Positions 1-64,000 of a stretch of DNA of 64,000 nt are shown here, in pieces. The translations under genes and the position numbers were made by a program. The DNA is from Octopus bimaculoides. Its lineage: Eukaryota. A model generated the notes under the pieces. That model did not search any database. It was not told the origin of the DNA and was given only the letters and a program-made list of their open reading frames with translations. The DNA lies in NCBI RefSeq assembly GCF_001194135.2, contig NC_068990.1, positions 25,019,959 to 25,083,958 on the forward strand, given 5' to 3'. Within the stretch, counting starts at the first letter, position 1. Each line of letters begins with the position of its first letter.

Positions 1-235
1 ACATCTAGACATAGATATACATGTCTTGATAAAAGTATGACGAAAAGGTTTTCACTTGTAACTATCCCGTTCCTTTTTTCTTCAAATCGTAGAAGTTCAT
101 CATCCACCATGTGGTTCTTTTCCAATAAAACAAAATCTGGCTGTTATTTCTGACTCATCTACGAAGAAGTATTCAGGCTTACACACGCACACGTACATAC
201 CCATAAACATATGTATAAATGCCCTGTAAGTGTCA

Positions 236-307
236 TCCTCGGTAGTATAGTGGTAAGTATCCCCGCCTGTCACGCGGGAGACCGGGGTTCGATTCCCCGC
301 CGGGGAG
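236..307 (+). tRNA. tRNA-Asp (GUC)
   Basis: 72-nt TCCTCGGTAGTATAGTGG...GGTTCGATTCCCCGCCGGGGAG; cloverleaf closes (acceptor TCCTCGG/CCGGGGA), anticodon stem CCCGC/GCGGG with GTC at 269-271, A and B boxes intact, T6 Pol III terminator at 318-323. Confidence 0.97.
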
Positions 308-1616
308 ACATTTGTACTTTTTTATTCTGCTTTGATTATGTGGCTGAGAAATTATGATGGAAGGTTTCAAATTCCACTCCTCTCACAGATCATATTGAAT
401 AAATGTCTTCTATACCCTCGTACCTATCCAGGTCCTGTGAAAATTTTTGCTGAGAGAAAACTGTATGAGTGTGTAGGTTTAGTCGAACGAATCGGTCCTA
501 GTTCTTTTTTTTTTTAAGTCTGGTACTTATAGCATCGAGCCTTATTTACCGAACTGCTAAGTTACAGTGACATAAACAAACCAACCCCGGTTGCTAAGCG
601 GTGGTAGGGAGCACAAACATAAACACGAAGATTCATGTAATATCATCATCATTTTAATATCTGCTTTTCGATGCTTATATGTCAGATGGAATTCGTTGAG
701 ACAGACTATGGCTGGGTGACCTGCCTGTTGCCAACCTTCATCGGATCTTTATGGTTTGACGGGCAACATTTTTTTATGTAGTGCCCGTCAAACCATAAAG
801 ATCCAAATAATGAGTGATACATTTGTCAAGGTGTTGATTAAGGTTATGTTGATGATATTAAAAAATTCTTTTTTGACGTTTCAGCTCTTTCTTCCTCTCT
901 CTTCAAGACCATTCTTCCCTTACTCATAAATATCTTTAAATATGTATTTTGAAATTCATTTTCCAGAAATAATATTTTGAGAATGTAGGTTACATTATGT
1001 CGATGTTTCAAACATAGATATCTGGAGAAAAAAAAATGGGAAAAATCCTAAAGCTAGCAAATTCTCGAAGAGCAGAATGGTCAGAAACTTCTTGTGTAGA
1101 GAAAAATTTAGAAATTCTTTCTGCACTTTCTCCGCATAATTGTAGTCTACACCCTCGAAAACATATATATGCAAAATTTCATCAAAAACTACGTAATTTT
1201 CAGAAAGTTATGAGGAAACAAAGTTGCGGGGCACTGAACTGTAGATATGCCCTTGGTTTCTATAACGCTAGCCTCGTATTGCAACTTCCATAGGATTTGA
1301 ACTGAAGAATGTCGAACGATTAACTTTAGTTAACTTGAGTGCACAAAAAATCATTTATATATTGCGGATATCTTGTTTGGGTGTGGCTGGCTTGAATAAA
1401 TCTTTAAAACATCGGAACGTTATCTTCGTATGTTATCGAAAACGATGACGAATAATGTTTAGTAACATATTTATGTTCTGAAAGAAGAGAAGATGTGTGA
1501 ATTTATAGTATTTTATTGCATTGCTATTTTATATTATTGAAGATTTCTAAATTTATATCAAATGGGAAAATTGTAATAGAATGACTTCCTAAAATGAAAG
1601 CTTGATCAACAGCCAA

Positions 1617-1688
1617 TCCTCGGTAGTATAGTGGTAAGTATCCCCGCCTGTCACGCGGGAGACCGGGGTTCGATTCCCCGCCGGGGAG
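1617..1688 (+). tRNA. tRNA-Asp (GUC), second copy
   Basis: 72-nt body identical to 236-307, anticodon GTC at 1650-1652, T7 terminator 1696-1702, unrelated flanks. Confidence 0.97.
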
Positions 1689-2879
1689 GCTCAAATTTTT
1701 TTCCTCCCGTAACACTTTATACTAGATGTTATAACGTATTAAAAGAGCTTGTGAATTGAACCCCATGAAGTGTATTTTCTCTATATAGTCTCATTTTACA
1801 GTCAATACTCCCGAGAAATGCATGAAAATCACACAAGCTATGTTGTCAGCCCTTGTTGAGCAGACCTTTAAGGATCAAAGGCGTTGAGACCCTAATCATT
1901 TTACATATATATTTTTTAAATCCAAGCGAGGTGCAACCAGTGTTACATAAACCAGTCTGTCCTTCCTATTTTAAGGCGAGAGCGTCTGATACAAAGATTT
2001 GACTGCTGTTTCTAGCAGGCTAAGAGTAAAATGAAAAGACACGTGAAATTAATGCTTCTCTTGAATTTTTAAACCCTTCATTTCTATGAGCTGTTGAGCA
2101 GTTATATAACATCACATAACTTCTATAATTTTCGATTTCAAATCATCCATAACATAGATCCTTCTAACTGAATAAAAATACCCTAAGGATGTGTTATATT
2201 CTCTTTCAACAGAATTAATAACGAATATGGGTATGTACAAAAATAGACTTGGTTATCCGGAAAAAGTGAAACGAATAAATATATGCATATAAATAGATAA
2301 TTAAACGTCATTATTTGAGATTTCTTGGATCGTTTCCTTTTGGCCGGCAAGATCCGATTTCTTTTGTAATTTTTCGTGCAATAGTAATTACAAACTGAAA
2401 ACTCATTTCGAAAAGTAAAAATATTAGTTAAAAGTTTATTGAAAAGAAATTTATCAAGTTATGAATAGAGTCACGAGTAAACGAAACGAATAAGTAATAC
2501 TTAAAGCTAAGTTATTAAATGTTTATATTATAAACTTCTGTTTTCTGGCTCTTTACGTTCTGGGTGCAAATCCAGCTGAAACCAACTTTACCTTTCATCC
2601 TTTTGCAACCGATAAAATAAAATACCATTCAAGTACTTGAATCAATGGTATCGGTTAATCCCATCACTGTCTTGTGCCCAGATGAAAAAAAAAAACAATA
2701 TCATATATTTTTCCATTTCTCCCGTAAAACAATACCAATGTATTTCCATTTCTCTTGTAAAAGTAGTTACAAATAATTATAAATAAATAACTTCTTTCGA
2801 AAAGTAAAAGTTTACAGAATAGAAATTTAGGAACACGTTTGTCTTCCATTGCTTATTCGTTTCGTTTTCTCGGAATATC

Positions 2880-3031
2880 CGGACTTATTTTTGTACATTC
2901 TCAACTTCATTTTCAACACCGCTCTTACCTGTACCCCAAGCGGAAGGTCACCCCAACACATGCACTCACATATACATATTTATATGCAAAGCTAACATAC
3001 CCAAACACATGTAGGCATGGGTGTCAAAAAC
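2880..3031. promoter_or_regulatory. Probable TIMM29 promoter/5' UTR region, possibly bidirectional
   Basis: Locally CpG-richer than flanks, CGGAAG (ETS-like) at 2941-2946 just upstream of exon 1; minus-strand donor-like CAG|GTAAGA at 2931-2923. Confidence 0.35.
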
Positions 3032-3125
3032 ATGCTTTCTTCTATGAAGGAATTATCGCTAAAATTAATGCGTCACAAAGTGACTTTCCCCGAGAAATTA
3101 AAAGGTGGACGGATAGAAAAGATAG
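3032..3125 (+). CDS. TIMM29: TIM29 (mitochondrial TIM22 complex subunit) exon 1
   Basis: MLSSMKELSLKLMRHKVTFPEKLKGGRIEKI-G; AAAAAC-ATG start context (in-frame alternative ATGs at 3017, 3044, 3068); perfect donor G|GTAAGT at 3126; phase 1 matches exon 2. Confidence 0.8.
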
Positions 3126-3892
3126 GTAAGTGAAATGTTAAAATTATATTATATTCTTGATTTCCGTTTTCTCTAAAAGCCGGTTTAATTTGAAGATAGA
3201 ACTATAATAACTACGGATGATCGTTAGTAGTATAACTAAATATAACTGAATACTAACTGTAATAACTACGGGAGAACGTTAGTATTATAAACTGACGCAT
3301 ACAGGTTTTGATATGTTATTCGATTCCATTTCCCACCTCTTTCCTTTTATTATATCTTAAATTCATCGAATCAGTATGTTTTACTGTTTTGAAATTTCAG
3401 GATTCCTGGTGAGGCGAGTCCACGACCTTGTTTCCAGTTCCTGTTTTAAATCTTTCTATTTACACTGCCAACGGTTTCTTTTTCTATTATCCTAGAGGCA
3501 GTGTGAAAGCCTCAACTCCATTTATTTCATATCCAGAAACTGGAGGCCTTTTCTCTACATGAAAAATTCAAGGCCGTCTCTAATTAAAGATATTCTAGCT
3601 GTGACCATCCCATCACATCCCTTAATACAGTCACCTACACCTAAGACCACAATATTCAATATTAGCCTCGGGCCATCCCTGATCGAGATAATTAAAAACG
3701 TTCCAGATGTGACCATGCCGTCACATCACTGAACTCGGTACTTCGGACAGCATTATCCAGTATGTCCTTTTCGAAGACGATTGGCTACGAAAGAATGCGG
3801 AATGTAAATGGTTTCATTTCATTATCGCTTATCTCCGTTCTTTAAAGACCTTCACTATTAAATATGAAGATTACATTTTAAAAAGTTATCAG

Positions 3893-4265
3893 TAGAGTGG
3901 CTGTGTGGTAAGTAGCTAGCTTACCAACCACATGGTCCCGGGTTCAGTCCCACTGCGCGGCATCTTGGGCAAGTGTCTTCTACTATAGCCTTGGGCCGAC
4001 CAAAGCCTTGTGAGTGGATTTGGTAGACGGAAACTGAAAGAAGCCCGTCGTATATATGTATGTGTGTGTTTGTCCCCCCAACATCGCTTGACAACCGATG
4101 CTGGTGTGTTTATGTCCCCGTAACCTAGCGGTTCGGCAAAAGAGATCGATAGAATAAGTACTAGGCTTCTAAAGAATAAGTCCTGGGGTCGATTTGCTCG
4201 ACTAAAAGCCGGTGCTCCAGCATGGCCACAGTCAAAAGACTGAAACAAGTAAAAGAGTAAAAGAG
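3893..4265 (+). mobile_element. tRNA-derived SINE (family B), near full length
   Basis: A box GTGGCTGTGTGGTAAG, B box GGTTCAGTCCC, body GGGCAAGTGTCTTCTACTATAGCC...GTGGATTTGGTAGACGGAAACTGAAAGAAGCC; related copies near 6570, 11050, 18650, 26640-27010, 36370, 38790, 60800-61170. Confidence 0.8.
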
Positions 4266-6012
4266 AGTAATTAAAACAAATGTCCTGGGGCTAAATAACA
4301 GTAGCATTCTTCCCTTTCCTGGGACTGCCACGTTAAGCTGGCAACAAACCATCACTTTATCGTGCTGCTACTGTATAAGTCTCTCTGAGAGATTTAGAAA
4401 TGCAATATTTCTGATTTTATATATAAATTGCCGGCCATGTATGTGGTTGTATTGTAAGAATAAAATAGATGGGTCCCATTTTCGACGATAGTGTTAGTTG
4501 AATATAACCTCTTTTCTCCTTGCATTCAATTCGACTATTAAGTTTGGGGAATTTTTTACTAATTTTCTTGGTCTTTGATTGTTATTGATCTATAGTTAGC
4601 CTTTACTATCCATTTATTTACACCAATTAAATTTCTTTTTCATTCGTATTTTAAAATAAAAGTGTAATCTATTCGCGTACTAATTTCCTTGTTACCAGTG
4701 TATAGTGCATACATTAGAATATGATTAAATAAAAGTTAGATGCAGAACAGGTAACATCAACAGAGTATTTATTAAAAACCTAAATCTCAGTCGAGAATTA
4801 AAAAAAAAAAAGCATAAACTAAAGGGAGATCACTCCAAACGCTTTCTTTTGGGTTGACATGAACCCAAGTGTGGTGGGAAAGACTATAAATCGATTGATC
4901 GGGGTTTCTTTATATTACTGACAGTAAAATATCAAGTCAACCTTTCAGTGAATTATATACGGAACCCGACCCATCAAACTAGACTAGAACTTCCGCGATT
5001 GATCTATAGAACATTTCTTGTTAATTAAAAAAGGATGTAATGTGAAATTGATAACTTGTGAGCAAGACACCTACCCACTACACAATATCCCTCTTTTATA
5101 AAAAGAAATCATCATCGTCCTCATCATCATCATTTAACTTCCACTTATCTATGCTTTCATGCGGCAGATATTCTATGGTCGGATATCCTTCCTGTCGCCA
5201 AGGCAATATTTTCCCACGGCCAGAATTGTTTGCATGGAAGCTTGGAAACGAACATTAACGCTTGTATGATGGTGACGCTTGTTCACAACCATCAAACGAT
5301 GTCAAGACAAGGATACACAAATACACCGCTATTGTTTTAACGCCCACTTTTTCATGCTTGCAAGGGTAAGACGGAATTTGTTGAGACAGATTTTCTCCGG
5401 CTGGATGTCCTTGTTATCACCAACCCTCACCTGTTTCTAAGCAAGGTAATATTTCACCACCATCAAACATGTTTTTGCACTAAGTTCACAGTATCGAGGT
5501 TCTGTCTATTTTATTCTGACAATTTGAACTAGATATTCCCAAGATAGGAGATGGAACCATTCTTTATTACTAACAAGCTCTTGGGATTGTACACTTTTAA
5601 ACCTTTATGCTTTAAATCTGCCTTTTCCATTGGAAACAAACACTATCGTATTAACGTACCTTTTGTTTACAAAGATTGAGAAATGTGTCAAGAAGCCCAA
5701 ATATGTATTCATAGTGGACTGCATGTGAATGACTCATGGAAAAGTGAATGCTATAACTTCGATGATGATCATAAACACACGTACAAGGGTATATTAAAAA
5801 GTTCCTGGCTTTGTGTAACACAAAATACAGGAGGATCAGTTAATTATGATTTTATTCAACATATCTCCCTCTCAGATTTACACACTTATTACAGTGGTCC
5901 TTCAGCTTTTCTAAGCTCTGTAAAAGAACTCAGGAGGTTGGGCCTCCAACTAGGTCTTTCACGATACCCTTAAAGTAAGGAACTTTTTAGACCCTCCTTA
6001 TATATATATATA

Positions 6013-6357
6013 TCATCATCATCATCATCGTTTAACGTCCGCTTTCCATGCTAGCATGGGTTGGACGATTTGACTGAGGACTGGTGCAACCGGATGGCTA
6101 CACCAGGCTCCAATCTAATTTGGCAGAGTTTCTACAGCTGGATGCCCTTCCTAACGCCAACCACTCAGAGAGTGTAGTGGGTGCTTTTACGTGTCACCCG
6201 CACGAAAACGGCCACGCTCGAAATGGTGTCTTTTATGTGCCACCCGCACAAGAGCCAGTCCAGGGGCACTGGCAACGATCTCGCTCGAAAACCCTACAAG
6301 GCCAGTCAGGTGGTACTGGCAACGGTCATGCTCAGGATGGTACATCTTATGTGCCAC
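6013..6357 (-). mobile_element. 3' end of RTE-type LINE or RTE-tailed SINE with (GAT)n tail
   Basis: Reverse complement ends GGAAGGGCATCCAGCTGTAGAAAC...GCATGGAAAGCGGACGTTAAACGATGATGATG; the same tail occurs at 47880-48027, 40297-40460 and in many degenerate copies. Confidence 0.75.
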
Positions 6358-6437
6358 ATCTATATATATGTATGTATGTGTGTGTATATATATATATATA
6401 TCATCATCATCGTTTAACGTCCGCTTATATATATATA

Positions 6438-6452
<15 letters not shown>

Positions 6453-6518
<66 letters not shown>
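6453..6518. repeat. (AT)n microsatellite
   Basis: About 33 perfect units, directly visible. Confidence 0.98.
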
Positions 6519-6521
<3 letters not shown>

Positions 6522-7455
6522 GAGGTGCTGCAAAGTTACATACACACACACTCACACTTGACAGGTGCCATTTACAAGGTTATAGAAGGTACTTGCCCAA
6601 AGTGTAATGCAGTAGGACAACCTGAAACCATATGGTTGGGAAATGAACTTCTTAACTGCACAGCTATGTATAATATAAGCAGAAGAATGATTAGCTTTGT
6701 TAATATAGCTGAGAAACATCTGTGATGTTTGAATAAAGCAGAGATTATCTGGTTGAATGGTCTTAGAATTTGCCATTCTCACATGGCATCCAGCAAAGGA
6801 ATATCTAAGTAAAACACAAGAATCCAGGGGACTAATTGCAGTCTGGATGCTGTGATGGTTGTATGATGAAGTTTGCTTCACAGCCATGTGGCTCCAGGTA
6901 TTTGGCATCTTGTCGAAGTTTCTTCTATCAAGGCCTTGTGAATGAAATTTGATTAGTGGAAACTGTATGGAAGCCTATCAAGTGGGCTGCTCCTATTTTT
7001 GTGTGGTAGAGTTAATCCATCACTCTGTTTAATAATTACACTTAGTAGTTGAGGTGGGAGGAGGTTTTAATGAAGTGTATTCTGCTTTAAGCTTTCAGGC
7101 TAAGACTGAGGAGAGGTTTTTTTTCTCACCTATCTTCATAAATGTCTTAGAAACCCTGAAAATGGTCATGTGAACTGCCCTTCCTGCTTTGACTTAGCCA
7201 TTAAACAAGTAAACTATTTTCAAAAATAAACTATTTAATTGAACTAGTGAATGAATATAAACTTAGATGTTGGTGTTAGGAAGGGCATTCAGCTGTAGAA
7301 ACCATGCCAAAGGAGACATTGGAGCATAATGCAGCCCCCCAGCTTGTTGGATCTTGTCAAACCATTCAATCCATGCCAGCATAGAAGACAAAGGTTAAAA
7401 GATGATGATTATGATGATATTCTAATTACTGCAAACTTTTTCTTTCTCTCTCCAG

Positions 7456-7964
7456 GAAACTACTTCCACAACATCTACAGTGATTACAAAGTCGTTGCTA
7501 TAGAGACTGCAGAATCCATGAGAGAAAAACCTTTGAAGGCATCAGCTTATATCACTTTCCTTTCTGCTATTGGATTCTTAATAAAATACAACCCTAATGA
7601 GAACAGTTTCACTTACAGCCTCATGGAAAATGCCAATAAACTTGCACTTGTTGGTCAAGCAATCCGCAGCCCCAAAACAGAGAAACATTTAAGTGAATTG
7701 GTTGCAAACATGAGAGACAGCAAATTGGTTCATATTAATTTAGGAATTTGTTCTTTCATGTATGAAGACAATTATACTCAAGGTCTTGGTTTGTTCGTTG
7801 CACAGTGCAGTAAATTAAAAACCCCATGGCTAGAGATTTCTAAAAGTATTGTGGATGTTGGTATTTTTGGTTACTGGATTTATTTGGAAGATGCCATGAA
7901 GAATTATGACATTAATGAGAACGAATGGGATGAAACTGGAAATATGAAGGCTTCATCTCGTTAA
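7456..7964 (+). CDS. TIMM29: TIM29 exon 2 (terminal coding exon)
   Basis: Acceptor ttttctttctctctccag|GA AAC; peptide NYFHNIYSDY...REKPLKASAY...NLGICSFMYE...VDVGIFGYWIYLEDAMKNYDINENEW has the TIM29 family motifs (human NLGLCSLVYE, VLDVGFVGRWW, DCDINDDEF); spliced CDS 603 nt = 200 aa; AATAAA at 8011-8016. Confidence 0.92.
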
Positions 7965-8280
7965 CATAATCAGCTTCTGTAAGCAATAGAGGAGACCAAT
8001 AGTGAAACAGAATAAAATGTTTTGATTTCAGATATATTGATTTTATTTCTGTGATATATTGTTCGTTTTTATGTCCATTTTTCCAGCATGCATTACATGA
8101 ATATCTTATTGAAGTTTTGTTTTACTGCTGGATGCCCTTTCTGTCCTTAACCCTTGCATGTTTTGAAAGGTGTACAGTGAATGGAAAAGTGACAACACTG
8201 CTTGCAGCTTCACAAATACAGAGATGCACTCGCTTGCTTGCTCGCTCACTCCCTCCCTCCTTCCCTCTATATACATATAC

Positions 8281-8311
<31 letters not shown>

Positions 8312-8452
8312 CATANNNNNNNNNNNNNNNNNNNNNNNNNNNNNNNNNNNNNNNNNNNNNNNNNNNNNNNNNNNNNNNNNNNNNNNNNNNNNNNNNNNNN
8401 NNNNNNNNNNNNNNNTATATACATATATATATACATACATATATATACATAT

Positions 8453-8890
8453 AAAGTCTTAGTGAGTAGGAAGGCGGACAAATCACAAATCCCTTCAGGT
8501 AGATAGCTCTGTTTGATCTGTAGAAAAAGTGTAGGTAGAAACTCCATAAGATGTACCTGGTGTAAGCTATAGACACATAAGAGGTGCAGCAATATCAAAG
8601 GAAGGTTAGCGGGGAAGATAGTTTTTGTGTGTGGCAGATGCACAGGTGCAATAAACACCGGAGATGTACAGAAAACAGATTCTGTCACTTGCCAGGCGGG
8701 GAAGGAAAACTAGAAGTAGTTGATAGCTTCCGTTACCGAGATGACCAAGTCAGTAGCTGGGGTGGATGTTCTGAGAGTGTAGCTGCTTGAATAAATATAG
8801 CTGGAGCAAAGTTCAGAGAGATCCTACTTCTGCTGGTAATAAAGGCCTTTCTCTCAGAGTGAAAGGTAGACTATGTGATGCCTGTGTGCG
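8453..8890 (+). mobile_element. RTE-clade LINE fragment (post-RT region), inactivated
   Basis: KVLVSRKADKSQIPSGR*LCLICRK...GKLEVVDSFRY..DQVSS.GGCSESVAA; homologous to 29065-29270; stops at Trp positions. Confidence 0.8.
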
Positions 8891-9105
8891 AGCTGGCAGA
8901 AATGTTAGCACGCCGGGCGAAATGCTTAGCGGTATTTCGTCTGCCACTACGTTCTGAGTTCAAATTCCGTCGAGGTTGACTTTGCCTTTCATCCTTTCGG
9001 GGTCGATTAAATAAGTATCAGTTATGCACTGGAGTCGATATAATCGATTTATCTGTTTGTCCCCTCTGTGTGTAGCCCCTTGGGGGCAGTAAAGAAATAA
9101 GGAAC
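8889..9105 (+). mobile_element. tRNA-derived SINE (family A)
   Basis: GAGCTGGCAGAA...GTTCTGAGTTCAAATTCC..GAGGT.GACTTTGCCTTTCATCCTTTCGGGGTCGAT; other + copies near 2560, 9528, 35380, 40590, 40810, 44445, 47060; - copies near 19620, 58780, 63000, 63530. Confidence 0.8.
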
Positions 9106-10039
9106 TGAAAGAAGCCTGCTGTGTGTGTATCATCATCATCATTTAACGTCCGCTTATATATATACATGTCTGTGTGTCTGATTTTGTCCATCACTACTAT
9201 TTGATGGTATTGGTTTGTTTACATCCCTGTAAATTAGTTTGGTGAAAGAGACCCATAGAATAAGTAACAGGCTTGAAAAAAGTACTGGGGTCGATTCGTT
9301 CAACTAAAAATGCAGTGCCTCAGCAAGGCTGCAGTCTAACAACTGAAACAAGTGAGAGACAAGTAAACTGGATGGTCATGACTGGAATGCCTTTGATCAC
9401 TGGCTTGCTTGATCAGTATTGATTTGGGCATAAACAACAGCTAACCTCTACGGGCTCCAGATTTTAACTGGATTAACTTTCACTTATTGAATATTTATTA
9501 TTAATTTCTTTCAAATGTTGGTGAGCTGGTGGAATTGTTAGCACACTGAGCCATGTATTTTTTTTTTGTCTGCCTTTACGTTCTGAGTTCAAATTCCACT
9601 GAAGTCGACTCTGCTTTTTATCCTTTTGGGGTTGATAAAATAAGTAGCAGTTGCACACTGGGGTTGATGAAACTGACCTCCCCCTCCCCTGAAATTGCTA
9701 ACTTTGTGCCAAAATTTGAAACCAATATGAATTCCTCTCAAGAATTGTTCAGAATGATGCTCTGTTAGTCAACTTATACATCACATGATAGGACCACTCA
9801 TTTGCACCAAAGATCTTTAATAAGAAGAAATGCAGGATAAATGAGAAGAGTAGTTTTTTTATCATCAGTTTATTGTTAAACCATTTGTTACCATATTTCT
9901 GTTGAAATTCACTGGCTTTGTTTCAATCTATTTTGAAAATTATGAAGAATTTAGTAAAATTACTTGGTCATTATTAATCATATTGTTACCATATTTCTGT
10001 TAGAACCTTTAGATCTAAATATAATCAGCTATTTTAATG

Positions 10040-10631
10040 CCATTTTGGAAGATGAATCTTTGCAGGGTGGTTTTATCAATATTTGTTGGAAATAATATGT
10101 ACTAGATGGCTCCAATATGTTGGTCATCAGAAAAACTGGTTCATGCTACAATAATGTCCATTAGCTTCAGTGACTGTTGTACTCACAGAATCAGCTGATG
10201 CAGGTGTCTTAGTAACTGCTATCATGCAAGAGATTTTTCAGCTGCTCATATTTTCAGAAGTGCTTTGCAAAACTGACCACTCATCACTTGTAGAAACCTT
10301 TAAATTCATCTGATTTTCTTAATGGTTATTGTCTCAGAGTTAATGTGGCATGAATAAAAAGAAGTGATGACCAATGAAGATAGAATGAATCGGAGGTTGT
10401 GAGACAATTTCAGACTGACAAAAGCAGGAGCTTCCTGAGGTTTTGAGCAACCAGTGATTATAGGATATACTACTGTATCAACTTAAAACCAGTAGCATGA
10501 CTAGGGGGCAGATTGGAGGGGAAGTAAACATTAAAAAAATCCGGCATGTAAATGAAATGTGATAGGGATGGGAGGGTAGAGCACATTCTTGTGGCTTGCC
10601 CCAGGCACGGTTTATCCTAGCTACGCCACTG
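10040..10631 (-). mobile_element. Degenerate hAT-like DNA transposon end
   Basis: Minus strand begins CAGTGGCGTAGCTAGG (hAT-like terminus) followed by a disrupted reading frame with a BED-finger-like YCSM...YWSHL segment; weak. Confidence 0.35.
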
Positions 10632-11316
10632 CTTAAAACTCAATTGTTAATATAGAGTTGTCTCCTTTGGGAGGATAAAGTGTATATTCAAGTAATCATA
10701 ATTTTTGTGAAATCTGCCTGTCTGCAACATAACTTCGGGTTTGTTTGCAGCTCTTCATTCTGTATGTATGTACACAGACACACACACACATGTATTTCTT
10801 AACACTAACGTTAAAAACAGCAAAAATATGAATCTCTATTCTGTCTCTCTTTCACATCTTCATGGATGATGATACATATACATGCATAATGGTATAAGTA
10901 CAAATAAGACAGCAATAGTATATGTGTGCCTCTACTTATACCTTAACAGGATTGCTTGACATTTAGTTAACATATCAAGATATAACTATTGAAAAACAGC
11001 AATTTATTAGTTGGTTAGATAACTAACCAGTTGTCAAGCGATGGGCGGGGGTGGTGGTGACAAACAATATACACAACAGACTTCCTTCAGTTTCCATCTA
11101 CCAAATCCACTCACATGGCATTGGTCAACCTAATGCTATAGTAGAAGACACTTGCCCAAGATGCCATGCAGTGGGACTGAACCTGGAACCATGTGATTGG
11201 GAAGCAAGCTTCTTACCACACGGCCATGCCTGCACCTTGCTATCTATTTCTCTTAAAGATGAGCATAATTTGAAGATTTTTTCTCAGGGTTTACTCTCAA
11301 AGTCTTTTCTATAGCT

Positions 11317-11488
11317 CAGTGGTTCTCATCCAGAATCCACATGGCTCCTGGAGTGGGGTGGGGGTCCACATAAAATTTTCTTGTTAAAATTGTTTATACA
11401 CAAAACATTTTTAAAATGTAATCGGATTCTTTAAACGTGAAATAGGAACCAAAGGGGTCCATTCATAAAAAATGGTTGGGAACCACTG
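11317..11488. mobile_element. hAT (Charlie-like) MITE
   Basis: Termini CAGTGGTTCTCA / TGGGAACCACTG; related copies near 15593-15757 and ending at 58013. Confidence 0.6.
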
Positions 11489-11722
11489 CTGCAGTTGGAT
11501 ATGGCAGCCAGGCAGTAGAGGCTTGAAATCAGGGTTTTCCTTACCCTGGATGAATAGCAAATCAGTCAGGCAGAAGGGGCTTGTTAGCCTTCACCCAGGC
11601 TGATAAGTGCTACTACTCTGGATCAGATTCGATCTGGGAACCATAGTGGCTAAGAGTTGATTCCATGCTCATGAAAATCCTAGAACTCCAAAACCAGGGC
11701 CCCACTACTGGAAGCAGTTTAA

Positions 11723-11947
11723 CATTATCTACAACCTTATTTACAATTGACAGATATTTATCCTCATCTTGTTTGTTAACACAACGTTTCGGCTGATATA
11801 CTCTCCAGCTTTCATCAGGTGTCTTGGGGAAATTTCGAACCTGGGTTCTCATTCCTAAGGTATTTTTCAATGTTGTTGTTATTATTATTCAGGTCACTGC
11901 CTGGAATCTTGGGCTTAGTAGCCCATGCTCTTAACCACTACACCATC
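11723..11947 (-). mobile_element. tRNA-headed SINE with CTGATGA...CGAAACG 3' domain (family E)
   Basis: Same family as 41419-41698; tRNA-like head GTAGTGGTTAAGAGC..GGGCTACTAA. Confidence 0.7.
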
Positions 11948-12049
11948 TACAATCTTGTTCTGGCAACTCCTGCAATGACACTGGTGCCAAATTGTAATGG
12001 CTGTGTGTTCTCTTTGAATCATCACCAATGTGGGGAAGGAGATACCATA

Positions 12050-12400
12050 TGGCCCAGGTTTTGATCCTATTGAACACCCTCTATTGGAGGTATAGGGCTG
12101 GAAGACACCATCTCTGAAGCTAGTATGCTTGCTCCGTGCTTGACGTTGTAGAAAACCTCAGTGGCCTAGATGATATGAGAAAGACAGCCATCATCCACAG
12201 AAAAGAACATAACTCAAAACAGCAAAAGGATAGCCTCTAAGTGCAGGTTGTGTGGCAAAGACTACCATTTATGCATTGGATTGTTCAGCCACAAAATGTT
12301 GTGCCAGTGGAGTGGACAAGGGAGACCATCCATGGTCATTAATGTCAGCTGGAGGTCAAATAGATAAGAGCCATGTAGAGGCTACCTCTATATTTCTGTT
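12050..12400 (+). mobile_element. Degenerate RTE/BovB-like LINE 3' end
   Basis: Frame at 12236-12310 reads SKCRLCGKDYHLCIGLFSHKMLC, matching the C-terminal CxxC..H..IGL.SH...C finger of RTE ORF2. Confidence 0.55.
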
Positions 12401-12499
12401 GTTGCTCACAGCCTGCAATAGTGTTTATTGTTGATCCAACTGTTTGCATGAGTCACAGATGAAAAGTGTGTGTTAGTGCTGCCACACAGACCAGCGTTT

Positions 12500-15072
12500 C
12501 TCAGACCTTTTATTTTTCAACCATCATCCCACTTTTTTATTACTAATGCTTTTGCAACATTTTCTTGCTTTTAGTTCAACAAATATTCTTTTTTAAATTG
12601 CTGCCAACAAATTGATCAACATTAAAATGTCTTGCACATATGTCGTCGTCATCAAACATCTATGTTCCATGCTTGGTGTGGGACAAAGAAAAAGAAAGCA
12701 GAGAGAGGAAGGCAATAAAAAAGAACAAGTCATCATCATTATTATATATGCAATCAGTTTTATTTGACAAAAGAGGTTCAGCGTACACATTGAAAGGCCT
12801 CTCGATACACTATTGTAATTCCCTAAACAAAAACGTTACATCTCCAACATCACCAATCATCCTCGACATCCTTAATTATTATTATCATTATTATAATCAT
12901 TATTATGCACTCATTCACTGCAGCCAGAGAAGACAATTTCTCTCCTGCTACAGACGTAACCTTATTGTTTGCTACAAGAGCGGCAGATAGAGCAAAAAAA
13001 AAAAAAAGAATTTTTTTTTTACCTTTGAAAGAAGGAATAATTCCAGAATTAGAAATGGAATGAGATAGTTGTTATTTTTGTTCTTTTTTCCCCCTTAAAA
13101 AGTTTAATATATAAAAACCAAAATATTTTACAAATTATCAACAAATGCTTTAAAGTGCTCCAGCGTCTTTATTTTACCAGGATCTGGTGCAAAGCTTAGG
13201 TTTTACTCTGCAAAAATATTGCCAATTCAGATTGAGTGTTATNNNNNNNNNNNNNNNNNNNNNNNNNNNNNNNNNNNNNNNNNNNNNNNNNNNNNNNNNN
13301 NNNNNNNNNNNNNNNNNNNNNNNNNNNNNNNNNNNNNNNNNNNNNNNNNNNNNNNNNNNNNNNNNNNNNNNNNNNNNNNNATCTCTGGAACAAAGAAATA
13401 AAACAGCAAAAATGGCACGTTCATTGTCTCTGTGTGTGTGTGTGTGTGTGTGTATGTCTGCCTATGAATGTGTGTCCGTGTGTGTTTTTTTTCTCTTCTT
13501 GTTTTTTTCAAGTGTTGCTGCTTTGTGGAGAAAGATGTTAAAGCAATTCGAGAGGTGGAATGCAATGGGTGACCAATTTCACAAAGAACAGCCGTTAAGA
13601 ATACAAAAACAAACCACAAACAAAAACAACAAAATATATATATAAGTAAAAAAAAAAAAAAAGGAGTTTGAAAATACATTGGATGGCATCGCTATCATGT
13701 TATTGAAGAAACAGCCAGTTATACAGCAACACCACCAGCAGTAGTGGTTAGCAATGCTGATATTGCTACACTTGCTCAGACAGCAGAAAGGAACATCATC
13801 GCAATACGTACATTCTTCAAAACAGATTATGGAAGAAAAAAAATATACAAAAACGAAATGGTAGCGCCAAAAAAAAAAAAAAAACAATGAATAAATAAAA
13901 TAAATACATAAATAAGAATGAAAACAAAAATTTCAAATCAAAATAAAATTGTTGCCCTCCCCAACCCATCTTCCCCTTTGTTACCCATGGAAAATAACAA
14001 TTTTTTAACTTTTTCAAATAATGTATTAAATAAGAATTTGATTAAAAGAAAAAAATTATATATATATATATGTAACAAAAATGAAAAAAGAAAAAATTCT
14101 TATTGTCCTGTTTGTTTGTTTCAGAGATGAAAATTTTGTGGATTGATTTAGAAGAAAGAAAGGATTTAAAAAAAAAAAAATGAAAGATTAAAATGGTTGC
14201 AGACGAGCAATTTTCTGTCTGTTGTAATAATCACTGGCAACAATTTCTCCTACAGTGACGGTTAGATTGGTGCTCGCCGACTCCCTCTAATTTTATCACA
14301 GTTATACATCATGTGGAGAAATAGAAAAAGCACTAAAATTTGTTACACATTGCTACAAACGTAGATTCATCGTACGTGTAGGCACACGGCTTTGTTTTGT
14401 TTGTTGTTTTGTTTTTTTCTGTTGTTTTCATAATATTTTCGTTTTTGTTTTGTTTTTTGGGCCAAACAAGGACAGCAGCCTTGTCTATCTGTCTAAGTTA
14501 AGAAATCAGACAGGGACGGTCCAGTTATTATATTTGTCATTCATTGGACAAAGCAGAGGTCAGGATTGAAGTTTTAAAAAAAAATTCACAATATATTTTT
14601 AAAAAAAACCAAATTCTTCCAACTTTGATGTTGGGCAAGAATATTGAAACACATTGTAGTTTTAATTGTGCCAGCAGAGAGACAGTTACCTCTCAGAAAT
14701 AGTGGAGAAACTTGTCTGACGCTATAGCCAATGTTTTATAGCAATCAAGATGGCTACAACAACTAAAATCAGAGCCACAGCTAGGATTATTAGATTACGT
14801 GATGTTTTAAGCAGCCAAATAAGGTTGTAAATGTTATGGCTGTGATCTTGTGTTGACTCCATAGTGGTCATGGCATGAGTAAGTGGGAGAGAGAGAGAGA
14901 GAGAGATAAATAGATAGGGTAGAGGAGTCCGATAGTTATCAAGAAAGCTTCTGCAAGGATTGATATTGCTGTGCAAAAAGCTTTGCTATTAGATAAATAG
15001 GTTACTGGCAGAAACCACAACAGAATCCTGACTGATTGCAGTTGGAGTGGAAACAGAATGATTGGAAGCAGT
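12500..15072 (-). other. Probable long U-rich 3' UTR of the spectraplakin (about 2.5 kb, spans an N gap)
   Basis: Follows the stop codon; TE-free, many long T runs on the - strand; AATAAA candidates on - strand near 12425, 12510 and 12540; the exact end is a guess. Confidence 0.5.
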
Positions 15073-15335
15073 TCATTTCTTTTTCAGTTTTGGAATCTTC
15101 GAACCATGTCTCAGCGACGTTACTGATGATGAGCTTGAGTGAGCCACATGTGATCCACTTCTGCTTGGGACTACATGTGTTTGGTAAGTCATTGTAGTTT
15201 GTTTACGACCACCCAAGTTCCGAGTTTCAGTCTGCACCGTCGTGTAAACTTCAGGTTCACTTGTTTCTGATATATCACTTCCAGTTCGGCTTGGTGGGCG
15301 ACTGCCTGTACTTGAACAACGACTTGTGGTACTCA
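15073..15335 (-). CDS. MACF1: Spectraplakin terminal coding exon with SxIP motif
   Basis: tcttcttttag|(V)[19 protein letters not shown]...[11 protein letters not shown]; SRPPSR and C-terminal SKIP (15091-15102) typical of EB1-binding spectraplakin tails. Confidence 0.92.
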
Positions 15336-18300
15336 CTAAAAGAAGAGGAAGAAAAATCAAAATATGTATTTATCTATTTATTCAGACCACTCTGTCAAAT
15401 GTAATGCTTGGTTATTCACATCAATTTGATTTGAATTAGTCAAGCATTATCTTGTAGCTTTGAAATTTCAATGACAGGAAGGTTTATTTTTAGAATAATA
15501 TTGTAGGGTAAGCGTGAGAGGCCAGATCTGACTAGTTTAAATGCTAAAGATGGAATCATTAATCTCTTATATCAATGGTTCTCAAATGCAGTCTATATAA
15601 GATTTTGCTGTTAAAATTTATGTGCAATAAATTACTTCTACTTCTACAATATTCGAAATATTTTAACAATTTTTTAAACATCAAATGACTTCAAAGGGTC
15701 AATAGAGAAAAATAGAAATCAAAGGGTTCATCGGGCAAAAAATGGTTGAGAACCTTTGGATTTATAGTAAGAACTGATAGCATTTGCCAAAGGATTAACC
15801 CTTTTGTTGTTATATCCCTGTTGAATTACACTGCCTTGTTTCAATGAATTTTGAGGGTTTTAATTTAGATCACTTTAAAACAGGGAATTTGTATCATAGA
15901 ACCAGGAATAGTCTCAGACAGGTTGGGTTCAAAAGGATTAAGTCACACTTAGTTTGGGATGATTCTGTTTCAATTTCTGAAAATAATGAAGAATTTAGTA
16001 AAATAGTTTTGTCCTTATTAGCCTGATGTTTTGAACATGAATAACATGAAATTTATGGAAGTTTTAATTAAGATCACTTGTAAATCTATTAATGACCTGT
16101 AGGGACACCATATTTCATTATGCAACCATAATATACTATAAAGTATATTAAACGTTTTTATAATTCAATACTGTGTTAACAGTGCTATCGCATCACTTCT
16201 TAAGGTTATTTCTACAGATTTACCATAGAAATTGTAGCCGGCACTAATTTTGTTATTTTGAAATCATAATATACTACGAAGAATATTAAACGTTTTTATT
16301 TTTTTTATATACAAAATATCATAACAAAATCAGTGCTGGTTATAATTTCTATAGAGAATCTGCAGAGATAACCATAACACTTGTAAAGTGTTTGTATCAT
16401 AAAACTAGGGCAAGCTTGAGCAGGTTGGTATCAAAAGGTTAAGTGAAATGATTACAACAGAAGCCAGAGCCTCTACATAGTTATTCAAGCTGCAAGAAAT
16501 CGCAACCAAATCCTCAAATCATATACTACTGCCTTAAAAAAAAGTGAAGGAAAACAAGATGGTCTCAACTGCAACATTAGAAATTTGAATACAAATCTAC
16601 TGGGGGTCTGAGTTCAATGAACACCAGCCAGGTTATCAACCTGATTTTGACAATTTATTTTTGTGTTGTTTGCTGTTTCTCAATAGATTCCCAGAGACAA
16701 TATCAAAATGGACAAAACTAAATCTTAGAGAGGAGTTTTAGTGTTCTATTTCCTCAACCATCTTCATACCAACCTAAACAGGACAGATTATTTCAGTGCT
16801 TTAGTCTCTAGCGTTCTATATTACCTACATGGTCCTGCTGGGGCAGTATTTTCAAGAGCATACTCAACTGTATTGACCTTGGAAAGATGAAAAGCACATT
16901 TCAACCTGGATGGGATTTGATAGAAGGGACATCACCATGTTATTTTGGCTGATACTCTAATGAGGCTGCAATGCACCCACCGACCTTTAATTAAAACTAC
17001 GTGAGATTTACAGACATTAAGTGAATGTTCATAGTTTTACACATACCTGGACTTGCCACTCCACCAGGACTACGCATGCTACGAGGGGTCCCAGCTCCTT
17101 TGGAATATCTAGAGTATCGACTGCCCGCATCAGACCGGGCCATAATTTGTCTAACCTCAATATCAGGATTTGACCGAATACGTTGCCGATAGTTGTTAGG
17201 GTGATGGGCTCGACACTGAAAAAATATTTTAGAAAAAGATGTAAATATTTTATAATTACAAAAATAGAATTTCAACAAGTGGAATTTTATAAACTTTTAT
17301 AGAACAAATACTATACATTCAACAGTTTAAAAATACATAATTTTTAGATTTAAAACAGAACGGTGTGAGAATAATTAATAGTTTCTAGTTTTGGGAGGTT
17401 TTGTGGCATATACAATACATATATATATATGTATATATTCTGACACATTCTGATTGAATCTTCCATGTGTTAACATGTACTTCCTTGCGACATTGTAAAC
17501 TTTCATTTAATCCAAATATCCTTGGCCTGCGATAAACACTTCACTTGGATATTTACCACTTCCGAGATTCTGCTCACTATAAAACATATGTAGCCCAGAT
17601 CTTATCTACTCCATTCCTTAACTCTTGTGTACTTATTTACATACACAGTAACCCTGGTTACCTACTTTTTTCAGTTTATCGTACTTCAATAAGAAAAAAT
17701 CCATCCACGACCTTCCGTCTCAATAAACCACTCTTGTACCAGAAAGTTGCTTTTTTATATTTACTACGGATTGCTTGAAGCTAACTTTCTTCCTACACCT
17801 TGATCCTTGGATCTTATATATGTAAAAACATATGTATCCTACATACTACGTGAAATGTTCTGTTGTCATCTCTCTTAGTCCCATTAAGTTTTGATGTACC
17901 CCAATAGTTGGTGAATTTTTGACCCTCTACACATTTTTGTTGCATAACATAATTTGTATCTACCCTTGGGTACCAAAAACAAGGGAAAACACTCAAAATT
18001 TTTTAATTACCTGATCTCTATGTCCCCTCCCCACCAGCATATGTTTCAAAAATTAAATAGACACCAAATTCTTATATATGTTAGCAATCATAGTTTAAAT
18101 AATGTGTATTCTGAATTTTGCTCCAAGATGAGGTGAATCTCAGAGTAGACTGTCAACTTTTAATAAAACAGACATATCAATGCCCTTTACCTAACGCATT
18201 GACTTATACATCAGATAATGTCTGAACTATGCAAAATATATTTTTTTAATATACTTCATAATTTTTACTATTACTTATTGTAATATACATTACAATACTA

Positions 18301-19824
18301 CTGCTATTCTGAATACTATTCTGTGTCACAATGTACATTATGATACATCATCATCATTTAATGTCCATTTTCCATGCTGTCATGGGTGGGACAGTTTGAC
18401 AGGATCCAATGGGCTCAGGATATGCATCATATTCCAGTGTATGCTTTCTATGACTGGATGCTCTTCCTAATACTGATCACTTTACAGAGTGTACTGGGTA
18501 CTTTTTTTTCATGCCACCAGCACTAGTGAGGCTGTCATTCAGTTTGCAAGAATACACATATCCCATACTTTTAGTTCAAGGATTGCAATGATAGTACCAT
18601 GAATGATAGGTACAAATGTGATAGTGTAGTTAAATAGGTTGCTTCCAAATTATATTGTTTCAGGTTCAGCCCCATTGCATGGTGCTCTGAACCAGGCTGA
18701 CCAAAGCCTTGTGAGTGGATTTGGTAAACAGAAAGTGAAAGAAGCCCATCATATATGTGTGAGCACACTTGTCTCGACATCACATGATGGTTGTAAATAA
18801 GCATCAGTCATACAAGCAATGATGTTCATGTCTGACCCTGGGAAAATGTTACCTTACTTGGAAACAGTTGAAGGTTAGGGACAGGAAGGGCACCTGAACA
18901 TAGAAAATCTGCCTCAACAAATTCTATCTGACCTTTACAAGCATGGAAAACTGGATGTTAAAATGGTGAACAAAATTATGAATTAACTGCTTAAGCCATA
19001 ATAATTTTAAAATTTAAGAATAAAATTCAGAATGATATTTAAAAAAAAAAAATTGTCTTTACCTTTCCAATGTGACCACTAGCAGAACTTGCAGAGCGGC
19101 CACTTAAAGAAGCAGTACCTGAGTATGTAGAACTGCCAGAGTATAGGCTACCAGGAGGGGTCTTGGTGAAGAGTCCAGTCATAGACTGACCAGTGCCTTG
19201 AGCCAAAATGAACTGCTCCCGAAGCTCCAAATTAGTCCTTCCTTTTGCTAAAAAGGATAAATAATATAACCGGTAAGGTTTGGAATATGGTGAAAAAATA
19301 AATTTGCAGATATATATATATATATTAAATAACAGTAATAGCAATAACAATCATAATGATAATAGAAATGACAAGAACATTAATAACAGAGGCTTGTGAA
19401 AATGCAAAGATTTTCCCAAATTTATAATAGAGACATGGCTGTAAAATTATACAAGCAACAACCTTTGCAATCAATTTATGTCAATAACCTATCAATAAAT
19501 AGATTAAGGCTCCATTTAATTCAGGGCTCATTACAATCAATTTCTATTTATAAGCATGGCAGACTCTGGGTTTTATATTAATTCAACTATTTTAACAGAA
19601 TAAAAATAATCATTTCAACTAAAGGTACAAGGCCTGAAATTTAGGGGGAGGGGACTAGTCGATTACATTGACCCCAGTGTGTAACTGGTACTTATTTTAT
19701 CAACCCCCAAAAGGATGAAAGGCAAAAATCAACCTTGGCAGAATTTGAACTCAGAATGTAAAGACGGATGAAATGCTGGTAAGAATTCTGCCCAGTGTGC
19801 TAACAATTCTGCCAGCTCACCACC

Positions 19825-19880
<56 letters not shown>

Positions 19881-22800
19881 CTGCTTAAACTTAGAGGGGT
19901 GTAAGAAATGGGAAAAAAATCAAGTAAGGTAATGTAAGAAAGTAAACTGAAGTACTTCTATGACAAAATGAGATGTTTACTGTATTTTTAAATGGTGTAA
20001 TAGCAAGAAATGGTGTTTATACCTTCAATATACACCTCTTAGCTGAGAAACCAATAGCTTAAGGCCAGAACTACTGAGATACTGATTAATACTAAAGACA
20101 TTAAATTGATGTCTTGTTGGAGTATTGCAAAAGGGTAAGAAGACAATGTGCCATTGTTAAGCCCTATGATAAAAGACATTCCAGCCATGACCACTTTTCA
20201 GGTACAATGTATCTAATATTACATTATTTAATGAAGTCTTTCTTTAACCCTTTAGCATTTGGATTACTGTCAAATTTAATACTTTGTATATTCACACTGT
20301 TTTGAATTAATCATACATGGATCTCCGAGCTTCAAGATTTTAATGGAGTGATTGTTTATTTTTTGACTGACACTATGTAGGGTAGGTGTGAGAGGTCAGA
20401 TCTGGCTGATTCAAGCATAAAACAGATATTAAATTTTGGCCAGATATGGTTGGCTTAAATGCTAAAGCGTTAAAGCAGCAGAGCACAATTTCTGGCAGGT
20501 TAATTGACCATGTAAAAAGACCCTTGTTGACTGAAGCCACTGTATGTGTGCTTGTATGTAGAGAGAGAGAGAAAGACAGAGACAAGGGAGCAAGGTTCAA
20601 ATCTAAAATTGAAGATTTACAATGGATGATATTTCCCTTTACCAGTCAGAAATTATAAAAAAAAACTCAGAGTTGAAAGAATATTTATTACATAAATAAT
20701 TTTAGGAATACCTTTAAGCAATGCAAGTAAGAAATTAGGCAAAATATGCAAAGCAATGCCAGTAAATAAAGACAGGATTTTGTTTCACCCTACATAGGTT
20801 GTTTAATGTTTCTATAATATTTCAGGAAAACCTTCCCTTATCAAATATAAGATAAGAGAAAAGAGTTTGGAGAATAAGTGCTAAATCTTAGCAAAGGAAA
20901 ATAATTTTGAGAAACATTTATCTTTAGACTATCTATCAGAGGCTGAAAATTTTACCTCCTCAAGACAAGACAGAAGAGACTATTTTAATTGGTAAAAGGG
21001 ATAAACAAGTCAGATCATATCCAATAGAGAAATTGATATCTCTAGTGATGTATTCTCATTATGTGGAGGATATAAATATTGTAACTGTTTTGTGATATCT
21101 AAAGCACAGCAATTCACAATTGCAGAGATATTAATGTCTATTTAATCAACACAAGTGGAGGCACGATGGCCCAGTGGTTAGAGCAGCGGCCTTGCAGTCA
21201 TGGAATTGCGATTTTGATTCTCATACCAGGCGCTGTGAGTGTTTATTGAGCAAGGGGTGGTGACGAACCCTGCTGTACTCTTTCACCACAACTTTCTCCC
21301 GCTCTTTCTTCCTGTTTCTGGTGTACCTGTATTTCAGAGAGCCAGCCTTGTCACACACTGTGTCACGCTGAATCTCCCCAAGAACTACGTTAAGGGTACA
21401 TGTGTCTGTGGGGTGCTCAGCCACTTGCACGTTAATTTCACAAAAAGGCTGTTCCGTTGATCAGATCAACTGGAACACTCGTCGTTGTAACTGACAGAGT
21501 GCCACAAATCAACACAAATTATTAACAAAACTTCAGAAGATACAATTACAGAGTTTTTATAAGAATTATTTAAGAATGTAACTAATAAATACGGAACATT
21601 CTTATATTGGCAAATTTTCTATTATTCAGAAAATGTCTCGATAAATTAGATATTAAATAATAATATAGTTCAACAGTAAAACTGTTGGCCTTATAGGCTG
21701 TAGACAAGGGCCAGTGAAGACACAAGAAATTAAGCCTAGACAATAAATCAAAGGCAGTGAAAACGTCAACTTTTACAAGATGAATATATGTGTTTAAAGT
21801 ATAAATTAAATACTTTTCTTTTTAATGAGTGAACGACATGTTTACATATATTGAGAATTTTGAAGGCCTAATTTGATGTACCATAAGTAGAAACTTAATA
21901 AAATATCAAATGTTTCTAATGGCATTTCCAATGTATCAGTCTCAAGTGAATGGTACCTTATGTTTGAGATAATCAAATGTTACCAATTTAACAACGTTAT
22001 TCTCACAAAATTACATGTTTTTTATATTTTTTATATCAATGTTAGCAGAATAACAATCAAACCTGTATGAAATTCCAAAAGCTGTCAACTCAGAAGAGGC
22101 ATATATCATATTGCATTAAAACAAAAATTTATTTTAAAATGGCATTTATAATTTAAATAATTAAAATACAGTTTACCAAACAAATTTTTAAAAAAATACA
22201 ATCTTTTTTTTGTCATTTAAACGATTGAACAAATTTAAATATTTTTTTTTTACTAAGTTTAAAAAAAAAAAATATTGAATTTCTCTATCTAAGATTGATG
22301 CAGAGAAAAACAGAAAAAAAAACATGCAATATATGAAGTTAGCAACCTGAAAAAAAAAAAAATTGAGATAAAAAAAATATTGAAGGTCAAAAGCATTGAT
22401 CCATGCAATAGCCACCAGCTGTTGTTATAGCGCAAGTTAAAAATCATTCAATAAATATATAAATTGGCCAACAAGTCCTGCAGTGGGAATACCAAAAATA
22501 CAAAAGTAAAGAAATAAAAAAAAAGAACCCAGCAAATTAAGTAAACAAAAAACAAACAACAAACGAAACAATTAACACTTCAATCATTAATGAAAATTAA
22601 AAACCTTGCACACATCATAAATATAAGCAATAATAAAATAAAATAAAACCCAAATAAAGACAACAAAAATACAAGAATTTGTCAATATTAAAAAAAAAAA
22701 TCATTTACAAGCAAATAAGCCCTTGGATAATGCAGAGAGAGAGAGAAAGAAAGAGAGGGAGAGAGAGAGAGGGAGAAAGAGAGAGAGGAAGAGAGACAGA

Positions 22801-24001
22801 CAGAGATATTCAGGTGCATTTTGTGTGTATGTGTGGTGTATAGTGTGTGTGTGTGTGTGTGTGTGTGTGTAAGGATGGGTGAGGGATTAGCAAAATCAAA
22901 GCGATAATATCTCTAGGGTGGGACGGTGTTTATAAAAGCAACAAGAACAGATATTAAAACGGTGATGCCTCATTTTCCTTTTGCTGGAACATGCACGGAA
23001 AAAAAAAAATACACGAACAAAACCAAAAGTAGAAATTTAAAAAAAAAAAAAAGGAAAACTAGCTTTTATTAAATTCTGCTGTAGCATACATTTTTCTTTA
23101 TATATCAAAATAATCCTTTTCTTTAACAAAAAAATGTCTTAGCTTGTTATTGAGAAGCTCTGTCTTGATCAGTTGGCCGAGTAAGGTTAATTCTAAGAGT
23201 AGTAAGAACATTGGTAGTAAAAACATTATCTGCCAGAACACCCTAACATCCAAACTGTTTTTAGGTTTATTAGTAAAGAAGAATTTTGGGGGTGGGCTGG
23301 GATGGAGAGGTAAGTAAGACTGGGATGGAGCTCTGAGAGATAGAGAGAGAGAGTGTGTGAAAAGAGACCTACACCCAGCACTTTCGGGAAACCACTGTCT
23401 GAAATGATAGCAACTGCGCTTCCACAGGCCAACTTTAAAAAAAGCAAAATAATAAAAAGAAGGAAAAAAAATTAACAACGGAAAATAAATTAAAAAAAAA
23501 CAAACATTTTTTTTTTTATGAAGATAAAAAGAAGAAGAAAAAATGGTGATATGTAAATAAATGTAAATAAAAATGCTTAATGGTGTGACTTCCCCCAAAA
23601 ATCCAGATCACCTGTAGTTACCATACTTACTATTAGGAAATGAGAGTTTTCTCAACGGTCTTTTTGTATCTTCTGGGGATAATGTAAAGATACCTTTAAG
23701 AAAACAGGGGCAAACAGGTATAGAAATCATTATGAACTTCTATCCTAAAAATGGTCCCTAAAAAAATCTAAGGTGTAATTTAGGAATAAAAGATATTTTA
23801 ATTAAAAATAATGTGTGTGTGTGTGTGTGTGTGTGAATATATATATGAATTAAAACACATACACCACAGCAAGACTATTGCTATAAAATTTATAGTAAAA
23901 AAAATAGTTGTTTTCTATCATCATCATCGTAGGGTTACATATAAATATATATACTACATACACATAAATATATCTATACATGTATGTATGTATGTATATA
24001 T

Positions 24002-24032
<31 letters not shown>

Positions 24033-25487
24033 CGTACATACACTCATATATATATAAAAACAAAAGAAAAGTAGACAGAAAAACAAATTAAAAGAAAGAC
24101 AGACACTATACAACACATCCAATTAGAGAGATGGGGTGGGGACCAACCATGAGCCTATCCGAAATGTATGGATTTTTGCTTAAAAGTAATAACCATCTGT
24201 AACCCCACAGAAACACAGGATTAAAAGTCCATCAAGCTATCTAAGAATAAATAAAAATAAACAAACACAAATATACAGTATTCATGTCCACCATGCCCAA
24301 AATGTCTGTATAAGATTGGAAAGAGAATATTGGAATTTGTTGAGTTTGGAAATGTTCTTAATTGTTTTTCATGTAGATTAGAAATCACGCAACATCTTTG
24401 ACTGAAGTGCAGTGACTTTCAACCAGTTTCATATGTTTTTAGTACCACAACAGGTACTCTTTTGACATGGAGGAGATAAAACTGTAAATCCGAACGACTA
24501 CATTTCTACTTTTTAGGGCTCGCTGTTTATTCAACAAACCCTTTGACATGAGAGTAGGCCTTTATTTCTTTGTGGTTTAACCCTTTTGATACCAACCCAC
24601 TAATGATTACCACTGGGTCTATGATCCAGACTTCCTGCCTAAAGTGATCTAGATTGAAACTCCCTTCATTAAAGTGTTTCTATTCTAAACACCAGTTTAA
24701 TCACAACAAAAGTTATTTCACTACATTCTTCATTATTTTCAAAATTCATTGAAACAAAGGCAGTGTATTTCAACAGAATAATGGCAAGAAAAGGGTTAAC
24801 CCTCAGGAACATCTTGAGACAAGTTTTAAATTCGACATTAAGGGTATTTAACTTCACTACTTTAATCCCTGTGCCTCTCTAAAATAAACACACAAACATC
24901 ACACAGTTTGCTTTTTACCTTCATTCTATCACACTAGCATATATTGGACACAGAGAATTTATAATACACCATACTATCCAATAATGCAGAGAGACAGGGT
25001 TGGCTATTTACACAAATATTTGATCAATACAGATCTCCTCTAAACATTACATAATCTACATTTACTTATTATCTTCCAAGCTGTATTCTTCACTGAGTTC
25101 TCAGTGTAAAAGAATTGTTTAGCTAACAGCAGACGAGAATTGTAAATAAAGGAAAGATATCCTGAAGAAGAAGCAGCAGCAGCAGTAGTAGCAGCAGCAA
25201 CAGAAAATAAGAGCACAACTGAACATTATTGTGGAATATTTGTCGACAGGTGCTGTTGAAAATACACTGACGTTGACAGGTTTAGCTTGGACAATAGAAA
25301 GGTTTACCATGAGCGGAGGGAAAAGTCACTGAACAAAACCACACAAGTGGTGCGTTCCCACTTAGCGCGGTAGTAAACTCTAGCAAGTTTGCAGCGAGCT
25401 GGATAACACTGCTTCATGTATGGAAGTGGGCAAGCTGTATAAACAAAGTTAAAGCAATTGTGAACATCTCACAATTATGGCAAAGAA

Positions 25488-25539
<52 letters not shown>

Positions 25540-26814
25540 GAAAAAAAAGGAAAGATGAGGGTAAGCTTTGATTTCACAAAGAATATAGATGTATATATAT
25601 ATATATATACACACTTATATATACATGATTTTTTTTGTCAATTTTGGCATTGTAGAAAAATCATAAGCTGGTTGAATTGTTTCACATACGTCGCACAAAT
25701 GAAGCCATCAAGCAGGACACTATTGAGAAATGACCAAAACGAACAGAACCTACTGCAAAAAATGTTCTTCAGAGTCTGGTTCTTCAAACTTAGCGTGGCT
25801 GTGTTGTAGCAGCTTACTGCCAAACAGTATTCTGGGAGAAGAAAGTTTATTATAACAAAGTTATTGTAAAGAGGAGCAGGTATCAGAAGGGAATTTGCAT
25901 TAATGGACTGCTTCAGACATTATTTTTCTCTGCACTAGTGTCCTGCCTTGGCTGATATTTATCTCTCGTTAACAACATTTTAATGAGTTTGGATTTGATA
26001 TTTGCTTCGTTTTAGTCATCAGAATAGCTTCAGTTGTGTAAAGGGGGTGGGTGGGTGTGATTATCTCGCTCAAGATGTACATTGAGTAATTTATACAATA
26101 AAGTTGTGGACAAAGTGACAAAACTTGGGGAGAAAAAATCCATCAAAAAAGACACCGATCAACAAACAAAAATTATTTTGCAGCAATAAAAAAAGAATAT
26201 TAAACTATTAAACCTGTATAATGAGAAATGGAAATGGATTTTAGTGAAATTTCAATTTGTTGAAGGAGAAACATCACAGTAGTAAGTCTACACACATACA
26301 GACATACAAGTATGGTAGGGTCTCACATATGTGATATAGAGTTGAAAATCTTCGATTAACAATGCAATAGACAAAACTCCCTCTGAGGAGGTTTAAAATG
26401 TAAATCTAAAAAAAACCCAAGGGAGATAACTCCAATGAAAATGAAAACCCTAGAAACTTCAGCTGGGACGGATTCATACACACATACAGACATCAAATGT
26501 ATTATATGTCATCATTTTGGTGATACTGTCATCAACTTCATGGAAGGGATTTGGAATGAAAAGTCTTACTAGTTACCGTTTTGTTTAGAAGTTGACTAAA
26601 GAATACAGAAAGGGAAGTTCTCCAGAGTCTGGACAATATAAGGAACATTCTTTTACTTGTTTCAGTCATTTGACTGTGGCCATGCTAGAACACCGCCTTT
26701 AGTTGAACAAAACGACCCCCAGGACTTATTCTATCGGTTTCTTTTGCTGAACCACTAAGTTACGGGGATGTAAATACACCAACATCAGTTGGGGGGACAA
26801 ATACAGACACACAA

Positions 26815-26851
<37 letters not shown>

Positions 26852-28715
26852 AACATATATACGCACACAAACAGTTTCCACCTACCAAATCCACTCACAA
26901 GGCTTTGGCTGGCCTGAGGTTATAGTAGAGGACACTTGCCCAAGGTGTCACACAGTGGGACTGAACCTGCAACCATGTGGTTGGAAAGCAAGCTACTTAC
27001 CACACAGCCACTCCTACTCCTGTTTAGATACAGAATGCTTTCAATAAGAATGGCCATACATCTATTGATGAATGTGTGTGTCTATGTGCTTGTCACTTTC
27101 TCTCTTCAGACGCACACAAATAACTGGCTGCTGGAAGATCCTGTCTGGCAACAGGACTCTGCACCATGCCACACAAGCAGGAGAGCCCAGTCATAACTGT
27201 CAGACAATTTCTGCAACCATGTCACCTCTAACATCTGGTCACCTAACTCCCCAGACTGCAACCCCCTTGAATATTATATGTGGGGTGCAATTGATCAAGA
27301 GACCAACAAAACTCCTTGTAACACCAAAGATGAACTGAAAGCAAGGTTTATGGCTGCATTCACCAACTTAAACAAGGAGACCATCCAGAAGAGCTGCAGG
27401 AGATGCCAAAGTCATCTGGAGAGTGCTGTTGAAGCCAATGGCGATTTTATTGAATTAATTAACTCTTGAGTATTTCAAGATATTTTTGCGTAATTTTGGT
27501 AAATATATCTGTTAAAATGAGATGTCAGTGTTATTTTCATTTTTGTGTAATTTAGACAACAGTTTATTCACTGCACCCTGTATATATGTGTGCATATGGA
27601 GAGAGAGAGAGAATATATGTGTGTTGTTTCTGTCTATATGTACCCCACTGATCACCAGGCCAGCAGGGTGGCATTATTTAAAAGCTAAAACAATGTGAAA
27701 CACATTGAGACCAGTGATGTATAAGAACATTTGATAATCTGGTCAATACTGTGATGGTTCGTCAAGATAGCTGCAGTCCAATGATTGGAACAAGTAAAAG
27801 AACATAGAAGAATGTTGATCAGAGGAATGGTGTTTAGTATTACAAAAACAATCTGCTGAAATCTTTAGACCAATCATGGTTTCTTGGAGGAATTTCTGAA
27901 CATGTCAATGATATGTTGTGAGGAAGATTTCTAGAATAGGAAAACAGCAAAAATTTCTATTAATTGATGAATCTATATTATTCATTTCAGTAAAACTCAG
28001 AGCTGACAACTTCTGTTAACCCTTTGGCATTCAAATCAGCCATAATATCAGCCCAAATATTTTGTTTTATATTCAAGTTAGCCAAGTCTGGCCATTCTAA
28101 AACTAAATGGTCACATCATCGAAATCTCAAAGCTATAAGATAATTCATAACAAATTCAAAGTAAAATGAAAAAAAAAAAAATTACATTTTTTTTAAAGCA
28201 ATCTGAATGATAAAGGGTTAAAGAGAAAATTCTTTAAAAATGGGAGTTTAACAAAAAAAAAAAGGTATTTTAATACAACTATATTCCATTTTATATGGAA
28301 ATCAGAACCAATTCAATGTAAAGTTCTAGTGGGGTGCTGTGAATATTTAAAGAAGCCATTGCTGAGGAAAGAAAAAGGAAGCTACAATAACTGGAGCAAC
28401 AACAACAGCAAAAGAAACAACACATCTGTTTTCCCACCCCCACCAATCCTCACTAATGGAAGCAGAGTAGCAACAAAACCTGACAACATAAAATGTAGCA
28501 GAAGCAATGACCTAAACTAAGAGAACAATAACTGATGCCAAAGCACAACAAAGGGGAGGATTGGCCCAGATTCCAAACAAGCCCAGTTGATTACTTCAGG
28601 AAGCATATCTTAGTTATACAGCGAGGAATCCGACAGGAAAAGAAAGGTAATGTATTCTGTAGAACAAGAGTAGCATAGAACTTTCTGGAAACATTGGCTG
28701 AAATGACTGGCATGT

Positions 28716-28784
<69 letters not shown>

Positions 28785-31700
28785 TGGTGGTGGTGATAAC
28801 AATGTCAATGAAGATGGTTTGAAGTAATAATTGTTTGTGATTTAGGTACAAGGCCAACAATTTGAAAAAAGGTGGTAGTTGATATCACAGATTTTGACTG
28901 GTACTTTATTTTATAAACCCTGCAGATATCTTAAAACCACCTTGATAATGCTTGTCCATGAAGGGTTCTGTTTTGTCAACTTTCTCCCCTGACCCACATT
29001 TCATCCCCTCACACCCAAAAAGCACTGGTGATGGGGCCACATAAAAAGCATCCAGTAATTAATTATGCACCTTCCACACACAAAAACTATCTTCCCTGTT
29101 AACCTTTCTCTGATATTGCTGGACCTCTTATGTGTCCTTGGCTTACATTGGGTACATCTTATGGAGTTCCTATTGTTGCCTTTTCTACAGATCAAGCAGG
29201 GCCATCTACTTGAAGGGATTTGTGATTTGTCCACCTTCCTGCTTTCTAATACTTTGGTTTTTGCTAGGTTAACTCTAAGTCCCTTTAATTCTAGACTTTG
29301 CTTCCACACCTGAAACTACTTCTCTAGTTCTGGTAGTGATTCAGCTATAAGAGCAAGGTCATCAGCATAGAGGAGCTCCTAGGGGCAGCCTGTCTTGAAT
29401 TCCTCTGTTATCACCTGGAGGACTATGATGAACAAGAGGGGGCTTAGGACTGATCCTTGGTGAACCCCTACTTGTACCCTAAATTCTTCGCTATACTCGT
29501 CAAACCTCACCTTACTGACAGTATCCCTGTACAAGGCTTGTACAGCTCTCACCAACCACTCATCTATCCTTAGTTTCCACATTGACCACACGATAAGGGA
29601 TCAGGGGATACTGTCAAAGGCTTTCTCCAAGTCAACGAAAGCCAAGTAGAAAGGTTTATCTTTGGCTAGGTATTTCTGCATCTGAAATATAGCATCAGTG
29701 GTGCTTCTCCCTGGCACAAACCCAAACTGCATCTCATCTAAACAAACTCTGTGTAATTAGTTGGGCTATGATCCAACAATTTGATACCGCTGTAATTATT
29801 TCTATTCAAGGCATCAGCTTTACCTTTATAGTAGTTGACTATGGTGCTGCTACACCAGTCGTTGGGTATAACTCCTTCGTGTATCACCTGGTTAACTATT
29901 CGTGTGACTAGATCATAGCCTACACTGCCAGATATTTTAAGCATCTCAGTGGTGATTCCTGATGGGCAGGGGGCTTTCCCTGTCTTTATATCCTTAATTG
30001 CTTTATGTACCAAAGTACTGTCAATCTGGATAGCTGGTCTCTCAGTTGGGTCAACATTTGGCAGCCTCTCTTCCTCCCATTCATTTTCTTGGCATCTCCG
30101 AGTCTCTTTCTTTGCAGCATCATTAAATGCAAGTGAGCCATCATCCATGTGGACACATTTCTCTCCTATGACATCACGATTCTCTTTCACACACTGCCTT
30201 GCAATTCAAAACACTTCAAGTATCTGGTCCTCCCAATGCAGAACATTTTCAAATCTCTTTTCTGCTTCCCCTCTGGTTAAGTAAGCCTGTCTCCTAGCTT
30301 CCGATCTGGCTATCTGATACAATTCCCTGCTACCACCACATTTCCAGTCCTTCCAAGCCTGTTCCTTGTTCCTAATAGCCCTGTCAACTACATTGTTCCA
30401 CCACCATGTCACCTTAGATCAAGAGGGGACTTTGCACCATCCACAGATCTGGTCAGCAGCCCTCAACAGGTTGTCCTATAGAAACCTCCAGTTGTCCTCC
30501 TATATCATCCTCTATTTTGTCAAAGGCTTCCAGTAATATGTCTCTAAATCTGTCTATTTAGAGGATCCTTAAACTTCCAGACCCTTCTTTTACATACTGG
30601 TCATCTTCTGAGCAGCCATTTAGCCCTGATCCTTAAGTGGCTAACAACTAACCTACACTGTGGGGTACATTCTTCACCTGTTGCCAGCTTCTTTCAGATG
30701 ATCTCCTGTGGAATGTATCTTACACGTATACTCGCTGCCTGCCAAATCACATGCTTACTTTTACCACACTTTCGTGTGTCAAAAGGTAAAGGTGATGCCT
30801 TGATTCTTTTGGTTAACAACTTGTAAAAGTTTGATATTAAATATGCAATGACTTCGAGAGGAATTGTGATCGACTTTTGAGGCAGCCTTGTGGAAAGCAG
30901 TGTGGCTTGTTTCCAGTGTTCCATGAAAGCATGTCTAGCCATGGGGAAATATTGCCTTGCATGGAAACAGGTAAGGGTTGGTGACAGGAAGGGCATCCAA
31001 CAGTAGGAAATCTGCTCAACAAACTCCATTTGATCCATGTAAACATGGAAAGTGAACAGTATAATGATGATGATGATAGAAACATGTAACTTAAACTCAA
31101 ATGAGAGGATAAACACTTAACTATTGCAACCTCAAATTAATTACTGCTTCATATCAAGGGATAGAAAATGCCAGAATTTAATTAGTGAGAAGTGTTATTA
31201 AATGGTAATTTTAAATAATTACCAAGGTTTGAATTATTTGATGCAAGAAAATGCCTTAACTGCAAAAATGTAAGCATAAATTCATGTTTAGAATGTATTC
31301 ATAAACTGAGAAATTATAAAGTTACCAGACTATCTTATTCAAATAATGCAAATGATAGTATTTAAGGAATATCCCAAACAAAGGTATTTTATGGGGGAAG
31401 TTCTTCCAAAAGTATGATGAATGCAAACAAAAGAACAAGAGTTAATATTAATGAAGTGAAGATGCACAACTTCCAACACCAAATGATCCAAATTACATTC
31501 AACAGTTTTGATTTTAGGTGATAAAACAGTGAGGCAGCCATTTTGAAAATGAATTGTGAATAGAGTGTTGAGAACCACAATCAAACAGTGTGTGTGAAGG
31601 AGAAACAACAGTGCTCATGAGACAAATAGCATAAGAATATAATGTTAAATGGGATTATTATTCATTGACTTAAAATCAACAGCAAAGACAGGATTTCATT

Positions 31701-34700
31701 AGTAAAGAGAGAGAAATAGAAAGAAGACATCTGACAATATTGAACAACCTTCATATCATGATGAAAGGAAATATAAAATAAATTTCTGTAAATGAAAGTT
31801 AAATATGGAAAAAATAAATATAAAATGATTTCTTGATAAAGAAGTGTTGAGTTAGGAGTCACAAGAAAACAAAATGCAATGGTTTTAACCTCTTTTCCTG
31901 ACCAAATGGATTAACAGTGAATGAAGTCACTTGAACTGGGAGTTTTCAATGTTATTTGCTAAGAGCTTAAGAAGCTACGAATGTAGCATTTGCCTCTTGC
32001 ATGTTGATAGTAAACAATATACAACAATATTCAGTATTTTACATACTAGAAGACACTGAGAGAATTTTTTAGCTAATCCACTGAAGTCTTCTTTGAAATC
32101 AATTTTTAGTTTTAAACTCACAAAGGCATGAGAAAATGTAAGTTTGCTTATGTGTGGTTTTACTTCATTTATTTGTTGGTGTATCTAATGACTAATTTAC
32201 ACAAGTACACTGGCAAATGTGATATTCAAAGACATACTAGTAACTGTGATATTGGACCATGGTAGAATATTCGAGACAAAAAGGAAAGAAACTGGTAAAC
32301 CTGCTCCTGAACATTAAATTTAGATACTTATAACTCAAAAGTGTTAGAGATTTTTCAATCAGTAGATCAAGTTTAACCAAAGGGCACAAAATTTCATTTG
32401 AGTTTGGATTAATTCAAATGTGATTATATTTTCTTTCTCTGGAAGACCTAACAGTGAAGGGGGTCACCTTAGCATCTACAACAGTTAAATAAACAAACAA
32501 ATGAAACTAGCATTATATAATGTGAAATCTCCATGAAAATTGAGAAAATATAAAAAAGTAACAAGACCAAATATTACTTATGAATCCTACCTACTACTGG
32601 AATGGTGAAACTGATGCAAACTGACAACTGAGAACTTTGTAGGATTCTATAAACTTCCATTTCAGTTTCCACTGAACAAAATCTCTCAGCTTTAAAAATG
32701 ATGCTATGACAATAACATTATTATAATGCAAAAGAATTCAGTATATTTATCACATTCTACAATCTTTAATTACAAAATGGTTAAATGTCTTAATTTCCAA
32801 AGAAGTTCCATATTAAAAGTAATTTCATTTGTGATCCTAGGTAAATGCAAATATAAGCCCAGCCCTTTGATTATATTCTGTGTGTGTCTATACATATTTC
32901 ATATATAGAACAAGTGGTTGGCATTAAGAAGGGCATCCAGATATAGAAACCAAATACTGGAGCTCGACACAGTCCTCTGGTTTGTTGGATTCTATCAAAC
33001 CATCCAATTTACACCTACATAGAAGACAGACTTTAAATGATGATGATTATAAAAGAATACCTTATCATCATTTAATATCCACCTTCCATCTGGTGTGGGT
33101 TGAATGGGTTGACAGGATCCAGCTGGTGCCAGCACGGAAGACAAGTTAAATGATGATGATACACACAGGGTATTATCCTATATATGAAATATATATCTAA
33201 ACTAAATTATGTGTTTAAATTCTATTACGTACATATCTAAATTAAAATGTTTTAGAATTACATATTTAGAACTCCATATTCTTACCTGAAACTATAAGAA
33301 TAAAATAACACAAAAAAAATTCTGCTACAGTTTGATGGTTGACAACAGGAAAAGCATCAAGCCATAGATATGGTTTCATTAAGCAGTAATAAAACCAGCT
33401 TGAAGCAATAAAGATTTACAAACCAAGCCAACCCATAGAGAACAGAGCTAAAGACATAACAAATGAGGCTATAAAATGGAACTAAAGTGTAATACATGCA
33501 ACAGAGATGAAGGGTAAACGGAGGAGGAAGAGAGAGTTTTTCTGAAGAGCAGATAAGGAAGAAACATGCTGGTTGCAATGTGAGGAAATTGGTCAAAGTA
33601 ATCCATAGGTCTCAGAGGTAATGTTTTTGGAAAATGTCACTAAAATAATGGAGACCACTGAATGTGTAGCCTTGAGGTAGAAACTTATTTCTATTGTATT
33701 AATTACACTGTGATATGAACTGGATTTTCAGTTTAATAAATATAGTGAAGAATTATTAAAAGAAGAGGTAATGTGATGAAGAGAAAGACAGGGAAGAATG
33801 TTGAAACACATTGAAAAAAAAAAATAAATAAAAGTGGGAGTAGATGGTATTTTGATGACAGGTGATCACAATGATGGTATTAGATCTGTTAAAAAATTGT
33901 GTGTGATGGAATGGTAGCACAATAAAGAGTTTTTGCAAATGTAATTTTAGGGTAAAATACATGGAATTATCTGAACTGATTAAAAACAAAAATCAGTTTG
34001 AAGTGAATTTAGTGGGCAGTGTGATCAATGCTTCTAAAGAGGAGGGGGAGCTGACGTGAAGAATAGGGAACAACGAACAGCCTGAAGGCAGTCTTGCAAA
34101 CAGAGCTGCATTAATGATATTCAGTAGTTGGGTGGGGGTTTTTTTTTTATCTAGAGCTGAAATTGTGAATGATTTTTAGATGTAAGAAATATAAAAAAAA
34201 TAAAAGGGAGACAGTTACTTGATGACAACAATAACGATGATGATGATGATGATGATGATGATAGTAAATGGTGATGATAAATGTAGTTGTGTCCTACTGT
34301 TAATTAAAAGTATCAAAATGAATGTTTAATGGTTCTTCATGAAGGTTTTACATAAGATGAAAAAGTTAAATTAACAAGATTAAATTAATGAGAATGAGGA
34401 GTTAGATGAAATTATAAAATTCTTCAAGAATGAGAAATAAATGTGGATTAGAAATGACAACATGACCTCCAGATAATATCTGCTGCCATAATTATTACAA
34501 TTCTGAAATGAAAGTGAATTTAATTGACACAGGAAATGAGTTATGACCAAAAAAGGCTATCAGCTGACCAAGGAAGCAACAAAATATAGTTCCATTATTT
34601 AAAATAAAAGATAAAACTTTAAATGATAAAAAAATAATTCCAACTGAAGATAAAACAGAGTCTGCAATTAATATTTTTGAAGTTAATTTCCAAGAAATTA

Positions 34701-36417
34701 TTAAAAAAAAAAGAAAATTGTATGAAGAATATTTTAAAATGGATATTTTTATATAAAACAAAGCATTTAAAGAAATTTTTAAAACTTTAAAGAATTTGGT
34801 AAATTTCTTTGAAAGAAAATTATCTTGTAAATATACTTTACCTCGGCATGGATCATTTTTAACGAGGAATTCATCTAACGCGACCCAGCCTCCGCCGACA
34901 CGTACCATTACTGTGCTACGTAGAATCCGAACAAGACGTAATTTTTGTGAATCACCAAACTGGAGGGGTGGGAAAAAGAAGAAAAAAAGATAATTAAAAA
35001 AAATTAGCTCAATGTAAATAAATAAGAGAAATGGGAAGGAAATAGAAGCAGTTAAACCAAAAGAAAACCTAACGAACAACAGACAAAAGAGAATCGTTTA
35101 AAGAATTTGATTGGAAGAATGGAGGAATTATTACTTACTCGATATTTTCCTTCACCAATTTTATGGATTCTGAACTGAGTAACGCAGGTACATCGGCCGA
35201 CTTGTTTGCTTACTTCATCTTGAATCCTCTCCGAGTCTGTTGCAGGTTTACCAGTCTGAAAAGAATCACGTTGCAAGGACACCTTTATATCATAGCAGAA
35301 ATCAGAGCTGTTTTTGTTAATTACAATTTTTACTAATTACTAGAAATTGTAGCTATTACTGTTGTTGCTAAGGCAGCAAACTGGAAGAACTGTTAGCACG
35401 CCAGACAAAATGCTTGGCGGCATTTCGTCCGACTTTGTTTTCCATCCTTTTGAGGCCAATTAAATCAGTACCAGTCAAATACTGGAGATCAATGTAATCA
35501 ACTACCCCGCTCCCAAATGCTGGCCCTGTGCCAAAATTTGAAACCATTTTTATTATTTTAATGTGGTAGTAGTCCTAGTTTTTCCTACTCAATTAGACCT
35601 AAGATGAGAAGGTAGTTGATTGAATGCCATGAAGAATAAGGAGCCAATAGGATGTAGGGAAAGAGGGGCTTTATGTAGTCACTTCATAGAGGTGCATGGC
35701 TTAGTGTTTAGAGTGTTGGACTCATGATCCTAAGATTGTGGGCAATCTGATGTGTTCTTGAGCAATACACTTCACAATATTGATTTCCACACACAGTTAT
35801 AGATAAAAATTCTTGCAAAATAAATTCAAAAATCTTTCATCTTTTTACACTGTCCCTATTCTTTCTTATATTCACGTTCTTGTTCCAATTCTTTCTGATA
35901 TTCCACTTGTACCTTGACAGTATGCCCTGACACCTCATCATCTCTTTTTCTCTTTCCATCTAGGTTAGCCACATATCTCTTCTATAGTAAGATGCTTGTC
36001 CCTACACCTGTCCCTCTATCAAACTTTACCTTCTTAACGCCAAGTATAAAGCCACTTCTCTCAATACTACACTTCACTCAGTAGTTTGGTGACCTCACTG
36101 GGGCTTCATTTATCAGATAGAAAAAGAAAAAAACCCAATGTATGAAGAGAAGAGAAACTCTAACAATGTAGATACTTACATCCCTATCGGGTCTCAGAGC
36201 TGCAACAAATTCTTTGTAGTTTATGTAGCCATCTTCATCTTTATCAAATATATTGGCTACTGCCTCCATTTCTAGTTTTGTTGTTGGGAATTCTAGTAAT
36301 ATAAAAATATAACACATTAGACAGAATAACTGTAGGGAACTGAACCCCAAAACATGAAAATTAAATTAAAATTCTTGTGAATGGATTTGATAGACAGAAA
36401 CTGAAAGAAGCCTACCG

Positions 36418-36460
<43 letters not shown>

Positions 36461-39400
36461 ATGCATGTGCAAGTGTGTGTACATTTGTGCTTCTCTGAAA
36501 TTGTTGAGCTACAAGCAAAGCAGTGATGTCACTGTTGTTGTTTCCCCTGTCAACAAAATATCTGTTAGCTTTTTGTCTCCAAAGCCATGTGTGATAAGAG
36601 ATTTCTTTGTTGAAAAGCAAGTAAGAGTATCCAGCTGTTTCACAATGCCACAACAATATAGTCATCTAACTCATGCTAGTATGTAAAAAAACGGACATAA
36701 AATAAGTATTGCAGTAGTAGTAGTAGCAGCAATAACAGCAAAAGTAAGAAACTCACTTGAAGAGATGATTCCATCAATAAATTCTTTACGGGTGACTTTT
36801 CCATCATGGTCTTTGTCTTGACGTCTGAAGAAGTCCATAATTCTTGACTTATTATGATGCATCCAACGTAGGTAGCGTTTCCGCCAATCATCAAAGTCAA
36901 AGTTCTTCATTCTCTCGACTTCATTCATATATTCTTGGGCATCTTGTAGTTTTCTTTGTCGGTCCATAGCCAAAAGCCACACTTGCTGCCATTTGGTAAA
37001 CAGAGCCCCAACTCGTGGGTTTTTGAATTGAGGATCTGGTGTACGGCGGCCAGTGTCTCGACTGCAAAATAAAAAGTAATATTTAAGAAATTCTTATTCT
37101 TTAACAGAATTTTTTTCATCTCTTACAGAAGAATGATATGTTAACACAAGTTCTTCATTTATTATATTCACTCCACCCCTGTCAGCTGTTCCCCATCTTG
37201 CAACCTCTACCCACGCACACCCTATTCTGCCCTCTCCATTCATTTCATACTTTAGCCCCTTTCAGACCTGGGCCCCTCTGTCTAACTTCACCCTCCACCT
37301 GGGCTAAAAAATAATTAGTTGCATACACAGCTCAAGAGTAACGATTATTTCAGGCAAACTAATGGACAGAATCAGCTGCATCTTCTTCTTCTACAAGTGT
37401 GGTTTATTACTGCTTTACTAGGAATCCAGCAGAGATGACGTTTAACCTGTTCCTGCTAAAGCAAGAATATAGTGTGACAGGGTTAAGAAACAATACACAC
37501 ACCTCATCGTCATCACTACTTTAGCTCTTCCTAGCTCTACCCCATCCTCTCTTCTATAAGGTGAGTAGTTATGTAGCTCCTCTACAGCAAGAAACCCCAT
37601 TTTGCTGTCACTTTGCCTCATTTCCTACCATAAAAGCTGCTTCTTTCAGGGGTCATAGTTTCTTGCTAGATGCAAGGACCAGTCAAGTACTTGTCTTATG
37701 GTATCATCAACCTCCCCTGCTTCCACAAAACTGCTGGCCTTGTGCCTAATTCAGAAACCATTATTACAGAGTTACATAAATTGAAGAAAAAAAATACAAT
37801 TTTAGATCCAAGAGTCACAGACAACAGGTGGACTTGTGCAGTTGTCGAGTGGTATCCAAGAGATCAGAAAAGGCCATTTGGAAGGTCACCATGACAATGG
37901 TAAGATCTAGTTAACTAATTAGGGTCAAGATGGAAAAAAATGGCACAATCAAGATAGAATTGGAAGCGTATTGTGACCAGCAGTGTATAACAGCATCTGA
38001 TGGTCTGGTCAATACTGTGATACATGAATAAAAGATAGGATAGTCATGGTTAGAACACTTTTAATCATAAGGGTGACCTTGGGGTTAAACAATACCCAAT
38101 CCTATTGCTCCCCTTCATTTCCCACAAAGCAAAAAGAACATTACCTTATATTGCTAAAAGACTTTCTAGTTTTCCTAAATATGGGTATTTGAGAAGATTC
38201 TGCTGTTGTTGACAACCGCCTCTTTTCAGTCTTCGTTAATTTATCAATTTCTGGTTGTTTTGATGAGATTTCACCTTGTAAGTCCTACAACACAAACAGG
38301 CAACCAGTGATAATGGATACAATAGCAGGGGAAAATGAAAGCGGTTAGGGATGAACTAAATATATTAAAATAGAATGTTTACTGATTAAAAAGGAAAATA
38401 TTGATTTCAAGAATTCATTTAGGATAGCATTGATCGTTATAGGTTAATTATAATAACAAAAACAAAGTTACATAGTTAACAGAAGAGAGAAATAGATAAA
38501 GAGAAGGTAGAAAAAATGTAAATGCAAAAATATATAAAGACAGACCTGATGATCTTTTATAAGTTGATTGATAACTTCCAGATTTTCGGGTATAGCCATT
38601 TGGTTTTGGTTCAACAATGTACCTTCAGCATCAGTCAGCCATTGAAGCAGATTTTCAAGACTAGCTGCGTTTTGGCGCATAACCTTCAGACCATCTGCCA
38701 AACGTAAGCCTCGTTGCCGGGACCAGGAGGTTAACTGGTTAAAGTAAAAAAGAAAAATAATTAAAATGTGACAAATTATAGGCACAGATGTGGCTGCATG
38801 GTAAGAATTTGCTTTCTAACCACATGGTTCTGGGTTCAGTCCCACTGTATGGCACCTTGGGCAAGTGTCTTCTACTTTAGCCTCAGGCCAACCAAAGCCT
38901 TCTGCATGGATTTAGTAAACGGAAACTGAAAGAAACCCATTATATATATATATATATATATATATCTCCACATGTGAATCGTTGGCGATTTTCTTCCTCC
39001 GTCTTCCTTTTTTATTGGACGTTCCTCTATTCTGATGAAGAGCGTTGCTTGAAACGTTAAACCATCTTTCTTTCCTTCTCTGAGCGTCTACTAATATTTT
39101 ACATGTACCATGTCCTCGCGTGGTTTTTTTTTTGTGTTTGTTCTTCAGTTTTTTTTTTGGGGGGGGGGATTTACTATATGTATGCATATGTATCTATGTT
39201 TGTATGTCTTTGTGTTTGTCCCCCATCACTAAAGCCTGAAATGTGGTGCTCAACCATGACAGAAACCAATAAAAGAATGAAATTCTTTATGGAACTAAAT
39301 CCTCCCAGAAATTGGTGGTGGATAAAAGAAAGGAATTTTTACCTCTTCCCACCGAGCCCGTAATACTGACAGCCAATTTTTTAGTGAGGACAGGGAATCA

Positions 39401-40551
39401 GGATGGCAACGGGCAATTATTTCTTGACCAATGGTCAAGGCTTCTCTTAAATCGGCTTCTTTACCCAGGAGATTTTCTTCAAATTTCTGGAATTGAGAAA
39501 AAAAGAAATAAATATATATATATTTATATCAAAATCTGTAATATAATTTGAAGTGGTATTGTTTAATATGCAAAGCTGAAACCAGTGGTTTTATAGTCCA
39601 TGCTAAAGCATTACAATTTGAGGTGATATTAACCCTTTCATTACCAGCCCGGCTGAAACCGGCTCTGGCTCTGAGTACAAATGTCTTGTTTTCATAAGTT
39701 TTGAATTAAAATCTTCCACCAAACCTTAGTCACAATTTATGTTCCTAACATTAGCTTTAATGATAACTAAGTTATTTTACTAAATTCTTTGTTATATTTA
39801 AAGTAATTGAAAGAAACACAGAGCATCTCAACAGAAATATGGTAACGAAAGGGTTAAAGACTTATTTAACTGTTAAATTATGGGTAAAGGTTGCATGAAA
39901 GTGTGTGCCAAATAAACAACAAACAAAAGAATCACATTTTCTTAAGGATTATACATATTTTTACTTTAAATACAAAAATTATAATAATTGTTAGTCTGCC
40001 ATACGATAAAATGTACAATCCCATTATCAAAAAGTGCTGTAAAATATTCACTTTTCTTGATGATAGCTGTATTCTTGTAGGCTTTTTGAAATATCAACTG
40101 ATGTCCACTGTTCTCCAATGACACATAAATTGATGATGTTAGTTTAATGGTTAAAGAGAATACAGACGACCTATCAGTTACTTGGATCAGTTATTTGAAT
40201 GACTCTGAAGAGACCCTAAAATGATTTGAGTAATTATTAAAATCATATTTCATGGAAAATTTAGGATAATTCCTTTCTGTACTCTTGAAAGCATTATTCA
40301 TCATCATCATTGTTTAACGTCCATTTTCCATGCTGGCATGGGTTGGACGGTTTGACTGGGGACTGGCAAGCCAGGAGGCCACACTAGGCTCCAATCTGAT
40401 CTGACAATGTTTCTACAGCTGGATGCCCTTCCTAACGCCAACCACCCAGAGTGTAGTGGGTGCTTTCAAGAGTACAGAAAAGAATTATCCTAAATTTTCC
40501 TTGAAATATGATTTTAATAATTGCTCAAATCATTTTAGAGTCTTTTCAGAG

Positions 40552-40582
<31 letters not shown>

Positions 40583-41592
40583 GAAAGTAGTGAACTGGCA
40601 GAATTGTTAGTATGCAGGGCAAAATGCTAAGTGGCATTTTGTCCATCTTCATGTTCTGAGTTCAAATTCTGCCAAGGTCAACTTTGCCTTTCATCCATTC
40701 ACGATTGATAAAATAAGGTACCAGTTGAGTACTGGGGTTGATGTTATCAACTTACAAGACTTCAGGCTTTGTGTCTATACTAGAAAGATTATTAAGGCAG
40801 CAAGCAGGAAGAACCATTGGAATGTCAGACAAAATGTTAACATTTTTTCCGACTCTTTACATTTTGAGTTCAAATTCTGCCAAGGCTGACTTTGCTTTTC
40901 ATCCTTTCAGGGTCGATGCAACTGACTTGCCCCTCCCCACAAATTTCAGGCCTTGTGCTTTTAATAAAAAGAACTACTATTGACATTATTATATTTCTTA
41001 TTATTTCATGAATGTTTTATATAATATTTCCAACAACTTTCAGAATGAATGAAATACCTTGTGGTCATCCCTCAGTTTCAGCAAAGCCTGTTCATCATCA
41101 GGGAAAGATCCTTGATAGCGAAGCTGTCTTTCTGCTTCAGCTAACCAATCTAATAAACTCTGGGCTTTTTTATGGAAGTCTTCAGCCTTTAAATTAAAAA
41201 AAAAAGAAAAGACAAATCATATATGTGTGTACATATAAGAGATATCATATATGTGTATGCATATAGGAGATATCAGATATGTGTGTGTGCGTGTGTGCAT
41301 ATAAGAGATATCATTATATTTGAGAAGAGTCATAATCAGTAAAGATTAGAAACACATTCATTGGTTGTTCTTTTGTTTATATTTCATTTCCCTTTTCAAA
41401 ACAGTTGATGTTAGTTCTATATTTAAGAGATGAGGAATTATGTACATTATTTACATTATTTACATTTGACGGATATTTGTCCTCATCTTGTTTGTTGTTA
41501 ACACAACGTTTCGGTTGATATACCCTCCAGCCTTCATCAGGTGTCTTGGGGAAATTTCAAACCTGAGTTCTCATTCCTAAGGCATTTTACAC

Positions 41593-41630
<38 letters not shown>

Positions 41631-44600
41631 TCACTGCCTGGAATTGAACTCGGAATCTTGGGGTTAGTAGCCCGTGCTCTTAAGCACTACGCCATATGTT
41701 TATGTCTCCCCAAAATATTTTTCTCTTCACCAATTTGTAGTTTTCTGAATAGTGAAGGCATGTGGCTTAGTGGTCAGGGTATTTGGCTCATGATTGTAAG
41801 ATTGAGAGTTCATTTCTCAGCAGCGCAATGTATCCTTAAGCAAGACACTTTATTTCACATTGTCCCAGTCCACTCAGCTGGCAAAAATGATTAGTACCTA
41901 TATTTCAAAGGACCAGCCTTGTTACATTGTGTCACGCTGAATCTCCTTGAGAACTACATGAAGGGTATGCATGTCTGTGGAGTCCTCAGCCACTTGCATG
42001 TTAATTTCACAAGCAGGCTGTTCCATTGATCAGACCAACTGGAACCCTTGTTGTTGTAACTGACGGAGTGCTAATTAACATTTTTAATTTTAAATATTTG
42101 GCTTTTAGCTGAAGCATCTAAAAGTGTTGTGCTGATTCTGACTAAGGATTATGTTAACAGTACGAGTATGTGTGGGATACTCAGCCACTTAAAGCTAAAA
42201 TTCAAAGAGCAGGAGTGGAGTTGAAACACCCAGAGTACTCAATGTTAAAACCGTTGGACTATCTATTTATATTTACTACATGTCTTGGGCATGACGTTAA
42301 ACTGCACCCTGAAGTTCTCATGAACAGGGGTAGCACCCTATTAGCTCCCCAAGCCTGGGTTACAGTGAAGCTGTTGGCAGCAGGACCGTGGTTATCATGA
42401 GAGGTTGGAGAAATGACTCTCACTTGGATTTTATGATCAATGTCTTGCATAATACAGAGTACCACCTGTGTTTTATATAGCAGAGATTAACCTCTTTGTT
42501 AGTTGGTACTGTGATTGAGAAAGGAAACTTAGGGACTCCATCTCTCATGTTTTCTCCTGCCCACCCCCTATGATATAACTGACAATGTGCAGACTGACAC
42601 AGGACAGACATGAGTGGAGGGCCATAGTGGATCAATAGTTTGAGCCTTCAGTCTAAAGAACAAGACATGTTTATAGCTGACAGGTTTGTATTGTCTGTAT
42701 ATAAAGTTACACCATGTCCAGTTATATTTTAGGTTCATTCTCACTGCATGGCAGCTAGTCCAAATGTCTTCTACTGCAACCCTGGAATGACCACTGTTTT
42801 GGGGTGGATTTGGTAGAGAAAAACTGAGAGAAGCTTCTGTGTGTGTGTGTGTGTGTGTGTGAGACTTGACATCATGTGATGGTTGTAAATGAGCATCACC
42901 ATCTTGCATGTGATGTAATTCATTTCAAGTGTTCCATAAAAACATGCCCAACCATGGGGAAATATATCCTTGCTTGGAAACAGGTGAGGGTTGCTAAGAA
43001 AAAGAGCATCTGGCCATGGAAAACATACCTCAATGAATTCCATCTGATCAATGTGAGCATGGAAAAATGGTTATAAAATTCAACCAAATTAATTGAATAA
43101 CCCTAATGAAATCTGCTGATGGCTTTATAATACTTTTTACATTTTAACAAAGGAAACTAACCATTCTCTGAGCTTGTTCTAGACGTTCTTGTTTGTTAAC
43201 GCTCAATGTACATATACGGTCCCATAGGGTTGTTAGTTCTATTAACTGTGCTTGTTGTTGACTTGTGTCTTCTTCAGATTTTCCTATCAGTTCTTTGGCC
43301 GCATTGCGTACAAAAGAAACAGTCTTAGATCTGGCACCCAATTCTTGTTGGAAAGCCTTTAAAAGAGAGAGAGAGAAAAGACATTAACATTTGTATCAAA
43401 TTTAGAATAAGCATTAGAAACATAAAATATGTCAGGTATTTGATGGTTGTCCCAGAAGTGTGAAATATACCAAGCATATAGGATAATTGTTAGAAATGTG
43501 AACTACACAAAGTGCAGCAGAAAAATCTCCCATATTTTACACAGTCATTAGCATGGCACTAGTAAAGTTAGGCAGATGGCAATAATGTCTTCATGTAGCT
43601 AATTCTTTACTGTCTTCTTTTTAGTTTGAAACTGTGTACAACATGCATTTGTTGACTATGATTTTTCTTTTATGCACCCTGTATCATATTTATAAGTTAG
43701 AAATGTGTTGCATGTCTCAACTATAAAAATAAAAACAATGCTGTTTTTATTTTTTTTAAATCATTCTTGCTGTATATTTTGAAATTTTATTTATGAAATA
43801 AAATGTAAAATGCTGTTTAAAAGCTGAATGTAAATCATTAGACATTAGTGGAAATAAGATAAAATGAGTCAATAAACAGAAAAGCATGTGAAAACTCAGT
43901 TCCTTGTTGGAATTGAACCTAAATTCTTATGATTCAATTGAAATGTCTTTTTCATCTATAACATCCCAATTTTTATTGATCTCATTAGGTAATTCAACAT
44001 CCAACCAGATCAATATAGTCAGCTTTATATTGATGTTTTTCATTCTTGGAAACTTTAATAGAGTCAATAAAACAAATACTATATTCTAAAAAATAAAAAT
44101 AAAAAAAACTCGACAGTCGAGCTGAAAGAAGTCTGCTTACCTTGTGTATTTCTGTAAGGTTGTTAACAGTTTCAATATCACCATGGACAGGTTGATCTTC
44201 AGATAAACCGGGTTCAGATTTTGATAACCAGTCCAACAGAGCTTGCAGTGCATCATTGAATTGTCCAGAGAACAGTAGAGCCTCTTCTAGATTTCTTTGT
44301 CTGAACAAATGAAAAATAACAATTCATTCTTTCATAAACATATCACTTGAAGGAGAGAATGGGAAGCTGTGACAGTTGTGTGTGTAAATGTGTGCCTGTG
44401 TTTAAATCTGTGATCGCTTTTATGAATGTTCTGACAGGAAGGCGGCGAGCTGGCAGAAACATTAGCATGCCGAGTAAAATGCTTAGTGGTATTTCGTCTG
44501 TATTTACGTTCAGAGTTCAAATTCCGCCGAGGTCAACTTTGCCTTTCATCCTTTCGGGGTCGATAAATTAAGTACCAGTTGCGTACTGGGGTCGATCTAA

Positions 44601-44872
44601 TTGACTCCCCCAAAATTTTGGGCCTTACGCCTAGAGTAGAAAAGAATGTTCTGACAGGTGGTGTTGCTGTTAACAATTATCTGCTCATTTCATGCTTTTC
44701 AAGGAAGAGAATGAGAAATCCTTTCCTTGTAAAACAATATCTCAATGATATATTTGTCTAATCCATACTAGCATGGGAAAACAAATGTGGAAAAAAAAAT
44801 GAATGAATGAATAGGATAAGACCATGGTAACATAGGAAAATGGATGTAAAATTAGAAAGATATATGTATGTT

Positions 44873-44921
<49 letters not shown>

Positions 44922-47900
44922 TTTATTGAAACCAAATCTTGTCCAACATAATTTAAGCACTCCTTTATCATTTGGCCAACATAAATCAATGTGTGTGATA
45001 ATTTTTAGAGGTGGGATGTTGCAGTATAATAAATAGCCAATATGGAGAAATACAATACTTTTTGGAACAGACACACACAAAAGATGAAGAGAAAGTGGTG
45101 CATGCCCACCAGACAAGTGAGGTTCTTAAGAGCTAATATTTAACTTGATAAACTATCAATAGATCTGTTTACTTGGAGAAAAAATTCCTCATTCAGACAG
45201 AGCACACCATGTAAAAGATGGCATCGTTCTGGAGAATTTTTCCATTTAATTAAAACTCTAACATATATAATTTCCATTTTTCTGGCTTAGAAGAGGAATA
45301 GCAGTGCTTCCAACCTTCTCAGGGCCTCTAGAACTGAAGGTAAGAATGAAAGAAGTTATTTCTCTAACAGTAAACCCATCCCCAAGTTTTTGCAACAGAT
45401 TTAAGTTTGCTCAAAGTACAAAAGCCAGATGGTGAACTCAAACCAAGTGATAGATTAAATCTACAACCATGGATATTCTTCAGGGACAAGCACCAACTTC
45501 AAACAGAACACTAAATTCTAAGCAAGCATTGTAAAGAAAAAAGACTTACCGGGCTACAGACTTCCCACAAACTGTATTCCATCTGCCCTTCAATTCACTC
45601 AGTTTTTGTTGAATGGCAGGATGATCGCTAACTGGTGAACGATCTTTCAAGTTACGAGCAGTACGATTTATTGTATCATACACTGGTTGTTTGCCACCCA
45701 GGTTCCTCTGAAACTCCTGAAAAATATCAAATAAATATTGTTTTAGGTAACTGAATGACATATATAAAAAGTTATAGTCCTTGTTAATCTGAAAGATTCT
45801 GTGTGGCATTTGAAGTTGTCAAAACTAGTTTTTGTGTAAAGATTTTATTGAATAAGAGAGAGAGAGAGAGTGAGTGAGAGTGAGAGAGAGAGAGAGAGAG
45901 AGAAAGAGAGTATATATAATAAATATAAATTGCAGTTACCTTGTGCTTTGCAATTTGAAGTTTAATCTTTGCTGGATCATTGCTGATCAATGTGTCTGAA
46001 TCAAGGATTTTATCTGCTTCGTTAAGCCAGTTAAGTAACTCATTCCATAAATTATGGAACTGAAAGATAAAGCAAAAAGTGAATACAAAAACTATAAGCA
46101 AATCATAACAAAAAAACTGTATTTGCTGTCCGTAAAGTAAAAAATAGAGGAGGGATAAATATTGATAAGAATATATATTTTTTTATAATTATCAAATAAG
46201 CAGCTTAAAATTTCCATAATTTTCTGTCAATTCACCTGTAGACAGAAACTGTAGATAATTTACAGGATTTAGTTTAAGTTCACTACATTCTGAGTTTGAT
46301 TCATTGCTATAGTACCAATAAATGGCACATTATACTGAAGTTCCCTGGCCACATTATGGACCAGACATTGTCCTCGTGTCTGAGTCCATCAAGCAAGTAG
46401 GGCTGCTGGAGCTGACTGTCCCATGGGAAGATCACATGGAAGAAGCTTTTGAGAGAAAGCTCTCCAAGTATGTAGGTCTGGTCAGTGACTGCCAGCAGAG
46501 GTGTCTCCCAGTGGAGGTAGGATGCAGGGGTTTCACAGCCCGTTCCCTGACCAGAGCTTTCAGTAGTTTGGGCATTGAGGAAGCGAGAAGGAGGAAGGCC
46601 ATCCGCAGTACCACCGATGCGGCAGAGAGGGCTTCAAGATGGCTGTGGATCAAAAGAGGAGAGCCATGGGGTAGCTATTTGGCCATCTGGACATAAGCTG
46701 GAGTCTGATCAGCCCCAGCTGGGTCACCTGGAGGAGGCTGTATGATGTTGAAAGACTCGAAACACTTAATGATACCAGGTACATCACTGAAGATGTGTCC
46801 AGATGCATCAGTCATTGATGTATGCACACAACAAACCAAATAAATACTTTTGATAGCAACCTTTCCAAGACTGTCCTTGGTTCTATGATACAAACTTCAT
46901 ATTTAAAATTATCAAAATTAAGACCTTCCATCAAAATTTCGTGTTAATTTCTGTTCCAATTATTTGTTATTTTCAGAATTGATTGGAACAAAGGTGGTGT
47001 ATATCAACAGAAATGTGATAGCAAAAGTGTTAAAATAATAATTGTTATATTTCTTGGTTCAAATTCAGCTGAGGTCAATTTTGCCTTTCATTATTTCAGG
47101 GTCAATAAAATAAGTGACAGTTGAACACAGGGGTTGATGTAATTGACTGAACCCCTCCCTTGAAATTCCTGGCCTTGCGCCAAAATTTGAAATCAATATT
47201 TATTTCTTGGCATAATTTAAATGTAGGAGCTAGATGCAGTTGATTTACCCTTTTGTTACCATATTTCTGCCATATAGGATTTTCGAGCGGGATCGTTGCC
47301 GGTGCCCCTAGACTGGCTCATGTGCGGGCGACACATAAAATCTTTCCGAGCGGGATCGTTGCCGGTGCCCCTGGGCTGGCTCATGTGCGGGCGACACATG
47401 AAATCTTTCCGAGAGGGACCGTTGCCGGTGCCCCTGGGCTGGCTCATGTGCGGGNNNNNNNNNNNNNNNNNNNNNNNNNNNNNNNNNNNNNNNNNNNNNN
47501 NNNNNNNNNNNNNNNNNNNNNNNNNNNNNNNNNNNNNNNNNNNNNNNNNNNNNNNNNNNNNNNNNNNNNNNNNNNNNNNNNNNNNNNNNNNNNNNNNNNN
47601 NNNNNNNNNNNNNNNNNNNNNNNNNNNNNNNNNNNNNNNNNNNNNNNNNNNNNNNNNNNNNNNNNNNNNNNNNNNNNNNNNNNNNNNNNNNNNNNNNNNN
47701 NNNNNNNGCTCTTGTGTGGGGTTGTTGTAGGATTTTCGAGCGCGATCGTTGCCAGTGCCCCTGGGCTGGCTCTTGTGCGAGTGACACATGAGGTTTCTCG
47801 AGCGAGATAAGCGTGGCCGTTGCCAGTACCGCCTGACTGGCCTTCGTGCGGGTGACACGTAAAAGCACCCACTACACTGAGTGGTTGGCGTTAGGAAGGG

Positions 47901-50900
47901 CATCCAGCTGTAGAAACTCTGCCAAATCAGATTGGAGTATGGTGTAGCCATCTGGTTTGACCAGTCCTCAGTCAAATCGTCCAACCCATGCTAGCATGGA
48001 AAGCGGACGTTAAACGACGACGACGATATCTGCCTTTGTTTCAATTAATTTTGAAAATGAAAACGATTCTGATAGAATAAACTGTCATTATGAAGCTGGT
48101 GTTTGACAATATTAACATGAAATTAAAATTTAGATCACTTGAAAGCAAGAAGTTTCTATCACAGAACCTAGTCAATGATGATGGTAACATTAATCTTATA
48201 GATAACATGCAATTAAGATCAAACTCTAAAATTACAGTTTTAAATACTGTAAAACCAAGATTGGTATTCTATTAAATCTACCATTTCTTCCCTCACCTAA
48301 ACTGAACAAATCTTTTATTACACAAATCATTTTAGTAGCAATCTCTTGACAAAGTCTGCAATATTTCACCTACCTGTCTGGCTTCTTTATAACCTCGTTC
48401 TAAATGCCGCGTGCGTTCAGCACTTCGAGACACAATCTTCTCCCACCGATGCTGTACACTTGACAAGAGATTCTTGATAAGGATGACATCCTGTTTTTGA
48501 CTAAAATACTTCAAATGGGTTCCTCGTTTATCCAGAAGTATCATAGCTTCTCTATTTTGAGCAATATCCTTTTGTAAGCTCTGCAATAAAGAGAGAAAAG
48601 AAAAAAAAATTATTTATCTGTTCTTTATAGTGAAAATTAAATATATTCCTACATTCTTCAACATAGTTTCTATGACCTCTTTGTCTTCTTTGAGCCTTTC
48701 AGCTCTCTACAGGGCATAAACCATCAACAGATGCCTTTTCATATGCTAGCATAATATGGTATCCATTGCAATAATCAATACTGTTGTTGTTTAGCTACAA
48801 GCCAACTTCCATCAAACAGTTCTATGACAAAAGGCATTCCAGCCTTTCCCACCTTGTCATTTTAGATGCATCTAGGATTACATTATACAACTTGCCCTGT
48901 TATTTTTCGAGACTAATGTGTAATTGTGAAGGTGCATGGCCTAATGGTTAGGGTGCTGCACTCAATCACAAGATCATAGTTTCATTTCCCAGCCTAGGCA
49001 ATGCATTGTGTTCTTGAGCAAAACAATTTCATGTTCAGGAAAATGTTGTGATATTGGTTATTTATGTTGCCATGAAAACCATCTCTCTGGGTCCTATATA
49101 TATGTGTGTGTGTGTGTATATCATCTGAGGTACATATAGCTGTTATATTTAGCTGGGGGTGAATTAAATTAATTTAGAACTGACTTCACTTATATTTCAA
49201 TGTAATAAAAAACAAAAACACAGCAACATTAATTGCTGTCTTACTTTATGGTCTTCAATTTGTGCGGTAATCTTCTCCAAAATTCTGCTAACGGGTTGAA
49301 GATTGTTAAGTTCTTTCTCAGTATCAGTCAACCAACCAATAAATTTGTGTAAATCATCATGGAATGTACTGGCATGACCAACCGCTTCCTCCAGTTTATT
49401 CTGAAAATCACAGAAAACCAAAGATATTATTAGAATATAATCAAGGTTTCAAAATATTTTATACCAAATGCAAATAATTGTTTATTATATTTGACCTTGT
49501 TTCATCACCCTCTCTCATATTCTTCTTTCAGTTAAGGATATTCTTTAGCCTTGCCACTTATAAAGTGACCTCCTTAGTGCTGATGCCATAAAAAAATTAT
49601 ATAAAATAAACACCTAGTATGCTCAGTAAAATGGTTGGCATCAGAAAAGGTATCCAACCATAGAAACCATACCAAAACTGAGACACTGGAGCATGGGTCT
49701 TCTGATTTGTTGGATCCTTTCAAATTGTCCAGATTATGTCAGGACAGAAGGCAGACATAAAATGGTGGTGAGTATGATTTAACTCTTTCAAGGCTGTACT
49801 GGTAATAAAATACACAGCCAATGTTTCCTCTGATACTCTCTCCATTACCATCATCTCACCATAACAAGTCTTTCTTTCATCATCATACTTTAATGTCTAT
49901 CCTTTCAGTCACAGGGGTTGGCTCTCTTTTGTCTTGCAAGTTATTTAGAAGCCCACTGATGCTGGTGCTATGAGAAAAAAATTCATCCACCACCTTTTGT
50001 AAGTGGTTTGTAAACTGAATTGTGTAGTGACAACACCAGGTTTGAGAAAGCTTTTTAGTTTTGCTGAGGGCAAAACAACCTCTATAGTACTGGTGTTGCC
50101 ACAAAAAAAAAAAAAAAAAATCCTATGTTCTGTAAAGTGGTTGGCATCAGGAAGTATATCCAGCCATGGAAATTATGCCAAAATAGATATTGGAGCATGA
50201 TACAGACCTCAGACTCATCAGATCTGGTTAAACAGTCCATCCTATCTCAGCATGGAATGTGGGCATAATATGATGATAATGAGGAATACAATTTAATCTT
50301 TCATGGCTATTTTGCTAATAAAATACACAGCCAATATTTCCTTTATCATCATTGATTTAACATCTACTTTTCCATGCTTCCATGGTTCAGATAAAATTGA
50401 GGAAGATTTTCTACAGCTGGACGGATGATGCCTTTCCTGTTACCAACTCTCACCTATTTCCAAGCAAAGTAATACTTATCCATGACTGAACATGCGTTCA
50501 CAGAAGACTGGTAACAAAAAAACACTGCTTGTATGATGGCTACACTCATTTACAACTATCACACAATGTTGAGACAAGGAGACACAAACACACACAACAG
50601 GCTTCTTTTAGTTTCCATCTCACAATGCTTTGGTTGGCCCAGGGTGCCAAGAAGTGAGACTGAACCTAAAACCATGTGGTTGGGAAGCAAACTTAAGCAC
50701 ACAACAATGCTTGTACTTATTTCTTCAACAGTGAGAAAAGAAATCATTATCATCAGCAGCAGCAGCAGCAGCAGTCAAAAGAGCAAAAGTTAGAAGTTTT
50801 AGGAAGCAAAAAGGTTCTCCTTACTTTGCGGTCGACGGCTCTTGCATTGATGTGATCATTTTGTTGCTGGACAGCTTGTAAGTTAGAGCGAATCTTTGAT

Positions 50901-51142
50901 GCTGATGAATCATCAGTCTTTTCTAGAATTCGTTCTCCATCAACTTTCACTTTAGTCACAATGTCATCAAGTAGTTTAAGTTCTGCATAAATGTTCTGTA
51001 AATGTAGAATAGAAAATAACAGAGACATGTAAATGACTTCTGAGAAAGTTACTTAACACAGGAAGCACATATTTAGATATAATAAAACAGAAATAGAGAA
51101 TAGAAAATAGAGAGAGAGAGAAAGAGAGAGAAAAACAGAGCA

Positions 51143-51179
<37 letters not shown>

Positions 51180-54100
51180 AAAACAGAGCATGTGAGAGAG
51201 AAAAACAGAGAGGGGAGAAAGAGACAAACAGAGAGGGGAGAAAGAGACAAAAACAGAGGGGGGAAAGAGAGAGAAAGAGAAAAACAGAGGGGGGAAAAAG
51301 AGAGAAAGAGAAAAACAGAGGGGGGAAAAAGAGAGAAAGAGGAAAACAGAGCATGTGAGAGAGAGAGACAAAAACAGAGGGTGGGGAGAGAAAGAAAAAT
51401 AGTGTGTGAGAAAGAGACAAAACAGAGGGGGAGAGAGAGAGAAAGAGAAAACAGCATGCGAGAGAGACAACAACAGGGGGGGGGAGAGAAAGAGAAGATA
51501 GTGAGAGAGAAAACAGAGGGGGGAGAGAGAGACAAACAAACAGAGAGATGAAAACTGTGTGTGTGTGAGAGAGAGAGATAGAGAAAGAGTAAGAGAGAGA
51601 ATAAGATCAAGAAAAGAGAAGAGAGTGTGTAAGAGAGTGTGTAAGAGAGAGAGATGACAATAAATATTTAATGTGATGTTTAAGCAACAGACTGTCAACT
51701 GAAGAGAAATGTAAAATACCATAAATTTGTCGAGTTGATCCTTTGCCGTGTCAGGTAAACCACCAACTGGATGAGACTGTATCAATAGGTTCTCTATTTC
51801 ACCAAGGCGCACCTGTAAATCTTGCAGTTCTCCAGTAAAAACCTGGGCCTGGAATGAAATTCATTTGAAATTCACATCAAATCTCAGAAACAACACAAAA
51901 GACAAAATGTGTTAAAAATAAAAAAAACATAGATGTGATCAGAAGAGGAAGATATAATGAGGCATGGACATATATTGTTGTCCTACTCTATTAACTGTAC
52001 CAACTCAAGATTTCCTAGAAATTAATCAAAGGATTATGAATGATATGACAGGATATTATTACAAAGTAGGGAGATGTTCATAGTTGACACTGTACCATAA
52101 AATGGGGCCATGAAATTTCCAAACGGCTTGTTTGATTTTTAGAATGTAAAAGAGCACAAGCCTTGTCTAATGCATTATAAATATTGTTGAATCCTGTGTT
52201 GTACATATATTTCTGTTTGATGATAGATAAACAGTTCAGATCTTCATAATGTAGCTAATCTGATAGATAAACAGACCAGAGATATTTAATATTTATCATA
52301 CTTCCAAAAACACTCTCTTTCACAACAACACAAGACATGTTGCCTTCTTCAAGTCATGAGCCATTTTTCAATATAAATAACTATTTGGTCACACTACACA
52401 TTTATAATCTAGAATTTATAAGTTGTGTCAGCATCCATCTTGGAGTAAAGCGACTGTGGTAAATAAATAACTTTTGATGCTTTTCAAAGGCTACATTTGT
52501 CCTTTACAAAGAAAGCCAGAGAAATATTGGTTAAGAATATGGCAGGTAGAATATTATTGTGATGGAGTATTAGGTCTGATAGTTTGAGATGGATGAACAA
52601 AGACCTGTCTGTGGAAATAACGGGTAGAAGAGATGAAAGAACAGGAATAATATAAGGACTGATCTTTCCTGATCCTAGGTGCAGCAAAAACTGAAGGAAA
52701 AACAAGCCCACCCCATATTTTACAAACATTTTAACAGGAAACATATGGTGTGCATCAGTATGTAAAGTAGAAAGTCTAAGTAAAAAGAAAAAAAATGGTA
52801 AAACATTAGCTTCATGAAGACACCATTACCACCTGCCTGACTTCACTAGCACCACAACAATGGCCATGTAAAATATGAGAGGTTCTTCTGCTGCACTCTT
52901 TTTTTCTCGGGAATTTTGTGTATATTTTAGAGCTAAGTGAACTGCAGCACAATGTAGTGCCGACAACATATCTGAACAGCTAATCTGCAGTTATGTAGTC
53001 TGATGTGTTAATTCCAGACAGTTTTTTTTCCACAGTATTTGTTTTAGGAGCAAATATATACATGAAATGTTTCAGCTCCAAAATCTGACCAGGTCCCAAA
53101 CAGATGGTCATGTACAAATGATGATGCATTATGAATTGGTGGCTTATTGGCCAGAAACTAAAACAAGACCATAATAACAAGGAAATAAACTAATTCCAAA
53201 ATAATGCAATTTACCTCTTTCAAAGATCCTTCAATTTCATGGCGTTTATTTAAGCTTTTATCTAACAATTCTTCCCAATTGGAATTCAAACTGTCCAGTC
53301 GACCTTTGATAGAAGAAACTTCCAGATCATTTTCAGCAGCTACCATCTTTTTCCCAACTTCATTGAGAGAATCTACACTGGGGAGATGGGCTTGGATATC
53401 ATTTTGAAGAACCTACAAGATGAAGAAAATCATATATATATATATATATATATGAAAAAAAAAAAAAATGTAAATCGTTTCAAAATCCCAAACTAATTCA
53501 ATACATTAACAAGAAATTAAATCAATCAATTAATATATTATTTATTTTTAACTTGTTTCAATCACTGAACTGCTACTACGCTGGGGTCCTGCTTTGAAAG
53601 GTTAGTTGAACAAAACAAGCTGAGTACTTATCTTTAAAGTATGATACTTATTCTATCATTCTCTTTTGTCAAACTTCTAGGTTATGAGGACATAAATAAA
53701 CCAATGCCAGTTGTCAAGTGGTGGACGGACACACACATGCCGAAACTTTGGATGTTTTAGTCTGCTCTGTAAGATGGTTGGTGTTAGGAAGGGCATCTAG
53801 TTGTAAAAACCCTGCCAAAACAGACAGTGAAGCCTGATGCAGTCTTCTGTCTTGTGAGCCCCTGTCAAACCATCCAACCAATGCCAGCATAGAAAATGGA
53901 TGTTATATGATGAGGATAATGCTGAACATATACAATAAGCTTCCACATAGTTTTCATTTACCAAATTCACTCAAGACATCAGTTGTCCCGAGGACATTGA
54001 GACCAGATCGTAAACTTGTTGAATGGTGGTTCTTAACAGGATATTTACAGCAGTTTTAGATATAGACATGACCAAGGGAAATGGGAAGTTATGATCATCA

Positions 54101-55618
54101 TGCCTTTCTGAAGGGCTTTAATCACAATTCACAGGTTTAGTTTACTGATAACTTTAACTCTTGTACCAATATAATAATAGGAAAAAATAAATGAGGAGAA
54201 GAAAATAAAAGAATACAAACATTTAATTTGGATAGTTCCATCTCAATGGTTCTTGGGTCACCAAACAATTGTTGAATGCTGTCAACTGCTTTGCCAGTTT
54301 TAAAAAGCCATGTTAGGATTTCATTGAGTGCATGGTCAAACTGTCCCACATTCAAGAGAGCTGCTTGTAGTTGGCGCTGAAAACAGATGGAAATGGTGTT
54401 TAGATTATCTACTGAACTGAACAGAGAGGTGAGTGGGTAGAGTGGTAGTAGTAGTGGGAGGAGAAGGGCGAGAGGAGAGCAAGAAAAGAGAGTGGGAGGG
54501 GGAATGAGAGGTGAGCGGGGAGCAAGAGGAGAGGTAGAGAAGAGAAGATAGATGTAGGTTTGGAAGAACATGAGCAATATTAAAACAGTCCTACCTCTCG
54601 ATCAGCAATATTTCCAATAAGCATATCCCAACGTAGATTCATATTGGCAATTGGTTCTTTAATATAGATACATTGGTCATTGGTGCTGTCTTTTGATAAC
54701 TCAGTAGCTTGTTGGTTCAGATTCTCAACCTCTTCTTGTTTTGCATCAACATTGGATTTAAATTCCTGAAATTTCACAAACAGAAAATGAAAACAAGATA
54801 AAGGAAATAAGGAATAAAATTTTTTTTTCTACTATAAATATTCTTAACCCTTTCATGGTTTTTTTTTACCCTTTGAAATACCTAGATAGAATTTCAACTA
54901 CTTTAGAAGACAATCAAACAATTAGAAGGATTTAGTAAAATAACTATAATTAATCCGTTCATTACCATATTTCTGTTGAAATATATTGCTCCTGTTTAAA
55001 TTAATTTTGAAAATAATGAAGAATTGAGTAAAATGTTATTCTGGTGTTTAGAACATTAAATGAAATTTTGATGGAAGGTTATAATTTAGATCACTTTAAA
55101 ACAGGAAATTTGTATCCTAGAACCATCTTCCATCAAAATGTTATGTTAATTTATGTTCCAAACACCAGCATTTTACTAAATTCATTATTTTCAAAATTTA
55201 GTGAAACAAAGACAGTGTATTTCAACAGAAATTTGATTAACAAAAGGGTTGACAAAGAATTTACCATGTGTGAAGGAGTAATGTGTGCGTGTTTAGAACA
55301 GTGAAAAGATTGTTAAACATATGGAAGGAAGGGTGTGTGACACCATGACCAAACTCTGAAGAATGTTTGAGTAAACAGAATAATACATGCTGCACTGAAA
55401 CAGTCTGAGAGGAACTTCTAGCAATCTAAGAGATGAGAGACATGAAAGGTTTAAAAATAAATAAAAACAAATAAAAATAATGGAAAATCAAATAAATTAC
55501 CTTTAATTCTTTAGTTTGTGATTTAATGTCTTCAAACTCATTACCAATTGGTTTTAGACACTGGAATTTCTCCTCTGTGGTGTTCAACCAAGTTAAGAAC
55601 GTCTGGAAAGAAAACCAC

Positions 55619-55653
<35 letters not shown>

Positions 55654-58600
55654 GTATTGAAGGAGGAATGGACATTAGTATGATATGCATATGTTAGAGT
55701 ACTGTAAGTGTAGTGAAAGTGTATGATAGGAATACAAAGAGGGTGGGTCATAGATAGAGGGTAGGTCATACAAAGGGATATAAAAGCATGTTTGAAATGC
55801 ACAGTTACAAAACTGGAAAGGGATGTTTGCAATAAGTGTGAAAGTGTAGAAATGAGATATTGGAGAGCTTGAGGTGGCCAATCAAAATCCATGTTGACTT
55901 CTTTTCAGTGCAATAAACTAAACAGCAGAACTAATGAATAGCATTTACTTGGGAGATTTATGTCCAAAGTTTTGTGAAGATGAACCAAATTTACAATAAA
56001 AAGCAGAAAAGTATATATTTCACAAGTAGTTCATAATATAAAAATGCTCAACAGTTGTTTAATTAGCAATAAACATTATTAATTCCATAATTATGATATA
56101 TAATTTAAATTAATTTAAAGTGAGGTTTATCTCAAAATTTTAAGCTTTTAATTACTCTGGATATATTTTTTTGTTGTTCATGCATCACTCTTCTCCACAT
56201 AAATCTATAAAGTAACAAAGAGATCTTACCAAAAGTTCATCATGGAAGTGGACAACTTTATGAAGAGTTGTCTCCAGAGTTCTTGACCGTTTCATGTATT
56301 CGTTATTGATTGTTGCAAGGCTTGTGTCTAGGTCATCGATATTTTTCTTCACCTCTGGTTTATCCGGTTCTCCACACAAATTAACCAACTGTTCTCCAGT
56401 TTGGTGTACATCTTCCAAGTCAACCTGCGAAGCTTGGATATCTTCTTTCAAAGTCTGTTGAAACATGAAATTGGTAAAGGTAAGGTTTCAAATACAATTC
56501 ACCTATTTACCTATAAATACCTATTCACTTTATATAATTCTTTTTTTTTTACTTTCCTTAGTCTTCATTTCTTTCTTACAAATTCCTCTGCACACAAGCA
56601 TTCACATTTGGTGGAGAGAGAGAGAGAAAGAGAGAGACAGAGACAGAGAGAGAGAGACAGACAGAGAGAGAGAGAGAGGGGGGGAGGACTGTTGTTCATT
56701 AGCATTATATTTTTATGTCTACTTTTTCATTCTTGCATGGGTTGGACAATATTTATTGAGGGATATGTTTTACATTCAGATACTCTTCCAGATACCAATG
56801 CTTGTTTGTTTCCAAGCAAGTTAATATCTCCCCATGCCCGGACATGTTTTTGCCAAAGATTGGAAATGAATGACACTGCTTGTATGACAGAGAAACTTAT
56901 TTACAACTATCAAGCAATGTCAAGAGAAAGAGACAGAAAGATACACACACATCTATCTATATCTATCTATCTAATATATGCTACACACACACACATGCAT
57001 TTGATGACTATAATTGTATTCTCACACAATGAAAATGGATAATTATTCATGAGTATCAAAAATAACCTAAAATCAACACCCTCTTTCTCCAATATAAAAC
57101 CTAACACCTCTCTCTCTCTTTATATAAAACACTGGCTTTTCATATCATTGTAATATAACTAACCAGTCATTATCATTATTCCAATAACTGACTACTCTCT
57201 TCATTTCAATACCATAAATGACAAAAGACCCTGATCATCCACTTCCAATATAACCAACCAATATCTCCCCTCCACAATCACCATTCTGATATCTGATTAG
57301 TATCACCTCTGCTGATATCATAACCAATATCTCTCTTCCAATATAACCAACTCTCAGTTCGGACATCAAATGTGATATTTCCTTCCAATATCAAAGCCAA
57401 GCGTTAGCTTCCTTCTGATATTACAACCAATATTAGAACCCTTCCCAATTTCAAAACAAATAGAAAAGATTAAAAAAAAACTTTTTTTTTTACCTCCAGC
57501 TCTTCTTGTTGTTCTCTAATAATGGATGGTTCCAAACCAGGCAATTCTTGGTTTGATAAGCTGTCTTGTAAATCTTTTAATGTACTCATAAGACTGTTTA
57601 GATCTTCCCAAAACTTCTCAGATACATCCAGGGTCTCTTCAAGAGCCTTACTTCTCTCTTCAGTGGTGCATTTAATGCTGTCGTACAGTCTGATTAACTC
57701 GTCTAGTTTCTGTTTGACATCTGCAGAGGAATAAACACACAAATTATAATAACTCTGAGTATCACAGCCACCCCTACATCGCACACACAAAAACAAAAAA
57801 TACAAGTTGCATGAGGAGTAACAGACTGACACACCAGATTGAATCACTGCACCCTTCTAAATCTTTTCACTACCAAGGATCCCCTTTATTTAAATGAGTT
57901 TTCCCACGGACCCCAGGATCTTGAAAGGTCTGTCAGCTTAACATGTTCATAAAACCCTAGTACTACCTCTGTGGACTACCAGGGACCTGCAGACCACAGA
58001 TTGGGAACCACTGGACTAACCCATTCATCCAAATTTCAGCCCTTGTGCTTATATTAGAAAGGATTATTATTATTATTATTTGGGTTGATCATATGATACT
58101 TGATAGAATGAGCAGTGTTCACAGCTAGGCTGAAGTACATAGGTTGATTCTTAGTAATCAGTTTGTTTCATCAAAAGAGGATGGGCAGTGCCCATAACAT
58201 ATTTGAATGGTGGGTGAAAGGAAGGACTAAGACACAAATTATGGGTCATTCTCAGATCAAGACCCAATTCAAATGCTTGCAAAACAGTGAATAGTTTTAA
58301 ATATTCACAAAGTAGTAGTAGTAGTAGAGTGGTGGTTGTGGTATTGGTAGTAATGTTAACCTAGACTACGGGTAAATTCTTCCACCCAGGAACAAATAGA
58401 CTCCATTTAATTAGCTTCTGCACAATTTCCTTTCTCCCCAATTTCATTCACAATGTTTTGGTTGATGTGGTGCTTAGTAAATATTTGCTCAGTGAGCTAT
58501 GAAGTGAGACAAAATCCCTGGAATTATATGAGTGAATATATTTGTCATAAACTTATTTGAGTTTCAGACAATGAGGGTGTCTCAACAAATTACATCTGTT

Positions 58601-59247
58601 GTGAAAGATAACTAATTTGTTACTCTAAATAGTTCATTAGTTACTTTCCAATAATTACAAAAATTATTGATCAATTTCTATGACTGTGCTCTATTTATTG
58701 TACTTCAGACAAAACTCTAACACTGGAATATCAATTGCATCCAGAAATTCCATTAGTTTATTTTTTACCATAATACACCCTTTAATGAAGCAGACAAAAC
58801 CTTGGGGTTGATTAAATAAGTACCAGTTACATACTGAGGTTGATGTAATCGACTAGTCCCCTCCCCCAAAATTTCAGGCCTTGTGCTTATAGTAGAAAGG
58901 ATCATCATCATCATCATCAGCATCACCATCACCATCACCACCATCATCATCATCATTATTATTACTTCATTCAAGAAAGACTGTGTACCCATAATCAATA
59001 AAACCAAGAATAACTGAAAACCCAGAATCAATAAAATAAATACCATCAATTATTGAAAGATGATACAATCACTTATACTCCACCCTCCAAGACTGGATTT
59101 GTGCTTATATTAAAAGTTAATATTCTTGCTTACCATTGACAGCTTCATCCTCAGCATCACCTGCTTGACTGATTAATTCTTGTGCAGTAAACTTCACTGA
59201 ATTCAGTGCAGTCAACCGCAACTCCATGTCTTCAATCAAGTGCTGCA

Positions 59248-59283
<36 letters not shown>

Positions 59284-62200
59284 TAAGCACAATAGTGTCA
59301 AATATTTTAGTGGTAGATAAATTATGGTCTAAACTACAATACCCAACTCTAGGTTTATCACCATTTAGTGCTGCTCTGGTGTTTTTATCAGAGATTGGGG
59401 GTTAAAAATTGTTCAAATTAATAGCAATGAGAGATCCTTAAACTGTAATTTGATCATTGTATTAATTTTGCTTATTATGAGGCAATGTGAGTCACAGAAA
59501 ATACCAGTTGTGTTTTTAAATGGATAATTAACATCATTACAAGAATGACCATGAAATTTAATTAATACAGTTAAAGGATTTTTAAAAAAAAGCACACTTT
59601 AAAGAATCAATTGAACTACTATCTTCCTTAGAATTGCTTCACAATATTTACATAGTGCCACACATATAGAATTTATACAGGGTACGGTAGAAATACCTCC
59701 CATATTTTACATGGCCATTGTCATGGTGCTAGTGAAGTCAGATGTTAATAGTGTCTACATGTAACTAAAGTTTTGCCTTTTATTTTCAGTACCTGCCATG
59801 ATTTGAACCATACTTGGTGTTGAAACATTTGTCAACCTCTAAAATGTGGGAATATTCTTTGCTTTTTTTGCTGCACCCTCTATTATTACATATTTGTCTG
59901 GATACTGAAAAATTAATCCTAAATATGAACGAAATAAAAGAAGGGAAAAGAAAATATCTGAGAATAACTTACCATATTTTCTGATATCTGCTCCTTCAAT
60001 TTATCAGGATGGGCAGAGATGGGCTCAGCATGCTGCACCTGTTGAGCAGTGGTTGCTAAACAATCCAACATGTCTTCTAGCTTGTCAGTAAACTGGAATC
60101 AAGAAAAATTAGCCAATAGAAACTGAGTTTGGGGAAAGTAAGAATAAAATAAATAAAAATACTTTGAAATAATAATAATAATAACTGATATAATGTTGGT
60201 TGGTTGGTTGATTTCTCCAGTCACACTCTCCATCATATAGAAAGATGTGGGGGAGAGAGAGTAAAATAGAGAAAGAGAGTTAAGATAACATAAGTTAATA
60301 AGCAGGCTTTATCTTGTGAAAGGCACTGCATTGCTTCCTTGAGCAAGTCTTTCATACATGCCAAACAGTGCAGCTGATTTCTCTACAAATTCCTATATTG
60401 TCAAAGCTCATTTTGATAACTTGTCATTTGTCTCAATGCAGGGCCATAGAGCAACACACACATACACACTCTTTTACATAGATACATTAGAGCCGTATTG
60501 ATGCATGCCATTCATTAAACTAGACACAAGACCCATTTCTGTCAGAGTTTTGTCCCCATAGAAGAAGAATAAAGCTTTGATACTGGAATACATGGTATTA
60601 GCCCAGTCAGGGGCAAAACTGAGAAAACTGTCAACTCTTGATGTAACAAATATATCTTTCCAACATATTGACTTTTATATAAGATAATGTCTGCGCTATG
60701 GAAAATATATTTATGATATGCTTTACAATTCTTACATTACTATATATACATATATACATGGATGCACACATTTGTACACATACACACACATTATATCTTT
60801 TATCTTTTATTTGTTTCAGTCTTTGGACTGTGGCCATGCTGGGACACTGTCTTGATGAATTTTCAGTTGAATAAAATGATCCTAATACCCATTTTGTGAA
60901 GCTTAGTGCTTATTTTATTGGTCACTTTTTGCTGAACTGCTAAGTTGTGGTGACATAAACACACCAACATTGGTTGTCAAATAATGATGGGGAACAGACA
61001 GACACACACACACACACAATGGGCTTCTTTCATTTTCCACCTACCAAATCCAATTACAAAGCTTTGGTTGACCCAAGGCTGTAGTAGAAGACATTTACTC
61101 AAAATGCCACACAATGGGGCTGAACCCAGAATCATGTGGTTGGGAAGCAAGCTTCTTCCCACACAGCCATGCCAGCACCTAACTTTTTCACACACACACA
61201 TGTAGGAATCTATGTATAAACATCTCGAAAAAGAAAAAAAAAACTTTAAAGACGTCAGTATATAGAAAACTGGTAACTTACTTCAGCCGATTGTTGAAGG
61301 GCTTCTTCAATTGAATTGGAGCGTTCGCGAACAAGGTTACGAATGTGTTCAACATGTTTATTAGATTCATCCAACATTTCTTGCATTCTTTCAGCATCTT
61401 CATCACCACAGAGGCTGCTCAATGCAGAGCCAGTTTTGTTCAATTTCTCAATCAATGGTTTGTGATCAATCACATCTTGACGAATCAACTAGAAAATATC
61501 AAATGGATTGACATGTAGAGAAAGAAGACATGTGATGTAGCAATGGGAGAAGGAAAGACACAAACTAGTGAACATGGTGGGAAATAGGTAAATGATGGTA
61601 AATATGTAGAGCAAAAGCTAACATGTAGAAAGAGAGAGAAAGATTGGTGGACTTGGAGAAAAAAGACGATGGTAAATGTGTAGAGAGAAAGAAACAGACT
61701 GGCAATTATGGAGGAAAGAAGCTCTATGATGGTAAACATGTAGCCAAAAAAAAAAAAAACATTGAATATGGAGAGAGAAACAGCCCATAGAAAAACATGT
61801 AGAGACAGACACAAGAGGGTGAACATGGAGAGGCAGGCACATGGGCATGTAGAGAAAATAAATAAAAAAGGCAGTCAAATGAGAGAGAGAAACGAAAATT
61901 TATCTCATTCTTTTGTTTCACCTCACTTATAACTGACATTGTTTTAAATTTTGGAAACATAAAAAAACATTTACTATATATATGTACAATGAGCTTTCTT
62001 CAGTGTCAATCAAACTCGGTCATAAGATATTGATAGGTCAAAACTGAAACTAAATGGTCTGGAAGCAAACTTCCTAACTATATATCCATGCCTGCATGTT
62101 ATATCATCATTATTTAATATATGTTTTCCATGAGCAAGTGAGCTGCAAGGCTGCATTGAGCCTCAATGTCTACTTTGGCACAGTTTTTATGGCTGGATTT

Positions 62201-62909
62201 CTTTCCTAATGCCAATCACTTTACAGAGTGTACTGGGCATATTTATCAAATATATATATATATTAGTTGAACTGTTGATACAACATGATGTTCTGGTGAT
62301 CTGATGAACAAGTTTTCTTTATTTCCATTAATTTGTGAATATACATTTGTATTGTATAATGATGAGCATACATATTGATGCAAACAAGTACACATAATTT
62401 CTTGCATATTAAAATTAATACTGCAATGAAGAAGGTTGCAAAATGGCTGTAATCCTATGGAAGTCACTTAGGAAGTTTGAGAGTTGAATATATATTTTAT
62501 TTAACTGACTTTATGTTCATATAAATATTATATTAAATATATACACATTAAATATTACAACAAGATAAAAAGTTATTCAAACCTTAGCTTTCTCCTGCTG
62601 TCGCTTCAACTGTTCAGAATTAATAGGTATGACATCAAGTTCTGACAGCGAGGGTTCAAGTTCTTCAAACCAGGACTGCAAGTGGGTGTGGGTTTCATGG
62701 AAATGTTTGGAGAGTGGTAAAGCTTGCTCAAGCTGGCTTAACCTGTCTGCATTAATTTTCATTACTGTGTCAATCTGTGTCTTGAGAGTCTCCATTTTTT
62801 CTTTGATCACTGGCTCTTCATCCAGTTTGTTTTCTCGCAGAAGTTTTTTAGCCGCAGCTAGAAGATCTCGGGCTCTGTCCTTCTGGCTACCAACTTCTGC
62901 ATCCAGAAA
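15073..62909 (-). CDS. MACF1: Spectraplakin (MACF1/dystonin/short stop family), 5'-partial, 29 coding exons in window, 1672 aa
   Basis: All 29 exons have AG/GT ends and matching phases; total 5019 nt incl. TGA; spectrin repeats, EF-hand pair ([26 protein letters not shown]), GAR domain ([29 protein letters not shown]), [15 protein letters not shown] tail ending SKIPKLKKK; the invertebrate single gene is co-orthologous to MACF1 and DST. Confidence 0.95.
17047..17215 (-). CDS. MACF1: Spectraplakin tail exon (Arg/Ser/Gly-rich)
   Basis: ttttttcag|[12 protein letters not shown]...[26 protein letters not shown]|gtatgt, 169 nt, 0/1, bridges the phases of its neighbours. Confidence 0.82.
19063..19247 (-). 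CDS. MACF1: Spectraplakin exon, start of C-terminal tail
   Basis: tag|(A)[17 protein letters not shown]...SGHIGK|gtaaag, 185 nt, 1/0; KGRTN-ELRE-F is the conserved continuation of the GAR domain. Confidence 0.95.
19825..19880. repeat. (AAT)n microsatellite
   Basis: Perfect trinucleotide run; similar runs at 25490-25537, 28718-28783, 55620-55652, 59248-59283. Confidence 0.97.
21157..21505 (+). mobile_element. tRNA-derived SINE (family D)
   Basis: Head GATGGCCCAGTGGTTAGAGCAGCGG; central TGTGTCACGCTGAATCTCC..GAGAACTAC; 3' CAACTGGAAC.CTCGTCGTTGTAAC; second copy 41752-42072. Confidence 0.7.
24581..24795. mobile_element. TTAA-flanked (piggyBac-like) MITE
   Basis: TTAA-CCCTTTT ... AAAAGGG-TTAA; related copies 15800-15940, 39633-39853, 54848-55250. 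Confidence 0.7.
27120..27580 (+). mobile_element. Tc1/mariner (maT/DD37D-like) transposase 3' fragment with right TIR
   Basis: [11 protein letters not shown]...[17 protein letters not shown]...EANGDFIE with stop/frameshift; ends ...CACTGCACCCTG followed by TA. Confidence 0.85.
28020..28217. mobile_element. TTAA-flanked MITE, second family
   Basis: TTAA-CCCTTTGGCATTCA ... TGAATGATAAAGGG-TTAA; related pieces near 15480-15560 and 20245-20420. Confidence 0.65.
29065..30700 (-). mobile_element. RTE-clade LINE ORF2 fragment (end of endonuclease, linker, reverse transcriptase), pseudogenised
   Basis: [67 protein letters not shown]; several stops and frameshifts. Confidence 0.92.
34842..34959 (-). 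CDS. MACF1: Spectraplakin exon, GAR/GAS2 domain C-half
   Basis: cag|[40 protein letters not shown]|gtaaag, 118 nt, 0/1. Confidence 0.97.
35139..35255 (-). CDS. MACF1: Spectraplakin exon, GAR/GAS2 domain N-half
   Basis: cag|[15 protein letters not shown]...[18 protein letters not shown]|gtaagt, 117 nt, 0/0. Confidence 0.95.
36180..36292 (-). CDS. MACF1: Spectraplakin exon with second EF-hand
   Basis: tag|(K)[37 protein letters not shown]|gtaagt, 113 nt, 1/0. Confidence 0.95.
36757..37061 (-). CDS. MACF1: Spectraplakin exon with first EF-hand
   Basis: cag|(S)[17 protein letters not shown]...[15 protein letters not shown]...[21 protein letters not shown]|gtgagt, 305 nt, 2/1. Confidence 0.95.
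38145..38284 (-). CDS. MACF1: Spectraplakin exon (repeat end and linker), not in ORF track
   Basis: tag|[18 protein letters not shown]...[19 protein letters not shown]|gtaatg, 140 nt, 0/2. Confidence 0.88.
38546..38734 (-). CDS. MACF1: Spectraplakin exon (last spectrin repeats)
   Basis: cag|[10 protein letters not shown]...LLQWLTDAE...LIKDHQ|gtctgt, 189 nt, 0/0. Confidence 0.92.
39343..39486 (-). CDS. MACF1: Spectraplakin exon (spectrin repeat), not in ORF track
   Basis: cag|[10 protein letters not shown]...RCHPDS...RARWEE|gtaaaa, 144 nt, 0/0. Confidence 0.93.
39633..39853. mobile_element. TTAA-flanked (piggyBac-like) MITE, well preserved
   Basis: TTAA (39629-32) CCCTTTC ... GAAAGGG TTAA (39854-57). 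Confidence 0.8.
41058..41186 (-). CDS. MACF1: Spectraplakin exon (spectrin repeat), not in ORF track
   Basis: aag|[24 protein letters not shown]...DDHK|gtattt, 129 nt, 0/0, AAG acceptor. Confidence 0.9.
41419..41698 (-). mobile_element. tRNA-headed SINE (family E) with internal (AAT)n
   Basis: A box TGGCGTAGTG, B box GTTCAATTCC, then (AAT)n and a CTGATGA...CGAAACG-containing 3' domain. Confidence 0.75.
43162..43356 (-). CDS. MACF1: Spectraplakin exon (spectrin repeat)
   Basis: aag|[10 protein letters not shown]...RLEQAQRM|gttagt, 195 nt, 0/0, AAG acceptor. Confidence 0.9.
43506..43681. mobile_element. Tc1/mariner-derived MITE
   Basis: TA-CACAAAGTGCAGCAG..CTCCCATATTTTA ... TGCACCCTG-TA; sister copy 59678-59880. 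Confidence 0.55.
44141..44300 (-). CDS. MACF1: Spectraplakin exon (spectrin repeat)
   Basis: cag|(R)[14 protein letters not shown]...VHGDIETV...EIHK|gtaagc, 160 nt, 2/0. Confidence 0.95.
45550..45716 (-). CDS. MACF1: Spectraplakin exon (spectrin repeat)
   Basis: cag|[14 protein letters not shown]...[12 protein letters not shown]|gtaagt, 167 nt, 0/2. Confidence 0.93.
45940..46059 (-). CDS. MACF1: Spectraplakin exon (spectrin repeat)
   Basis: cag|[12 protein letters not shown]...QIAKHK|gtaact, 120 nt, 0/0. Confidence 0.93.
46340..46830 (+). mobile_element. 5'-truncated HERO-type (R2 group, REL endonuclease) non-LTR retrotransposon
   Basis: [37 protein letters not shown]...[11 protein letters not shown]...[17 protein letters not shown] plus 3' UTR; clearly GC-richer than surroundings. 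Confidence 0.88.
47274..48027 (+). mobile_element. Young RTE-type 3' end with internal 63-bp tandem array running into an assembly gap
   Basis: Units start at 47284, 47347, 47410 (CGAGCGGGATCGTTGCCGGTGCCCC...); gap 47455-47707; element resumes and ends GGACGTTAAACGACGACGACG. Confidence 0.8.
48374..48580 (-). CDS. MACF1: Spectraplakin exon (spectrin repeat)
   Basis: cag|[10 protein letters not shown]...[27 protein letters not shown]...YKEARQ|gtaggt, 207 nt, 0/0. Confidence 0.95.
49245..49400 (-). CDS. MACF1: Spectraplakin exon (spectrin repeat)
   Basis: cag|[10 protein letters not shown]...WLTDTEK...QIEDHK|gtaaga, 156 nt, 0/0. Confidence 0.93.
50825..50995 (-). CDS. MACF1: Spectraplakin exon (spectrin repeat)
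   Basis: cag|[10 protein letters not shown]...RAVDRK|gtaagg, 171 nt, 0/0. Confidence 0.9.
51090..51660. repeat. Polypurine (GA)-rich complex minisatellite
   Basis: Recurrent AAAAACAGAG(GGGGG)AAAGAGAG units and (GA)n; the + strand is almost all purine. Confidence 0.9.
51720..51848 (-). CDS. MACF1: Spectraplakin exon (spectrin repeat)
   Basis: cag|[10 protein letters not shown]...[17 protein letters not shown]|gtattt, 129 nt, 0/0. Confidence 0.92.
53215..53412 (-). CDS. MACF1: Spectraplakin exon (spectrin repeat)
   Basis: tag|[10 protein letters not shown]...EGSLKE|gtaaat, 198 nt, 0/0. Confidence 0.92.
54221..54376 (-). CDS. MACF1: Spectraplakin exon (spectrin repeat)
   Basis: cag|[13 protein letters not shown]...ELSKLN|gtttgt, 156 nt, 0/0. 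Confidence 0.9.
54595..54765 (-). CDS. MACF1: Spectraplakin exon (spectrin repeat)
   Basis: cag|[10 protein letters not shown]...[15 protein letters not shown]|gtagga, 171 nt, 0/0. Confidence 0.92.
55501..55602 (-). CDS. MACF1: Spectraplakin exon (spectrin repeat), not in ORF track
   Basis: cag|[10 protein letters not shown]...QTKELK|gtaatt, 102 nt, 0/0. Confidence 0.9.
56230..56454 (-). CDS. MACF1: Spectraplakin exon (spectrin repeat)
   Basis: cag|[10 protein letters not shown]...FHDELL|gtaaga, 225 nt, 0/0. Confidence 0.92.
57494..57720 (-). CDS. MACF1: Spectraplakin exon (spectrin repeat)
   Basis: cag|(D)VKQKLDELI...QQEELE|gtaaaa, 227 nt, 1/0. Confidence 0.92.
59134..59242 (-). CDS. MACF1: Spectraplakin exon (spectrin repeat), not in ORF track
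   Basis: cag|[10 protein letters not shown]...EDEAVN-G|gtaagc, 109 nt, 0/1. Confidence 0.88.
59678..59880. mobile_element. Tc1/mariner-derived MITE
   Basis: TA-CAGGGTACGG..CTCCCATATTTTA ... TAAAATGTGGGA..TGCACCCTC-TA. Confidence 0.65.
59973..60092 (-). CDS. MACF1: Spectraplakin exon (spectrin repeat), not in ORF track
   Basis: cag|[10 protein letters not shown]...[17 protein letters not shown]|gtaagt, 120 nt, 0/0. Confidence 0.92.
61282..61488 (-). CDS. MACF1: Spectraplakin exon (spectrin repeat)
   Basis: tag|[10 protein letters not shown]...LQQSAE|gtaagt, 207 nt, 0/0. Confidence 0.92.
62583..62909 (-). CDS. MACF1: Spectraplakin exon (spectrin repeat), first in window
   Basis: cag|[10 protein letters not shown]...QQEKAK|gtttga, 327 nt, phase 0/0. 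Confidence 0.9.
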
Positions 62910-64000
62910 CTGATGAAAAACAAACAAAACAACATTACAGACATAAACCAGCACAATTTCTTACATCATTTTAAATACTTTGGTTGAATAATAATTCATT
63001 CTACTATAGGTACTAGCCCTGAAATGCCGGGGAGAGGACTAGTCAATTACATCAACCCCAGTATTTCACTGGTACATAATTTATTGATCCCGAGAAGATG
63101 AAAGGCAAACTCGACCTTGGAGGAATTTGAACTCAGAATGTAATGATGGGTAAAATACCATTAAGCATTTTGTCCAGCGTGCTAACAATTCTGCCAGCTT
63201 GCTACCTTAATAATAATCCTTTCTTCTTCTTCTTTTTCTACTACTACTAATAATAATAATAATGATGATTAAAGGTGATTGGAATGGAATGTCCTGTAGA
63301 GCTTCTACAAAAAGTCTGTCTCTTATCATCAGAAGAAAAATCATCAGAAGGGTTATGAGCACTTGAAGGCCTATTGAAATCACGTGGATATTTAAGGTTA
63401 TGGGTAGGAACCTCTACCCACATTAATTCTACAAAGAATAAGACCAATCCTAAGTCAAGTTCAATAATAACTCTAATATTGGTTGAAAGCCAGCAATTTT
63501 GAAGGCAGGGTGGGGGAAGTCAATGATATGGACCCAAATACTTCACTGATACTTTATTTTATTGAACCTGAAAGGAGGAAAGGCAAATCAGAAAGAAATG
63601 CTGCTAAGCATTTTGCCTGATACACTTACAATTCTGATGGCTTGCCATCTTAATAACAACAGCATAAATATAATATATTGTAGTAATGCTAATAGTGGTA
63701 AGAATAGTCATACCAGGGGAGTCATACCAGGGGAGTCATTGGTATGATGAAAAGAAGGAAAAGCAGAGAAAAAGGGAAAAGAAAAGCAAAATGAGTGAAT
63801 CATCATTAATGGAAGTTTTCAATCCTCCATTATGAAAGATATCAAGTTAATATTGTTATAATTCAAGGAATCTTCAATGAACTTAGCTAATTTTCTATCA
63901 TAGCTCAGAGAAAACAGAATAGAAGGTTACTGAACAGAGATAGCTCTGGTTCTGTTATATTAGAGAATCAAGCATTGGGGAGTTTTCAGACATCGATGGT

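Follow-up and report, generated by a model that had tools for sequence, protein, structure and literature searches.

Neural microexons of bilaterians that depend on SRRM3/SRRM4 were reportedly described by Irimia et al. in 2014. The signature features of eMIC exons are a UGC, a UCUC or CU-rich tract, an AG exclusion zone, the branch site and conserved flanks (PMC8797185; bioRxiv 10.1101/2024.09.17.613571). The enhancer of SRRM3/4 microexons is bipartite (UCU_CUC...UGC), and in 74-79% of the SRRM3/4-dependent human microexons the UGC locates between the branch point and the AG (bioRxiv 10.1101/2024.09.17.613571). The 5' splice site of eMIC exons is strong in mammals and weak in flies (PMC8797185; bioRxiv 10.1101/2024.09.17.613571). 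Fly eMIC exons have a weak context at both the 3' and the 5' splice site, a strong CUAAY branch site is one of their traits, and their conservation is limited to the genus (PMC8797185).

The C-terminal module of the spectraplakins (MACF1/ACF7, dystonin and Drosophila Shot) consists of a spectrin rod, an EF-hand pair and a GAR/GAS2 domain. The same order is found in the host gene on the minus strand of the window, the whole stretch of 64,000 nucleotides analysed here: Pfam matches to Spectrin (2.4e-51), EF-hand_7 (1.2e-12) and GAS2 (7.5e-32) follow one another, and the spectrin repeats lead to two canonical EF-hand loops and then to the GAS2 domain. The host protein shares 53-57% identity with annotated MACF1/dystonin proteins, its best homologs are named MACF1 or dystonin, and it aligns to PDB 5VE9 and 5X57. 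Judged from domain order and homology, the host gene is a spectraplakin of the MACF1/dystonin/Shot type. The gene extends past the high-coordinate end of the window with its 5' part, and the domain calls cover the 3' part. Neither a reverse-transcriptase-like ORF nor the last coding exon showed a Pfam match.

An initial annotation placed a 9-nt neural microexon in one intron of this gene, between the last spectrin repeat and the EF-hands. This location is essentially right: the exons before the intron contain the end of the last Pfam spectrin match, and the two EF-hands come later. The exon borders read ...AATATAAG/gtaatg (last base 38145; slashes mark borders) and ttttgcag/TCGAGAC (first base 37061), as had been proposed; identical junctions occur in the relative L001, and orthologous junctions of the intron were found in L001, L027 and L030. 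Removal of the intron in one piece would join ...SFSNI(S) to the downstream-exon peptide. The upstream exon is 74% identical to its ortholog in L001, and the downstream exon aligns to the MACF1 EF-hand structure 5VE9 starting at RMKNFDFD. The features of the intron and of the candidate are collected in Table 1.

Table 1. Positions of the host intron, its flanking exons and the candidate splicing features within the window, with predicted junctions.
Feature	Position	Strand	Description
Upstream exon	38145..38284	-	End of last spectrin repeat and start of linker
Host intron	37062..38144	-	1083 nt, phase 2; junctions read, orthologous junctions found
Downstream exon	36757..37061	-	Linker, conserved helix, EF-hand 1
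AG at far limit of AG-free zone	37504-37503	-	
Putative 3' splice region	37456..37502	-	AG, pyrimidine-rich tract, TTAAC branch-like motif, 45-nt AG-free zone
TTAAC branch-like motif	37486-37482	-	At -28
TGC (UGC)	37461..37463	-	At -8..-6 relative to the 9-nt unit
Acceptor AG	37457-37456	-	
Candidate 9-nt unit CAGGAACAG	37447..37455	-	Read directly; S-R-N insert, phase 2/2
6-nt variant GAACAG	37447..37452	-	Second AG of tag-CAG tandem acceptor; R-N insert
Donor GT	37446-37445	-	
Putative 5' splice site CAG/gttaaac	37440..37446	-	T at +3, A at +5, A at +6
Predicted junction, 9-nt form			...GCAATATAAG-CAGGAACAG-TCGAGACACTG...
Predicted junction, 6-nt form			...GCAATATAAG-GAACAG-TCGAGAC...
Longer predicted junction, unit skipped			GCAATATAAGTCGAGACACTG
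Longer predicted junction, 9-nt form			GCAATATAAGCAGGAACAGTCGAGACACTG
Longer predicted junction, 6-nt form			GCAATATAAGGAACAGTCGAGACACTG
Predicted island-microexon junction, L001/L027 lineage			GCAATATCAG-(AAGGAGGAG or ATTTGGATCCAGAAGGAGGAG)-AGATAGCGGTCG

On the minus strand, the candidate reads ...cttgctttag/CAGGAACAG/gttaaa, or, with longer context, ...cactatattcttgctttag/CAGGAACAG/gttaaac. The coordinates and letters given for it were exact, and the claimed phase and predicted three-residue insert hold. Skipping the unit gives the translation ...SFSNISRDTGRR..., the 9-nt unit gives ...SFSNISRNSRDTGRR... and the 6-nt form gives ...SFSNIRNSRDTGRR...; none of the three contains a stop codon. 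The proposed NAGNAG with its 6-nt variant is also present. Like known NAGNAG tandem acceptors, the tag-CAG motif has two AGs three bases apart, with products that differ by one codon; unlike established ones, it belongs to a putative exon. The upstream TGC exists as well, one base away from the claimed distance of 7-9 nt.

Comparing the candidate with eMIC microexons revealed a partial likeness. Both forms preserve the frame within the 3-27 nt, multiple-of-three size range, the UGC locates between a branch-like motif and the AG, the acceptor of the 9-nt form is weak, and the insert would fall into a disordered region of a cytoskeletal protein. Unlike eMIC microexons, the candidate has no UCUC/CU-rich element (no UCUC or CUCU in -80..-3), no extended AG exclusion zone (45 nt, which is also the median for 19 constitutive acceptors in the gene, range 25-148) and no CUAAY, since the only branch-like motif near it is TTAAC. 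Nor was conservation of its flanks detectable at the depth of the distant relatives compared. The weak donor CAG/GTTAAA matches the fly eMIC pattern and not the mammalian one. A TGC within -20 occurs at 7 of the 19 constitutive acceptors and at about 25% of decoys; the UGC, which had been taken for the signature of a neural microexon, is therefore non-specific here.

Scoring the splice sites revealed different qualities for the two forms. With a generic matrix, the 9-nt unit reaches 0.7 at the acceptor and -1.1 at the donor. This acceptor lies under all, or nearly all, real acceptors, both with the generic matrix and with a gene-specific matrix trained on 17 junctions of the host gene. Under the generic matrix, each of the 19 inferred real donors of the gene outscores the candidate's donor, which falls into the lowest third under the gene-specific one. 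The acceptor of the 6-nt form scores 6.1 and 13.9 with the two matrices, respectively, and this form is the top-scoring unit of the host intron, which holds 40 AG-N(3k)-GT units. By the gene-specific matrix it ranks first among 1700 sense-strand units; by the generic matrix, its summed score is matched or exceeded by 13 units on the sense strand and 7 on the antisense strand.

Decoys of like quality are common. In the 64 kb, 26 sense-strand and 27 antisense-strand units equal or surpass the 9-nt candidate at both sites, and 6 and 7 of them, respectively, have a TGC within 20 nt. Among random introns matched in length and composition, 41% hold an equal or better 9-nt-type unit, 16% hold one with a TGC too, and approximately 2% hold a unit as good as the 6-nt form or better. 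The 9-nt form is no more than expected by chance, and the 6-nt form is rarer. In cephalopod-type introns rich in AT, chance should produce an in-frame AG...GT pair with a UGC close by about once per 10 kb, so that a UGC alone is unable to nominate neural microexons.

On the basis of these comparisons, we consider the 9-base stretch to be probably a chance pseudo-exon in ordinary spectraplakin intron sequence. Its AG and GT would be juxtaposed by chance, and the spliceosome would ignore the pair or use it at noise level. The 1083-nt intron would normally be excised in one piece, and the adjacent TGC and the tandem tag-CAG would be incidental. We infer that the unit is not spliced into the transcript. 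Like intronic pseudo-exons, the candidate is an in-frame AG...GT with a plausible acceptor, a weak donor and no detectable conservation, and its frequency is the same on the sense strand, on the antisense strand and in random sequence. Unlike ordinary pseudo-exons, its 6-nt form tops the window distribution under one of the two matrices, and a similar unit is found in a conserved island of relatives.

Conservation was searched for in the orthologous introns of relatives. The best relatives found share 77-82% protein identity, with none closer in the collections searched, and third-codon identity to relatives is 0.51-0.57; in JGI metagenome contigs, only other lophotrochozoans matched. Neither the unit nor its flanks found a match in the orthologous introns of the very distant L001, L002 and L027; these introns have decoys of their own that score equally and are unrelated. 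Because the relatives are so distant, the missing flank conservation is weak evidence for a pseudo-exon.

Aligning the orthologous introns of L001, L027 and L029 with each other revealed an island of approximately 350 nt, which is 89-90% identical overall, compared with 67-75% in the remainder of the intron, and reaches 100% identity in 40-column windows over L001 6713-6772. At its centre lies cag/AAGGAGGAG/gtcagt, and the sole difference among the relatives inside this unit is a synonymous AGA/AGG change. The island unit agrees with the window unit in length and phase, has a similar tandem acceptor and shares 6 of its 9 bases; among 372 other 9-nt AG..GT units in the window, only one comes as close. 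The window unit is 689 nt from the upstream exon, and the island unit approximately 775-841 nt.

These features of the island speak for a real alternative microexon of 9 nt, with a 6-nt NAGNAG variant, that would insert S-R-N or R-N ahead of the EF-hand/GAR module. The preserved frame free of stops, the complete 3' region (TTAAC, pyrimidine tract and AG) and the high scores of the 6-nt form, both in the intron and on the sense strand with the gene-specific matrix, point in the same direction. As part of this explanation, the unit may be the ortholog of the relatives' AAGGAGGAG, the flanking regulatory sequence having turned over between lineages. Several observations argue against it, and we regard a real microexon as possible but rather doubtful. 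Once bases dictated by the AG and GT signals are set aside, the two units agree at 4 of 7 positions, and in the relatives the first AG past the pyrimidine tract gives a 21-nt exon and not a 9-nt one. The relatives' island could not be detected anywhere in the window, and the two units have unrelated flanks. Exons with a comparable degree of conservation within the lineage nevertheless still reach 72-78% identity when the window is compared with L001. The donor is weak, decoys as good are frequent, and in the collections searched no protein derived from a spliced transcript, be it from this species or from any cephalopod-like one, spans the junction. No microexon of a cephalopod or of MACF1 at this position was found in the literature searched.

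A more far-reaching form of the microexon explanation appears quite unlikely to us. It would hold that cephalopod spectraplakins possess an ancient conserved microexon of 6 or 9 nt, CAGGAACAG here and R-AGGAGGAG in the L001/L027 lineage, which would add basic residues to a Ser/Arg-rich linker. The flanks would have been fully turned over between lineages, and the UGC of the window would be the sign of a move to eMIC-type neural control in its lineage. We notice that the L001/L027 island is as conserved as coding exons. A still deeper ancestry of the unit was considered and rejected: the phase-2 intron is also present at the gastropod-like locus L030 but holds no similar unit there, and the lophotrochozoans L003, L004 and L005 code the linker position without an intron.

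The initial annotation had further proposed that the insert tunes the EF-hands. The candidate site is within a hypervariable Ser/Arg-rich linker, approximately 50 residues ahead of the solved EF-hand module (5VE9), and the linker length differs by tens of residues among animals. This function is unsupported, because the linker is so variable in length and the site so far ahead of the module. In gastropod-like spectraplakins the linker before the EF-hands contains tens of residues of GRRTPD repeats, whereas it is short in this species and the L001 group; no cassette exon coding such repeats was found in the window intron or in L001. We also considered whether the downstream helix (NPRVGALF...) could be helix C of the last spectrin repeat, with the site in the B-C loop. 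This idea found no support, and the Pfam spectrin match covers profile positions 7-70 only, not reaching across to the NPRVGALF helix.

As a special case of a real microexon, the unit could be neuron-specific, with the eMIC domain of Srrm234 binding the UGC and the insert modulating the EF-hand module. Spectraplakins are neuronally important genes, which fits this idea, as does the place of the UGC between branch-like motif and AG, the interval that holds it in most SRRM3/4-dependent human microexons; the weak 3' and 5' context resembles that reported for fly eMIC exons. Against it stand the non-specific UGC, the missing UCUC/CUCU half of the enhancer, the AG-free zone of ordinary length, the lack of CUAAY and the remote, hypervariable position of the insert. 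Moreover, no TGC occurs in the 66 nt that precede the putative orthologous unit of the relatives. The available evidence leans against neural eMIC control, which we hold to be improbable.

Least probable of all, and by our estimate hardly credible, is a functional non-coding site, either a decoy or intermediate splice pair that affects removal of the 1083-nt intron or another intronic regulatory element: its only favourable point is a good acceptor next to a weak donor, whereas the intron is short, the motif differs from the juxtaposed AG/GTAAGT of recursive sites, and no conservation, RNA family or unusual RNA structure (z = -0.48) was found in the window intron region. Very long introns are where recursive splicing typically occurs. 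No unusual RNA structure was found in the relatives' island either. An intronic RNA gene was rejected, as neither the host intron nor the island contains an Rfam family, and so was the idea that the site stems from a repeat or transposon, as the unit is not repeated in the window. The host intron shares no repeats with the rest of the window except 37970-38021, which matches 27704-27755.

Returning to the chance pseudo-exon, the points that we count in its favour are the decoy counts, the random introns, the weak sites, the non-specific TGC, the unmatched relatives and the variable linker; counted against it are the excellent 6-nt acceptor, the relatives' island, the rare 6/9 similarity and the great distance of the relatives. 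The result is mainly cautionary. If the microexon were true, it would add to the lineage-specific ones an example from a disordered linker in a large cytoskeletal cross-linker, of modest interest for tracing how microexon programmes evolved outside vertebrates and insects. For the study of microexon evolution, the conserved island of the relatives is a more promising lead than the window unit.

In the minus strand, the candidate unit and its surroundings read ...cactatattcttgctttag|CAGGAACAG|gttaaac, and direct reading of the window bears out the initial annotation in that a 9-nt unit with splice-like borders is found there. The second AG of the tandem acceptor tag-CAG falls within this unit, so that a 6-nt form is possible as had been proposed. 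The upstream exon ends with ...AATATAAG|gtaatg (last base 38145) and the downstream exon begins at ttttgcag|TCGAGAC (first base 37061), enclosing a phase 2 host intron of 1083 nt. Both exon ends agree with the earlier annotation, and both junctions are also present in one related genome. The translation becomes ...SFSNISRNSRDTGRR... when the 9-nt form is included and ...SFSNIRNSRDTGRR... with the 6-nt form. The upstream TGC is present too, but it was read at -8 to -6 and not, as claimed, 7-9 nt upstream. Elsewhere in the host intron, a 52-nt segment (37970-38021) has an 83% identical copy about 10 kb away at 27704-27755, and a (CA)n microsatellite occupies 36377-36526 of the neighboring intron.

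Sequence elements of the candidate unit
Feature	Position	Strand	Basis
Candidate 9-nt unit	37455-37447	minus	direct read
Acceptor AG of the 9-nt unit	37457-37456	minus	direct read
Donor GT of the 9-nt unit	37446-37445	minus	direct read
TGC upstream of the 9-nt unit	37463-37461 (-8 to -6)	minus	direct read

We consider the candidate unit to be probably a chance pseudo-exon. Splice sites were scored with a generic metazoan position weight matrix and with a gene-specific matrix built on 17 junctions inferred in the spectraplakin gene. Under the generic matrix, every one of the 19 inferred real donors outscores that of the unit (-1.1), only two of 19 real acceptors fall below the 9-nt acceptor (0.7), and the 6-nt acceptor scores well (6.1). 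The gene-specific matrix places the donor of the unit among the weakest third, the 9-nt acceptor under all real acceptors, and the 6-nt acceptor near the top.

A unit like the 9-nt form is expected by chance in a 64-kb window read by eye. The host intron alone contains 40 AG-N(3k)-GT units. Throughout the window, both sites are at least as strong as those of the 9-nt form in 26 sense and 27 antisense units, of which 6 and 7, respectively, are accompanied by a TGC no more than 20 nt away. Among first-order Markov introns matched to the host intron in size and composition, 41% contain a unit at least as strong as the 9-nt form, and 16% one that also has the TGC. The 6-nt form is rarer, being reached in 2% of these random introns. 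It ranks first of 1700 sense units by the gene-specific matrix, and its summed generic score is equalled or beaten by 13 sense and 7 antisense units. Unit scores under the generic matrix form a continuous distribution. The top sense-strand unit under that matrix is the microexon-like gtgttattttattcttatag|TTTCAG|gtaaga (33286-33291, minus strand), which has a much stronger donor and sits downstream of the exons encoding GAS2 in this gene.

That the unit is a real microexon seems doubtful. If one assumes as a prior that real microexons occur in at most about 1% of introns, and sets this against a decoy rate of 0.1-0.4 per kb, the unit alone would merit only a few percent. Orthologous introns were compared in distant relatives, namely an ENA contig with the whole intron (L001, 4.3 kb), one covering its 3' 2.5 kb (L002) and three covering its 5' 1.4 kb (L027, L028 and L029). 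The candidate unit and its flanks have no better-than-chance match in these introns, which hold unrelated decoys of equal score. Third-codon identity between the window and these relatives is 0.51-0.57, close to saturation, and at such divergence the missing match argues only weakly against conservation. In flies, conservation of eMIC exons is limited to the genus (PMC8797185).

The relatives' intron contains an island of its own. Over an intron background of 67-75% identity between L001 and L027/L029, an approximately 350-nt island (L001 6553-6905, L027 about 3330-3680, and also in L029) has an overall identity of 89-90%, on a par with the coding exon next to it (90%), and peaks at 100% in 40-column windows across L001 6713-6772. 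Its center reads ccacttttag|ATTTGGATCCAG|AAGGAGGAG|gtcagt and offers a 9-nt unit in frame, which becomes 21 nt long if the first AG is used; a GTAAGT donor further on gives open 45/57-nt versions. The sole variation within the 9-nt unit among relatives is a synonymous AGA/AGG, and the unit had ranked second of 84 in its intron before the island itself was spotted. The L001/L027 lineage may thus have a genuine small exon conserved at this island. No TGC occurs within the 66 nt upstream of its unit. The island unit resembles the window unit in its intron, phase and length, in having a comparable pair of closely spaced acceptors, and in 6 of 9 bases, a degree of similarity that just one of the remaining 372 AG..GT units of 9 nt in the window attains. 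However, the match shrinks to 4 of 7 positions once bases fixed by splice signals are discounted, the flanks are unrelated, and nhmmer with the island found nothing in the window's host intron, whereas exons of equal within-lineage conservation still retain 72-78% identity between the window and L001. Further points against orthology are that the island has no Rfam match or unusual fold, and that the gastropod-like locus L030, which shares the phase 2 intron, has no similar unit. Our estimate for a real microexon was raised because of the island and the 6-of-9 match, and lowered again because flank homology is missing. These gradings are judgements on rough likelihoods and not computed posteriors.

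Within the chance granted to a real microexon, the neural eMIC-dependent exon initially proposed takes up the smaller part and is improbable. Such exons are described as having a UGC near the 3' splice site, an enhancer of bipartite UCU_CUC...UGC form, AG exclusion zones of great length, branch and pyrimidine signals that are both distal and strong, and a 5' splice site that is strong in mammals and weak in flies (PMC8797185; bioRxiv 10.1101/2024.09.17.613571). Of this signature, the candidate unit clearly has only the UGC; its weak donor would fit the fly pattern and not the mammalian one. There is no UCUC/CUCU in the 80 nt upstream of its acceptor, no CTAAY branch site was found there, and its AG-free zone of 45 nt equals the median for the gene's constitutive acceptors. 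The UGC adds little to the case, because a TGC occurs within 20 nt at 7 of 19 constitutive acceptors of the same gene and the other eMIC features are missing or average; on the features examined, the neural reading finds no support. That the unit is something else altogether is very improbable.

By its predicted protein, the host gene is a spectraplakin, since the spliced reconstruction around the unit contains four Pfam spectrin repeats followed by a pair of EF-hands and then a GAS2 domain, is 53-57% identical to proteins annotated as MACF1 or dystonin, and aligns with 5VE9 and 5X57, solved structures of the EF-hand and GAR parts of MACF1. Exons of this long minus-strand gene are spread over the window between about 15076 and at least 62960. 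The exon structure in common with L001 is compatible with a cephalopod origin, though no proof of it. The Pfam positions confirm that the site lies between the last recognizable spectrin repeat and the EF-hands. The suggested tuning of the EF-hands finds no support, as the structured module starts about 50 residues after the site (5VE9 alignment) and the site falls in a Ser/Arg/Thr/Pro-rich linker whose length varies by tens of residues among animals. Gastropod-like relatives carry long GRRTPD repeat tracts there, and linker sequences are unrelated among the compared loci except for one GRRTPEP unit. The linker intron, phase 2 after AG, is common to the window, the L001 group and L030 (9392-10354). 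It is absent from three lophotrochozoan contigs (L003 2233-2742, L004 339-629, L005 971-1261), in which the last spectrin repeat, linker and helix share one exon.

At two donors of the gene inferred to be constitutive, ATG|gttagt (43161-43162) and CAG|gtctgt (38545-38546), both on the minus strand, position +3 departs from the consensus, and therefore T or C at this position is tolerated in the gene. A Ser-rich open exon at 15076-15369 (minus strand) has no Pfam match; its end resembles SxIP, the EB1-binding motif found at the C-termini of spectraplakins, so it is probably the last coding exon. Past the 3' end of the gene, two plus-strand tRNA-Asp(GTC) genes (236-307 and 1617-1688) of equal Rfam score lie 1381 nt apart. 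N runs, marking assembly gaps, occur at 8316-8415, 13243-13380 and 47455-47707, the last within a spectraplakin intron. Inside an intron lie minus-strand ORFs at 29738-30418, including ...VIPNDW..., which have no Pfam match but resemble the N-terminal region of reverse transcriptases from non-LTR retrotransposons.
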